Source: Mobula hypostoma (taxonomy: Eukaryota). Taken from it: 64,000 nucleotides of DNA. The notes beneath the pieces are model-generated. The model was not told where the DNA came from. It ran no database searches and was given only the letters and a program-made list of their open reading frames with translations. The number at the start of each line of letters is the position of its first letter. The stretch's first letter is position 1. This document shows, one piece after another, positions 1-64,000 of the stretch. The stretch spans positions 33,730,001 through 33,794,000 of the forward strand of contig NC_086097.1 of assembly GCF_963921235.1 (NCBI RefSeq). The letters are read 5' to 3'. The position numbers were made by a program, and so were the translations under genes.

Positions 1-2085
1 TGTCCTCTTGTATTGACCAGTGGTGCCCTGGGGAAGAGGCGCTGGCTATCCACTCTATCTATTCCTCTTAATATCTTGTACACCTCTATCATGTCTCCCC
101 TCATCCTCCTCCTCTCCAAAGAGTAAAGCCCTAGCTCCCTTAATCTCTAATCATAATGCATACTTTCTAAACCAGGCAGCATCGTGGTAAATCTCCTCTG
201 TACCCTTTCCAATGCTTCCACATCCATCCTATAGTGAGGTGACCAGAACTGGACACAGTACTCCAAGTGTGGCCTAACCAGAGTTTTATAGAGCTGCATC
301 ATTACATCACGACTCTTAAACTCTATCCCTCGACTTATGAAAGCTAACACCCCATAAGCTTTCTTAACTACCCTATCCACCTGTGAGGCAACTTTCAGTG
401 ATCTGTGGACATGTACCCCCAGATCCCTCTGCTCCTCCACACTACCAAGTATCCTGCCATTTACTTTGTACTCTGCCGTGGAGTTTGTCCTTTCAAAGTG
501 TACCACCTCACACTTCTCCAGGTTGAACTCCATCTGCCACTTCTCAGCCCACTTCTGCATCCTATCAATGTCTCTCTACAATATTCAACAATCCTCTACA
601 TTATCTACAACACCACCAACCTTTGTGTCATCTGAAAACTTACCAACCCACCCTTCCACCCCACCATCCAGGTAGTTAATAAAAATCACGAAGAGTAGAG
701 GTCCCAGAACAGATCCTTGTGGGACACCACTAGTCACAACCCTCCAATCTGAATATACTCCCTCCACCACGACCCTCTGCCTTCTGCAAGCAAGCCAATT
801 CTGAATCCACCTGGCCAAACATGCCTTCTGACTTTCTGAATAAGCCTACTGTGTGGAACCTTGTCAAATGCTTTGCTAAAATCCATGTAGATCACATCCA
901 CAGCACTACCGTCATCTATATGCCTGGTCACCTCCTCAAAGAACTCTATCAGGCTTGTTAGACACGTTCTGCCCTTCACAAAGCCATGCTAACTGTTCCT
1001 GATCAGACCATGATTCTCTAAATGCCCATAGATCCTATCTCTAAGAATCTTTTCCAACAGTTTTCCCACCATAGACGTAAGGCTCACTGGTCTATAATTA
1101 CCTGGACTATCCCTACTATCTTTTTTGAACAAGGGGTCAACATTCGCCTCCCTCCAATCCTCCGGTACCATTCCCGTAGACAACGAGGACATAAAGATCC
1201 TAGCCAGAGGCTCAGCAATCTCTTCTCTCGCCTCGTGGAGCAGCCTGGGGAATATTCCATTCGGCCCCGGGGACTTAGCCGTCCTAATGTATTTTAACAA
1301 CTCCAACACCACCTCTCCTTTCATATCTACATGCTCCAGAACATCAACCTCACTCATATTGTCCTCACCGTCATCAAGTTCCCTCTCATTGGTGAATACC
1401 GAAGAAAAGTATTCATTGAGGACCTCGCTCACTTCCATAGCCTCCAGGCATATCTTCCCACCTTTATCTCTAATCGTTCCTACATTCACTCCTGTCATCC
1501 TTTTCTTCTTCACATAATTGAAGAATGCCTTGGGGTTTTCCTTTACCCTACTTGCCAAGGCCTTCTCATGCCCCCTTCTTGCTCTTCTCAGCCCCTTCTT
1601 AAGCTCCTTTCTTGCTTCCCTATATTCCTCAATAGACCCATCTGATCCTTGCTGCCTAAACTTCATGTATGCTGCCTTCTTCCACCTGACTAGATTTTCC
1701 ACCTCACTTTTCACCCATGGTTCCTTCACCCTACCATTGTTTATCTTCCTTACTGGGACAAATTTATCCCTAACATCCCGCAAGAGATCTCTAAACATCG
1801 ACCACATGTCCATAGTACATTTCCCTGCAAAAACATCATCCCAATTCACACCCGCAAGTTCTAGCCTTATAACCTCATAATTTTCCCTTCCCCAATTAAA
1901 AATTTTCCTGCCCTCTCTGATTCTATCCTTTTCCATGATCATGCTAAAGGCCAGGGAGCGGTGGTCACTGTCCCCCAGATGCTCACCCACCGAGAGATCT
2001 GTGACCTGACCTGGTTCGTTACCTAATACTAGATCTGGTATGGCATTCCCCCTAGTCGGCCAGTCAACATACAGTGACAGGAATC
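1..2085 (-). mobile_element. CR1 LINE, 5'-truncated ORF2 (end of endonuclease plus RT), frameshifted; runs off the left edge
   Basis: ORFs 989..2143, 734..979, 585..818, 147..560 contain [46 protein letters not shown] and LVRPHLEYCVQFWSP. Confidence 0.95.
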
Positions 2086-2908
2086 TAAATGTTAACTTCC
2101 CAGTTCTCAGAGTGAGATTTCCTGGTAATTGACTTAAATGCAAATCATGCGATAGGTATAAGAATGTTTTTGTTTGAGTTGCAGGAAAAATGTTATGTGG
2201 GATTTTCCCTGGAACAAGAAGTAAGTCTTAAGTCCATATCATGTGGTTAGTTACTCATTCAATAAAGGATTTTTAAAGAAAAATGTGATCCTAACCTTTA
2301 TGAGAACAGGCTTTTTGTAGATCCGGTACCATGAAATGAATGCACAGCAAGAGCCATCTGTTCTGTTACATTGAGACATCTGTTCACTCACCAGCCCACG
2401 GCTTAAACAAAACACTTGTCACCTTTGCTTAAAAGAAGACAAATTATTTCTTCATACATGATCTTTTATCAGGGTCACCTTCAGAGAAAATAGCCCACAA
2501 ATGCATTTAGAGGTGAATGTGGGATTGGGATGAGGTGGGAGGCAGCCGTAAATCTGTTCTCTTTATTATTTAATTTGAACTGCTTTAGATAGTTGCAAAT
2601 GCTGCTGAAGAGACCGTGGAAGAAATTTAACTTGCATTTAATTTTTTGTAACTTGTACTATATTTGGTAACAGGTCTCTTAATTTTATGTATTGCGTTGC
2701 TGGCACTGTAAGTAGTATAGATAGAAGTATCAAATTACAAAATGATTACAGTAAAAATAAAATTCAGTGCACCCAGTTAAGTCTTTTAATTTGGAGACAC
2801 AAAGCAGAGTGGAGAGCACATTCTAAATGATCAAAAACTGGAATCACCAATGGCCCAAGATAAAGTAAGAGCCCATGTCCACGGTTAATTAAAATGTTAC
2901 AGACAAGT

Positions 2909-3868
2909 TTAACAATGCAAACATGAGGAAATCTGCAGATGCTGTAACTTCCACCACCTCCAACGGGATCCCACCACGAAACACATCTTTCCCTCTTCCC
3001 CCCCCCCCGCTTTTCGCAGGAATCGCTCCCTACGCGACTTCCCTGTCCATTTGTCCCCCCCATCCCTTCCCGCCGATCTCCCTCCTGGCACTTATCCTTG
3101 TAAGTGGAACAAGTGCTACACATGCCCTTACAATTCCTCCCTTACCAACATTCAGAGCCCCAGACAGTCCTTCCAGGTGAGGCAACACTTCACCTGTGAG
3201 TCGGCTGGGGTGATATACTGCGTCCGGTGCTCCCAATGCGGCCTTCTATATATTGCCAAGACGCAGGCTGGGAGACCGTTTTGCTGAACACCTACGCTCT
3301 GTCCGCCAGAGAAAGCAGGATCTCCCAGTGGCCACGCATTTTAATTCCACGTCCCATTCCCATTCTGATATGTCTATCCACGGCCTCCTCTACTGTCAAG
3401 ATGAAGCCACACTCAGGATGGAGGAAGAACACCTTATATTCCGTCTGGGTAGCCTCCAACCTGATGGCACGAACATCGACTTCTCTAACTTCTGCTAATG
3501 CCCCACCTCCCCCTCGTACCCCATCCGTTATTTATTTATTATATATTTTCTCTCTCTCCTTTTTCTCCCTCTGTCTCTCTCACTATACTCCTTGCCCATC
3601 TCCCCTCCCCCTTCTCTCTCCCTGGGCCTCCTGTCCCATGATCCTCTCATATCCCTTTTGCCAATCACCTGTCCAGCTCTTGGCTCCATCCCTCCCCCTC
3701 CTGTCTTCTCCTATCATTTCAGATCTCCCCCTCCCCCTCCCACTTTCAAATCTCTTACTATCTGTTCTTTCAGTTAGTCCTGATGAAGGGTCTTGGCCTG
3801 AAACGTCGACTGTACCTCTTCCTAGAGATGCTGCCTGGCCTGCTGCGTTCACCAACAATTTTTGTGTG
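2909..3868 (+). mobile_element. Penelope-like element (Neptune-type), 5'-truncated: Cys linker, GIY-YIG endonuclease and 3' end, with 14-bp TSD
   Basis: PGTYPCKWNKCYTCP linker; FTCESAGVIYCVRCSQCGLLYI..RRRLGDRFAEHL GIY-YIG motif. TGTTACAGACAAGT occurs at both 2895-2908 and 3869-3882. Confidence 0.9.
3776..3811 (+). ncRNA. Minimal type I hammerhead ribozyme motif in Penelope 3' end
   Basis: AGUC-CUGAUGA-AGGGUCUUGGCCU-GAAAC-GUC-GACU: both core boxes, stem I AGUC/GACU, stem II, and palindromic ACGU in place of stem III. Confidence 0.8.
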
Positions 3869-4689
3869 TGTTACAGACAAGTCAGTCTTGCATAGCAGCT
3901 TGGTGGCTCCAGGCTAGGTTCAGCCACCTGTCTAGTTTACAGGAGTTAGACATGAGTGGAGACAGATCTTCTGAAAGTCGACTTCACCTTTGAGATACAA
4001 AATACGTAATTAATATTATTTAGCATTGTGTGTGGAGCAGGAAGCAACAGACCAATTATCATGCCAGCACTTTGAAGAATGTTGTGACAAGCGTAGAAAG
4101 CACAGGGTCACTTCATTTACAGCCCTCTCAATTACGTGTTTTCAAAACAACAGCAGATGATTTTTATAAAAATAGAGCACACAGATATGCTGCAGTTTAA
4201 ACTCGTAACTAATACCAGAATTTATCATTCTTTTCATAGGACCTTTATAAGGGTTACAGGAAGAGGAAGAAATCTCTATTCTTGGATTCCTTACGGGTTT
4301 TCAGGCAACATGTGGGAACACCATGTAACACCAAGGGAAAATGGAAACCGGTACACAGTGAGATTCGGAAGGAAATAGGGTGGGGGGGGGAATAAGTTGA
4401 GATCTTTTGGAGAGAGAAATGAAACTTGCTTAGTAGCAGTGAGAGTTATTTAGATTCTGCTTACAATTAATCATCAACCCTTAAAAAATCCGGAAGTGGA
4501 GGTGCACTTTATAAAATATGAAAAAAAAAATCAGTTTCTCCACTGGTTTCGACATGTGTTCCTGATTCCATCTCTGAGAAAACCAGGCTGAAAATCCAAT
4601 GCCTTTCTTGAATAGCCAGTTGGATTTCTACAGTGCTTGCCTGAAGAAAGTTCAGGTATATGGATCTCAAGATGATATATGGTAACTTA

Positions 4690-4806
4690 CCCTCTGTGGC
4701 CACTTTTTTAGGTAGGCCTGAAACCTGCTCGTTAATGTAAATATCTAATCAGCCAATCATGTGGGAGCAACTCAATGCATAAAAGCATGCAGACATAGTC
4801 AAAGAG
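4690..4806 (+). mobile_element. Tc1-like non-autonomous DNA transposon, left part
   Basis: TA followed by a C(A/C)CTC(A/T)GTGGCCACTTT..TAGG TIR; colinear with the reverse complement of 22320-22440. Confidence 0.8.
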
Positions 4807-4809
4807 ATA

Positions 4810-6580
4810 CAGTAAAGAAGAAAAGAAGAGCTTACGAAAGGTTCAAAAAACTAGGTAATGATAGAGATCTAGAAGATTATAAGGCTAGCAGGAAGGAGCT
4901 TAAGAATGAAATTAGGAGAGCCAGAAGGGGCCATGAGAAGTCCTTGGTGGACAGGATTAAGGAAAACCGCAAGGCATTCTACAGGTATGTGAAGAGCAAG
5001 AGGATAAGACATGAGAGAACAGGACCAATCAAGTGTGACAGTGGAAAAGCATATATGGAATGGGAGAAGATAGCAGAGGCACTTAATGAGTACTTTGCTT
5101 CAGTATTTACAACGGAAAAGGATTGAGGTGATTGTAGGGATGATTTACAGCAGACTGAAAAGCTTGAGCATGTAGATATTAAGAAAGAGGATGTGCTGGA
5201 GCTTTTGGAAAGCGTCAAGTTGGATAAGTCACCGGGACTGGGTGAGATATACTCCAGGCTACTGTGGGAGGCAAGGGAGGAGATTGCTGATCCTCTGGCG
5301 ATGATCTTTGCATCATCAATGGGGACGGAGGAGGTTCCAGAGGATTGGAGGGTTGTGGATGTTGTTCCTTTATTCAAGAAAGGGAGTAGAGATAGCCTAG
5401 GAAATTATAGGCCAGTGAGTCTTACTTCAGTGGTTGGTAAGTTGATGGAGAAGATCCTGAGAGGCAGGATTTATGAACATTTGGAGAGGCATAATATGAT
5501 TAGGAATATACAGCATATGGCTTTGTCAAAGGCAGGTCATGCCTCATGAGCCTGATTGAATTTTTTGAGGATGTGACTAAACACAGTGATGAAGGTAGAT
5601 CTGTAGATGTAGTGTATATGGATTTCATTAAGGCATTTGACAAGGTACCCCATGCAAGGCTTATTGAGAAAGTAAGGAGGTATGGGATCCAAGGAGACAT
5701 TGCTATGTGGATCTAGAACTGGCTTGCTCAGAGAAGGCAAAGAGTGGTTGTAGATAGGTCATATTCTACATGGAGGTCGGTCACCAGTGGTGTGCTTCAG
5801 AGATCTGTTCTGGGACCCCTACTCTTCGTGATTTTTATAAATGACCTGGATGAGGAAATGGAGGGATGGGTCAGTAAGTTTGCTGATGACACAAAGGTTG
5901 GAGGTGTTGTAGATAGTGTGGAGGGCTGGCAGATGTTACAGTGGGACATCAATAGGATGCAAAACTGGGCTGAGAAGTGGCAACTGGAGTTCAACCCAGA
6001 TAAATGTGAGGTGGTCAAAAATAAGAACGAAATATAGTATTAATGGTAAGACTCTTGGCAGTATGGAGGATCAGAGGGATCTTGGGTTCTGAGTCCATAG
6101 GACAATCAAAGCTGCTGCACAGGTTGACTGTGTGGTTAAGAAGGCATATGGTGCATTGGCCTTCATGAAACGTGGGATTGAGTTTAGGAGCCAAGAGGTA
6201 ATATTACAGCTATATAGGACACTGGTCAGACCCCACTTGGAGTACTGTTCTCAGTTCTGGTCAGCTCACTACAGAAAGGATGTGGAAACTATAGAAAAGG
6301 TGCAGAGGAGATTTACAAGAATGTTGCCTGGATTGGGGAGCATGCCTTATGAGAATAGGTTGAGTGAACTTGGTCGTTTCTCCTTGGAGCAACAAAGGAT
6401 GAGAGGTGACCTGATAGAGGTGTCTGAGATGACATGAGGCATTGATTGTATGAATAATCAGAGACTTTTTCTCAGGGCTGAAATGGCTAACATGAGAGGG
6501 CACAGTTTTAAGGTGCTTGGAAGTAAGTACAGAGGAGATGTCAGGAGCAAGTTTTTTATGCAGAGGTTGGTGAGTACGTG
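4810..6580 (+). mobile_element. CR1 LINE ORF2 (RT), decayed; stops just before its 3' tail
   Basis: ORFs 4761..5126, 5193..5549, 5744..6037, 6132..6437 with NYRPVSLTS, KFADDTK and LVRPHLEYC. Confidence 0.93.
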
Positions 6581-8110
6581 AGGTCTATAAAAACCACCTG
6601 GTAGAGTTATTGACCCCTTCCTGTTCCTAACTTCCACCCACAGGGACTCAGTAGATAATCCCTCCATGACTTCCTCCTTTTCTGCAGCCATGACACTGTC
6701 TATAATCAACAGTGCCACGCCCCCACCTCTTTTGCCTCCCTCCCTATCCTTTCTGAAACATCTAAAGCCTGGCACTCAAAGTAACCATTCCTGCTCCTGA
6801 GCCATCCAAATCTCTGTAATGGCCAAAACATCATTGCTCCAAGTACTGATCCATGCTCTAAGCTCATCCGCTCTGTTCATGATACTCCTTGCATTAAAAT
6901 AGACACATCTCAAACCATCAGTCTGAGTGCATCCCTTCTCTATCACCTGCCTATCCTACCTTTCACACTGCCTACAAGCTTTGTGAGCCAACCTCCCCTT
7001 CCTCCATCTCTTCAGTTCAGTTCCCACACCCCAGCAATTCTAGTTTAAACTCTCCCCAACAGCCTTAGCAAACCTCCCTCCCAGGATATTGGTCCACCTC
7101 AGATTCAAGTGCAAGCCATCCTTTTTGTACAGGTCACGCCTGCCCCAAAAGAGGTCCCAATGATCCAGAAATCTGAATCCCTAATCCAACTACTCAGCCA
7201 CACATTTATCCTCCACCTCATTCTATTCCTATACTCACTGTCATGTAGCACAGGCAGTAATCCTGAGATTACTACCTTTGTGGTCCTGCTTCTCAACTTC
7301 CTTCCTAACTCCCTGTAGTCTGTTTTCAGGACCTCCTCCCTTTTCCTACTTATGTCGTTGGTACCAATATGTACCATGACCTCTGGCTGTTCACCTTCCC
7401 TCTTCAAGATATTATGGACACGATCAGAAACATCCTGGACCCTGGCACCTGGGAGGTAAACTACCATTCGTGTTTCTTTCCTGTGTCTACAGAACTGCCT
7501 GTCTGACCCCCTAACTATAGTGTCCCTTATCATGCTGCCATCCTCTTCCTTTCCCTACCCTTCTGAGTCACAGAGCCAGACTCTGCCAGAGGCACAACCA
7601 CAGGTGCTTCCCCCAGGTATGCCATCCCCCCACAACAGTACTCAAACAGGAGTACTTATTGGTAAGGGAGACAGCCAGAGGGGTACTCTCAAGTATCTGA
7701 CTCTTGCCCTTCCCTCTCCTGTTACCCACTTATCTGTCTCCCAAGGCCCTGGTATGACTACTGCCCATAGCTCCTCTCTATCACCTCTTCACTCTCCCTG
7801 ACCAGATGAAGGTCATCGAGCTGCATCTCCAATTCCCTAACCTGGTCCCTACGGAGCTGCAGTTTGATGCACCTGGTGCAGGTGTGGCCGTCTAGGAAGC
7901 TGGGAGTCTCCCAGACATCCCTCATCTGACACCTAATACAGAACACTGGCCTCACAGACATATTTCCTATTCCTCACAAGTTACTTGCCTCGCCTTGAAC
8001 CATTATCGCCGAAGCCCCGTTGAGCCAAAGCCCTCCAGCTCTGTCTCCCTCTGCTCTGGCACTCTCTCTATGAAGCTGGCTTCTTTTAAGTCCTTCCAGC
8101 CAGTCAAACT
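6581..8110 (-). mobile_element. CR1 LINE 5' portion: ORF1 (Zn finger plus SGNH/GDSL esterase-like domain) and start of ORF2 endonuclease
   Basis: ORF 7758..7961 has CxxC...TCxxC (CIRC..HTCTRC); ORF 7105..7533 has IRDTIVRG and VMVHIGTNDI; ORF 6458..6775 has FRKDREGGKRGGGVALLI and ESLWVEV..FYRP. Confidence 0.9.
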
Positions 8111-8294
8111 TGCTGATCTCCACATGCTTGTGCAGTCATGCCTCGATCTATTCTTTAGGTTTTGATAAAGGCCAGATATCTAAAACTTTATCCCTAGGTG
8201 GCCACGGTATTTGTTATGTATTTCAGATTTCCTTCAGTTATGGTCAGTCATTGATTTGCTGTGTAAATGTGAATCTAATTGTCATTTCCTAATG

Positions 8295-11220
8295 ATTCAA
8301 TACCAAGAAAAGGACTTATAAGGTAGCAAAAGTGGTTGAAAGTTGGATGATTGGGAAGCTTTTAAAATCCAACAAAAGATAACTAAAAAGCTATGAGAAG
8401 AGAAAAGATGAAATATGAGGACAAACTGGCCAATAATATATAGCAGGGTGATAAAAGTTTTTTCAGTTTTATAAAGAGTGAAAAAGGGGAGTGAGAGTTG
8501 ATATTGGACCACTGGAAATGATGCTGTTGCGGTGGTAGTGGGAGACAAAGAAATGCAGATGAAGCTAATGAGTACTTTGCATCAGTCTTCACTCTGGAAG
8601 ACACTAGCGGTGTGCCAGAGGTCCGTGAGTGTCAGGGAGCAGGAGTGAGTGCCATTGCTATTGCGAAGGAAAAAGTGCAGGGCAAACTCAAAGGTGTAAA
8701 GGTGGATAAGTCACCTGGACCAGATGAACTACATTCCAGAGTCCCGAGGGAGATTGCTGAAGAGATAACAGAAGTATTAGTCATGATCTTTCAAGAATCA
8801 CTTGATTCTGGCATAGCCCCAAAGGACTGGAAAATTGCAAATGTCACTCCACACTTTAAGAAGGGAATAAGGCAAAAGAAAGGATATTATAGGCCAGTTA
8901 GCCTAACTTCAATGGTTGGGAAAGTGTTGAAGTCTAAGGATGAGGTTTCGGGATACTTGGAGACTAATGATAAAATAAGTCAAAGTCATCATGGTTTCCG
9001 TAAAGGAAAATCTTGCCTGTCATATCTGTTAGAGTTCTTCAAGGAAGTAACAAACAAGGTGGACAAAGGAGAGGCAGTGGATGTCATTTACTTGGATTTT
9101 CAGAAGGCATTTGATAAGGTGCCACACATGAGACTGCTTAACAAAATAAAACTCTTATGGCGTTACAGGAAAGATACTGGCATGGATGGAAAAATGGCTG
9201 ACAGGCAGGAGACGGTGAGTGGAAATAACAGGGGTCAGTATTGGGACCACAGGTTTTCATATTGTTTGTCAATGATTTAGATAATTCAATTGACTTTGTG
9301 GCAAAGTTTGCAGATGATATGAAGATAGGTGGAGGGGTAGGTAGTGCTGAGGAAGCAATACGATTGCAGCAGAACTTTGACAAATTGGAAAAATGGGCAA
9401 AAAAGTGACATAGGGAATACAGTGTTGGGAAATGTAAGATAGTGTATTTTGGGAAAAGGAACAATAGTGCGGACTATTATTGAAATCGGGAGAAAAGTCA
9501 AACATCAGAGGTGCACAGGGATTTAGGAGTCCTCACGCATGACTCCCAGAAGGTTAATTTACAGTATGAGTTTGTTGTAAAGAATGCCAATGCAATGTTG
9601 GCATTTATTTAACCATATAACCATATAACAATTACAGCATCTCGGCCCTTCTAGTCCGTGCCGAACTCTTACTCTCACCTAGTCCCACCTACCTGCACTC
9701 ACCACGTAACCATCCATTCCTTTCCTGTCCATATATCTATCCAATTTAACTTTAAATGACAACATCAAACTTGCTTTAATCACTTCTGCTGGAAGCTCGT
9801 TCCACACAGCTACCACTCGCTGAGTAAAGAAGTTCTCCCTCATGTTACCCCTAAACTTTTGCCCTTTAACTCTCAACTCATGTCCTCTTGTTTAAATCTT
9901 CCCCACTCTCAATGGAAAAAAACCTATCCATGTCAACTCTATCTATCCCCCTCATGATTTTAAGTACCTCTATCAAGTCCCCCCTCAACCTTCTACGCTC
10001 CAAAGAATAAAGACCCAACTTGTTCAACCTTTCTCTGTAACTTAGAAGGTGAAATCCAGGCAACGTTCTAGTAAGTCTCCTCTGTACTCTCTCAATTTTG
10101 TTGACATCTTTCCTATAATTCAGTGACTAGAACTGTACACAATACTCCAAATTTGGCCTTACCAATGCCTTATACAATTTCAACATTTCATCCCGACTCC
10201 TATACTCAGTGCTCTGATTTATAAAGGCCAGCATACCGAAAGCTTTCTTCACCACTCTATCCATATGAGATTCCACCTTCCGGGAACTATGCACCATTAT
10301 TCCTAGATTCCTCTGCTCTACTGCATTCTTTAATGCCCTACCATTTACCATGTATGTCCTATTTTGATTAGTCCTACCAAAATGTAGCACTTCACATTTA
10401 TCAGCATTAAACTCCATCTGCCATCTTTCAGCCCACTCTTCTAAGTGGTCTAAATCTCTCTGCAAGCTTTGAAAACCTACTTCATTATCCACAACTTCAT
10501 CTATCTTAGTATCATCTGCATACTTACTAATCCAATTTACCACCCCATCATCCAGATCATTAATATATATGACAAACGAGATTTAATATACAGTACATGA
10601 CAAACAGGGGGAGTACAATACAAAAGCAAGGAGATAATGCTGAGGCTTTATCAGACACTAGTCAGGCTGCACTTTGAGTATTGTCAACAGTTTGGGCCCC
10701 ATATCTCAGAAAGGATGTGTTGTCAATGGAGAGAGTCCAGAGGAACTCATGGGGATGATTCCAGGAATGAAGGGGTTAACATATGAAGAGCGATAAGCAG
10801 CTTTGGGCCTGTACTCAATGGAATTTAGAGGAATGTGGGGGGATCTCATTGAAACCTACTGAATGTTGAAAGGACCAAGTAAGGTGGAGGTGGAAAGAAT
10901 ATTTCCTTTGGTGGAGTGTCCAGCACTAGAGGATACACTTTCAAAATTGAGGGGTGCCCTTTTAGAACAGAGGTAAGGAGGATTTTTTTAGCCAGTGAGT
11001 GGTGAATCTGTGGAATGCTCTGCCACAAACTGTAGTGGAGGCCAAGTATGTGGATATATTTAAAGTGGAAGTTGATAGTGTGCTGATCAGTCAAGGCATC
11101 AAAGGATATGGAAAAAAGGCAGGTGTATGGGGTTGAATGGGATCCAGGATCAGCCATGATGGAATGGCAGACCAGACTCAATGGACTGAATGGCCTAATT
11201 CTGCTCCTATGTCTTATGTT
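8295..11220 (+). mobile_element. CR1 LINE ORF2 plus tail, interrupted by a younger antisense CR1 at 9611-10600
   Basis: ORF 8612..9280 has YRPVSLTS and YLDFQKAFDKVPH. Sequence resumes at ~10605 and ends in the tail ...tggcctaattctgctcctatgtcttatg. Confidence 0.9.
9611..10577 (-). mobile_element. CR1 LINE 3' part, family with (TATATGGT)n tail
   Basis: ORFs 10127..10543, 9878..10063, 9679..9876 are nearly identical to 17721..18617; tail aaccatataaccatataac at ~9611. Confidence 0.93.
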
Positions 11221-11221
11221 A

Positions 11222-11660
11222 TTATACTGGAAAAAATGCAGAAAAGATTTACAAGGATGATGCCACAACTTAAAGGAATGAGTGATAGGGGGAGGGTGGA
11301 CAGGTTAGGACTTGTTTCCCTTGGAATGTAGCAGACTGAGAGGTTGTTTCTAGAGCTGTGCCAAATCATGAGGGGCATAGATAGGGTAAATGTTTTTTTT
11401 CTCTCAGTTGGGAAAGCAAGAACTAGAGAATATAGGTTTAAGTTTAAAGGCGAAATAATTAATAGAAATCTGAGGGAAAGTTTGTTACACAGAGGGCAAT
11501 TCATACATGGAACGAGCTTGAGAGGAGAATTGGAAAGTACACAGAGAGAAGGTTTAGAAGGATGTGAGTCAGGTGAACAAGCTTGAATGAACATGTTTAT
11601 CCGTATGGAACAGTTGGGCTGAAGGGCTTGTTTCCGTGCCGTATGTCTTCATGACAATGA
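11222..11660 (+). mobile_element. Old CR1 3' fragment
   Basis: LEKMQKRFTRMMP and IMRGIDRV; tail gggctgaagggcttgtttccgtgc. Confidence 0.75.
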
Positions 11661-11764
11661 CCTAATCCTGCTCCTTTCTTTGTGTTTCTATGAGATACGA
11701 CAGCACGTAAGGCTTCTTGGTGCTGGCACACACATTTACCAACCTTAAATGTATACTAAATATA

Positions 11765-12030
11765 AATACTTCAGGAACAGCTTCTTCCCCTCTGCCATCT
11801 GATTCCTAAATGGACATTGAACCTGTGAACACTACCTCACTTTTTAAATCATTATTTCTGTTTCTGCAACTATTTTAAAATGTTATACATAGACACACAC
11901 ACATACATACACTTACTGTAATTTATTTATTTATTTCTATATTGCCAAGTATTTCATTGTACTGCTGCTGCTAAGTTAACAAGTTTCACAACATACACCA
12001 GTGATAGTAATTCTGATTCTGATTCTGAAG
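11765..12030 (+). mobile_element. Rex1/Babar-type LINE 3' tail
   Basis: ttcaggaacagcttcttcccctctgccatc (FRNSFFPSAI) and terminal (TTCTGA)n. Confidence 0.7.
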
Positions 12031-12410
12031 AAAGCATAGATTTATTCTTTACAATCTAAGTGTAGAGTTAAATGAGGTTGCTAAGTAGCATATTAGTGGT
12101 GATCAGTAAGTTGTATTTATGAGCCTCTTTAGGGCCATTCCAACAACTACCCTCTCACTGAACATTCATCATGCATTTCAGAGAATAAAAATCTCTAAAA
12201 TATTTCTATGTTGGAGGAAAGTTCATAGGCATGTCAGTTCTCTTCTGTTATAATTCTTGTGTGAGTTAAACAATCCAGCAATTTTAATTAAAATACTAAA
12301 GCTTCTGTTAATTAAGTTGCCATCCAAATGAAACCCTTGACCTTTTTCCCCTGGTCTGTGAGCTGGCTCTATTTAAAGTTCAATATAAGTTCATTAACAA
12401 ATAACATCTA

Positions 12411-12835
12411 CACTCAGTGGCCACGTTATTAGGTATAGGGGTCGAACCTGATGTGGCCTTCTGCTGCTTTTGCTCATCCACTTCAAGGTTCAACACGTCA
12501 TGCATTTGGAGATGCTCTTCTGCACATCACTGTGGTAACACGCGGTTATTTGAGTTATTGTCACCTTCCTCTCAGCTTGAACTAGTCTGGCCATTCTCCT
12601 CTCATCACTCTCATTAACAAGGTGTTTACACCCACAACTGCTGCTCACTGGACTTTTGTTTTTGTTTTTCATAACATTCTCTGTAAACTCAAGACTGTTG
12701 TGTGTGAAAATCCCAAGAGATCAGCAGCTTATGAGGTGCTCAAGCCACCCCGTCTGGCACTCCAGTGTCAGCCAAAGTCACTGAGATCACATTTTTTCCC
12801 CATTGTGAGGTTTAGTCTGAACAACAATGGAATCT
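12411..12835 (-). mobile_element. Tc1-like non-autonomous DNA transposon, right part
   Basis: TA|CACTCAGTGGCCAC TIR at 12409-12424; transposase N-terminal remnant MGKKCDLSDFG on the minus strand. Confidence 0.85.
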
Positions 12836-13357
12836 GGAAACATAGAAGCCTACAGCACAGTGGGCACGTGGCCAAGTGGTTAAGGCATTGGACTAGCGAC
12901 CTGAAGGTCGTGAGTTTGAGCCCCAGCCGAGGGAACGTGTTGTGTCCTTGAGCAAGGCACTTAATCACACCTTGCCCTGCGATGACACGGGTGCCAAGCT
13001 GTATGGGTCCTAATGCCCTTCCCTTGGAGAACATTGGTGTCGTGGAGAGGGAAGACTTGCAGCATGGGCAACTGCTGGTCTTCCATACAACCTTGCAGGC
13101 CTGCGTCCTGGAGAGTGAAGACTTTCCAGGCGCAGATCCATGGTCTCGCAAGACTAACGGGTGCCTTTCCAGCAGAATACACGCCCTTCGGCCCTCAAAG
13201 CTGTGCCAAACATGTCCTTACCTTAGAAATTATCTAGGGTTACCCATAGCACTCAATTTTTCTGAGCTCCATGTATCTCTCTAGGAGTCTCTTAAAAGAT
13301 CCTACAGTATCCGCCTCCACCACTGTCACCAGCAGCACTGTCTGCGAAAAAAAATTT
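12836..13357 (-). mobile_element. CR1 3' tail (interrupted by a SINE)
   Basis: Reverse complement of VVEADTVGSFKRLLERYMELRKIE and a ...gtgctgtagg..tctatgtttc tail. Confidence 0.85.
12860..13169 (+). mobile_element. tRNA-derived SINE, apparently full length
   Basis: A box TGGCCAAGTGG, B box-like GAGTTTGAGCCC, body GTGTCCTTGAGCAAGGCACTTAA. Imperfect TSD cagcaca (12853-12859) / cagcaga (13170-13176); host CR1 tail is contiguous across it. Confidence 0.85.
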
Positions 13358-13522
13358 GTAGCAGAAACGATAGGGTCTTTTAAGAGACTCCTGGTAGGTA
13401 CAAGGAGCTTAGAAAAATAGAGGGCTATGGGTAACCCTAGGTAATTTCTAAAGTAAGCACATGTACAGCACAGCATTGTGGGCTGAAGGGCCAGTATTGT
13501 GCTGTAGGTTTTCTATATTTTT
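13358..13522 (+). mobile_element. CR1 3' tail, same family as 12836-13357, opposite orientation
   Basis: gatagggtcttttaagagactcctgg...gtattgtgctgtaggttttctat. Confidence 0.85.
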
Positions 13523-13534
13523 AATAGATCTTAC

Positions 13535-14430
13535 CCAGAGTAGGAATAAAGAGGGCCTTTTCTGGCTGGCTGCCAGTGACTAGCGGTATTCTTCAGGGGT
13601 CAGTATTGGGACCATAAGTTTTCATACTGTTTGTCAATGATTTAGATAATGCAATTGGTTTTGTGGCAATGTTTGTGTATGATTTGAAGGGGAGAAAATT
13701 CAAACATCAGAGGTGCAGAGGGACTTAGGAGTCCTCGTGCAAAACTCCCAGAAGGTTAATTTACTTGTTGAGTCTGTGATAAAGAAGGCAATTGCAATGT
13801 TGTCATTCATTTCAAGGGGAATAGAAAATTAAAGAAAGGAGATAATGCTGAGCCTTTATAAGATACTAGTCAGGCCACACTTGGAGTATTGTCAACAGTT
13901 TTGGGCCCCATATATCAAAAAGGATGTGTTGTCATTGGAGAGGGTCCAGAGGAGGTTCATGTGGATGATTCCAGGAATGAAGGGGTTAACATGTGTGGAG
14001 TGTTTGGCAGTTTTGGGCTTGTACTCACAGGAATTTAGAAGAATGCAGGAGAAGGGGATCTCATTGAAACCTACCGAATGTTGAAAGGTGGATGTGGAGA
14101 GGATGTTTCCTCTGGTGGGAGTGTCCAGAACTAGAGGACACAGCCTCAAAATTGAAGGGTGACCTTTTAGAACAGAGGTAAGGAAGAATTTTTTAGCCAG
14201 AGATTGGTGGATCTGTGGAATGCTCTGCCACAGACTGCAGAGGAGGCCAGGTCTGTAGGTATATTTAACGTGGAAGTTGATAGTTTTCCGATTTGTTAGG
14301 GCATCAAAGGATATGGTGAGAAGACAGGTGTACGGGGTTGATTGGGATCTGGCATCAGCCATGATGGAATGGCGGAGCAGACTCGATGGGCTGAATAGCT
14401 TAATTTGCTCCTATGTCTTATAGTCCTATG
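13535..14430 (+). mobile_element. CR1 3' part with internal deletion
   Basis: LYKILVRPHLEYCQQFWAPY; same tail family as 8295-11220. Confidence 0.88.
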
Positions 14431-14544
14431 CCACACTTAATAATGAAACTGCAGACATAAGGATAAAGGTTTTCTGCTTTGCGTGTGACTGTGGATTTCT
14501 CAATACTGTTATTGTGAAATTGAGAATTTTGACTCTGCTGAATT

Positions 14545-15740
14545 TCAAAGTTTAAAGTAAATTTATTATCAGAGTAGCTGTATATCACTGTATACTACCC
14601 TGAGATTTATTTTCTTAGGGACATTCACGGTAAATACAAAGAAACACAATAGAATCAATGAAAGACCACTCACATCAAAGACTGACAAACAATCAATGTG
14701 CAAAAGTCAACAAGCTGTGCAAATACAAAAATGAAAACTAACAATAATAAAGCAACATGAGTTGTATTGTCTTTAAAAGTGGCTTATAGGTTGTGGAATC
14801 AGTTCAGTTTTGGGGTGAGTGAAGCTTGCCTTCTGCTTCAAGGCCTGATGATTGAGGTGTGGTAACTGTTTCTGAACCTGGTGGTCTGGGACTTGAGGCT
14901 CCCATAACTCCTTCCTGATGGCAGCAGTGAGAAGAGAGCGTGGCCTGGATGGTGGGGGTCTGTGATGATGACAACGGCCTTCTGGTTTGCATAGATGTGC
15001 TCTATAGTGAGGAAGGCTTTACTCATGCTGGACATATCTGCTACTTGGAGTCATAGAAAAGAACAGCACAGAAACAGGCCCTTTGGTCCATCTAGTCTGT
15101 GCCAAATCATTTAAGCTCCTTACTCCCATTGACCCTCACTTTTTGTCAGGTTTTCTGTTCAATGGCATTGCTATTTCCATACCAGGCTGTGATGCAGCCA
15201 GTCAATATACTCTCCTCCACACATCTATAGAAGATAGTCAAAGTTATAGATGTCATGCCGAATTGTGCTTTCTTTTGTAGTTGCATTTGCATGTTGGGCC
15301 CAGGACAAGTCCTCTGAAATGGTAGCACCAAGGAATTTAAAGTTGTTGACCTTCTCCACCTCTGATCCCCCGTGAGGTCTGTTTCATGGAAGTCTGGGTT
15401 CCTCCTCCTGAAGTCAGTAATCAGCTCCTTGGTCTTGCTGACGTTGAGTAAAAGGTTGCTGTTGTGGCATCTACATATGGAAGTTTGTAAAAGTTTTAGA
15501 TATTGTGCTAAATCTGCCCAAAGAAAGCGGAGACGCTGCCCTGCCTCTTTTGTAACAGTGCTTGACTCTGGACAGATCCCCTGAAATGATAACGCCCAGG
15601 CACTTAAACTTGCCGACCCTCTCCACCTCTGATGCCCTCGTGAGCTCTGGCTTGTGGGGCTCCAGGATCCTCTTCACGTAGTCAAAAATTAGCTCTTTGG
15701 TTTTGCTGACACTGAGTGAGAGATTATCGCCAAAGTTCAG
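14545..15740 (-). mobile_element. Rex1/Babar-type LINE 3' fragments (with a small CR1 tail at ~15050-15135)
   Basis: LSLSVSKTKELI.DY, FYRCVEESILTGCITAWYGN, DPHHPGHALFSLLPSGRSY; (TTTGAA)-type tail. Confidence 0.82.
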
Positions 15741-16064
15741 ATGAGTCAATTGTCACAAGATTATAAAATGTTTAGCAGTGAGAAAACTAATTGGAACTTC
15801 ATTTGCCTCAAGTTTGGGGAAGTTGTTGAGCATGAAAGCTAATGGAGCAATGTGCACTCAGTGGTAACTTCTGTTTAAATTCAAGTTTATCATCACTCCA
15901 CTGTGCACGTGCATACAGCTTAACGAACAATTGTTCCTCAGGGACCAAGGGTGCAAAACACAATACATATATCACATACAGCACATAAAATTACATTAAC
16001 ACAATAATATTAACAGGTCAAAAAGTATTTTGTAGATGCACAAGTTGACATAAAGTCCCTATGA

Positions 16065-16560
16065 TACAGGAACACTGTGAAGCCATTGGGTCCAACAAGT
16101 CTGCTCTGCCATTCCATCATGGATGAGTTATTATCCCTCTCAAAACCATTCTTCTGCCTTCTCCCTGTAACCTTCGTTGGCCTGGCGAATCAAGAACTGA
16201 TAACCTCCGCTTTAGATATACTCAGTGACTTGAGCTCCACGGCCGTCGTGGCAATAAACTCCACAGATTCACCACCTGCTGGCTAAAGAAATTCCTCCTC
16301 ATCTCTGTTCTAAGTGGACATCCCTCTATTCTGAGGCTGTGCCATCTGGCCCTAGGCTCGCCCACTATAGGAAGCATCCTCTCCATATCCACCCTATCTA
16401 GGCTTTTCAATCTTCAATAGGTTTCAATGAGATCCCCCCCCCCTTATTTTTTTAAACTCCAATGAGTACAGGCCCAGAGCCATCAAATACTCCTCAAATG
16501 ATAATCCTTTCGTTCCTGGAATCATTCTCATGAGTCTCCTCCAATGTCAGGACATCTGTT
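16065..16560 (-). mobile_element. CR1 3' fragment
   Basis: LDRVDMERMLPIVGEPRARWHSLRIEG..RRNFFSQ. Confidence 0.8.
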
Positions 16561-16575
16561 TCATTTATTGTGCAT

Positions 16576-19215
16576 TGTTACGAACTATAACGTTGTAGAA
16601 ACAAACCAGCAGCAAGAGATCTCACACGGAGTCAGGTTTTAATGTTAAAACCACTATCTTTATTAGTATCTACTTATAATATAGTAACTCAACCAAGATA
16701 AACAAAAGTTAACAGTGTTATGTGTGTAAATCTAACTCCCAACCTATTGAGCTTGGGGAACAAGGTTTAGAGTCCTGAAATGGTAAAGTAGGAAAGTTCA
16801 GTAATCCACGAAATAAATGATGGGAGCGAGATATTTTGTAATCCACATTGTAAAGTTGTTATCATGTTGTAATAAATCCAAAGGGTTTCTGCAGTTATAT
16901 TAATAGCAAAAGGATAGTGAGGGATAAAATTGGTCCCTTAGAGAATCAGAGTGGACGGCTATGTGCGGAGCCAAAAGAGTTGGGGGAGATTTTGAACAAT
17001 TTCTTTTCTTCGGTATTCACTAAGGAGAAGGATATTGAATTGTGTAAGGTAAGGGAAACAAGTAGGGTAGTTATGGAAACTATGATGATTAAAGAAGAGG
17101 AAGTACTGGTGCTTTTAAGGAACATAAAAGTGGATAAGTCTCCGGGTCCTGACAGGATATTCCCTAGGACCTTGAGAGAAGTCAGTGTGGAAATAGCAGG
17201 GGCTCTGATAGAAATATTTCAAATGTCATTAGAAACGGGGATGGTGCCAGAGGATTGGCGTATTGCTCATGTTGTTTCATTGTTTAAAAAGGGTTCTAAG
17301 AGTAAACCTAGCAATTATCGGCCTGTGAGTTTGACGTCAGTGGTGGGTAAATTGTTGGAAAGTATTCTTAGAGATGGTATATATAATTATCTGGATAGAC
17401 AGGGTCTGATTAGGAACAGTCAACATGGATTTGTGCGTGGATTGTCATGTTTGACAAATCTTACTGAATTTTTTGAAGAGGTTACTAGGAAAGTTGACGA
17501 GGGTAAAGTGGTGGATGTTGTCTATATGGACTTCAGTAAGGCCTTTGACAAGGATCCACACGGAAGGTTAGTTAGGAAGGTTCAATCGTTAGGTATTAAT
17601 TTAGTAAAATGGATTCAGCAGTGACTGGATGGGAGACGCCAGAGAGTAGTTGTGGATAACTGTTTGTCAGGTTGGAGGCCGGTGTCTAGTGGTGTGCCTC
17701 AGTAATCTGTACTGGGTCTAATGTTGTTTGTCATATATATTAATGATCTGGATGATGGGATGGTAAACTGGATTAGTAAGTATGCAGATGATACTAAGAT
17801 AGGTGGAGTTGTGGATAATGAAGTGGGTTTTCAAAGCTTGCAGGCAGATTTAGGCCAGTTAGAAGAGTGGGCTGAAAGATGGCAGATGGAGTTTAATGCT
17901 GATAAATGTGAGGTGCTACATTTTTGTAGGACTAATCAAAATAGGACATACATGGTAAATGGTAGGGCATTGAAGAATGCAGTAGAACAGAGGGATCTAG
18001 GAATAATGGTGCATTGTTCCCTGAAGGTGGAATCTCATGTGGATAGGGTGGTGAAGAAAGCTTTTGGTTTGCTAGCCTTTATAAATCAGGGCATTGAGCA
18101 TAGGAGTTGGGATGTAATGTTGAAATTGTACAAGGCATTGGTAAGGACAAATTTGGAGTATTGTGTACAGTTTTGGTCACCGAATTATAGGAAAGATATC
18201 AACAAAATAGAGAGAGTACAGAGAGGATTTACTAGAATGTTACCTGGGTTTCATCTCCTAAGTTACAGAGAAAGGTTGAACAAGTTGTGTCTTTATTCTT
18301 TGCAGCGTAGAAGGTTGAGAAGGGACTTGATAGAGGTATTTAAAATTATGAGGGGGATAGACAGAGTTGATGTGGATAGGCCTTTTCCATTGAAAGTGGT
18401 GGAGATTCAAACAAGAGGATATGAGTTGAGAGTTACGGGGCAAAAGTTTACGGGTAACATGAGGGGGAACTTCTTTACCCAGAGAGTGGTAGCTGTGTGG
18501 AACGAGCTTCCAGCAGAAGTGGTTGAGGCAGGTTCGATGTTGTCATTTAAAGTAAAATTGGATAGCTATATGGACAGGAAAGGAATGGAGGGTTATGGGC
18601 TGAGTGCAGGTCGGTAGAACTAGGTGAGAGTAAGAGTTTGGCATGGACTAGAAGGGCTGAGATGGTCTGTTTCCATGCTGTAATTGTTATATGGTTATAT
18701 GGTTATATGATTAATGGAGAGAGAAAAGGTAAGTATGAAGTATTCCATAGGTTCCCAGCTGGTAAAGCGAGATAACAGTCGCCGTAGATCTTGTCCATCG
18801 TGGTGTTCCAAATCCACATATGAATTATTACGGAAAGTGACCTGTCACAGGCATATCGTCTTCCAGGGGTTACCACACAACATACCCAGGCAAGGGCTAC
18901 ACAAGTGGTCCCAGAAGATATCCCCAAAAATCCATTCCTATGGATTATACGAAGTGACAGTCACAGATTCGTTGTGCACCGTGTGCCGATATTTAACCCA
19001 CCCTTGTGGGCATAGGAAAGTTCCGAGCTTCAGCTGCGACAAGCGGAAGCTATCGGCTTCCCCAGTCTCACTCTACTACGACTGAAGGTCTCTCTCTCTC
19101 TCTGTCCGTGTAAAAATCTGAAGCAAACTCCTTCAGCCTGTGACGTCATAGTCCTGCTTCACTCAGGCGCTTAAAGTGACAGTCCACAGTAAACTGAACC
19201 TGTGGGTTCGTAACA
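16576..19215 (-). mobile_element. Solo LTR (~800 bp net; Gypsy- or ERV-type) interrupted by a CR1
   Basis: Perfect 10-bp inverted termini TGTTACGAAC...GTTCGTAACA; 4-bp TSD GCAT at 16572-16575 and 19216-19219; minus-strand AATAAA at 16659-16664 suggests orientation. Confidence 0.85.
16871..18709 (+). mobile_element. Relatively young 5'-truncated CR1, (TATATGGT)n tail family, inside the solo LTR
   Basis: ORFs 16917..17624 and 17721..18617 (RT; KYADDTK) separated by stop codons; tail ends ~18709. Confidence 0.95.
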
Positions 19216-19589
19216 GCATCATCTTTAATAACCTGGTTAGAATATGTGTTAGATTTACTCTGTGCTCCTGCTTAGAATGGGATGGTTAGTACAAGCGAAT
19301 GAGACCAAATCTGACATGTGCTAACTTTTATTTGGCTACTCAATCAAGATTTCTCATCTGCCCTTATTGAGGGCCTCATTGGCTACTTCCATTGCTAGTA
19401 GTTTTGGGACTGAGTGTCAGATGCATTCCTCTTATCCATCTCAATGTCCCAGGACTGAGCAATGGAGCATGGGGCTAAACTAACGGAAACAGGGAACAGG
19501 AAAAGTGAGAGAAAAGCTTGTACAGCATCTTCATCACCTATTCCTCTCCATTTACTTAACATTATTGGCTTATTGTCTGGCAAATCAGT

Positions 19590-19975
19590 AAATTGGTTTA
19601 TTGTTATCACATGCACTGAGGTAGAGTGAAAAATATGTTTTGCATTGCATTCATGTTATTCATTTCATCACCCCAGTATATTGAGTAGTACAAGGGAAAG
19701 CAATAAGAGAATGCACAATAAATTGTCACAGTTCCAGAGAATGTGCAGTGCAGACAAAGATTAACGTGTAAGACCATGATGAGGTAGATTGTGAGGTCAA
19801 GAGTCTATTTTGTCATACAGTGGTGGAGGTGGGGGTCGAATAGAGTGACGGTAGCTGTCCTTGATCCTCTTGGTGCATGCTTTCAGGTTTTTGTACCTTC
19901 TGCCTGACGGGAGGGGGTAGAAAAGTGAATGTCTAGGTTGGGTGCGGTCATTGATGTTGGCTGTTTAACCAAGGT
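19590..19975 (-). mobile_element. Rex1/Babar-type 3' tail
   Basis: Reverse complement of a tail starting ttggtttattgttatcacatgcactgag; similar to 44425-44945. Confidence 0.6.
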
Positions 19976-20389
19976 AGCAAGGAGAACAGATAGACTAATC
20001 AAGGTCGTCAGGATGAGACTTTCTTCCTCTCCTGCCCCTTGAACACCCATCTCTGGGGACTTTATGACTGGATCCAAGGTATCTCCATTGAGAGCAGGAA
20101 TTCTGTTTGGATGCTGTGGTGAACTACCAAAGAGTGCTGATCAGAGATGTGGATTGAAATGAGCAGAACTAATGGAGAAGACTAAAGGTCGAAGACCTCC
20201 CCAGCTATTTCGCAATCGTTTTAAATTTTGTTGCTCTTTGCATTTCCACATTTATGGGATTTCTTTCCAGCCCTTCCTTACAATTTAACTCTCTAAAAAT
20301 AATGGCAAGTTTATAAAACTCTCAACAGCCTCTTGTTCTAGAATATCTCCCTTCAAATGGAATTAAAGATGTGCATTGAACAGAATAAA

Positions 20390-21515
20390 CTCATAGAGAC
20401 ATAGAATACCACAGCACTGAAGCAGGCTCTTTGGCCCATCTAGTCCATGCTGAATCATTAACCATTGACCTGCACTAGACCATAGCCCTCCATACTCCCA
20501 CCATCCGCTAACCTATCCAAATTTCTTTTAAATGTTGAAATTGAACCCACATCCACCACCTGCACTGGCAGCTTATTCCTCACTCTCATCGCCCTCTGAG
20601 TGAAGAAGTTCCTCTTAAAAATTTCTCCTTTCACTTTTAACCCATGACCTCTAGTTGTAGTCTCAGTGAAAAAAGCCTGATGGCATTTACCCTATCTATA
20701 CCCCTCATAATTTTGTATATCTCTGAGGTAATCTTCCCTTAATCTTCTATGTTCTAGGGAATAAAGGCCTAACTTATTATATCTTTCCCCATAAATCATG
20801 TCCTGAAGTCCTGGCAACCTCTTTGTAGATCTTCTCTACATTTTTTCAATCTTATTTACATCTTTCCTGTCAGCAGGTGGCCAAAACTGCACACAATATT
20901 TCAAATTAAGTCCCTCCAACATTTTATACAATTTCAACATAACCCCTGTACTCAATATATTGAATTATGAAGGTTAATGTGCCAAAAGCTTTCTTTATGA
21001 CTCTATCAGCACCACTTTCAAGGAATTATGGATCAGCATTCCCAGATTCTCCTGTTCTATTGCACTGTAAAAGACCTGCTCCGGTTGGTCCTCCCAAAGT
21101 GCAATGTCTGGCACTTCTCTGCACTAAATTCCATCAGCCATTTTTCAGCTCATTTTTCTAACTGGTCCAGATCCTCCTGCAAGCTTTGATAGTTTTCCTT
21201 GCTGTCCAAAACACCCCCAATTTTAGTGTCATCCACAAATTTACTGACCCAGTTTACCACATTATCATCCAGATCGTTGATATAGATGACAAACAGCAGC
21301 GGACCCAGCACAGGCCTCTAGTCAGAGAGGTAACTACTATCACTCTCTGGCTTCTTCCATGAAGCCAATGTCTAATCCAATTTACAACCTCATCATCTTC
21401 AATGCCGAGTGACTGAACATTCTTGACCAAACCCCTTGCAGGACCTTGTCAAAAGTCTTGCCGAAGTCCATGTAGTCAAGATCCACTGCCTTGCCTTCAT
21501 CATTTTCCTGGTAAC
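20390..21515 (-). mobile_element. Old CR1 3' part
   Basis: Reverse complement includes tacatggacttcggcaagacttttgacaagg (YMDF.K.FDK) and a CR1 tail at ~20400. Confidence 0.82.
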
Positions 21516-21878
21516 GTTAGTCTTTCTCTGTGACATTCAACCCTGCAGTATTTATTTCTGTTTTGAGTCCTCTTAAGTTATTAAGGACACAAATTTATTT
21601 GTAATCAGCCATTCATTCCGTGAAGATCACTTCTGCTTTGAAGGTAGATGTTGCTCAACTTTCCTTCAAAGTAAGTAAAATGTTCAGATCACCAGATTTC
21701 AGAATAGCAGAACCTTTCAGTATGTCACACAACAGTCATACAGAATTGAGTCAACAATAAAAATGAAAATTTAGAACCAGAATCAGCTTTATTATCATTG
21801 ACATATGTCATGACATTTGTTTTGCTGTAGCTGTGCAGTGCAATATTTAAGAATTACTATAAATTATAACAAAAATAT

Positions 21879-22440
21879 ACACGTTGTACCACTTTATTAG
21901 GTCCCTGCTGTACCTAGTAAAGTGGCTATAGAGGTTATGTTCATGCTCTTCTGCTCCTGTAGTCCAAACCACTTCAAGGTTTGGCATATTGTGCATTCAG
22001 AGATGTTCTTCTGCACACCACTTGCGCGGTTATTTGAGTTACTGTCACCTTCTTGTCAGCTTGAAACAGTTTGGCCATTTTCCTCTGATCTCTCTCATTA
22101 GCAAGGCATTTATGCCCACAGAAACGCCGCTTGCTTTTTTTTGCATTTCCCACCATTCTCTGCAAACTCTAGAAACTGTTGTGTGTGAAAGTCTCAGGAG
22201 ATCACCTGTTTCTGAGATACTCAAACCACCCCATCTAACACCAACAGTCATTCCATTGTCTAAGTCATTTAGATTACATTTCTTCCCCATTCTGATGTTT
22301 GGTCTGAACAATACCTGAACCTCTTGACCATGTCTGCATACTTTTATACATTGAATTGCTTCCACAAGATTGGCTGATTATATATTTGCACTAATGAGCA
22401 GGTGTATAGGTGGTCCTCATAAAGAGGCCACAGGGTGTGA
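21879..22440 (-). mobile_element. Tc1-like non-autonomous transposon, near-complete deletion derivative
   Basis: Degenerate TIRs (cactttattagg...cctcataaagaggccacagggtg); ORF 22045..22365 MGKKCNLNDLDNGMTVGVRWGGLSISETGDLLRLSHTTVSRV (Tc1 HTH). Confidence 0.85.
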
Positions 22441-22481
22441 AAAATAAATAAGTATTACAAAAAGTGAATAAATAGTGAGGT

Positions 22482-22935
22482 AACACACACAAAATGCTGG
22501 AGGAACTCAACAGGTCAGGCAGCACCTATGGAAATTTAAAAAAACAGTCAACGATTCAGGCCAAGACCTGAACGAAAGGAAGGGGGAAGATACCAGAATA
22601 AAAAGGTGTGAGCAGTGTCAGGAGGCCAAGCTAGAAGGTGGTAGGTGAAGCAGGTCAGTGGGTGAGGAGAGATGATGTAAGAAGCTGGGAGATGATAGAT
22701 GGAAAAGGCAGAGGGCTGGAGTAAAAGGAATCTGATAGGAGATGAGAGTGGACCATGGGAGAAAGAGAAGGAGGAAGGACACCAGGTGGAGGTGATAGGC
22801 AGGTGAGGAGAAGAGGTAAAAGGCAAGAGTGGGGAATAGGAGAAGAGGAAAGAGCAAAGGGAAAAAACCTACCAGAAGGTGAAATCGATGTTCATGCTAC
22901 CAGGTTGAAGTCTGGCTAGATAGAATATGAGAGGG
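22482..22935 (-). mobile_element. Penelope 3' end fragment
   Basis: acacacaaaatgctggaggaactc... terminus, purine-rich tract, and end of the GIY-YIG region. Confidence 0.75.
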
Positions 22936-23039
22936 TCATTCATGATGGAAGCTACCTTATTGAGGCATAGCCTTTTGAAAATATCCTTGAAAGTCCTTCT
23001 GCTTTGAGGAGGTCATGTCCCTCAATTTTACTCCTGCGT

Positions 23040-23980
23040 ACTTGGAGGAAGTAAATGTTCAGCATCACCGTCTCCTCCACAACCTCAAGGCTGTGTGCTT
23101 AGCCCCCCTGCTCTACTTGCTTTACACTAATGACTGTGTGGCTAAGTACAGCTCCAATGCCATAATTTAGTTTTCTGATGACACCACTGTTGAGGGCCAA
23201 ATCAAAGGTGGTGACAAATCAGCATGTCGATGGGAGATTGAAAATCTGGTTGAATGGTGCCACTACAACCCCTCACTCAGTGTCAGCAAGCTGAAGAGCT
23301 GATTATTAACTGCAGGAGGAGGAAATCGGAGGTCCATGAGCCAGCCCTCATCAGGGGATCAGAGGTGGAGAGAGTCAGCAACTTTAAATTCCTCGGTGTT
23401 ATCATTTCAGAAGATCTGTTCTGGGCCCAGCATGTAACTGTTATTCCAAAGAAGGTATGGTAGCATCTCTACTTTCTTAGATGTTTATGCAGTTTCGACA
23501 TGTCATCTAAAAATCTGTCGAACTTCTATAGATATTTGGGAGAGAGTATACTTTCTGGTTGTATCATGACCTGGTATGGGAACACCAATACCCTCGAATG
23601 GACAAACCTACAGAAAGTAGTGGATATAGCCCAGTCCATCATGGGTAAAGCCCTTCCCACCACCGAGCACATTTACACGGAGTGGTGTCACAGGGTCCCT
23701 ACCAACCAGAGCATGCTCTCTTCTCTCTGCTACCATCAGTGAAGAGGTACAGGAGCCCAAATTCTCACACCACTAGGCTCAGGAACAGTTAATACCCTTC
23801 AACCATCAGATTCCTAAACCAGAGAGGACAACTTCACTCACCTCAACACCGAACAGATCCCACAACCTATGGACTCACTCTTAAGGACTCTACAACTCAT
23901 GTTCTTGATACTTATTGCTTATTTATTTATCATTATTATTATTTTGTTCCCTTTTCCTGTATTTGCACAATTTGTTGACA
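23040..23980 (+). mobile_element. Rex1/Babar-type LINE 3' part
   Basis: EVERVSNFKFLGVIISEDLFW; NFYRYLGESILSGCIMTWYGN. Confidence 0.85.
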
Positions 23981-24049
23981 TTTCCTGAGGAGACATCGGA
24001 TTGTGTAGATGGAGAGAGTGTTAAAAAAAAAGTGAGCGGAGACAGTTGG

Positions 24050-25955
24050 CACCTTTTGTGCACTACAGTTCCTGAGGAAACATTGAATTGTGCATAATTA
24101 GACACTTGGCAAGGGCCAATAAAAAAGAAGTTAAGTGGAGAGGCCATTGTGGGAGTGGGCCAGTGTTAGAGTGGGGAGTTGAGGCTTTGGCTTATTGAGG
24201 CCTCAGCGACGAGAGGTGTAGGTTGCAAGCAGATTTTTTCATCATTTATTCATTCGTTCTTATTTAGAGCAGGGAGATGCCAGGCAGGATAGTGGAATGC
24301 TAAACACAAAATAATTCGCAGATGCTGGGGTCCTCCTGATGGATGTGGGAAGGCAGGGGGATCTCCTGTGTCCCTGTTGACTACACCTGCAAGAGGTGCA
24401 TCCAGCTGCAGCTTCTAACAGATTGTTAAGAAGCTGGAACTGGAACTAGATGAGACAGGGAAGGTGATATAAGTTTGTGTAGAGCAGCACTTTGTACCTA
24501 GTGATCATAATTCTATTAGTTTCAAAGTAATTATGAAGAAGGATAAGTCTGGTCATTGGGGTTAAGATTCTAAATCGAGGCAAATTAGGCTGGATAAATT
24601 CCTAGAGCCTGATGAAGTGTTGCTGTTGGACCTATGGAAGGCTGGTGCAGAAATTGAAGGGGCCCTAGCAGAGATATTTGAAGCACCCTTAGCCACAGGT
24701 GAAGCGCTGGAGGATTGGCGGATAGCTAATGTTGTTCTGTTGCTTAAGACAGGCTGTATGAATAAACCAGGAAATTACAGGCCGGTGATCCTGATGAGAA
24801 GTGGTTGCGGGAGGTAGAGGAAACACTACGGGATTGCTTTGCATCAGTGGACTGGGCTGTGTTCATCTCTGGATCTGAATGAATAGACCACGGTTGTCAC
24901 AGACGTGATAAAAAGAGACATAGATGAGTGTGCCCTCTCAAAATCATTCAGAATATTCCCCCAATCAGAAGCCCAGGATGAACCTTAACATCTGCAATCT
25001 GCTGAGGGCCAGATCAGAGCCATTTGAGTCTGGGGACCAAGAAAGTTACAGGAAATCCAGGTACAATCTCCAGAAAGCCATCTCATGGGCAATGTGGCAA
25101 TTCAGGACTAAACTTGAATCAATGAAGGATGCTCAACAGCTGTGGCAGGGCTTGAATGCTAAGACCGCTTACAAAGTGAAATCAGGCAACAGACAACTTC
25201 TTTCAAGGACTCTTCATCTCATGTTCTTAATACTTATTGCATATTTATTTATTTATTGTTATTATTTCATTTTTTCTGTACCTTCACAGTTTGATGTCTT
25301 TTGCACACCAGTTGGCCACCTTGTTAGCGCAGTCTTTCATCGATTCTATTACGTTTATTGAATTTATTGAGTGTGCCTATAAGAAAATGAATCTCAGGGT
25401 TGTGTACGGTGACATATACAGTATGCACTTTGATATTTACTTTGAACTTTGAATCAGTAGTGGGAAAGTTATTGAAAGGTATTCTAAGGGATTATATATA
25501 TATTTGGATAGACAGGGACTGGTTAGGAATAGTCAACATTGCTTTGTGTGGGTAAGCCGTGTCTAACCAATCTTTTAGAGTTTTTTGAGAAAGTTACCAG
25601 GAAAGCTGATAAAGACAAGGCAGTAGATCTTGTCTTCATGGAGCTCAGCAAGGTCTTTGACAAGGTCCTGCATGGATGTTTCGTCAGGAAGGTCTAGTTG
25701 CTTGGTATTCAAGATGATATAGTAAACTGGTTTAGACATTGACTTGGTGAGAGAAGCCAGAGAGTAGTAGTAGGCAGTTGTCTCTCTGACTTGAGGCCTG
25801 TAACTAGTGGTGTGCTGCAGGGATTGGCATTGGGTGTGTTGTTGTTTGTCAGCTATATCAACGATCTGGATGATAATATGGTAAACTGGATCAACAATTT
25901 TGCAGATGACACCAAGATTGGGGGTGCAGTGGACAGTGAGAAGGACTATCAAAGT
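24050..25955 (+). mobile_element. Heavily deleted CR1 (ORF1 Zn-finger remnant plus RT pieces) interrupted by a Rex-type fragment at ~24797-25452
   Basis: gactacacctgcaagaggtgcatccagctgcag (DYTCKRCIQLQ); EDWRIANVV..KPGNYRPV resumes as tcagtagtgggaaag after 25452; NFADDTK at ~25900. Confidence 0.78.
24797..25452 (+). mobile_element. Rex1/Babar-type internally deleted fragment with (TTTGAAC) tail
   Basis: PNQKPRMN..LLRAR..F.SGD..Y.KSRYNLQKAI joined to tail ...tttgaactttgaa. Confidence 0.75.
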
Positions 25956-27470
25956 TAGAATCTTTGGTGACATAGCAAATGTCCAAAAACTTCGAAAGAA
26001 ATATAGTTCTTGGTGTGCCTTCATTGGGTTTACATTAATATGGTTGGCCCAGGATAGATCTTCTGAGACGATGATGCCGAGGAATTTGAAACTGCTCAGT
26101 CTTCGCTCCACTGACCCTCAACAAGGATTGGTGTGTGTTCTCCTGACTTTCCCTTTCTGAAGTCCACAGTCAATTCCTTGGTCTTGAAGATGTTGAGTGT
26201 AAAGTTATTGTTCTGACACCACTCAACCAGCTGATCTATCTCACTCCTATATGCCCCTTTGCCACCATCTGATATTCTGCCAACAACACTTCTGCTCCCT
26301 GCAGACAAACATTTATTGAATTGACTTTATTTCTTACATCTTTCACATACATGAGGAATAAAAATCTTTACGTTACGTCTCGGTCTAAATGTGCAATGTG
26401 CAATCATAGTAATTCATAATACAGTAAATATAACAGTCAACGTAACATAGAAATGCACTCAAATCAGCTTATTAATCAGTCTGATGGCCTGGTGAAAGAA
26501 GCTGTCCTGGAGCTTGTTGGTCCTGGCTTTTATGCTGCATGTTTCCTGGATATTATCAGCTGGAATAGATTGTGGTTGGGGTTACTCGGGTCCCCGATGA
26601 TCCTTCGGGCCCTTTTTTACACACCTGTCTTTGTAAATGTCCTGAATCATGGGAAGTCCACAACTACTGATGCGCTGGGCTGTCCACACCACTCTCTGCA
26701 GAGTCCTGCGATTAAGTGAGGTACAGTTTCCATACCAGACAGTGATGCAGCCAGTCAGGATGTTCTTAATTGTGCTCTTGCAGAAAGTTCTTAGGATCTG
26801 GGGGCCCATATCAACCTTCCTCAACCAGGTGAAAGAGGTACTGTTTTGCCTTTTCCACCACACAGCTGTTGCATACAAACCACGTGAGGTCCTCAGTGAT
26901 GTGGATGCCGAGGAACTTAAAGCTGTTTACTCTCTCAACCCTAGATCTATTGATGTCAATAGGGGTTAGCCCGTCTCCATTCCTCCTGTAATCCACAACC
27001 AGCTCCTTTGTTTTTGCGACATTGAGGGAGAGGTTGTTTTCTTGACACCACTGTGTCCGAGAGATGACTTCTTCCCTGTAGGCCACTTCATTATTGTTTA
27101 AGATTAGGCCAATCAACATAGTGTCATCGTCAAATTTAATTAGCAGATTAGAGCTGTGGGTGGTGACACACTCATGGATATTCAGGGAGTAAAAGAGACG
27201 ACTTAGTACATAGACCTGAGGGGCTCCTGTGTTGAGGGTCAGTGGGGTGGAGGTGAGGGGGCCCACTCTTACCACCTGCCGGCGATCTGACAGGAAGTCC
27301 AGGATCCAACTGCACAAGGCAGGGTGAAGGCTGAGGTCTCCGAGCTTCTTGTCGAGCCTGGATGGAGTTATGGTGTTGAATGCTGAACTGTAGTCCAAGA
27401 ACAGCATTCTCACATTAGCATCCTTCTTCAGATGTGTAAGGACGGGGTGTAGATTTGTGGCTATTGCATG
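25956..27470 (-). mobile_element. Rex1/Babar-type LINEs (fragment 25956-26300; 5'-truncated copy with tail 26305-27470)
   Basis: ORF 26811..27413 RMLFLDYSSAFNTI..WILDFLSDRRQVVRVG..GAPQ..KFDDDT..LNVAKTKELVVDYR. Confidence 0.9.
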
Positions 27471-27589
27471 GCGGACAGGGACTGCTGGGCCTTGGAATTT
27501 TTGATTTGTTAGACAAGTTAATGATGAACCTGTCCAGATTCTAAAATTCTATGATTTAATGTTTACATTGTTTTGGAATTGATTCTGAG

Positions 27590-28178
27590 TGCTGAGAGTG
27601 GGGAATGAGTCAATATTTGGCTGTAGCTGGAGTGGACGTGGAGCAATTCATTGTGGCAGAGCTGAGGTGCAGGGCTCAAGAACAAGAACGAGGAAAGAAC
27701 TGAGGTTTGATCAATTTAAGCACCGTGCTGAATTGGAGAAGTTGGATATGGGCCGAATCGAGGTGATCGCCGCAGGTTCAAGAGTGTATCAAAGCAGCAG
27801 GGCCCGGGGTCCGAGAGTGATGAACAGCCCGAGGTTTGGGCAATTTAATTGCTAGGCCATTTTGAAAAGGTCAGGGTGTCAGGGCCAGAGGCGAGGAATG
27901 GGAAGATTCAGCTCGCTGCTCCAGGAAGTTTACTCACGTCTGCCTTTGAACTAAGATTCCAGTATGACTGTTTCGTAGACATGGACTCACTTTTGTGAAC
28001 TCTAATTTGTTGTTTTTGTTGTTTGCACAATTTGTTTTTTTTTCTGCACATTCGGTGTTTGATGGTCTTTTCTTAACGGGTTCTGTTGGGTTTCATTGCT
28101 GCCTGTTAGGAGGCAAATCTCAAGGCTGTATACAGTGTACTGTACATACTTCGATAATAAAAACACTGTGACTTTCAC
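27590..28178 (+). mobile_element. Possible non-autonomous retroelement with Rex1/Babar-type tail
   Basis: Non-coding, CpG-containing body with internal repeat aggttt..caatttaa, then a tail shared with 25200-25452 and 30995-31195. Confidence 0.45.
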
Positions 28179-28229
28179 AATAGTAACCTCAAGTTGACCC
28201 AAACCAATCAAAATGATCTTGGTTTGACA

Positions 28230-28478
28230 ATTGAACATGAGGGGAAAGTTCATCACTGAGAGGGTGGTGAGAGTGTGGGACGAGCTACCAGTGCAAGTGG
28301 TGCATGTGAGCTCGACTTCAATGTTTAAGAGAAGTTTGGGTAGGTACATGGATTGTAGGGGTAGGGAGGTCTATAGTCCTGGTGCAGGTCGATTGGAGTA
28401 GACAGTATAAATGCTTTCAGCATCAATTAGAGGGGCCGTAGGGTCTGTTTCTGTGCTGTTCTTCTCTATGACTCTTTG
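28230..28478 (+). mobile_element. CR1 3' tail
   Basis: aacatgaggggaaagttcatcactgagagggtggtg...gggtctgtttctgtgctg. Confidence 0.75.
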
Positions 28479-28689
28479 AATTCATAATTTAAGTTAAAAA
28501 TTTTAATTTGAACAAAAATCTGAATTGCATCCCCTGAAAAAATAGTATTTAAATTTAGTCTTCGGGTTTAAGAATAGATTGTTTATCAGTCACAGCAACT
28601 TTTGCATTGAAGAGAAAAATACTGATAAAATAGAAGTTGGAGTGAGTGATCAAAGTCATTGGGCTTTCTTCATTTTGTCAACTTTATCT

Positions 28690-31600
28690 ATTCCAGTCTG
28701 CTTGGTGAGCATCCACACTTTGATTAAGTCAGACCTCCAGAGGCTGCACTCCTCCTCCCTGCAGACAAACAGGAGCTGAAACACGAGGATCCAGCACAGA
28801 AAGTTGTTCAGTGCTGGTCTGAGGAAACAGGTGGGCTTTTAAGTGACTGCTTTCAGTCAGTAGAGAGGTCCGTGTTCAAAGACCCTGCAGCCAGCCTAGA
28901 TGAGTATATCACCACTGTTACAAACTTTATCAGCAAGTGTGTTGAGGACCGTGTACTAAAGAGGACCATCCAGGTGTTCCCAAACCAGAAACTATGATGA
29001 ACTGTGAGATCAACTCCCTAATGAAGTCTAGGCCCACAGCTTCCAAATCAAGTGACTGAAATTCAGTGATACCAAGAGACAATACTAGTCTAAAATGGAA
29101 ACCCAGACCAGCTATATTGAGCTACAAAGCAAATTCAGGCAGCATCAGCAGCACATCCCTTCCCGAAGAGCTTAACAAATTCTACACATGTTTTGAATAG
29201 AAGGGGATTGGAATATCACCACCCACCCCGAATGTGTCCAATGCTCCTGAACTGAGTCACCATTGCGAATGTAAGATCAGTCTCACAGAGAATGAATCAA
29301 CAGAAAGCAAATAGACTGGATAGTGTCTTTGGCCTCATCCGTATATCCTGCACAGATCCACTAGCAGGGGTTCTGCAGGTGTTTCCCTGCTTCAGTTTGA
29401 GTTTCCCACCTGCTTTAAGGAAACCACAATCATTGCAGTACCTAAGAAAAGCAAAGCGAGTGCCTTAATGACTACTGCCTGGTGGCTCTGACATCTGTTG
29501 TCACAAAGTGTTTTGAGAGGCTTGTCATGGCATGCGTTAACTCCATCCTCCCTGATAAACTCAACCAACTGCAACACGCCTCCTCCAAAACAAGTCTATG
29601 ACAGATGTCATCTCCCTCACCTTTCATTCATATCTGGACAGCAAAGGCACCCATGTTCAACTACTGCGTATTGACTCTAACTCTGCCTTCAATACAATGC
29701 AGACAATTCTCGAGGGGGGAACAGGCAGACGTAACAAGAGATTGCACATAGTCATGAGAATAGTAGGGCACCCAGAGTGCAGAGGGCCTGGATGGGAGGG
29801 AATTTGTTCAATGTTTCCTTGAAGGGCTGAGGAGTGGCAGGTGGATTCCAACTTAGATAAGTGTGAGGTGATTCAAACTAGGATAGGACTCATACAGCGA
29901 TTGACAGGGCACTGACGTGTGTTGTAGAGCAGAGGGACCTGACAGTAGACGTGCTCTGTTCACTGAATGTGGGCCTGCAAGAGGACGAGGTGGTGAAGAA
30001 GACATTTATCATAACGGCCCTCATCAGTCAGGGCATTGAGATTCGGAGCAGGGACATTAATTTGCAGTTATATAATGTCATTGGTGAGACAGTACTTAGG
30101 GTATTGTTTACTGATTCGGTCACCCTGTTATAGGAAAGATATTGGCAAGCTGAGGAGAGTTCAGCAGACATTTACGGAAGGCTGCCCCAGTTATAGGGAA
30201 ATGTTGGCCCTGCTGGACCTTCATTCCTTGGAGTGCAGGAGAATGAGAGCTGATCTCACAGAACTTTGTAAAATCATGAGGTCTTCTCCTCAGGGTTGGG
30301 GAGTCCAAGATTAGAGGGCATAATAGATACAAGGTAAGAGGGGAGAGAATTAAAAGAGACCTGAGAGGTAATGTCTTTACATAAAGGATAGGGAATATCT
30401 GGAAAGAGCTGCCAGAGGAAGTGGTCGAGCCAGGTACAATTGCAACACTAAAGGGGCACTTGGACAGGTACTTGGAGGGCTGGGGGCCAAATGTGGGCAA
30501 CTGGGAGTAGCAGAGTGGATACTGTGGTCAGCACGAATTAGTTGGGTAGAAGGGCACATTTTTGTGCTGCATTACTTGAAGACTCTACGAATGTAATTCC
30601 AAGCAAGCTCATCTCCAAACTGCTAAATCTGCTACTCAATAAATCCCTTTGTAACTGGTAACCTTCACTTCTTGACCAACAGATTGCAATCAGTAGGGAT
30701 AGGCAGCAACACCTCCAGCAGGATTATTCTCAAGGCTGTGTCCTCATACCTCTACTCTACTCCCTGTGCTCTCATGACTATGCGGCCAGGTTCTGCTCTA
30801 GCTCCTTCTACAGCCTTGCACGTGATGCCGTCATCATAGGCTGCATCTCAAATAATGACTAGTCAGAGTACAGGAAAGAGATAGAGAGCTTAGTGAAATG
30901 GTGACATGACAGCAGTCTTTCCCTCAATGTCAGCAAAATGAAAGAGCTGGTCATTGACTTCAGGAAAAGGAAGAGTGTACATTTTTCTGTCTATAGGATC
31001 ACTTTTGTTCTGAATGTTATTTGCTTACTTGTATTGCTTGCATGATTTGTTTTTTACTCCCCACATTGGGTGTTTGATGTTCTTTTTTATGGGTTCTTTT
31101 GGGTCTCTTTGTTTTGTAACTGCCTGTAAGAAAATGAATCTCAAGGTTGTATAATGTACACATACTTTCATAATAATTGTACTTTGAACTTTGAACATCA
31201 ATGGTGTTGAGGTTGCGAGGGTTGAGAGTCTCAAGTTCGTTGGCGTGACCATCAATGACCTGCCCTAGTCCAACTGCGTTGATCCCATGACCAAGAAAGC
31301 TGACTAGCACTTCTACTTCCTCAGGAGGCTAAAAAAGCTTAACATGCCCTCTTTGGTCCTTGCCAATTTTTATTAACGTACTATAGGAACCATCCTATCT
31401 GGGTGCGTCACAGCTTGGTATGGCAATTGCTCTGCATTTGTCTGAAGCACACTGCAGAGAGTTGTGGACACAGCTCAGTACATCATAGAAACCAGCTTCC
31501 TCTCCATGGACTCTTGCTATATTTGTAAAGCAGCCAGCAGAATCAAGGATCGCTCCCAGCCTGGTCATTCTCTCTTTTACCCTGTTTCATCAGGCTGAAG

Positions 31601-31880
31601 ATACAAAAGCCTGAAAACACGACCATCAGGCTCAAAGACAGCTTCTATCCTGCGCTTAAAGATTACTGAATAGTTCCCAAGTACAGTAAGATGGACTCTT
31701 GACCTCACAACCTATCTTGTTGTAACCTTGCACCTCATTGGCTACCTGCAGTGCCCTTTCTCTGTACAGTAACACTTCCTTTTAAACCTTATACTACCTC
31801 AATGTACCAAGGTAATAAATTGACCTGTACAGACAGTATGCAAGACAAACTTTTCACAGTTCCGCAGTACCTGCAACAAA
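28690..31880 (+). mobile_element. Old Rex1/Babar-type LINE hosting a CR1 (~29697-30592) and a Rex-type tail (~30993-31195)
   Basis: RT reads SAFNT at ~29696 and continues IIPSKLISKL at ~30594; aatgactactgcctggtggctctgac (NDY..VAL); gtcta|catcaatgg rejoins across the second insertion. Confidence 0.82.
29697..30592 (+). mobile_element. Old CR1 3' part
   Basis: LVRQYLGYC..SPCYRKDI.KL.RVQQTFT; CR1 tail at ~30550. Confidence 0.78.
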
Positions 31881-33242
31881 AGTAATAACCCAATTTAGCA
31901 AACTAGTGAAAGGTTGCAAAGAGACCCACCTGGTTCAGCAATGCTCATTATACAAAGTTTGTACGTTTGTAGAAGGAAATCTACCAGGTCCAGTCTAAGT
32001 CTAAACACTGATGCTTTTTACTATTTTCTGAGTGGTTTGGCAAAGCCACTCGGTGTATGGAACTTGACTCGATGGGGACACACATTAATACAAGCATCAA
32101 CATCTGCTTGAGATTCATCCATGGGGTGAAAGGCACCATCTGAGCTGTTTAAAACTCACAGGTATTCAGAGCAAGATGCTATCTGTGACTGTGTTCTGTA
32201 CCGTGCAGGACCCTGGGACTATAATCCAGGACTATGTGCTGAAGGACAAGGTGTTAGAGGGAAGGACCACAGTTGAGGAGAGGGGCCTCCCATTATTGCG
32301 TTATTATTACAGTTTGCGTTAAAACTCCGTGAAGAATTTGCTCAGTGATTGGATTAACATGACAGATGAACATTTTTATTTTAACGTTCTGTGTTACATA
32401 TGTTCAAAATGTTTATGAATTCGGTATATTTTGAAATGAAAGGGAAGAAGCCACTGAAGATGGAAGAACGTGGATGCTTCGGTCTGGAACGAAAAAAACT
32501 GGTGAACGCTTGAAAGATTCAGTGGGTCAAGCAGCATCTGTGGAGGCAGAAGTTGTAAGCTGTCGTTTCAGGTTGAGATCCTGCATTGAGATTTGAAACC
32601 TTGATTTACACCTCAGAATGAACCACTGTGCTAATAATGTGGTGGATGAAGAAGGCCTCCTGTTGGGCAGAAAGAGCAGATATACTGTACAAATAGAAAC
32701 AATATTCTTGGAATTAATATTTTACAAAATCAACAACTTTTAAAACAGTTAACTTTTCTTACTAATTTTTTTGATGGAAGCGATTTATGTGAACCAAAAA
32801 ACAATCTCTGCAGATAATGGAAATCCGAAACAAAAATGGGAAATGCCAAAGCACTCAGCAATAGTCAAGCAATATCTATGAAGAGGAACAGTGTAAATGT
32901 TTCAAGTCATTGTGCAAAGTCTAAACATGGGGAATTGGGGTGTCAATTGCATATCATAATCTAAAATCATATAGTAAAATTAGGCATGTTTTTGCCCCTA
33001 AGATAGTCAAGTCTGGTCAACACATAAAAAGTGCTGGAGGAATTGAACAGGCCAGGCAGCACCTGTAGAAAAGAATACCGTCGGCATTTCGGACTGAGAT
33101 CCTTCATCAGATCTGGAATGTGTAACTTAGTCGAGTTTATTATCATGGGCACGTGTACAGTGAGGTAGAGGTACAATGAAAACTCTCTTGCAAACTGTCC
33201 TGCCGAAGGGTCTCGGCTCGAAACGTCGACTGTGCTTTTTTA

Positions 33243-33288
33243 TACACACACAGACACAGACACACACAGACAGACATACAGACAGACA

Positions 33289-33320
<32 letters not shown>
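33243..33320. repeat. (CA)n / CAGA microsatellite
   Basis: Direct inspection. Confidence 0.9.
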
Positions 33321-33323
<3 letters not shown>

Positions 33324-33329
33324 CTAAGG

Positions 33330-34030
33330 AAGTGCAAGAGGTGGTCTGCAGTTTTTTGTTGCTGAAGCAAGATGAGGGTCGTGCAGGTTGGTTTAAGAAC
33401 CTTATGGTTGTGGGAAAGTAGTGGGGATCCCTAACGATAGATGTTGCCTTCCTGAGGCAGTGCTCCCGTAGATGCTGTCGGTGTCTGGGAGGGCTGTGCC
33501 TGTGATAGACCAGGCTGTGTCCACTACTCTCTGCAGCCTCTTGCATCCGTGTACATTCAAACTGGCATATCAGACTACAATGCCACTAGTCAGGAGACTT
33601 TCAACAGTGCATCTGCAGAAGTTTGTTAAAATGTATGATAACATGCAAATCTCCTTAAGCTTCTAAGAAAGTAATGGTAGTTTCACAGCTTTGTGCTAGG
33701 CTCTGGTCAGAGCACAGACGTTTGAAGTTGCTGACTCTTTACATCTCTGGTCCAGCCTGTTGTCTCAACTTCCCCTTTCTGAAGTCAGTGATTAGTTCCT
33801 TGGTTTAGCTGATGTTAAGCATGACAGTGAGTCCTTGAAACAGCAGTCAACCAGATGTTTCATCTCGTGTACACTGACTCATCACCCACTCATGATCTGT
33901 CAAACGACAGCGCTGTCATTAGCGAACTTCTAGATGGCTTTGGAGCAATGCCGAATTACATAGCTGTAGGTCTCAAGGAGAGTTGAGTAGAAAGATAAAC
34001 GTGCAGACCTGAGCTGCACCTGTGTTGCTG
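33330..34030 (-). mobile_element. Old Rex1/Babar-type fragment
   Basis: CLRKATSIVRDPHY and reverse complement of the FCRCTVESLLT-type motif. Confidence 0.7.
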
Positions 34031-34214
34031 GGCAGTGAGAAGGAGAACGTTTTGCAATAACAAATATGCAAAAAATCCCATTGCAATGCTCCCATGAAAG
34101 TAACATCTCTTCATTGAAAGCCATGGAACAACAGCCATCTTTAAAATAATATTCAAGGCATTTGGGGGTCTGGGTCAGCATAACGATGAGCTGTGAAAGA
34201 CAGTGTGTGTGGAG

Positions 34215-34390
34215 CCATAGAAACACAGAAATCTACAGCACATTACAGGCCCTTCGGCCCACAATGTTGTGCTGACCATGTAACCTACTCTAGAAGCTGC
34301 CTAGAATTTCCCTAGCGCATAGCCCTCTAATTTTCTAAGCTCCATTTAGCTATCTAAGAGTCTCTTAAAAGACCCTGTTGTATTCGCCCC
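34215..34390 (-). mobile_element. CR1 3' tail
   Basis: catagaaacacagaaatctacagcacattacaggcccttcggccc. Confidence 0.75.
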
Positions 34391-34584
34391 ATATAGTGAA
34401 GACTTAACTGAATTGATTTTTCCAAATAGATTGGCTGTAAAGTAGATGCAGATTGAAAAGGATAATGTGACCCAGCAGGATGGAGAAAAGAGCTTGTGTT
34501 GGAGGTAAGTGCTTATTGTAGTTTAGATGTTGGATGTGGTGTTAAATTAATTAAACTGTACATCTCCCTAAAGTATCATACAGA

Positions 34585-34815
34585 AAATGATAGAGGAACT
34601 CAGTTAGGCAGGCAGCATCTGTGGAGGGGAATTAACAGTCAATATTTTGAGCCAAGACCCTTCATCAGGACTGGAAAGGAAGGGGGCAGAAGCCCGAGTA
34701 AGAAGGTGGAGAAAGGGGAGGGAGTACAAGCTGGCAGGTGACAGGTGAGACCAGGTGAGGGGGAAGGTGGGCATGTGGGGAGTGGGGATGAAGTGAGAAG
34801 CTGGAAAGTGTTAGG
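34585..34815 (-). mobile_element. Penelope 3' end fragment with decayed hammerhead motif (34637-34672)
   Basis: Reverse complement cagtcCTGATGAagggtcttggctcAAAATattgactg. Confidence 0.72.
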
Positions 34816-35124
34816 TGCATTCTCTGTTTGTCCCTCCAGCTTATCCCCGAGCAGTTAGGATGACTGCCGCCAATCTTCCAGATGCTGAGTATCTTCCAGT
34901 GTGTGGAAACTTGAACTGCATCTAATACTTTACTGAAGTAAAACCAAATTAAGCTTCAGGCTCATCAAACCGGCTGTAAAATTCGATGCTTCATTCTAAT
35001 TTTTTAAATAGAAGTATGGAAATGAGTTTTTTAATAATCCTCAGTCTAAACCATAACGGTTTATATCCAATCTGGCAATTGTTGAAATTATGTTGCATTT
35101 TCTATGAGCTCCTGATAACTTCCA

Positions 35125-36520
35125 AATAATAATAATACTAATAATAAAAGGACTCTATTGATCTCGAGTGAGAAATTCTTTGGTTACAGCAGCAACATTT
35201 AAAAACACACTTAACAGTGTGTAGACTTAACTAATAATAAATACAGAATAATAATATACACAATAATAATTTACCGATCTGCAATAATGTGCAATAATAA
35301 TGTACAAAATAATAAAACAGAAACCATTATACTATGATGTGTGTTCTCCTGTCACACAGAGATGAACTGTTCTATATCCTTATTGCATTTAGTAGGGAAG
35401 ATTTTCTGTAATGATCTTTGTGACAGCAGAGCTGAATGAGTCTGTTCGAAAGGTGCTCCACTGTTTATGCAGTAGGTCATGGAGAGGATGTGCCTGATTG
35501 TCCATAATGGATAACAGATTGTGCAGTGACCTCCTCTCCTCCACTAACTCAAGAGCGTCTGGGTTGTAGCCAAGGACAGATCCAGCATTTTTGATGAGTT
35601 TATTTAGTCTTTTTGCATCGCCAGCACCGATGCTGCTCCCCCAACATAAAGCTGCAAAGGAGACTGCACTTGTTACAACAGACTAGTAAAAGGTCACTAA
35701 CATCCTGCTGCACGCATTGGAGGATCTCAGCTTCCATAGAAAATAGAGTCTGCTCATCCCCTTGTAGACTGCCTTGGCGTTGGTTTTCTAGTCAAGCTCG
35801 TTGTCGAGGTGAACACCCAAGTATTTGTACTCCTCCACCACTGCAACCTCTTCTCCCAGAATGTACACAGGACTCGTCACAGTCCTCTTCCTCCTGAAAT
35901 CAATCACCATCTCCCTGGTCTTGGCCACATTCAGGAGCAGGTGATTCCTCCAGCACCGCTCCACAACTTGTCCACCAGTCCTCTGTACTCTGACTCCTGC
36001 CCATCTCTGATACACTCAGCTACCGCAGAGTCATCAGAGAACTTCTGCAAGTGACTAGACTCAGATTTGCACTGAAAGTCTGAGGTGTGCAGTGTGAACA
36101 GAAACGGAGGCAGGACAGTCCCTTGTGGCACGCCAGTGACACTCACCACCATTTCAGACTGAGAACTACCCAGCCGTACAAACTGGGGTCTATCTGTCAG
36201 GTAGTCAGTAATCCAGGAGAAAGTGGATTTGTCTACACCCATCCTTTGCAGCTTCTAGCTCAGAAGCAGTGCATGGATCGTATCGAAGGCAACTGGAGAA
36301 ATCAAAAAAATGTGGTTTTCCCAATGGCAGCATCATCATCCGGGTGCAAGTGAGCTGCCTGCAGCAGGTAGATGATGGCATTACCCACTCCCAATGAGGT
36401 CATTAGGAAACTGTAGCGGGTCCAATGAAGATCCCATCTGCAGTCCAAGGTAAGTCAGGACCAACCTCTCCAGCACCTTCATAACATGAGATGTGAGGCT
36501 AATTGGTCCGTAGTCAATAA
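35125..36520 (-). mobile_element. Rex1-like LINE, 5'-truncated, second family
   Basis: WITDYLTDRPQFVRLG..TGVPQGTVLPPFLFTLHTSDF..LQKFSDDSA; LNVAKTREMVIDFRR; EYKYLGVHLDN. Confidence 0.88.
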
Positions 36521-36702
36521 TATAAATTATGCAGGTAAGTATTTTGATTTTATTTATATACAGAACAAATCTCTTTTAGCCTTCTTTATATTCCAGATCC
36601 AGTGTTATCAGTCTTTAGTGGGGTGGGATTTAAATTACCAGCCTTCTGCTGTGAGGTGACACGCTGGATCAGAGATTTGTAGGACTGGCATCAGGGTAAC
36701 AT

Positions 36703-36716
36703 GTGCCATCTAGTGG
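36703..36716 (-). promoter_or_regulatory. Candidate CTCF site
   Basis: CCACTAGATGGCAC on the minus strand matches the CTCF core consensus; lies in non-repeat sequence. Confidence 0.45.
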
Positions 36717-37822
36717 TCTGCTTCAGAATTGACAGATCTAATTCTACACAGAGAACGAACCCATTCATTACAATGAAAATAAAAGATTATGAGGATAATT
36801 TATTGACAATTTATTGCCCTGGCTGAATTTTTCCCATATTTAAGACAGAGTAGTTTTTCTTTACATCTTAATTATCAATGGGGCCAGCTGAAAATATGAT
36901 CAATGGGGCTGGAGTAAACTCAAAGGAGGTTCACTGCCAAGGTTTCAACAGTGATTTTGAAGAGACTTTCATGTGGTCAATGTCTACAAGTGTTAGGACT
37001 TTGGATTCTGGGGTTGTAGCACTCTAACTGTGAAGTTACCAATATAATGAAGGATGGCCTGAACACTGCCAGGGACGGAGGACCCTATACGCCAGTGACG
37101 TAACGGGCACGAGGTGGAGTACGCTGACTGAGATACTGAGAGACTTGTGCACCGAACAAAATCCTTAGAGTGCTGGAAATCTGGAACGAAACCACTGGAA
37201 ACGCTCAGCAAGTCAGATAGTATCTGTGGAAAGAGAAACAGTTAGTGTTTCAGATAGAACATACGTGGTGGTACATCTAGTAGAGCTGCTGCTTTACAGC
37301 TTCAGACATTTTGGTTCAATCATCAACTCTGCATTTCCCTCTATAGATGCTGCCTGACCTGCTGGGTTCCTCCGATATTTTGTGTGTGGTGCGTTGGTTT
37401 TGGGCGCAACATGCATTCATTAGGAATGCAGGCCAAAGATTATATTTCATTCGGAGCCTGAGGAGATCTGGTTTGTTAGCAAAGATTGTAGCATGTTTCT
37501 ACTGAATACTATGGAGCACATTCTGACTGGCGGTGCATCCACCACCTGGTGTGGATGCTGCAAAGACCCAAGATTGAGAGGGGCTTAGGAGGGTTGTAGA
37601 TTCAGCTAACTCCATCACAGGCACAACCTCCCCACCATTGTAATATCTTCAAAAGGTAGTTCCTCAAGAATGTGGCATCTATCGTTAAGACCTTCACCAT
37701 CTGGGACATGCTGTCTTCTCATTACTATAGTTTCAATATAATTATGGAAAAGGATAGGTCTGGACCCAGGGTTGAGATTTTTGATTGGAGAAAGGTGAAA
37801 AGGCGAGAAAGGATTTAGAAGC

Positions 37823-38657
37823 GTAAACACGAGGAATTCTGCAGATGCTGGAAATTCAAGCAAAACACGTCAAAGTTGCTGGTGAACGCAGCAGGCCAGG
37901 CAGCATCTCTAGGAAGAGGTACACTCGACGTTTCGGGCCGAGACCCTTCGTCAGGACTAACTGAAGGAAGAGCTAGTAAGAGATTTGAAAGTGGGAGGGG
38001 GAGGGGGAGATCCAAAATGATAGGAGAAGACAGGAGGGGGAGGGATGGAGCCAAGAGCTGGACAGGTGATAGGCAAAAGGGATACGAGAGGATCATGGGA
38101 CAGGAGGCCCAGGGAGAAGGAAAAGGGGGAGGGGGGGAAAAACCCAGAGGATGGGCAAGGGGTATAGACAGAGGGACAGAGGGAGAGAAAGAATGTGTGT
38201 ATATAAATAAATAATGGATGGGGTACGAGGGGGAGGTGGGGCATTAGCAGAAGTTTGAGAAGTCAATGTTCATGTCATCAGGTTGGAGGCTACTCAGACA
38301 GAATATAAGGTGTTGTTCTTCCAACCTGAGTGTGGCTTCATCTTTACAGTAGAGGAGGCCGTGGATAGACATATCAGAATGGAAATGGGATGTGGAATTA
38401 AAATGTGTGGCCACTGGGAGATCCTGCTTTCTCTGGCAGACAGAGCGTAGGTGTTCAGCAAAACGATCTCCCAGTCTGCGTCGGGCCTCGCCAATATATA
38501 GAAGGCCACATTGGGAGCACCAGATACAGTATATCACCCCAGCCGACTCACAGGTGAAGTGTCGCCTCACCTGGAAGGACTGTCTGGGGCCCTGAGTGGT
38601 GTCCACATCAGGAGCACCGGACGCAGTATATCACCCCAGCCAACTCACAGCTGAAGC
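37823..38657 (-). mobile_element. Penelope-like element, 5'-truncated (GIY-YIG plus 3' end), same family as 2909-3868
   Basis: ORF 38244..38606 FTCESAGVIYCIWCSQCGLLYIGEARRRLGDRFAEHL. Confidence 0.92.
37923..37958 (-). ncRNA. Minimal hammerhead ribozyme motif
   Basis: AGUC-CUGACGA-AGGGUCUCGGCCC-GAAAC-GUC-GAGU. Confidence 0.78.
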
Positions 38658-39330
38658 CACACATAGGCTTTTTCCATTGAGAGTGGGGGAGATTCAAACA
38701 AGAAGACATGAGTTGAGACTTAGGGGCAAAGGTTTAGGGGTAATATGAGGGGGAACTTCTTTACTCAGAGAGTGGTAGCTGTGTGGAACGAGCTTCCAGC
38801 AGAAGTGGTAGAGGCAGGCTCAATATTGTCGTTTAAAGTAAAATAGCTATACTGAAAGGAAGGAAGGGAATGGAGGGTTATGGGCTGAGTGCAGGTCGGT
38901 GGGACTAGGTGAGAGTAAGCATTCGGCATGGACTAGAAGGGCCGAGATGGCCTGTTTCCGTGCTGTAATTGTTATATGGTTATATGGTTATATAGCATAG
39001 GTATGGGAATCACAAGACACACACTCAATGTTTTAGGAATAGCTTCTTCCTCTCTGCCACCAGATATCTGAAAGGTCTGTGAACTCAAGAACACTACCTC
39101 ACCATTCTTCATTTGCATTATTTTTATTACATTTTCAATGACTTGCAATGTACTGCTGTCACAAAACACCGGATTTCACAGTTCGTGTCAGTGATAACAA
39201 ACCTGATTCTGATTGTGATGTCAAAATGCATGGTGAAGTAATACTGGAGCACGGACAGTCACATGAAAACTCTGCCCTGACAAAGGTTAATGTGAGTGAG
39301 AAGAGCAGCCAGCTCTTTGAATAATCAAAG

Positions 39331-40048
39331 CTGTTTTGCACACTGTGGGTTCGCAAAGGTGTGGAGCAGAATGGAAGGGACAGTGCTAAAATTCATGCCC
39401 AGCAGCTGCGTTACCGAGGACTCCGTGATCTACGGGCTGTTCCCGGGGACGCACACGGAGACAAACATCCGGTGCTGCTGGCAGATCATCAATTCGGTGA
39501 AAGATGCTCTTTGGTCTGCCAGAAACTTGGTGGTGTGCCAGCACATGGAGATGCCCGTGACTGAATGCTGCTGACTGGCTCACTCTCGCCTGCAGGAGTA
39601 CGTGCTGAGGGATGCACTCAAGCTTGGTGCGGCCACCGTGAAGGCCCGGTGGGGAAGGACCACAGTTTAAGGTTCATCACCCGTGGGAGTGTGAGGGGTT
39701 GGGTGGGGAGGAGACTAACCCTCATCAGTGGTGTGGACAGATGAATCAACATGGTGCCCCAGGAGTGGGTGGAATTGTTAATTTGGAAAAGGAATTAGAG
39801 CCAATGCCTGCCTTTATTGTTGATAATTTTATTGTTAATAAGTCTTTACTCTTGACCAAGAGTTGAGAGTAAATGAACGATTTATTGTAAACATCTTTCA
39901 TTTGTATATGAACAGAGTCAACGCATAATTTTATTGTAAATAACTTTATTTATTGAATAAGGACTCAGAGTCAATGAATGTTTTTTCTTATATGTATATA
40001 ACTTTATTTTGTAATAATTCTGAATAAAGTATTTTTGGGAAAAAAAAA
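39331..40048 (+). mobile_element. L1/Tx1-clade LINE 3' end (ORF2 C-terminus, 3' UTR, poly-A)
   Basis: FAHCGFAKVW..IYGLFPG..CWQIINSVKDALWSARN..LQEYVLRDALKLG..ARWGRTTV* (TAA 39668-39670, one internal TGA at 39572); AATAAA at 40023 followed by an A tract. A decayed relative lies at ~32190-32300. Confidence 0.8.
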
Positions 40049-41409
40049 TCTCTGCGAGGAACTAACATTGTTTCCATACAGGCACGATTAGATGGATTTA
40101 GTAGACAAGGAGACATAGGATTTAAGATTTACATCTGAGGATTACTTGAATTTACCAGTACTTAGTCCATATTCTTGCATTCCTTGCTGTTACAAGTGCT
40201 TAGCTCAGTACTCAAGCATTGCATGAATCACCTCTTCCACTGCCTCACCAGTCTATGCTAATCTGCAGCTTGCTGTATCTGAATCTGTATTGGGGGCTTT
40301 AATGCATTATAACCCTTGTGGTAGCATCTCAAGTAAGCTTTTGTAGATATATTTGCTTTTACTGTATCAGTGTGATGCTGGAATACCTGTGTATGTGCAA
40401 GTATGATTGATAGGGATCTCTCTTGGGTAGAGAATGCTGAGATTAAGTTTTTTAACATCAGGATATGATCTTACCAGAGAATCAGAAGTAGTTTCAGAGA
40501 CATTGGGTTTCTAAGTAGTTGAATCCCAGTGGTCACGTTAATAGTGGAGCTCTATTAAAAGAACAGAAGTTGTGCCCAACTTAGTTTTCCACATTAAGTG
40601 TGTACTAGCTAAAATCACCCAGTCAGCAAATTACGGGAACATCAATACGTCTGATCAACCTATTCTTTATTTGTGTGACAGTGATTGAGAACAAGCAACA
40701 GTGGTAGAAATAAACAGAAATGTTGAATATTCCATAAATGACAAGAGGTGCAGAGATTGGAGGAGTTGTGGATGGAGCTGTAGGTTGTCGAAGGTTACAA
40801 GAGGACATAGACAGGATGCAGAGTTGGGCAGAAAAGTGGCAGATGGAGTTCAATCTGGATAAGTGTGAGATGATGCATTTTGGAAGGACAAACCAGAAGA
40901 CTGAGTACAGGGTTAATGGTCGGTTACTCAAGAGTGTGGATGAACAGAGGGACCTTGTGGTTCAAATCCATACATCCCTCAAGGTCACTGCACAGGTTGA
41001 TAGGATAGTTAAGAAGGCCTATGAGATGCTAGGCTTCACTAATAGGGGGATTGAGTTCAAGAGCAGAGAGGACATGTTGCAACTCTACAAATCTCTGGTG
41101 AGACCACACTTAGAATATTGTGTTCAGTGCTGGTCACCTCATTATAGGAAGGATGTGGAAGCTATGGAGAGGGTGCAGAGGAGATTTATAAGAATGTTGC
41201 CTGGATTGGAAAACAAGTCTTATGAGGCAAGGTTAGCAGAGCTGGGACTTTTCTCTTTGGAGCGTAGAAGGATGAGAGGGGACTTGATAGAGCTCTACAA
41301 GATTATGAGAGGCATAGATAGGGTGGATAGCCAGCACCTGTTTCCCAGGGCACGAACAGCGAACACCAGAGGGCATATGTACAAAGTTAAGGGAGGGAAG
41401 TTTAGGGGA

Positions 41410-44026
41410 ATACTCACAACATGCTGGAGGAACTCAGCAGGTCGGGCAGTATCCGTGGAAAAGATAGGTCGACGTTTCAGGCCGGAACCCTTCGTCAGGA
41501 CTGTAGAGGGAAGGGGCAGAGGCCCTATAAAGAAGGTGGGGGGAGGGTAGGAAGGAGAAGGCTGGTAGGTTCCAGGTGAAAAACCAGTAAGGGGAAAGAT
41601 AAAGAGGTGGGGAAGGGAGGCAGGGAAGTGATAGGCAGGAAAGGTGAAGAAAGAATAGGGGAAAACACAATGGGTAGTAGAAGGAGGCGGAACCAAGAGG
41701 GAGGTGGTAGGCAGCTGGGGGAGGGGGCAGAGTGACATAGGGATAGGGGAAGGGAGGGGGAGGGAATTACCGGAAGTTGGAGAATTCTATGTTCATACTA
41801 AGGGGCTGGAGACTATCTAGATGGTACATGAGGTGTTGCTCCTCCAACCTGAGTTTAGCCTCATCATGGCAGTAGAGGAGGCCATGTATGGACATATCTG
41901 AATGGGAGTGGGAAGCAGGGTTGAAGTGGGTGGCTACTGGGAAATCCTGTCTGTTTTGGCGGACGGAGTGGAGGTGCTCGGTGAAGCGGTCCCCCAATCT
42001 GCGTCGGTTTTCACCGATGTAGAGGAGGCCGCACCGGGAGCACCGGATGCAATAGATGACTCCAACAGACTCACAAGTGAAGTGTTGCCTCACCTGGAAG
42101 GACTGTTTGGGGCCCTGAATGGTGGCAAGAGAGGAGGTGTAGGGACAGGTGTAGCACTTACGCTTACAGGGATAAGTGCCGGGTGGGAGATCCGTGGAGA
42201 GGGACGTATGGACCAGGGAGTCGTGGAGGGACCGATCCTTGTGGAAGGCGGAGAGAGGTGGAGAGGGAAAGATGTGCTTAGTGGTGGGGTCCTGTTGAAG
42301 GTGGCGGAAGTTGCGGAGGATAATGTGCTAGATCCGGAGGCTGGTGGGGTGGTAGGTGAGGACAAGGGGAACTCTGTCCCTGTTGTGGTGGCGGGAGGAT
42401 GGGGTGAGAGCCGAAGTGCGGGAAATGGAGGAGATGCGGGTGAGGGCATCACTGATGATAGCAGAAGGGAAACCACGATCCTTAAAGAAAGAGGATATTT
42501 GAGATGTCCTGGAACCGAAAACCTCATCCTTGGAGCAGATGTGGCGGAGATGGATGAACTGGGAATAGGGAATAGCACTTTTGAATGTGGCGGGGTGGGA
42601 AGAGGTATAGTCGAGGTAGTTATGAGAGTCAGTGGGCTTGTAGAAGATGTCAGTGGCAGTCTGTCTCCAGAGATGGAGACCGAGAGATTGAGAAAGGGGA
42701 GAGAAGTGTCCAAGATAGACCAAGTGAATTTGAGGGCTGGGTGGAAGTTAGAAGTAAAGTTGATGAAATTGACGAGCTCAGCATGGTTGCAGGAAGCAGC
42801 ACCAATGTAGTCGTCAATGTACCGAAGGAAAAGTTGGGGAGCAGTACCAGAATAGGTTTGGAGCACCGACTGTTCCACATAACCAATGAAGAGGCAGGCA
42901 TAGCTGGGGCCCATGTGAGTTCCCATAGCTACACCGCTGGTCTGAAGAAAGTGGGAATCGCCGAAAGAGAAGTTATTGAGTGAGAACCAGTTCCGCCAAC
43001 CGGAGGGTAGTGGTGGTGGGGAATTGGTGAGGTCTATTAGCCAGAAAGTAGCGGAGGGCTTTGAGGCCTTCTTCATGGGGAATGGAGGTGTATAGGGATT
43101 GGACATCCGTCGTGAAAATGAAGCAGTTGGGACCGGGGAACTGGAAGTTATTGAAGAGGTGGAGGGCATGGGATGTATCCTGGATGTAGGTGGGGAGAGA
43201 CTGAACTATGGGTGACAAAATGGAGTCCAGGTAGGCAGATACAAGTTCAGTGGGACAGGAGCAGGCAGAAACTATGGGTCTACTGGGACAGTCAGGCTTG
43301 TGGATTTTGGGGAGGAGGTAAATCCGAGCGGTACGGGGTGTGGGAATAATGAGTTTAGCGGCTGAGGATGGAAGGTCTCCGGAGTTGATAAGGGCGGTGA
43401 TGGTGCGGGAGACAATGGTTTGATGTTTTTTGGTGGGGTCCTGTTCCAGGGTAAGTAAGAGGCGGTGTCAGAGAGCTGCCGTTTGGCCTCAGTGAGGTAG
43501 AGGTCCGTCCGCCAGACTACTACAGCACCACCTTTGTCGGCGGGTTTGATGGTGAGGATGGGATTAGTGTGGAGAGAGTGGAGGGCAGTGCGTTCAGAGG
43601 GAGTGAGGTTGGAACAGGAGATAGGAGTGGTGAAGTTGAGACGGTTGATGTCTCGGCGACAGTTGGAGATAAAAAGATCGAGTGCAGGTAGAAGGCCTGG
43701 GCGGGATGTCCAGGAGGAGGAGGAGGGTTAGAGACGGGAGAAGGGGTCATCAGTAGGGAGAGGGGAATCCTTGCCAAAGAAGTAGGCTCGGAGACGTAGG
43801 CGACGGAAGAAGAGTTCAGCGTCATGGCGGGCACGGAACTCTCTGAGGTGTGGACGGAGGGGGGCAAAAGTGAGGCCCTTGCTCAGCACAGAACGTTCAG
43901 CCTCAGAGAGGGGAAGGTCAGAGGGGATGGTGAAGACACAGCAAGGGTTGGGGCTGGGTCAGAGGAGGGTAAAGGTGGGAGGTTTCAGGAGGGAGAGGGG
44001 GGTTGGGATGTTCAGAGAGAGCGGGG
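41410..44026 (-). mobile_element. Penelope-like element (Neptune-type), ~2.6 kb, RT plus GIY-YIG, frameshifted, 8-bp TSD
   Basis: FTTDVQSLYTSIPH, GVAMGTHMGPSYACLF, FLRYIDDYIG, DIFYKPTDSHNYLDY, VIYCIRCSRCGLLYIGE. TTAGGGGA at 41402-41409 and 44027-44034. Confidence 0.95.
41467..41503 (-). ncRNA. Minimal hammerhead ribozyme motif
   Basis: AGUC-CUGACGA-AGGGUUCCGGCCU-GAAAC-GUC-GACC. Confidence 0.78.
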
Positions 44027-44424
44027 TTAGGGGAGACATCAGGGGTAAGTTTTTTACACAGAGGGTTGTGGGTGCCTGGAATGACTTGCCAGGGATGGTG
44101 TTGGAGGCTAAAACATTAGGGGTATTTAAGAGCCTCTTGGACAGGCACATGGATGAAAGAAAAATAGAGGGTTACGGGGTAGTGTGGGTTTAGTACTTTT
44201 TATTAAAGAATATATGGGTCGGCACAACATCGAGGGCCAGAGGGTCTGTACTGTGCTGTAGTATTCTAGTGTCTAGATTAGGAAATTGTAATGTTGTGAG
44301 GGACCTGCATGTTCTGGTACAAAAGACAATGAAAACTGACAGGCAAATACAGCAGGCATTTTGTAAGGCAAGTGATATCACAAGGGCTTTGAGTACAAGG
44401 TTAAGAACAGATGATTATTGGACT

Positions 44425-44945
44425 TGGAATTGGTTTATTACTGTCACATGTACAGTGAGAAGCTTATCTTGCACACTGTTTGTACTGATTAATTTAAGAT
44501 GTGGTGCACAGCGGTGGAACAAAATAAAACAGTAACAAATGCAGAACAAAGTGTAACAGCTACAGATAAAGAGCAGTGTAGGTAGACAATCAGGTGCAAG
44601 GTCATGACGTGGCCAAGAATCCAGTTTATCATTCTAGGGAACTATTCAGTACAAGAGCCGATAGAAGCTGTCTGGACCCTAATGCTTTCAGGCTGTTGTA
44701 TCTTCTACCCAAGAGGAGAAGAGAGAATGTCTGGGGTGGGCGAGGACTTTGACTATGCTGGTTTCTTTACTGAGGCAGTGAGAGATATAGACAGGGTCTG
44801 TTGAGGGGAGGCTTGTCTCCGTGATGTGCTGAGTTGTGTCCGGACTCTCTGCCGTTTCTTGTGGGCAGATGCACAGCAGTCACCCTACCAAGCTGTGACA
44901 AATCCAGGTCGGATGCGTTCATGTGCATTGATACACGTCCTTGAA
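44425..44945 (-). mobile_element. Rex1/Babar-type 3' fragment
   Basis: Tail ggaattggtttattactgtcacatgtac; reverse complement of the TAW.G.C.A..R..LQRV-type region. Confidence 0.65.
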
Positions 44946-46233
44946 GGAGCTGAAGATTCAGTAATTGATTGAGTGCAAAATGATCAAAACAAGCGGAATC
45001 ATACAAGCAATTCCAGACCCCATCCTGGCAAATCAACCTAAGCTCCTGATCTGTGATGATCCCAGCCCCCAACCTCACTCCATTTCCAGCTATCCGTTTA
45101 GCGCACACTTCAGACCCTCATTCTGGCTGCTAACCCACCCATCTTCCTGACTCCTGATGTTCTCACTCTGATTGAGTCTTCAGCCAGGCACTGACTTTTT
45201 ATATTTGCTTGTTGTCAGCATAGGACTTCAAATGCAATCTATCTCTTGTGATGGAATCTGTCTCTATTCACCAAGCACCAGGGAGAACCTTTCAGAGGAA
45301 CAAGTGATGCTTTATCAGTGGTCTTCAGAATATATGGCTGAGAATGCAGATCCGTGGATACTAGATCAGTGAATACTGACAATTTAGTGTACACCAACCA
45401 GTTGGACAATGGACTGCTCGATTGAGGGGAAAGTACACTTGCTCTGGGCTTTCTCATTGCCATAAGTAGGAGAGAGCTGAACTGCATATACAAACAAGAG
45501 AAAATCTGTGGATGCTGGAAATCCAAGCAACAGACACAGAAACTCAGGCCTGCTGAGTTCCTCCAGCATTTTTGTGTGAATTGCATATATATACTTACTG
45601 TAATTCTTTTTTTCTCTATATTTATTTATTATGTATTTCATTGTACTGCTGCCGTAAAGTTAACAAATTTCTTGACACATGCCCGTGATATTAAACCTGA
45701 TTCTAATTCTGAATTGGTCATTCAGATCCCAGGGAACAATAACCAACCTTTGTTTAACAAGCCGACTGAGATTGTGCAGAGGGCATAGTTTCACTATTTT
45801 AGGGCATGTTGAGCAGAATTAAGGCCATTCTTATTAACAGAGTGAATATAATTATCACTTCTTTTGTTAGCATTTTGGGCATTGCAATATACTGCAATGT
45901 TTTCCTGTCACTGTTGCTGCCTTTATACAATACCCTGTGCTCTACTAATGAGAAATAAAGACTGAACGATTTGCATTAACTCTCTATTTGATTTAACAAC
46001 CTTGGATTACCTTTGTAATTCTTGGTCTACAGCTAAGCAAGGCAAAGAACTTAGAGAGAAAGACGAAGAACTGTAGGAGTCTAGGACCAGAAGTCACAGC
46101 CTCAGAATAGAGGGACGTCCATTTAGAACAGAGATGGAGAGGAGTTTCTTCAGCCAGAAGGTGGTGAAGCTGTGGAATTCCTTGCCACAGTTGGCTGTGG
46201 AGGCCAGGTTATTGGGTGTACTTAAAGTGGAGG

Positions 46234-47283
46234 TGTCACAATGGCGGGGGCATTGGGAGCAAGGGTGGACCCAAATGCAAGACACATCTTGTGAGGTTAC
46301 GGTATGGACTCCGAGCCAGAGACTGGGCAAGGACCCAGTACCTAGGTCTTGCCTCGGGCTTGGACTCCAGAACCAGGCATGGACATGACATGGGCTAGGG
46401 AGAGAAGGAACATGGAAGAATAGAGCCTTGGTCTCAGGAGAGCAGATACATGGAACCATGGACACATACACAGAACACAGAGTCGGGACCCCTCCTTGGA
46501 AACAGGACATAGGGCCGGGACTCATGACCCCTGCGGGGCAATGGCAAGATGGCCTGACTTACCCCACGGAGGCGAGGACAAGACAAGACCAACACCAAAG
46601 AACAACACAGTTCCCATCTAGCTCCAGCGATAGAACAAGACCGAGGTGCAGGCGAGGGCTACAGACGAGGGCTAGAGGTGAGAGGGGAAGAGAAGGGATT
46701 CAGACAGGGGGGTAGGACAGGAATCACAGACCGCCAGGGCCAGGACTTGACTAGGTACTCGGATGCCGCCAGGGCCAGGACGACTTGGTACTCGGATGCC
46801 GCCAGGGCCAGGACTTGGACTTGGTCGTGGTACTTGGATGCCACCGGAGCCAGGACGTGGTACTTGGAACCTCTGGGTAGTGGCGAGCTCTAGACTCGGC
46901 CCAGGAACAGTAGACAGCGGCTCCTGATTCTCTCCGGCGGGTTAACTGACGGACCCACCTTGATGAGGAAACTTTGCAGACTTGCTTTGGCGAGGTAACT
47001 GGACAGGGTTGCTCTGGTGAGGAAGGGCGAATTACTGGCACTCGCTTCGGCAGAGACTAAGCTTGCTCCGGCCAGATGACATCAGCGCACCGTACCTTTG
47101 ATGACTTTTCAGAGGCACCCGTGCCAAACGGCTGAAAGCCGGAGACTATAAACTACCGGTTCAGCCGAACGTTAATTGCCTCTAATCACCAAAGCCGAGG
47201 GACACGGGAAAACAGGGAATCAACGGTCTGGATGGTAACATAAACAAGGTAAATTTAAAGGGACCCCAATCCAGGCCATGACA
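46234..47283 (-). mobile_element. Solo LTR, 1050 bp (Gypsy-like)
   Basis: Termini TGTCA...TGACA; 5-bp TSD GGAGG at 46229-46233 and 47284-47288; CpG-rich. Orientation inferred from a tgcatttgggtcc..tgaca end. Confidence 0.88.
46731..46868. repeat. Imperfect tandem repeat inside the LTR (~4 units of ~30-43 bp)
   Basis: Unit approximately ccgccagggccaggac(n)ggtactcggatg. Confidence 0.85.
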
Positions 47284-47482
47284 GGAGGTTGATAGGTTCT
47301 TGATTCATCAGGGCGTCAAACAATATATGGAGAAGGTAGGAAAATGGGATTGAGAGGGATAATAAATCAGCCATAACAGAATAGAGGAGCAGACTCAAAG
47401 GGCTGAATGGCCTAATTCTGCTCCCATGTCTTATGGTTTTATGGCCTAAGAATGGTTTTGTAATTTTGAGTAGTGATTACCC

Positions 47483-47488
47483 TTTATT
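47483..47488 (-). terminator. Candidate RIN3 polyadenylation signal (AATAAA); a second candidate lies at 48395-48400
   Basis: tttatt on the plus strand, ~970 nt past the stop codon. Hexamer match only. Confidence 0.25.
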
Positions 47489-48455
47489 TACATATCCTCC
47501 AAGGTGACCTTTTGTTCCCACTATCTCCCTCCCACTTTCATTTCTATTTGTCATTTAAACTCAAATAATATAGAGAAAATATTCAGCAGGTTTGGATCAG
47601 AACTGGAATTATTTAATCTCTTCTGAGTTCCCCTATCAGAGACCTTTTTTGTTCTTTCTTCCCCCTCCCTCTGTTCTGCATCATAAAACCTCTTCTCCAC
47701 TTCTAATGACCTAGACCTCCGACCAACCTGTCTTAATATTTTCGTTTAGTTAACTCTGCTAGATGTTGCTATTGTTGGATTCTCTTGCCCTGTCTTTATC
47801 TCACCCTCCTGTTCAATTTAAAGATATGCAGCTGTTGTAAGATTATCATAGGCTCACAAACCAATGTCCTGTCTGTGCCTTCAGTGTGAGGCTAGTCCAT
47901 TACTCCTTACTGTATGTCCATTCTCTTCTAACTAGGGATGGGCATCCTCGAAAGCCCCAGAAAGCTATCTTGTTCCATTTGTCATTTTCCATGCTGGTTG
48001 GGACCACAATACTTCATGAAACCATAAAACAAGATCTAAACTGTTGGGAATTTACTCTGTAATTTCAATATGTCTTGATACATTCAAATCTGACAAATGT
48101 TCCAAAGATCCCTTTTGCAAGTTTCCATTTATAATAATGGTGTTAAGACCAAAGTACAGATACAAAGAGAAATAAGATTGTATTTACATTGGTTATAAAA
48201 TGTATAAATAAACTTGATTTAGAAATAGTCCAGGATATTGAAAACCGAAATGGTCAGCCCTACACTAACAAGGAGGCGAATATATGGAAGTTCCGGTGAA
48301 AATCAAAACTGAAATGTGCTTTCACATTTTCCCTTCAGGTGCTTGCTGAACTAGGAGCATTTGTTGATCCCCTTTCAGATTTCCAGCCTCCGGTTTTATT
48401 TTTCTTGTGATGTGTGGAAGGAAGAAACCATGGTCAATTGTCAGCGAAAGAGAAA

Positions 48456-48767
48456 TCAGAAGGATGGGAGGTCCTTTATGGGTGGGTTTTCAGGCTCTTC
48501 TGCCTGATTTGCCTGCTTGTATATGAAGTAATGGTCTTTTTGTGGCTGCATCTTCCGAAGGATGGACTTGAGATGGTGAGGGACTGCGTTAGCAGCCAGT
48601 TGCATGCTCCTCTCCTCCACTACAAGGTGCACGCAGTAGTCCTCGGATTCTGAGACTCCAAACTTCTCAGCACACTGTTTGGACAGCTTCTCTGCAGTTG
48701 TCTCCGGGTTTATGGCAAATGTTTTGATGTTGCACCCATACTCTAAGAAGCACACGCTCAGGAAATC
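48456..48767 (-). CDS. RIN3: RIN3 terminal coding exon: Ras-association (RA) domain and stop
   Basis: Acceptor cattttgcAG|GAT at 48768/48767, phase 0, compatible with the upstream exon. Translates DFLSVCFLEYGCNIKTFAINPETTAEKLSKQCAEKFGV...QLAANAVPHHLKSILRKMQPQKDHYFIYKQ...DLPSF*, TGA at 48458-48456. DF..V..LE, QCAEKF and QLA..A.PH..K motifs fit the RIN3 RA domain. Confidence 0.92.
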   Translation of the reverse strand, partial: DFLSVCFLEYGCNIKTFAINPETTAEKLSKQCAEKFGVSESEDYCVHLVVEERSMQLAANAVPHHLKSILRKMQPQKDHYFIYKQANQAEEPENPPIKDLPSF

Positions 48768-48837
48768 CTGCAAAATGCGTAAGAAACAGATTGAAATGGA
48801 ATGAAAAGGCAACAGACGTAAACTGCATTTATCATTA

Positions 48838-48854
48838 CCAGTAGAGGGCGCTAG
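48838..48854 (+). promoter_or_regulatory. Candidate CTCF site in the last RIN3 intron
   Basis: CCAGTAGAGGGCGCTAG is a close match to the CTCF core, ~70 nt from the terminal-exon acceptor. Confidence 0.5.
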
Positions 48855-49102
48855 ATACTGTAATCACAGCCTGCCATTTCTTTCGAACGAAGGAATTCAA
48901 TCATTATTTATTTATTAAATATTAAATTTTTATTTACAATTACATTTTCCCCAAAAGGTGTCAGTTTTTTTTAGGGTTATTAATGCCCTGCTGCTAGCAT
49001 TGTTATTGGAGGAATGGGAATTCTGACAGAGCTCGTTATCTCTCCGGTCCAGCTCCTGTATTTTCTGCTCTCAATTAACTAACCACTGATAGTAGAAAAA
49101 AA

Positions 49103-50532
49103 CACACGAGAAAGTCTGGAGATCCAAAGCAACACCGCCAAAATGCTGGAGGAACTCGGCAGGTCAGGCAGCATCTATGGAAATGAATAAAGAGTCAACG
49201 TTTTGGGCTGAGACCCTTCTTCAGGACTGAAGAGGAAGGGGAAAGGCAGCAGAATTAAAGGGGGGGGGTGGGAGGGAAGGAGGATAGCTAGAATGTGATA
49301 GGTGAAGCCAGGTGCAAAAGAAAGTTAAAGGGATGGAGAAGAAGTAATCTGATAGGAGTGGAGACCCAGGGGGAGGAATTGGGTAGGTGAGAAGAGATAA
49401 GCATCCGGGGAAGGGAATTAAAGAAGAAGGGAGGGGGAGAGAAGTTTTTTACTGGAAGGAGAAATCGATTTTCATGCCTTAGGTTTGGAGGCTACTCAGA
49501 TGGAACATAAGGTGTTGGCTCCTCCACCCTGAGGGTGTGGCCTCAGATCAACAGGTTGGAATGGGATTGGGAATGGGAATCAGAATTAAGATGTCTGGCG
49601 GATGGAGTGCAGGTGCCCAACAAAGCGGTCCCCCAATTTACAACGGATTCACCACCGCAGAGGAGGTTGTACCGGGAGCACCAGGCACACCAGACGACCT
49701 CAGCAGATTCTCAGATGAAGTGTTGCCTCACCCGGAAGGACCGTTTCGGGTCCTGAATGGAGATGAGGGAGGAGGCGTACGGGCGGGTGTCGCACTTTGT
49801 CTGCTTGCAGGGGCAAGTGCCCGGAGGGAGATCAGTGGGGAAGGATGAATGGGCAAGGGAGTCACGGAGGGAGTGATCACTGCCGAAAGCGGAGTGAGGG
49901 GAGGTAAGGGTTGGTTTAATAATAGGATCCCTTCGGAGATGGCGGGAGTTGCAGGGAATGACGTGTTGGATGCAGAAGCTCATGGGGTGGTAGGTAAGGA
50001 CCATTGAGGTGGCGGGATATTTGGGAAATGGAGGAAATGCAGGTAAGGGCAACATCAATGGTGGAGGAAGGGGAACTCCATTCTTTGAAGAAGGAGGGAA
50101 ACCCGATGTCCTGGAAAGCAGGAGGAGCAAAAGGAGAAGTTGTTGAGGGCGAGGACTAGTTCTGCCAGGCAGACGAGGGTGGTAGTGGAGGGAAGCTGGT
50201 TGGGCCTTTTATTGAGAAAGAAGCGGAGAGCTTTAAGGTCTTTTTGATGGGGGATGGAAGTGTATAGGGACTCGACATCCATGGTGAAAATGAGGCAGTC
50301 TGGGCCAGGGTAGTGAAAGTTACTGAGAACATCCAGAGCAGAAGAAGTGTCACAGACGTAGGCTGGAAGGGACTGAACCCAGGGGGACAGGATGGAGTCG
50401 AGGTATGATCGCAAAGCCTGGTGAAGTATCTTGGCCTGAAACATTGGCTCTTTATTCCTTTCCATAGATGCTGCCTGACCTGCTGAGTTCCTACAACATT
50501 TTGTGTGTGTTACTCTGGATTTCCAGCATCTG
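49103..50532 (-). mobile_element. Decayed Penelope element with an inverted copy of its 3' end at the 5' side (50414-50532)
   Basis: IFTMDVESLYTSIPHQ, PGTCPCKQTKCDT; 49103-49230 and 50414-50532 are inverted copies, each with a decayed hammerhead motif. Confidence 0.85.
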
Positions 50533-50789
50533 CCAAAGCTGCGATCTATGGGCCCAAGAGTTCATCCCTTGTAAGATTACACGGCCAAATGCTGGAAACA
50601 TGGGAGATCCCTTACAAATGATGGAATCTCACATGTGTGTAATATGGCTGTTGTCTTGTAAAAAAAGAGTCACCGAAATACGTTTCACATTATTTTGGAA
50701 AATTAAACATTTTTAGGACTTGATTCAAGAAGACAACATGAATATTTATAAAAACTGGACACATGAAATAAAAATTCAACACACTGTAA

Positions 50790-51378
50790 CTGCGCTGGCA
50801 GAGTCGGTAGAGCAACACACACAAAATGCTGCAGGAACTCAGCAGGTCAGGCTGCATCTATGGAGGGGAATAAACAGTTGACGTTTCAGGCTGAGACACT
50901 TCATCAGGACTGGAGACTAGAAGGGGGGGGTGAGCCATAATAAGAAGGTGTGGGGGGGTATGGAGAAGGAGTACCAGCTGGCAGATGATGGTGAGGGGGG
51001 AAATGGGTAGGTGGGGGAGGGAGGATGAAGTGAGAAGCTGGAAGGTGATAGCTGGAAAAGGTCATGAAGCCTTTGCTTCACAGCACCAGCCACAGGATTG
51101 AATCCTGACCTCAGGCCCCGCTTGTGTGCAGTTTGCATGTGCTCCCTCTGACCACGCGAGTTCCCTCCAGGGGCTTGTTTCTCTCCCCCATCCCAAAGGT
51201 GTGCAGGTTGACTGCCACTGTAAGTTGTCTCTAGTTTGTCACTGAATGTAGACTCTGGGGGAAGCTGCTGGGAACGTGGAGAGAATTAAAACTTGGATTA
51301 ATGTAAAATTAGTCTGAATGGTTAGCACAGACTTGATGGGCTGAAGGGCCCATTTCTGTGCTGTATGATTCTGTAACT
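50790..51378 (+). mobile_element. HE1/V-SINE-like SINE interrupted by a Penelope 3' fragment (50813-51070, minus strand)
   Basis: A box tggcagagtcggtagagc; V-domain-like tgtgtgcagtttgcatgtgctccc...catcccaaag; CR1-type tail gatgggctgaagggcc..ctgtgctgtatga. Confidence 0.75.
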
Positions 51379-51449
51379 TTGTGACTGCTCACTGGCATTT
51401 CCCTCTTCATGACAGCAGCTCTATTTTGGAATATTTAAATATTCTATTA

Positions 51450-52335
51450 CAAGTTGAGTATGCTTTATCCAAGATGGTTGGAGCCAGAAGTGTTTCAGCT
51501 TTCAGATTTTTTGGGATTTTGGAATGTATAATAAGATAGCTTGGGATCGCCATCATTTCTGACTCTGAACTCATGTGCTACCAGTAAGCAGTCCTTGTCT
51601 TACACTGTTCATCACAAACATGTACTAATCAGTAAAAATTATTACATACCATTAATATAATGAAAATATAATGTGTGCAGGGTAACAAAAGCAGCATCAG
51701 GAGAATACCTGAATCAGACCTACTCCACCTACAATGCTGTGTTTTGATTAAAAGGTCACACAGTACACTGTATTTTTATTTTACTTTTTTCAGGTTTTAT
51801 GGAAAGTAGAAAAAAATTAGCATTGTAAGCTTGTTCTGGTGTTAGATTTTCATCAGCAATAATCTTTGCAAATTTATCAATGAATTTCTCTGCTGTTCCA
51901 TGATCAGTAGATTCTTTATCTTCAAATTATTTTTATCTTTAAAAAGTTAATGCCGTGCCTTTTCTTAAGTTTCTGTAACCAGCCAGCTGAATTCTCACAA
52001 TTGCCTTCAATTTTAGTCCATTGTGATAGATCTTTGTTTATTTCACAATTAGCATGGCGTTAAGAAGCATGTGTTCGTTCTAACGTTGACGAATCCACTC
52101 TTTCCATACAGATATGAGATCTTCATTTTTTCACTTTATGCTGTGTTTTTCTATTTGTCATTAACTTCTGTTCATTACATGTGTGAGGTCACTTCTCAGA
52201 ACTGTCTGTGCTGCACAGAGACCTGGGCATTGCTTGGGAATCTTCCATTTGCGACGTCATGTCAATGCTCAAAAATAATTTCGGCTTTTGGAGGTTTTCA
52301 GACTTAGGAATTTCGGATAAGGGATACTCAACTTA
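51450..52335 (-). mobile_element. Tigger/pogo DNA transposon deletion derivative (Tigger4/Zombi-like TIRs)
   Basis: TA|CAAGTTGAGTATGCTTTATCC...GGATAAGGGATACTCAACTTA|TA; minus-strand remnant EGNCENSAGWLQKLKKRHGI (CENP-B-type HTH) at ~51950-52010. Confidence 0.87.
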
Positions 52336-53559
52336 TACTGCTTCTATGTTTGCACTGCCTATTTATGTTTCAAATTATAGTAATTTTGTCTTTGTACTGT
52401 GCTGCTGCCACTAAAGAACACATTTCATGTTGTATGAGACAGTGATAATAAACCTGATTCTGATTCTGCCTGGGTTCCCAAAAACACTGCCCCATCTTCT
52501 CAGGATGCAACCTTCCTGTGGAGCTTCTGAAACGATAAACTGTTGGAGACAGCGATTAATTGCACATAAAGCTTGCAAAGTTCTCCAGTTACAATTCTCA
52601 GAAGCCCCACACCAAAGTTTCCATATTAAAAACTCAGATGTTTCTTAAATGATTTCATTATTTCTGTTCAGCTGGAAATGACATGTGAGCATTCCTTACT
52701 TCAACTATGTGAGGTGTAGAGGGGGCAACATTTTCATGGGGGCGAACCTACCCGCCATTACTGTTCACAGGTAGTCTTGACAACCAAATCACTAGTGAGC
52801 GCTACAACACAGAAACAGACATTTCAACCCACCAAGTCTGTGCCCAGTATTAAAAATCCTTTTACATCAACCCCATTATTAATTGCATTCTTGTTCTAAC
52901 TGAAATAGTCCAAATCAGAATTTTCTCTGGTAGGCTCCCCAGGTCAACTGTCTGATTGCTTTAACTTCTTAAATCTAATGTTGTTGTTCACATACACAAG
53001 AGCAGTTCAAATGTCTTGTCCTCCGCCTGCTGATGAATTTCAGCTGTTTTCTATACTGGATGCTTGCCAGAAAAGGGCTGTTTCATAAACAAATGTTAAC
53101 TTCCTGTCAAGATCAGTACTGATTCAAAAAAACTGTCATCAAGGTTTGTCTAAGCTTGGGGCTTCCTGTGTAATCTAGAGATCGGGAGGTCAGACCACAG
53201 CACCACTGGATTCTTTTCTTAACTCAGCTAATTCTCTGCAATTCAGATATCTACTGCTCAGTCAAGTCACCATCTTTTGGTGCTCACTCGAGGCTGGTAT
53301 CCTTTGTCTCAGGTGAATTGTCCTTTTACACCAGTAGTATTGAATGTGAGGCTAATTGGAAGAGGGTGAAAGCATAAAAGAATGCATTATCTAAATCTTG
53401 GATCCTGATCAACTCATACATGACAAATTCCATTACATTCACTTCAATGTTACAGTTTCCTTAATCAAAGAACGCTGTGAGATCTATGAAGTCATATCAG
53501 AACTGCATCCAGTTTGAGAACAGTCCTTTATTCCCTCTGGATCTTGAACAATGTTTAAG

Positions 53560-53960
53560 GATACGCAGGAGAATGAGGGGAGATTTGATTGAGGCATACA
53601 AAATTACAAGTGGTAGAGACGGTAAATGCAAGCAGTGTTTTGCCACTGAGGCTGGGTGAGAGTAGAACTCGAGGTCATAGGTTAAGGGCGAAGGGCGAAG
53701 TATTTAAGGGGAACAGGAGGGGGAACTTCTTCACTCTGAGGGTGGTGAGGGTGTGGAATGAGGTGCCAGCAGAAGTGCTGGATGCAGGTTTGATTTCAAT
53801 ATTTCAGGGAAATTTGGATAGGTACATGGATAGGAGGGGTATGGAGTCCAATGGTCTGGGTGCAGTTCAATGGAACTAGGCAGAATAATAGTTTGGCATG
53901 GACTAGATGGGCTGAAGGGCTTGTTTCTGTGGTGTAGTGTTCAATGATTCAATTACTCTA
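53560..53960 (+). mobile_element. CR1 3' fragment
   Basis: RRMRGDLIEAYKI; GNFFTLRVVRVWNEVP. Confidence 0.82.
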
Positions 53961-54434
53961 TTTGTATACACTAAAGTGCAAAAAAAGCACAAACATGAAT
54001 TGAGTTGGAAGATCTTTCCATGCAGATGATAACTTGATAATGAAGATGGGCAATAAATATGGAAATACTTGCTCATATTATGTTGCAAATCATCTGGCTA
54101 TTGTTGGCTTGGCAGAGCAGGCTAGTCACATGATCACTGCTCCTACAGGGAGTCTCTTGACATAATCAGCCGCATTTATTTTCCAATTCCTCAGTGAGTT
54201 CAGGATTCAGACCTTAGAATATGATTGCACTCAGCATATTCTTGTGATTAAGCTGATTCAAGCTCAAATTTCAAGCAGTGTTTCATTACTGCATACACTT
54301 TATAGCTTACAGATGTGCACAAGGCTGCCAGTGACTTCAGACTTAACTCCATAAGGCCTGGTGCCAAAGGAGAGAATATCACCATTGAAGAATGCTCAGG
54401 GAATGGAGGAGAAAGCCAATGCGACAGGCCCCTG

Positions 54435-55058
54435 GTTCAACTAGAATACAAGAACAAGGATGTGATGCTGTGGCTTTATAAGGCACTTGTGAGGCCTCAC
54501 CTTGAGTATTGTGAATGGTTTTGGACCTCTTATCTTAGAAAAGATGTGCTGGCATTGGAGAGGATCCAGAGGAGGTTCACCAGGATGATTCCAGGAATGA
54601 AAGGGTTAGCATATGAGGAATGTTTGATGGCTCTGGGTCTGTACTCGCTGGAATTCAGAAGGATGAGGGGATGTCATTGAAACCTTTCGAATGTTGAAAG
54701 TTCTAGACAGAGTAGATGTGGAAAGGACGTTTCCCATGGTGGGAGAATCTAGGACAAGAGGGTACAGCCTCAGGATAGAGGGGCACCCTTTCAAAACAGA
54801 GATGCGGAGAAATTTCTTCAACCAAAGGGTGGTGAATTTGTGGAATTTGTTGCCACATGCAGCTGTGGAGGCCAGGCCGTTCGATGTATTTAAGGCAGAA
54901 ATTGATAGGTTCTTGATCGGACTTGGCATCAAAGGTTACGGGGAGAAGTTCGGGAACTGGGGTTGAGGAGAAGAAAAAAAAGGATCAGCCATGATTGAAC
55001 GGCGGAGCAGACTCGACGGGCCAGATGGCCTAATTCTGCTCCTATGTCTTATGGTCTC
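54435..55058 (+). mobile_element. CR1 3' part
   Basis: LYKALVRPHLEYCEWFW; RRNFFNQRVVNLWN; tail ctcctatgtcttatggtc. Confidence 0.9.
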
Positions 55059-57319
55059 ATAACTGCACTGTCCTTGGCCTTTCCCAGAAGGGTGAAGGTG
55101 GATCTTCCCCTGCAGTGGCTGCCGTTTAGCCTGTGGTGGCAAAATGAGTCTGTCAGAACCCTGCCTTCCTCTCCTGATTTATGAGGTTCTTGGAAAATGG
55201 AAATGGATAACATTGTGATCCTCTGTGATGGTTGACAGGGATCTGAGGGAACCACAAGATCACACCACGTTTTCCTTCATGTATTGACCTCTGAGCTTTC
55301 TGACTGTCTCTCTCTAGCAGAACAACATGTTTCTCCCCCACCCCGCTGTCCATAGAGATCTCAGCTACTTGGACTGACAGGCACAAAATTTAGCCCATCT
55401 TTCACATGAATTTCTACTTGTCCCATGGGCTGAAACTTGGCCCCATCCCTGTGGATGTGTCCAGAAGTACAGCTGAAGATCCCCTCTTTGGCAGAGGAAG
55501 ATACATTAGGGACTGTGAAGAGACTCTCAGATAAAAGAAAACTGGAGGGCTGTGTGAGAGGGAAGGGTTAGATTGACCTTAGAGTAGGTTGAAAGGTCGG
55601 CACACAATTGTAGCGGAAGGGTCCATATTTTGCTTCACTGTTCTATGTTCTATGTTCTTAGTTTTGCCTTTCATCAATATGCAATAAGAGTGATAAACAA
55701 TCAGTGTAAAAGTTTGGCATGGATTTGGCTGCCTGACTCTGTGACTCCATGACTCCATATTGAAGTTTCAGAAATGTATTCAATGCCCCCAAGCTCGTCA
55801 AGAGATCCCAACCCAGACCTGTCAGGTTGCTGCTGGAATTCAACAGCTGACATTTTTTGCTGATGCTTTTAAGACACAAATTATTAATAATCATAATGTT
55901 AACTGGATTACTTGGTTGTAAAGAGGCTGCACCTCAAAAGTTTAGAAAGGACAGGAAAAGTGGAATACAAATGTTTTCTTTCCCTCATTGTAGGATATAC
56001 AAAGCACTACTGGGTCAAATTGCCCTTCCTTTCCCTTCCCATCTATGTTAGGCAGGTAGGGTCTGAAGTGGTCCAACTTAGAGCTAACAGGTACAATGTG
56101 TTCTACTTTTATTGTATCAGGATCTCAAGACATACCTGATTTACAATTCCATTTGCTTTTGACATTATGAATCCCAGCAGATTGTGATTTCCCTATGAGT
56201 CATTTAGGAGAAGGGGAAGTGATCCCAGCGCCAACAACAAAGTCACCACCAAGATCCTGAAAGGGACTTACCAGTTGAGAGGTTGTTTCCATAGGCAAGA
56301 GAACCACTGCCTTAGGACATGTATTGATCATTTAAGACTAAGATGAGGAGTTTTTTTTTTAAATTACAGGGTTGTAAATCTTTGAAATCCTTTACCCCAA
56401 TAAGCTTTGGGTGCTGATTGCTTCAGATATTGAAGGCTGTGCCTGATTTACTTTTGGACTTTGTAAATCTGTGCATCGTGAACATAGATATGATGCACAG
56501 GGTTAGGTTTTGGAGATCACCCATGACATTATTGAATTCTGGTGCAGACTCTCGGTGCTGGACAGCCTACTCTGGTTTGTGCTTGTTATGATCACATGGG
56601 AATTACGCTCTTTGAGTCTAAATGTGTTTATGCAGAACTAACATTTGCTTTGCTCACTAAGGTTTCTTTTCACTTCAGTTTGTGCTGTGGCTGGAAACCA
56701 TGAAGTAATTGGAGCTGTTTCCTCTCAAGATGCATTTTAGCTGACACTCCCATTTAACTGTTTATGCAAACAGTCGGACTTTTTGATCTTCATTCTTTAA
56801 ATGCTGATTTGGCCTTATTGGGGAAGAAGAAAACCAAACTTGTTTCAATATACTACTTGGTACAATAGAAAGCAGGTGGTGATCAGTTCAGTACATTTTA
56901 ATTTGAAGAAGGTGTACTTTAAAGGGATTTTGTTTACAATATTATTTGCCATCACAGTGAGATTTAGTGTGGACGGGAGTTAATCTTTGTGTGAGAAGGT
57001 GATCAAAGAGAGCTATGCACCATGGAAACAGGCCTTTTGGCCCAACTGGTCCATGCTGAACGAGATGTCCTTGCTTGCCTGCATTTGGCTCATGACCCTG
57101 TAATTTGTTCCTATATGTATGCAGCTCCTCCCCAGGTTACAAGCACTTCACAGCTAGTGGTTGGGATTAAAAGTTGTTTATCCGTGTTTGGGGAGGCGGG
57201 AGTGAGCAAACGTGCCCTTCAGCCCGCTGTCCGTCACACCAATCCTACCCCAGCCGGTTTCACTCCTCTCTACGTGCCCATCAACTGCCCCGCGCCCACG
57301 CACAGCGAGCAGAGGGGGT

Positions 57320-57700
57320 GCAATTTAGAACCGTAACCGTCAGCGAACCCACCGAGCCACATGTCTTTGGGATAGAATCACACAGCACGGAAGCAGGACG
57401 CTCAGACCACCATGTCCATACTGGCCAGTGAGCACACGTCTGCATTAATCCCATCTCCTTGCGCTTTGACCGGAGCCTTCCCTTCCTGGGCAATTTAAGA
57501 GTTTGTCTGCACACTTCTTCAATGCTGCTAGTGACTCTCCTTTCACCACTCTCTCTGTTACTGTGTTCCAGGTACTCACTGCTCTCTGGGTGAGAAATGA
57601 TCCCCTCTAAATCCGTGTCCTCTGTTTTTATCTGCCTCTGATGAGGGGCAATGTTTCCTGCAGTCTGCCCTATCTATACCCATCATAATGTTATAACATA
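57320..57700 (-). mobile_element. Decayed SINE/CR1 tail fragments
   Basis: atagaatcacacagcacggaagcagg..., caggtactcactgctctctgggtgag. Confidence 0.55.
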
Positions 57701-57889
57701 ATTGTAAACCCCACCTATTATAAAGAGTCAGATTTGAAAAGGTATAGTAAAGTTATTTCTAACCTTGATGTCATATTGTTTATTTCCCTGCTCACCTAAA
57801 ACTTTGTGACGTGTTTGAACTTAATGGAAAAGCTGTACAAGTTATCTTGGTGTAAGAATTGAGTTGCTTATGCACACTATGCCACTGAC

Positions 57890-58053
57890 CTGCACCGAAG
57901 ACCTTGGCACTTGCTTCAAGTTCAGAGTCCTCCTCCTTTCCCACTGATGGATCGAATCCTGGACCTCGTGGCTGAGTTGGCGAGTGACAGTCTGCTTATC
58001 AAAATGTTTGATATGTTCTAAGGCGCCGTAGGTTGTCGTCAAATAATAATACC
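57890..58053 (-). CDS. RIN3: RIN3 (Ras and Rab interactor 3), penultimate coding exon: end of VPS9 region and linker
   Basis: Acceptor tgttccAG|GG at 58054/58053 and donor CAG|GTcagt at 57890/57889; 164 bp, phase 1 in, phase 0 out. Translates (G)YYYLTTTYGALEHIKHFDKQTVTRQLSHEVQDSIHQWERRRTLNLKQVPRSSVQ, closely matching vertebrate RIN3 as I recall it (SYYLTTTYGALEHIK..DK.TVTRQLS.EVQDSIH.WERRRTLN...SRSSVQ). Confidence 0.93.
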
Positions 58054-59989
58054 CTGGAACACAGCAAAGTCCATCAACTCCCACCAATTATGTACAATTA
58101 ACTGCTGCATGGAGTAATTGTGTTACTTACCACTTGGGATGCATTGTATACAAAACAGCGAGTTGCAATTAGGTTATGTTATTCCAAGTCAACAGTATTA
58201 CAGGCATTAATTAATTTTGTGAAGGCTTGGCTCTAATTAGCTCTTTGTATGTGTGCACACACTGGATGTTTTAATTAAATTTTCTAGGATCTCTGAAAGC
58301 TAGTTTGTTTCCCATCTTATCTACAATTACCTGCTTTATATTTCTGGTGCTCCATGTGGCTATATTGGATAGTTTTGGAAAACAGTCCCTAGGATTGTGT
58401 TGCATCTTAAACTGTTAACTTGTGCAGAATGCTCATGAAGTTCTACGTCTAACCTGATTACCATCATGTCAGTGCTCACGCCATTTGTAACTGAATCCAG
58501 TCGTTTGCATATCTAACATTAGTTTAGGCTAATATTGAATAAATGCTGCCTACACCTTAAGGAAGAAAGCATCTAATTCTTTTTTGCTACCACACATTAA
58601 GCACTAGTTCCATACACTACACACCCACCAGGAAGGGGAAGTCTTTCTGGAGACTTTTGCTGTTTAGAAAAAAAATGACAGAACGCTGGCAAGAATGCCC
58701 CCTCACTCCTACCCCTGTTTAATTGACTCACGCTGATGAACAAGCAGAGGGGGACATTGAGTCCTACAGCCCAGAGTGAAGCTGTGACATGATAAGGCAA
58801 AGTCAGGAGCTGAAGGAATGTGGCTGGTCTGTTGCAAGAAATTGATTGACCTCGCAGGCCTAGTGAAACTCAGGGAACGAATCGTCACACATTGTGTCCT
58901 AGCAACTGCACCACTGGTCTCACACACACTGCTCCTGCTCAGGTATGGGTTCTTTAAATAGATCTAACTCCACTGTTGGTGGCAAGAAATTGAAAATCGT
59001 TGTCAAGAAACAAGCAATTTTGAAAAGCTGGTCAACTTTACTTATTGCCTGATGTTTCTTCACACACCTAAGGAAAAAAATAAGAAAACACAGCAAGAAT
59101 AGATACACTTATAGAGGGAAACTGGAATTGAATTCGAGAAACAGGTTCAATTTCCTTAATCTATATTTTCCATTAGCGACCTTGCAGTGTTATACACCAT
59201 TCTATACACAGGTACGCCCATACCTTCTCCTAAGTGTAATGAAGGGTCGAGTAACTCCATCATATATTCCACATCCAGAAGAAGCGACGTCAGGTTGCTT
59301 CTCGCCAACACATACATTAACACAGGGAGGAAGTCATCTGCACCATGTGACTTTGCTAAAGACAGAAACAGAATTGGAACATTAATTAGCGTTTTCCATT
59401 CTCCTGTAAAGCTGTCAGTAGGTTTCTCAGTGACAGACCAATGTTCAAAAATATCCTAGCATCTCTCAGATGTACTTCATACTCATTAGACTCATCTTGT
59501 GGAAGCTCTTTGCACACAAACATTAAAGCTTCAGGAATCACTGCAGATGCACATTCTCAGCTTCCTGTTTGGTGGCATAACCCTGCTTAAATAAGATTTC
59601 TCCTTGTCACTGTCACTTTTTTCAAATGTGCACCTGCCATTATCAATCTAGAATTTTCTATCAAAGGTAGTAGTTCTTCCAATATGTTTAATAACTTACA
59701 TATAAATAAATTATGTATCTAAATAACCAATGTGCGAGAATGCAGAAGGGGCTCAGACTGATTCTCTGGATATCCATATGGTTTACTATTTTGTGATTTT
59801 CTGCAGAATAACTTGCAGATCTCTGTGATCTGGGGTAAATTTTATGTACTTACAAACTATTTCAAATAAAATATCCATATTCCCATCACATGCAAGTAAT
59901 GCTAAACACAGCCCGGTCCAAACAATCTAATTTTACATGTGTAGTATCTCTCAGGTAAGTATGTTAAGATAAAACAGATTTTCAATAAA

Positions 59990-60415
59990 AGTTTCTCCCC
60001 CTCCCCTTCTCTCTTTTCCACTTCCTCATTTGGGCTCCCCTCTTTCCCCCCATCTTCCTCTCACCTGACTATCACCTCCCTCTCGTGCCCGACCTTCCCT
60101 TTCTCCCATGGTCCACTCTCCTCTCCTTCTTCTTCAGCCCTTTACCTTTTCCACCTATCACCTCCCAGCTTCTCACTTCATCCTCCCACCCCACCCACCT
60201 ACCTTCCCCCTCACTTGGTTTTCACCTGTCACCTGTCATCTTGTACTCCTTCCCCTTCACTCCCCCATCTTCTTATTCTAATTCCCCTCCCTATACCTTC
60301 TTCTTCACCCCCCTTTACTTCCCAGTTCTGATGAAGGAACTCGGCCTGAAACGTTCTCCTCCATAGATGCCGCCTGGCCTGCTGAGATCCTCCAGCATTA
60401 GTGTTTGTTGCTCCT
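59990..60415 (+). mobile_element. Penelope 3' end fragment with truncated hammerhead motif (~60323-60355)
   Basis: Pyrimidine tract, then cagttCTGATGAaggaactcggcctGAAACgtt...gatgccgcctggcctgctgag. Confidence 0.78.
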
Positions 60416-61396
60416 TCCACTGTTTTGTATTTTAATGAAATTTTATCGTCTAACTAAATTGTATGCATGTTCTAATTTTAAAACTGTTTAAAACATTGTC
60501 TAACTTTGTGCCTTTTCCTTTTGAATCAGTGATAATTCTACAATGTGATTGTTTGTTCAATCAGCTTGATATTGAAAATCAGGCATCTCTCTGACCTGTA
60601 GTGATGGCCTACGTCCAACAAATACTGATGCTCAGTCAAGGTTTTTAGCCTGTGGACCTTCCTAAAAGCTACTCTGTGATCACTCTAAAAAAATCCATTT
60701 ACCGATTTCACTATTGTTAGCGAGTTATGGTCATGCTCCGTCCTTGCATCTTGTCTTTTGATAAGGGAATGTATTGGACGTTAATTTTGACCGCTTTTTG
60801 CTCAACGCATTAAACTCCAATATATTTTGTTACATATTTACTTGTATTCGTGTACCTATGTCCTCAATATACATTAAGCTATCAAAGGTGGGGGACATTC
60901 ATTTCTCCAAGCCCCTGCAATGTGGTGATTTCATGAAAATCATTTTTTTAGTTGGGAACTCTGTCTGTAGACAGAGTAATGTTGCATGTTGTAATCTAGC
61001 ATAAGGCAGGGAGAAGTCTAGCTATATAGTAGGTTGATTAGCATGCAGGGATATGCAGGAGGTGGGAAGAAAGGAGTTTGCAAAACTCCTACTCCCCAGT
61101 ATCATCTGATAAAGTTTGAGAGGTTACAAATACGTGCTCATGTTCTGGGTTGAGATGCATTCGTGTGTGTGAAATTATGCTTGTTACAGAAAGATGTACT
61201 CTCAACACTTTGAAAGGGCTCCTTAATGTTTCGCAGTAGCATAGCAAAATGATTTTGTAGGCTTGGAGATTCTTAAAGTTATTTATTTTTTAAGTACTAA
61301 ATAATTGATTTTGAATGTAAAACAAGGAGGGGTCCGCGTAGAGGACAAGGGAGGGGGCAAGGAAGAGGGGGAGTGGGCAAAATCAAGTGTGCTGGG

Positions 61397-61398
<2 letters not shown>

Positions 61399-61455
<57 letters not shown>
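61399..61455. repeat. (TG)n microsatellite
   Basis: About 28 perfect TG units. Confidence 0.97.
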
Positions 61456-61459
<4 letters not shown>

Positions 61460-63097
61460 GTGTAAAATCTGGTCTAGGACCTCCTAGCCATTGGATCAAG
61501 TGCTTATTCCTGTCAAAACCTTGTGGTAGCTGTGCTGCAGTGCCTTCCCCACTTTTGCTGCTTCCCAGAAACAGAGTGGAAGCAAGTCATCCTTCACCCC
61601 AAGAGACTGGCTAAGGAGGAAAAAAAGGGAACAGGCAGTGTGTGTCAGTAGACACACTATCTGTAGGATATCAGACATCACAGCCTCACTTTCCATTAAG
61701 GGGTCGCTAAAACTTAATTCTTGCAGCTTCCTTTGCTGACTGTAAGCACGTCATGTAACAGACAAAAAGTTAATCTATTCTTAACATGGAATTGTGATTA
61801 AGGCAGGTTTATATCTTCAGTTACAATGTCTAGTTGCCACTACAGATGGAAATGTAGAAATTGGCAACTGCTTGTAAGTTTTCTAGCTGTTGGTGAGGAG
61901 AACCAGTAATATTTTCTAAAATGTAATAACAGAGTTTTGAGATACATCCAGACACATATTGTCAACACATGGTCTGTTTTTATAAAGCCTGCTGTGATGA
62001 AACTTCCTTATTCTTCTAGATATAAATACATCAGTTTAAATAACTGCCTCCTCCTGTTACATATTGATGATAATTTGAAGCCTTATTGCCTAAGATTTTG
62101 CACACTGAACATCACAGGTAAATTTTCATCTTTGCTGTCCTTATTAAATTCTTATTATTAATATTTATAAGATGTCCTTCCTTATTAATAATATTTATGA
62201 AAGATTAGATTGATGCTGCTGCAACCCTCCTGCACACACTCAACTAGTAGAATGGTTCCATTATTAGCCAGAGAAGAAAAAAACGCTTCGATGATGGATG
62301 TTTGGCATTGTTACAACTTCTCTATTGTAATTTAACTGAGGTGATAACTTTATATTCCTAGGTATACAAAATACAATGCAAAGTAGTAAATTGCAAGTAC
62401 TAATTTGGTTTTAAAATGGGAGCATTGGGCAATTGTTTTTAATGAATACATTATGCAATGGTTTTGTGAGTTAATCTCTGCTCCACTTCTATTCAGTATC
62501 CTATGGTCAAGTCTCGTTGTACAACTATGACAAAATACAGGAGAATATTGCTTGCAACTCATAAAAAAAGGTTGCTGGATACATTTGAAAAATAAACTGC
62601 TGAATGATATGCCTTCAATCTGTTGTAAGCAATCAGAGTTTAGTTCAGATTAGTGCATTAGGCCGTCTATTCAGTGTCACCAGCCTCTCAAATAAGCAAC
62701 CCACATCCCTTATGCTCAGGAGAACTTCCACAAATTTCTACTGATATGGATCTATATGGATTTTTAACACTTCAATAATCTGAGCTGGAACTACAATCAT
62801 GAATTTGCATGCACCATCCATTAGCTTTTCAAAGCAACCACAGAAGACGACTGTATATTAATTCCATACGGAATGCAAAAATAGACATTTCACAGATGAG
62901 CAAAATCCTTCAACTTCTTGTCTAGTATGGAAATGTCCTCTAGCCTGTGTCCAACTTAAAAACTGAATGTAATTAAATTCAAACCAAGCTCTGTAAGTAG
63001 TTAAGTACATGGAAATGCAATAGAGGAAGGCAAATGCGATGTTAACATTCATTTCGAGCAGACTAGAATATAAAAGCAAGGATGTATAAAAGCAAGG

Positions 63098-64000
63098 CCC
63101 TTCTCCCATCTTCAGCCCTCCTCCTCTTCATGGACACCCCACTCTGGTCTTCTGCCTGCTCTGGATCTCTTTATTGCTAACTGCCGACGGGACATCAACC
63201 GTCTCGACTTCACCACACCTTGTTCCCATTCCAACCTTACTCCTTCCGAACACTCTGCTCTCCACCCTCCGCACTAATCCTAACCTTACTATAAAACCCA
63301 CTGATAAGGGGGTGCTGTTGTAGTCTGGCGTACTGACCTCTACCTTGCCGAGGCACAGCGACAACTCGCGGATACCTCCTCTTATTTACCTCTTGATCAT
63401 GACCCCACTAAGGAGCACCAGGCCATTGTCTCCCATACCATCACCAACTTTATCCGCTCAGGGGATCTCCCATCCACTGCTACCAACCTTATAGTTCACA
63501 CACCCCGCACTTCCCGTTTCTACCTCCTACCCAAGATCCACAAACCTGCCTGCCCAGGTAGACCCATTGTCTCAGCTTGCTCCTGCCCCACCGAACTTAT
63601 TTCTGCATACCTCAACACTGTTTTATCCCCCCTTGTTCAATCCCTTCCCACCTATGTTTGTGACACTTCTCACACTCTGAATCTTTTCAATGATTTTAAG
63701 TTCCCTGGGCCCCACCACTTTATTTTCACCATGGATGTCCAGTCCCTATATACTTCCATCCCCCATCAGGAAGGTCTCAAAGCTCTCCGCTTCTTTTTGG
63801 ATTCCAGACCTAATCAGTTCCCCTCTACCACCACTCTGCTCCATCTAGCGGAATTAGTCCTTACTCTTAATAATTTCTCCTTTGGCTCCTCCCACTTCCT
63901 CCAAACTAAAGGTGTAGCTATGGGCACCCGTATGGGTCCTAGCTATGCCTGCCTTTTTGTTGGCTTTGTGGAACAATCCATGTTCCAAGCCTATACTGGT
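63098..64000 (+). mobile_element. Penelope-like element RT region, 5'-truncated, runs off the right edge; inserted in a CR1 fragment (~63020-63085)
   Basis: Hand translation FYLLPKIHKPACPGRPIVS..FTMDVQSLYTSIPHQEGL..FLQTKGVAMGTRMGPSYACLFVGFVEQ; this frame is open to the window end. Confidence 0.93.

Follow-up and report, generated by a model that had tools for sequence, protein, structure and literature searches.

Split Tc1-like and CR1 elements point to a 6.8-kb inversion in Mobula hypostoma

In a 64,000-nucleotide window of the Mobula hypostoma genome (contig NC_086097.1, positions 33,730,001 to 33,794,000), the pieces of one Tc1-like transposon and of two CR1 retrotransposons are distributed over both strands. 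How did these elements come to be split? The first-pass annotation had proposed an inversion of about 6.75 kb joining both split elements, and the sequences and strands that it quoted were all as written. Its proposal was borne out. Judged from the sequence, the block 6581-13357 (6,777 bp) has in all probability been inverted, because the halves of the broken elements and their target duplications occupy opposite strands (Table 1). A single flip of this block rebuilds a Tc1-like element that contains one CR1, and sets a second CR1 between exact 8-bp duplications. With matching Tc1-like and CR1 halves lying on opposite strands across 6580 and 13357, we regard the flip of the 6.8-kb block as almost certain.

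Table 1. Features in and around the putatively inverted block (window coordinates)
Feature	Position	Strand	Basis or remark
Tc1/mariner-like left half, apparently non-autonomous (TA, terminal repeat, first ~125 bp)	4688..4813	+	Matches unbroken copy
Target duplication 1, left copy	4805..4813	+	AGAT exact; up to 9 bp with 2-4 changes
CR1 copy a body, 5'-truncated, decayed, ORF2 codons ~308-901	4814..6580	+	tblastn to P0007; ends at left breakpoint
Left breakpoint: tail-to-tail junction of two tail-less CR1 pieces	6580..6581		Two-strand translations vs reference ORF2s
CR1 copy b 5' part: leader, esterase-like ORF1 (ATG at 7961), ORF2 endonuclease codons 6-119	6581..8144	-	ORF2 alignment, profile search
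Target duplication 2 (AATAGATC), before 5' end of CR1 b	8145..8152	-	Identical to 13523-13530
Second CR1 family inside flipped block	8296-11226	+	Passenger repeat
Nested CR1 within second CR1 family	9607-10597	-	Passenger repeat
Further short CR1	11227-11655	+	Passenger repeat in flipped block
Tc1-like right half with terminal repeat and TA	12409..12835	-	Matches unbroken copy; begins with target duplication 1
Target duplication 1, right copy	12835→12827	-	Start of right Tc1-like half
CR1 copy a 3' tail, ~185 bp, from ORF2 codon 904	12836..13336	-	ORF2 alignment; split by SINE-like insert
SINE-like insert, 310 bp, tRNA-like head	12860..13169	+	Label by eye; flanks CAGCACA / CAGCAGA
CR1 scrap, 21 bp, ORF2 codons ~892-897	13337..13357	-	In frame before tail a, 6-codon gap
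Right breakpoint: head-to-head junction of two CR1 tails	13357..13358		Arms 83% alike, ~43-bp spacer
CR1 copy b 3' tail, 165 bp, from ORF2 codon ~910	13358..13522	+	ORF2 alignment
Target duplication 2 (AATAGATC), after tail of CR1 b	13523..13530	+	Identical to 8152-8145

The first element, which we take to be Tc1-like from its ends and its TA, is about 540 bp long and appears to be non-autonomous; in a search for a DD34E/D transposase domain, the sole matches were to helix-turn-helix models and fell below cut-off, and no solved structure matched. Its two pieces are, as had been claimed, consecutive halves of the copy at 21879-22440 on opposite strands: 4694-4812 matched 22433→22315 at 80.8% over 120 columns, and 12458-12824 matched 21948-22311 at 75.5% over 379 columns. 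The terminal inverted repeats (4688-4714 and 12409-12435) are 85% alike, both starting with TA. The left piece had been ended at 4806. We set its end from the continuation of the family in 141 contigs of run X5, one of the four public runs compared out of 23 listed (X1, X5, X9 and X17, from organisms A, B, C and G; matched at 91% likeness, which gave about 400,000 contigs derived from repeats in each run), which places it probably at about 4813. The two pieces then overlap by up to 9 bp, with only AGAT exact, an overlap no larger than a duplication. These four letters are not significant alone (other tail ends in the window give 3-6); target duplication 1 is backed by the collinearity of the Tc1-like halves. 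Inversion driven by the transposase was ruled out, the breakpoints not lying at Tc1 ends.

Copies a and b appear to be CR1-clade LINEs, by an ORF2 with endonuclease and reverse transcriptase; the name CR1 itself is presumed. RVT_1 (Pfam) scored 39.1 bits, above its cut-off, at 5717-6034 in copy a, the body of which has ray proteins (80-86%) as its closest named relatives. The CR1 pieces align at 60-73% to full-length endonuclease-RT proteins, and all those of copies a and b are collinear on one ORF2, which puts body and tails in one family. The body had been said to stop just before its tail, and it does, at codon 900-901 of the 936-aa reference ORF2 (P0007); the minus-strand tail beside the right Tc1-like piece resumes in the same frame. 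That tail had been given the whole span 13336→12836. A tail is present there, but 310 bp of the span (12860-13169) is a SINE-like insert, leaving a tail proper of about 185 bp.

In ORF1 of copy b, Lipase_GDSL_2 matched at E 8e-6 (26.9 bits, under its cut-off of 32.9), and the related OSK model scored 29.7 against a cut-off of 27. The 5' edge of copy b was bracketed in the public contigs by repeat depth at 7852 and single-copy depth at 8177, and a single-copy X1 contig (8023-8367) bridges the duplication at 8145-8152 with 0 differences. The exact 8-bp target duplication 2 is independent extra evidence for the inversion. Matches as good arose in 466 of 200,000 random anchored pairs and in 213 of 20,000 random 30x30 pairs; among 24 tail ends in the window only one reached eight letters, the next best reaching 6. 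The first-pass annotation had joined the CR1 5' part to the orphan plus-strand tail; the flip does restore this join, and what had been missed was the duplication and a loss of about 2.4 kb (ORF2 codons ~120-909) from the restored copy. Searches for DNA copies of this CR1 family gave 0 matches in viral contigs (0 of 5 candidates confirmed) and 0 in metagenome contigs (20 distant loci at 30-55% were left unused), and in genome contigs 0 of 169 candidates were confirmed.

Could chance alone, with no inversion, have brought together six independent fragments, four of CR1 and two of Tc1? The region is mostly repeats, target duplication 1 is weak alone, and the exact 5' edge of copy b is not consensus-fixed. 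Chance would nevertheless have to supply Tc1 halves that complement each other, CR1 halves that do the same and an 8-mer repeated exactly where the ends require it, with one flip setting all of them right; we find this barely credible. A single twin-primed CR1 was ruled out by the two tails and the two different duplications.

Homologous recombination between two inverted copies might be suggested by the location of both breakpoints within a single CR1 family and by the clustering of three of the four broken ends around one CR1 position. Once the block is turned back, however, copies a and b are direct repeats, and recombination between inverted repeats is therefore extremely improbable. The junctions are tail-to-tail and head-to-head rather than collinear chimaeras, and the strands of the two target duplications contradict such an exchange. 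Among the features of retrotransposon recombination-mediated inversions, same-family elements stand at both breakpoints here; opposite directions and chimaeras are absent.

It is also very unlikely that the block is mis-oriented in the present assembly alone. Among the contigs listed (15 of 8,897 joints and 32 of about 736,000 pieces), none spans 6580 or 13357, and none of those listed from the four runs carries an un-inverted allele. Against a mis-join, the junctions are not near-identical repeats, and such an error would neither delete 2.4 kb nor create a mutated 21-bp scrap; eight single-copy pieces from X1, possibly the source sample, match with 0 differences, none of them crossing a breakpoint. 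Opposite-strand joints at 13228-13443 were rejected as evidence of inversion, as they derive from other CR1 copies that fit both tails. Nor do we count it as a finding that X9 and X17 yielded no long orthologous pieces. As a hint, the junction between the Tc1-like element and copy a is probably common to organism B, which differs by about 2%: position 4809 falls within a single-copy X5 contig, 32 or more letters from the contig's end.

At the left breakpoint, the G at 6580 is compatible with either side and gives a 1-bp microhomology. The right breakpoint, previously put at about 13340, moves to 13357/13358, where the junction folds into a long hairpin (z -21). An overlap of 13337-13357 with 6549-6570 had been noted as a caveat implying staggered or templated breakpoints. 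The overlap is real, only 53 of 20,000 random 25-mers from the window scoring as well, and the caveat stands. The two stretches agree in 16 of 25 columns and have no departure from the reference proteins in common, so that the scrap may have come from copy b or from RNA rather than from a staggered cut.

The strong hairpin with its centre of about 43 bp would also explain why the tails start nearly in register, if one tail were a fold-back copy of the other, or if a hairpin centre had later been trimmed, making the right junction secondary. We think this improbable: each tail stops at its own target duplication, as a fold-back copy would not be expected to do, and the arms differ in 24 of 144 columns. 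Trimming of the hairpin centre is compatible with the explanation preferred below and indistinguishable from it here.

What, then, turned the block around? We favour, with modest confidence, breaks or template switches inside two already inserted CR1 copies of the same direction, joined without long homology. Pieces, strands and duplications being observed, we infer the order of events and the steps of breakage and reversed rejoining. A Tc1-like element would have been present at a TA and would have been entered by a 5'-truncated CR1 a (about 1.95 kb); a full-length CR1 b (about 4.1 kb) would have inserted in the same direction about 4.7 kb further on (today's distance), duplicating AATAGATC, and these two insertions may have come in either order. 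Copy a would then have been cut some 190 bp short of its 3' end; in copy b, breakage or resection would have removed ORF2 codons ~120-909. The middle piece would have been rejoined in reverse, with the 1-bp microhomology on the left and the 21-bp scrap, templated or captured, on the right. A SINE would have entered tail a before or after the flip.

Both tail-less CR1 pieces touch their duplications by their 5' ends, which is the polarity of finished insertions. Of the differences between the tails, 13 are transversions; against the 7% or so expected of twins from decay of the body (13 changes in 360 sites), the tail difference has a conditional P of 0.010, or 0.046 without CpG-type changes. 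This test is soft, pairs of another CR1 family in the window differing by 8.5-12.9% where 4.8% was expected (from only 3 changes), and it is weakened in that CR1 3' ends may differ between active masters. Copies a and b did not differ detectably in age, at low power (13 of 153 versus 1 of 17 conserved codons, P = 1).

A point against breakage of finished copies is that the tails are both short, with starts no more than about 18 bp apart; by a rough estimate, breaks falling independently and at random would give this about 0.5% of the time. Among other CR1-like copies in the window (lengths read by eye), 10 of 231 pairs lay within 30 bp, and in 7 of the 231 both were also at most 260 bp long. 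On the CR1 map the retained ends of a and b begin within 18-25 bp of each other, so the two copies may have paired transiently and thereby directed the breaks; clustering of tail lengths by itself does not separate breakage from a flip made during insertion. The preferred reading is weakened further because a two-tail and a no-tail bridge with swapped duplications form the pattern of L1-made reciprocal inversions.

A possible though distinctly less probable alternative is that CR1 insertion itself flipped the block, by two concurrent insertions or by a new insertion engaging a break in an older copy. One bridge would arise when short cDNAs primed at the two target sites met head to head, and the other when a free DNA end primed copying from within the RNA. 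The missing 2.4 kb would then never have been made into cDNA, and the overlap of about 30 bp would be an internal duplication of the twin-priming type. Each bridge is flanked by copies of two different target duplications. Swapped duplications with two-tailed and tail-less bridges are found in tumours PD0331a and PD0307a (available text of 10.1101/2024.08.27.596794). From the 3' end of the body to the 5' end of either tail is about 30 bp or less, in the size range of twin priming, for which the same source gives median deletions and duplications of 14.5 and 22 bp. An 18-bp gap in tail a straddles the end of the body, and the scrap has no departures in common with copy a, as if from an RNA template. 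In cells, L1 cDNA also undergoes recombination at breaks and with L1 copies in the genome (PMC13526784).

Against this, the 5'-end polarity of the tail-less pieces would need an extra priming step from a non-target end, the expected polarity (a 3' breakpoint at the duplication for the target-primed piece) being our reading of the twin-priming legend text (10.1101/2024.08.27.596794). The register of the 5' piece is off by 2.4 kb (about 790 codons), and the tails differ more than twins should (P 0.01-0.05). For ZfL2-1, of the L2 clade, the available part of PMC4245944 reports that 5' inversions were not seen, nor twin priming in culture. On this alternative the locus would be an inherited, CR1-made reciprocal inversion, a cartilaginous-fish fossil of the L1 tumour reaction in which a tail-repeat LINE of another clade flipped germ-line DNA.

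We compared the locus with known systems, taking each source as far as its available text goes. Lee et al. (2008) found two same-direction L1s at the breakpoints in 1 of 41 L1-associated human-chimpanzee inversions, and explained that case by breaks in both L1s and reversed repair (PMC2603318). Here too the breakpoints lie in LINE copies pointing the same way, and the ancestral state is read from target duplications; the differences are a CR1, a cartilaginous fish, the 2.4-kb loss, the 21-bp scrap, and polarity drawn from nested elements rather than an outgroup genome (PMC2603318). Reciprocal inversions and translocations made by L1 in tumours resemble it in their swapped duplications, their tail-less bridge, two 3' tails joined at their 5' breakpoints and, for body and tails, breakpoints within tens of bases (10.1101/2024.08.27.596794; 10.1101/2024.12.14.628481; PMC13526784). 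Unlike them, this locus has tail-less pieces with the polarity of finished insertions, one of them 2.4 kb out of register, and tails that look like independent copies, and it appears old and inherited rather than somatic (10.1101/2024.08.27.596794). Deletion-inversion complex variants likewise have flanking loss, a short junction insert and repeats at their breakpoints, but with microhomology of at least 3 bp against at most 1-2 bp here, where no gene is affected as far as seen (PMC6286558). Staggered-break inversions in Drosophila also leave a short sequence inverted at both breakpoints, of 46 bp to 1.9 kb rather than 21 bp; a large deletion sets the present case apart (PMC1885836). The accessible part of PMC13320814 left inversions aside and held nothing specific to this case. 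Our literature search, mostly of freely readable text without figures, found no report of a CR1-made inversion.

About nine-tenths of the flipped block is repeat, by a tally of repeat matches. Rfam and ARAGORN gave no match to the SINE-like insert, and its depth bin in X1 and X5 exceeded that in X9 and X17 by a factor of 7-38. The block lies past a RIN-family gene (VPS9 and RA domains), some 35 kb from the last of its coding exons that we saw, and we saw no host exon in the block.

On the preferred reading, breakage of two finished copies, the locus is a further small inversion, probably neutral, in DNA rich in repeats, and an event of a kind already known. As a method, it indicates that a single genome suffices to detect and polarise an inversion by means of nested elements and target duplications. 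If CR1 insertion itself flipped the block, a route of rearrangement documented for L1 would be seen to operate for CR1 also, and in the germ line; counting head-to-head tail pairs that have swapped duplications across the whole genome would put it directly to the test.

Self-comparison of the window showed that 4694-4812 pairs with 22433->22315, and 12458-12824 with 21948-22311, of the same unbroken ~560-bp element. Because both match this one element, they are consecutive halves, now on opposite strands, of what we take to be a Tc1-like transposon, a name backed by end and duplication features and not by a repeat-library call. Both outer ends carry TA first and then a 27-bp terminal repeat; the two repeats are 85% alike and today share the same orientation. 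The majority line of 141 family contigs past 4802 agrees with the window until about 4813, so the halves share up to 9 bp. The exact letters in this overlap are AGAT only; the halves agree on A against G in both the unbroken copy and the family line. Our reading of the overlap is a target duplication that has since decayed, though taken alone this is weak evidence. Position 4809 within it is the sole site with A in the window, C in organism B, and T in the family line.

A second duplication was found at the other CR1 element, copy b. AATAGATC lies at 8152->8145, abutting the presumed 5' end of its minus-strand part (an edge bracketed only, to 7852 to 8177), and again at 13523-13530, immediately past its plus-strand tail, tail b. 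It occurs four times in the window, both strands counted, and a match as good was seen in 466 of 200,000 random anchored pairs. Eight letters in common with the flank before the 5' end were found at 1 of 24 tail ends tested; the runner-up had 6. The pair is new evidence for an inversion. Since the Tc1-like halves and the AATAGATC copies both re-pair, a single flip of 6581-13357 mends two independent insertions, and it is very probable that this block has been inverted. The first-pass annotation, which had proposed the inversion, was correct, and the support for it is stronger than was given there. Turned back, the two CR1 copies point the same way, which rules out ordinary recombination between inverted repeats.

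The window DNA is of vertebrate type and rich in repeats, and the closest named relatives of a CR1 reverse-transcriptase piece are ray proteins (80 to 86% identity), which makes a ray the likely host. The VPS9 and RA exons fit the RIN-family gene of the first-pass annotation.

Exons in the window, and CR1 pieces as aligned to the reference ORF2 protein P0007 (936 aa)
Feature	Position	Strand	Assignment
VPS9-domain exon	59216-59359	minus	RIN-family gene
RA-domain exon	48564-48779	minus	RIN-family gene
Copy b 5' part	6925->6581	minus	P0007 codons 6-119
Copy a (CR1 in the Tc1-like element) body	4812-6578	plus	P0007 codons 308-900
Scrap (21-bp CR1 piece) and tail a	13353->13267	minus	P0007 codons 892-926

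By translation, the body of copy a stops in codon 901, the scrap is codons 892-897, and tails a and b begin at codons 904 and about 910; copy a is missing 7 bp and copy b codons about 120-909 (about 2.4 kb). One base is common to both sides of the left junction, and at the right junction the scrap is in frame with tail a over a 6-codon gap. The resemblance of 13337-13357 to 6549-6570, noticed earlier, proved to be above chance (53/20,000). Four of the five reference proteins shown have FFTQRV at the scrap position; copy a has FFMQRL and the scrap FFSQTV, so they share no departure. The scrap came from one of three sources: copy b, RNA, or copy a long ago. The minus tail holds a 310-bp SINE-like insert whose duplication agrees at 6/7 positions; this label and the name CR1 draw on features of domains, ends, and duplications, not on a repeat-library call. 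Organisms A and B have far more of the SINE-like family (12860-13169) than organisms C and G do (91% likeness), suggesting a later burst limited to some lineages. Two further short CR1 tails (34214-34390 and 55493-55660) start almost where tail b starts, hinting at a shared truncation point within this CR1 family.

Lee et al. (PMC2603318) report two same-direction elements in 1 of 41 L1-associated inversions and propose breaks in both. By analogy, the best reading here, which we favor modestly, is that both CR1 copies would already have been inserted in the same direction, with breaks in each and the middle piece rejoined reversed. The tail-less pieces of both copies touch their duplications by their 5' ends, the pattern of finished insertions, which counts for this reading. 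Of 144 columns compared, 24 differ between the tails, where 7% is expected of twins (P 0.01-0.05), although pairs from another family in the window exceed likewise, against a poorly measured expectation; different masters for simultaneous insertions could also account for the divergence. Two points count against breaks after insertion: neither tail is long and their starts are almost in register, and the arrangement as a whole is like that of L1-made reciprocal inversions in tumours (10.1101/2024.08.27.596794). The alternative is an inversion produced during CR1 insertion, which we consider possible but rather doubtful: it requires a skip of 2.4 kb and one more priming step, from a non-target end, and 5' inversions were absent for an L2-clade LINE in culture (PMC4245944). 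Decay of copies a and b showed no distinguishable difference, at low power.

Copies of a second CR1 family lie at 8296-11226 and ~13537-14430 (84 to 89% alike). Both are one codon short at roughly matching points (9229-9324 and 13594-13689), and they have in common a C at 9294 that differs from the majority letters of 113 contigs. Before copy b and the flip, they would have faced each other head to head with about 155 bp in between. This points either to a minor subfamily or to an inverted duplication that is local and older. Similar AT-rich flanks (16560-16880 and 18710-19217), by eye starting TGT (16601) and ending ACA (about 19217), are possibly a solo LTR split by the CR1 at about 16880-18708, itself within another CR1. 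A GC-rich, LTR-like ~1-kb insert (46226-47284), with TGTCA at its start and TGACA at its end, separates the two parts of a CR1 tail, 46075-46229 and 47285-47443.

We compared the window with contigs from four runs of four organisms, chosen from 23 runs. Among the pieces listed, none spanned either breakpoint, and run X1 (organism A), which may be the sample the window came from, showed 0 differences on 8 pieces. Run X5 (organism B) gave orthologous pieces flanking the left breakpoint on both sides, at about 2% difference, and probably has the Tc1/CR1-a junction in common with the window. Small rearrangements of this kind are already known; the inversion adds one more case, and we saw no functional consequence of it.
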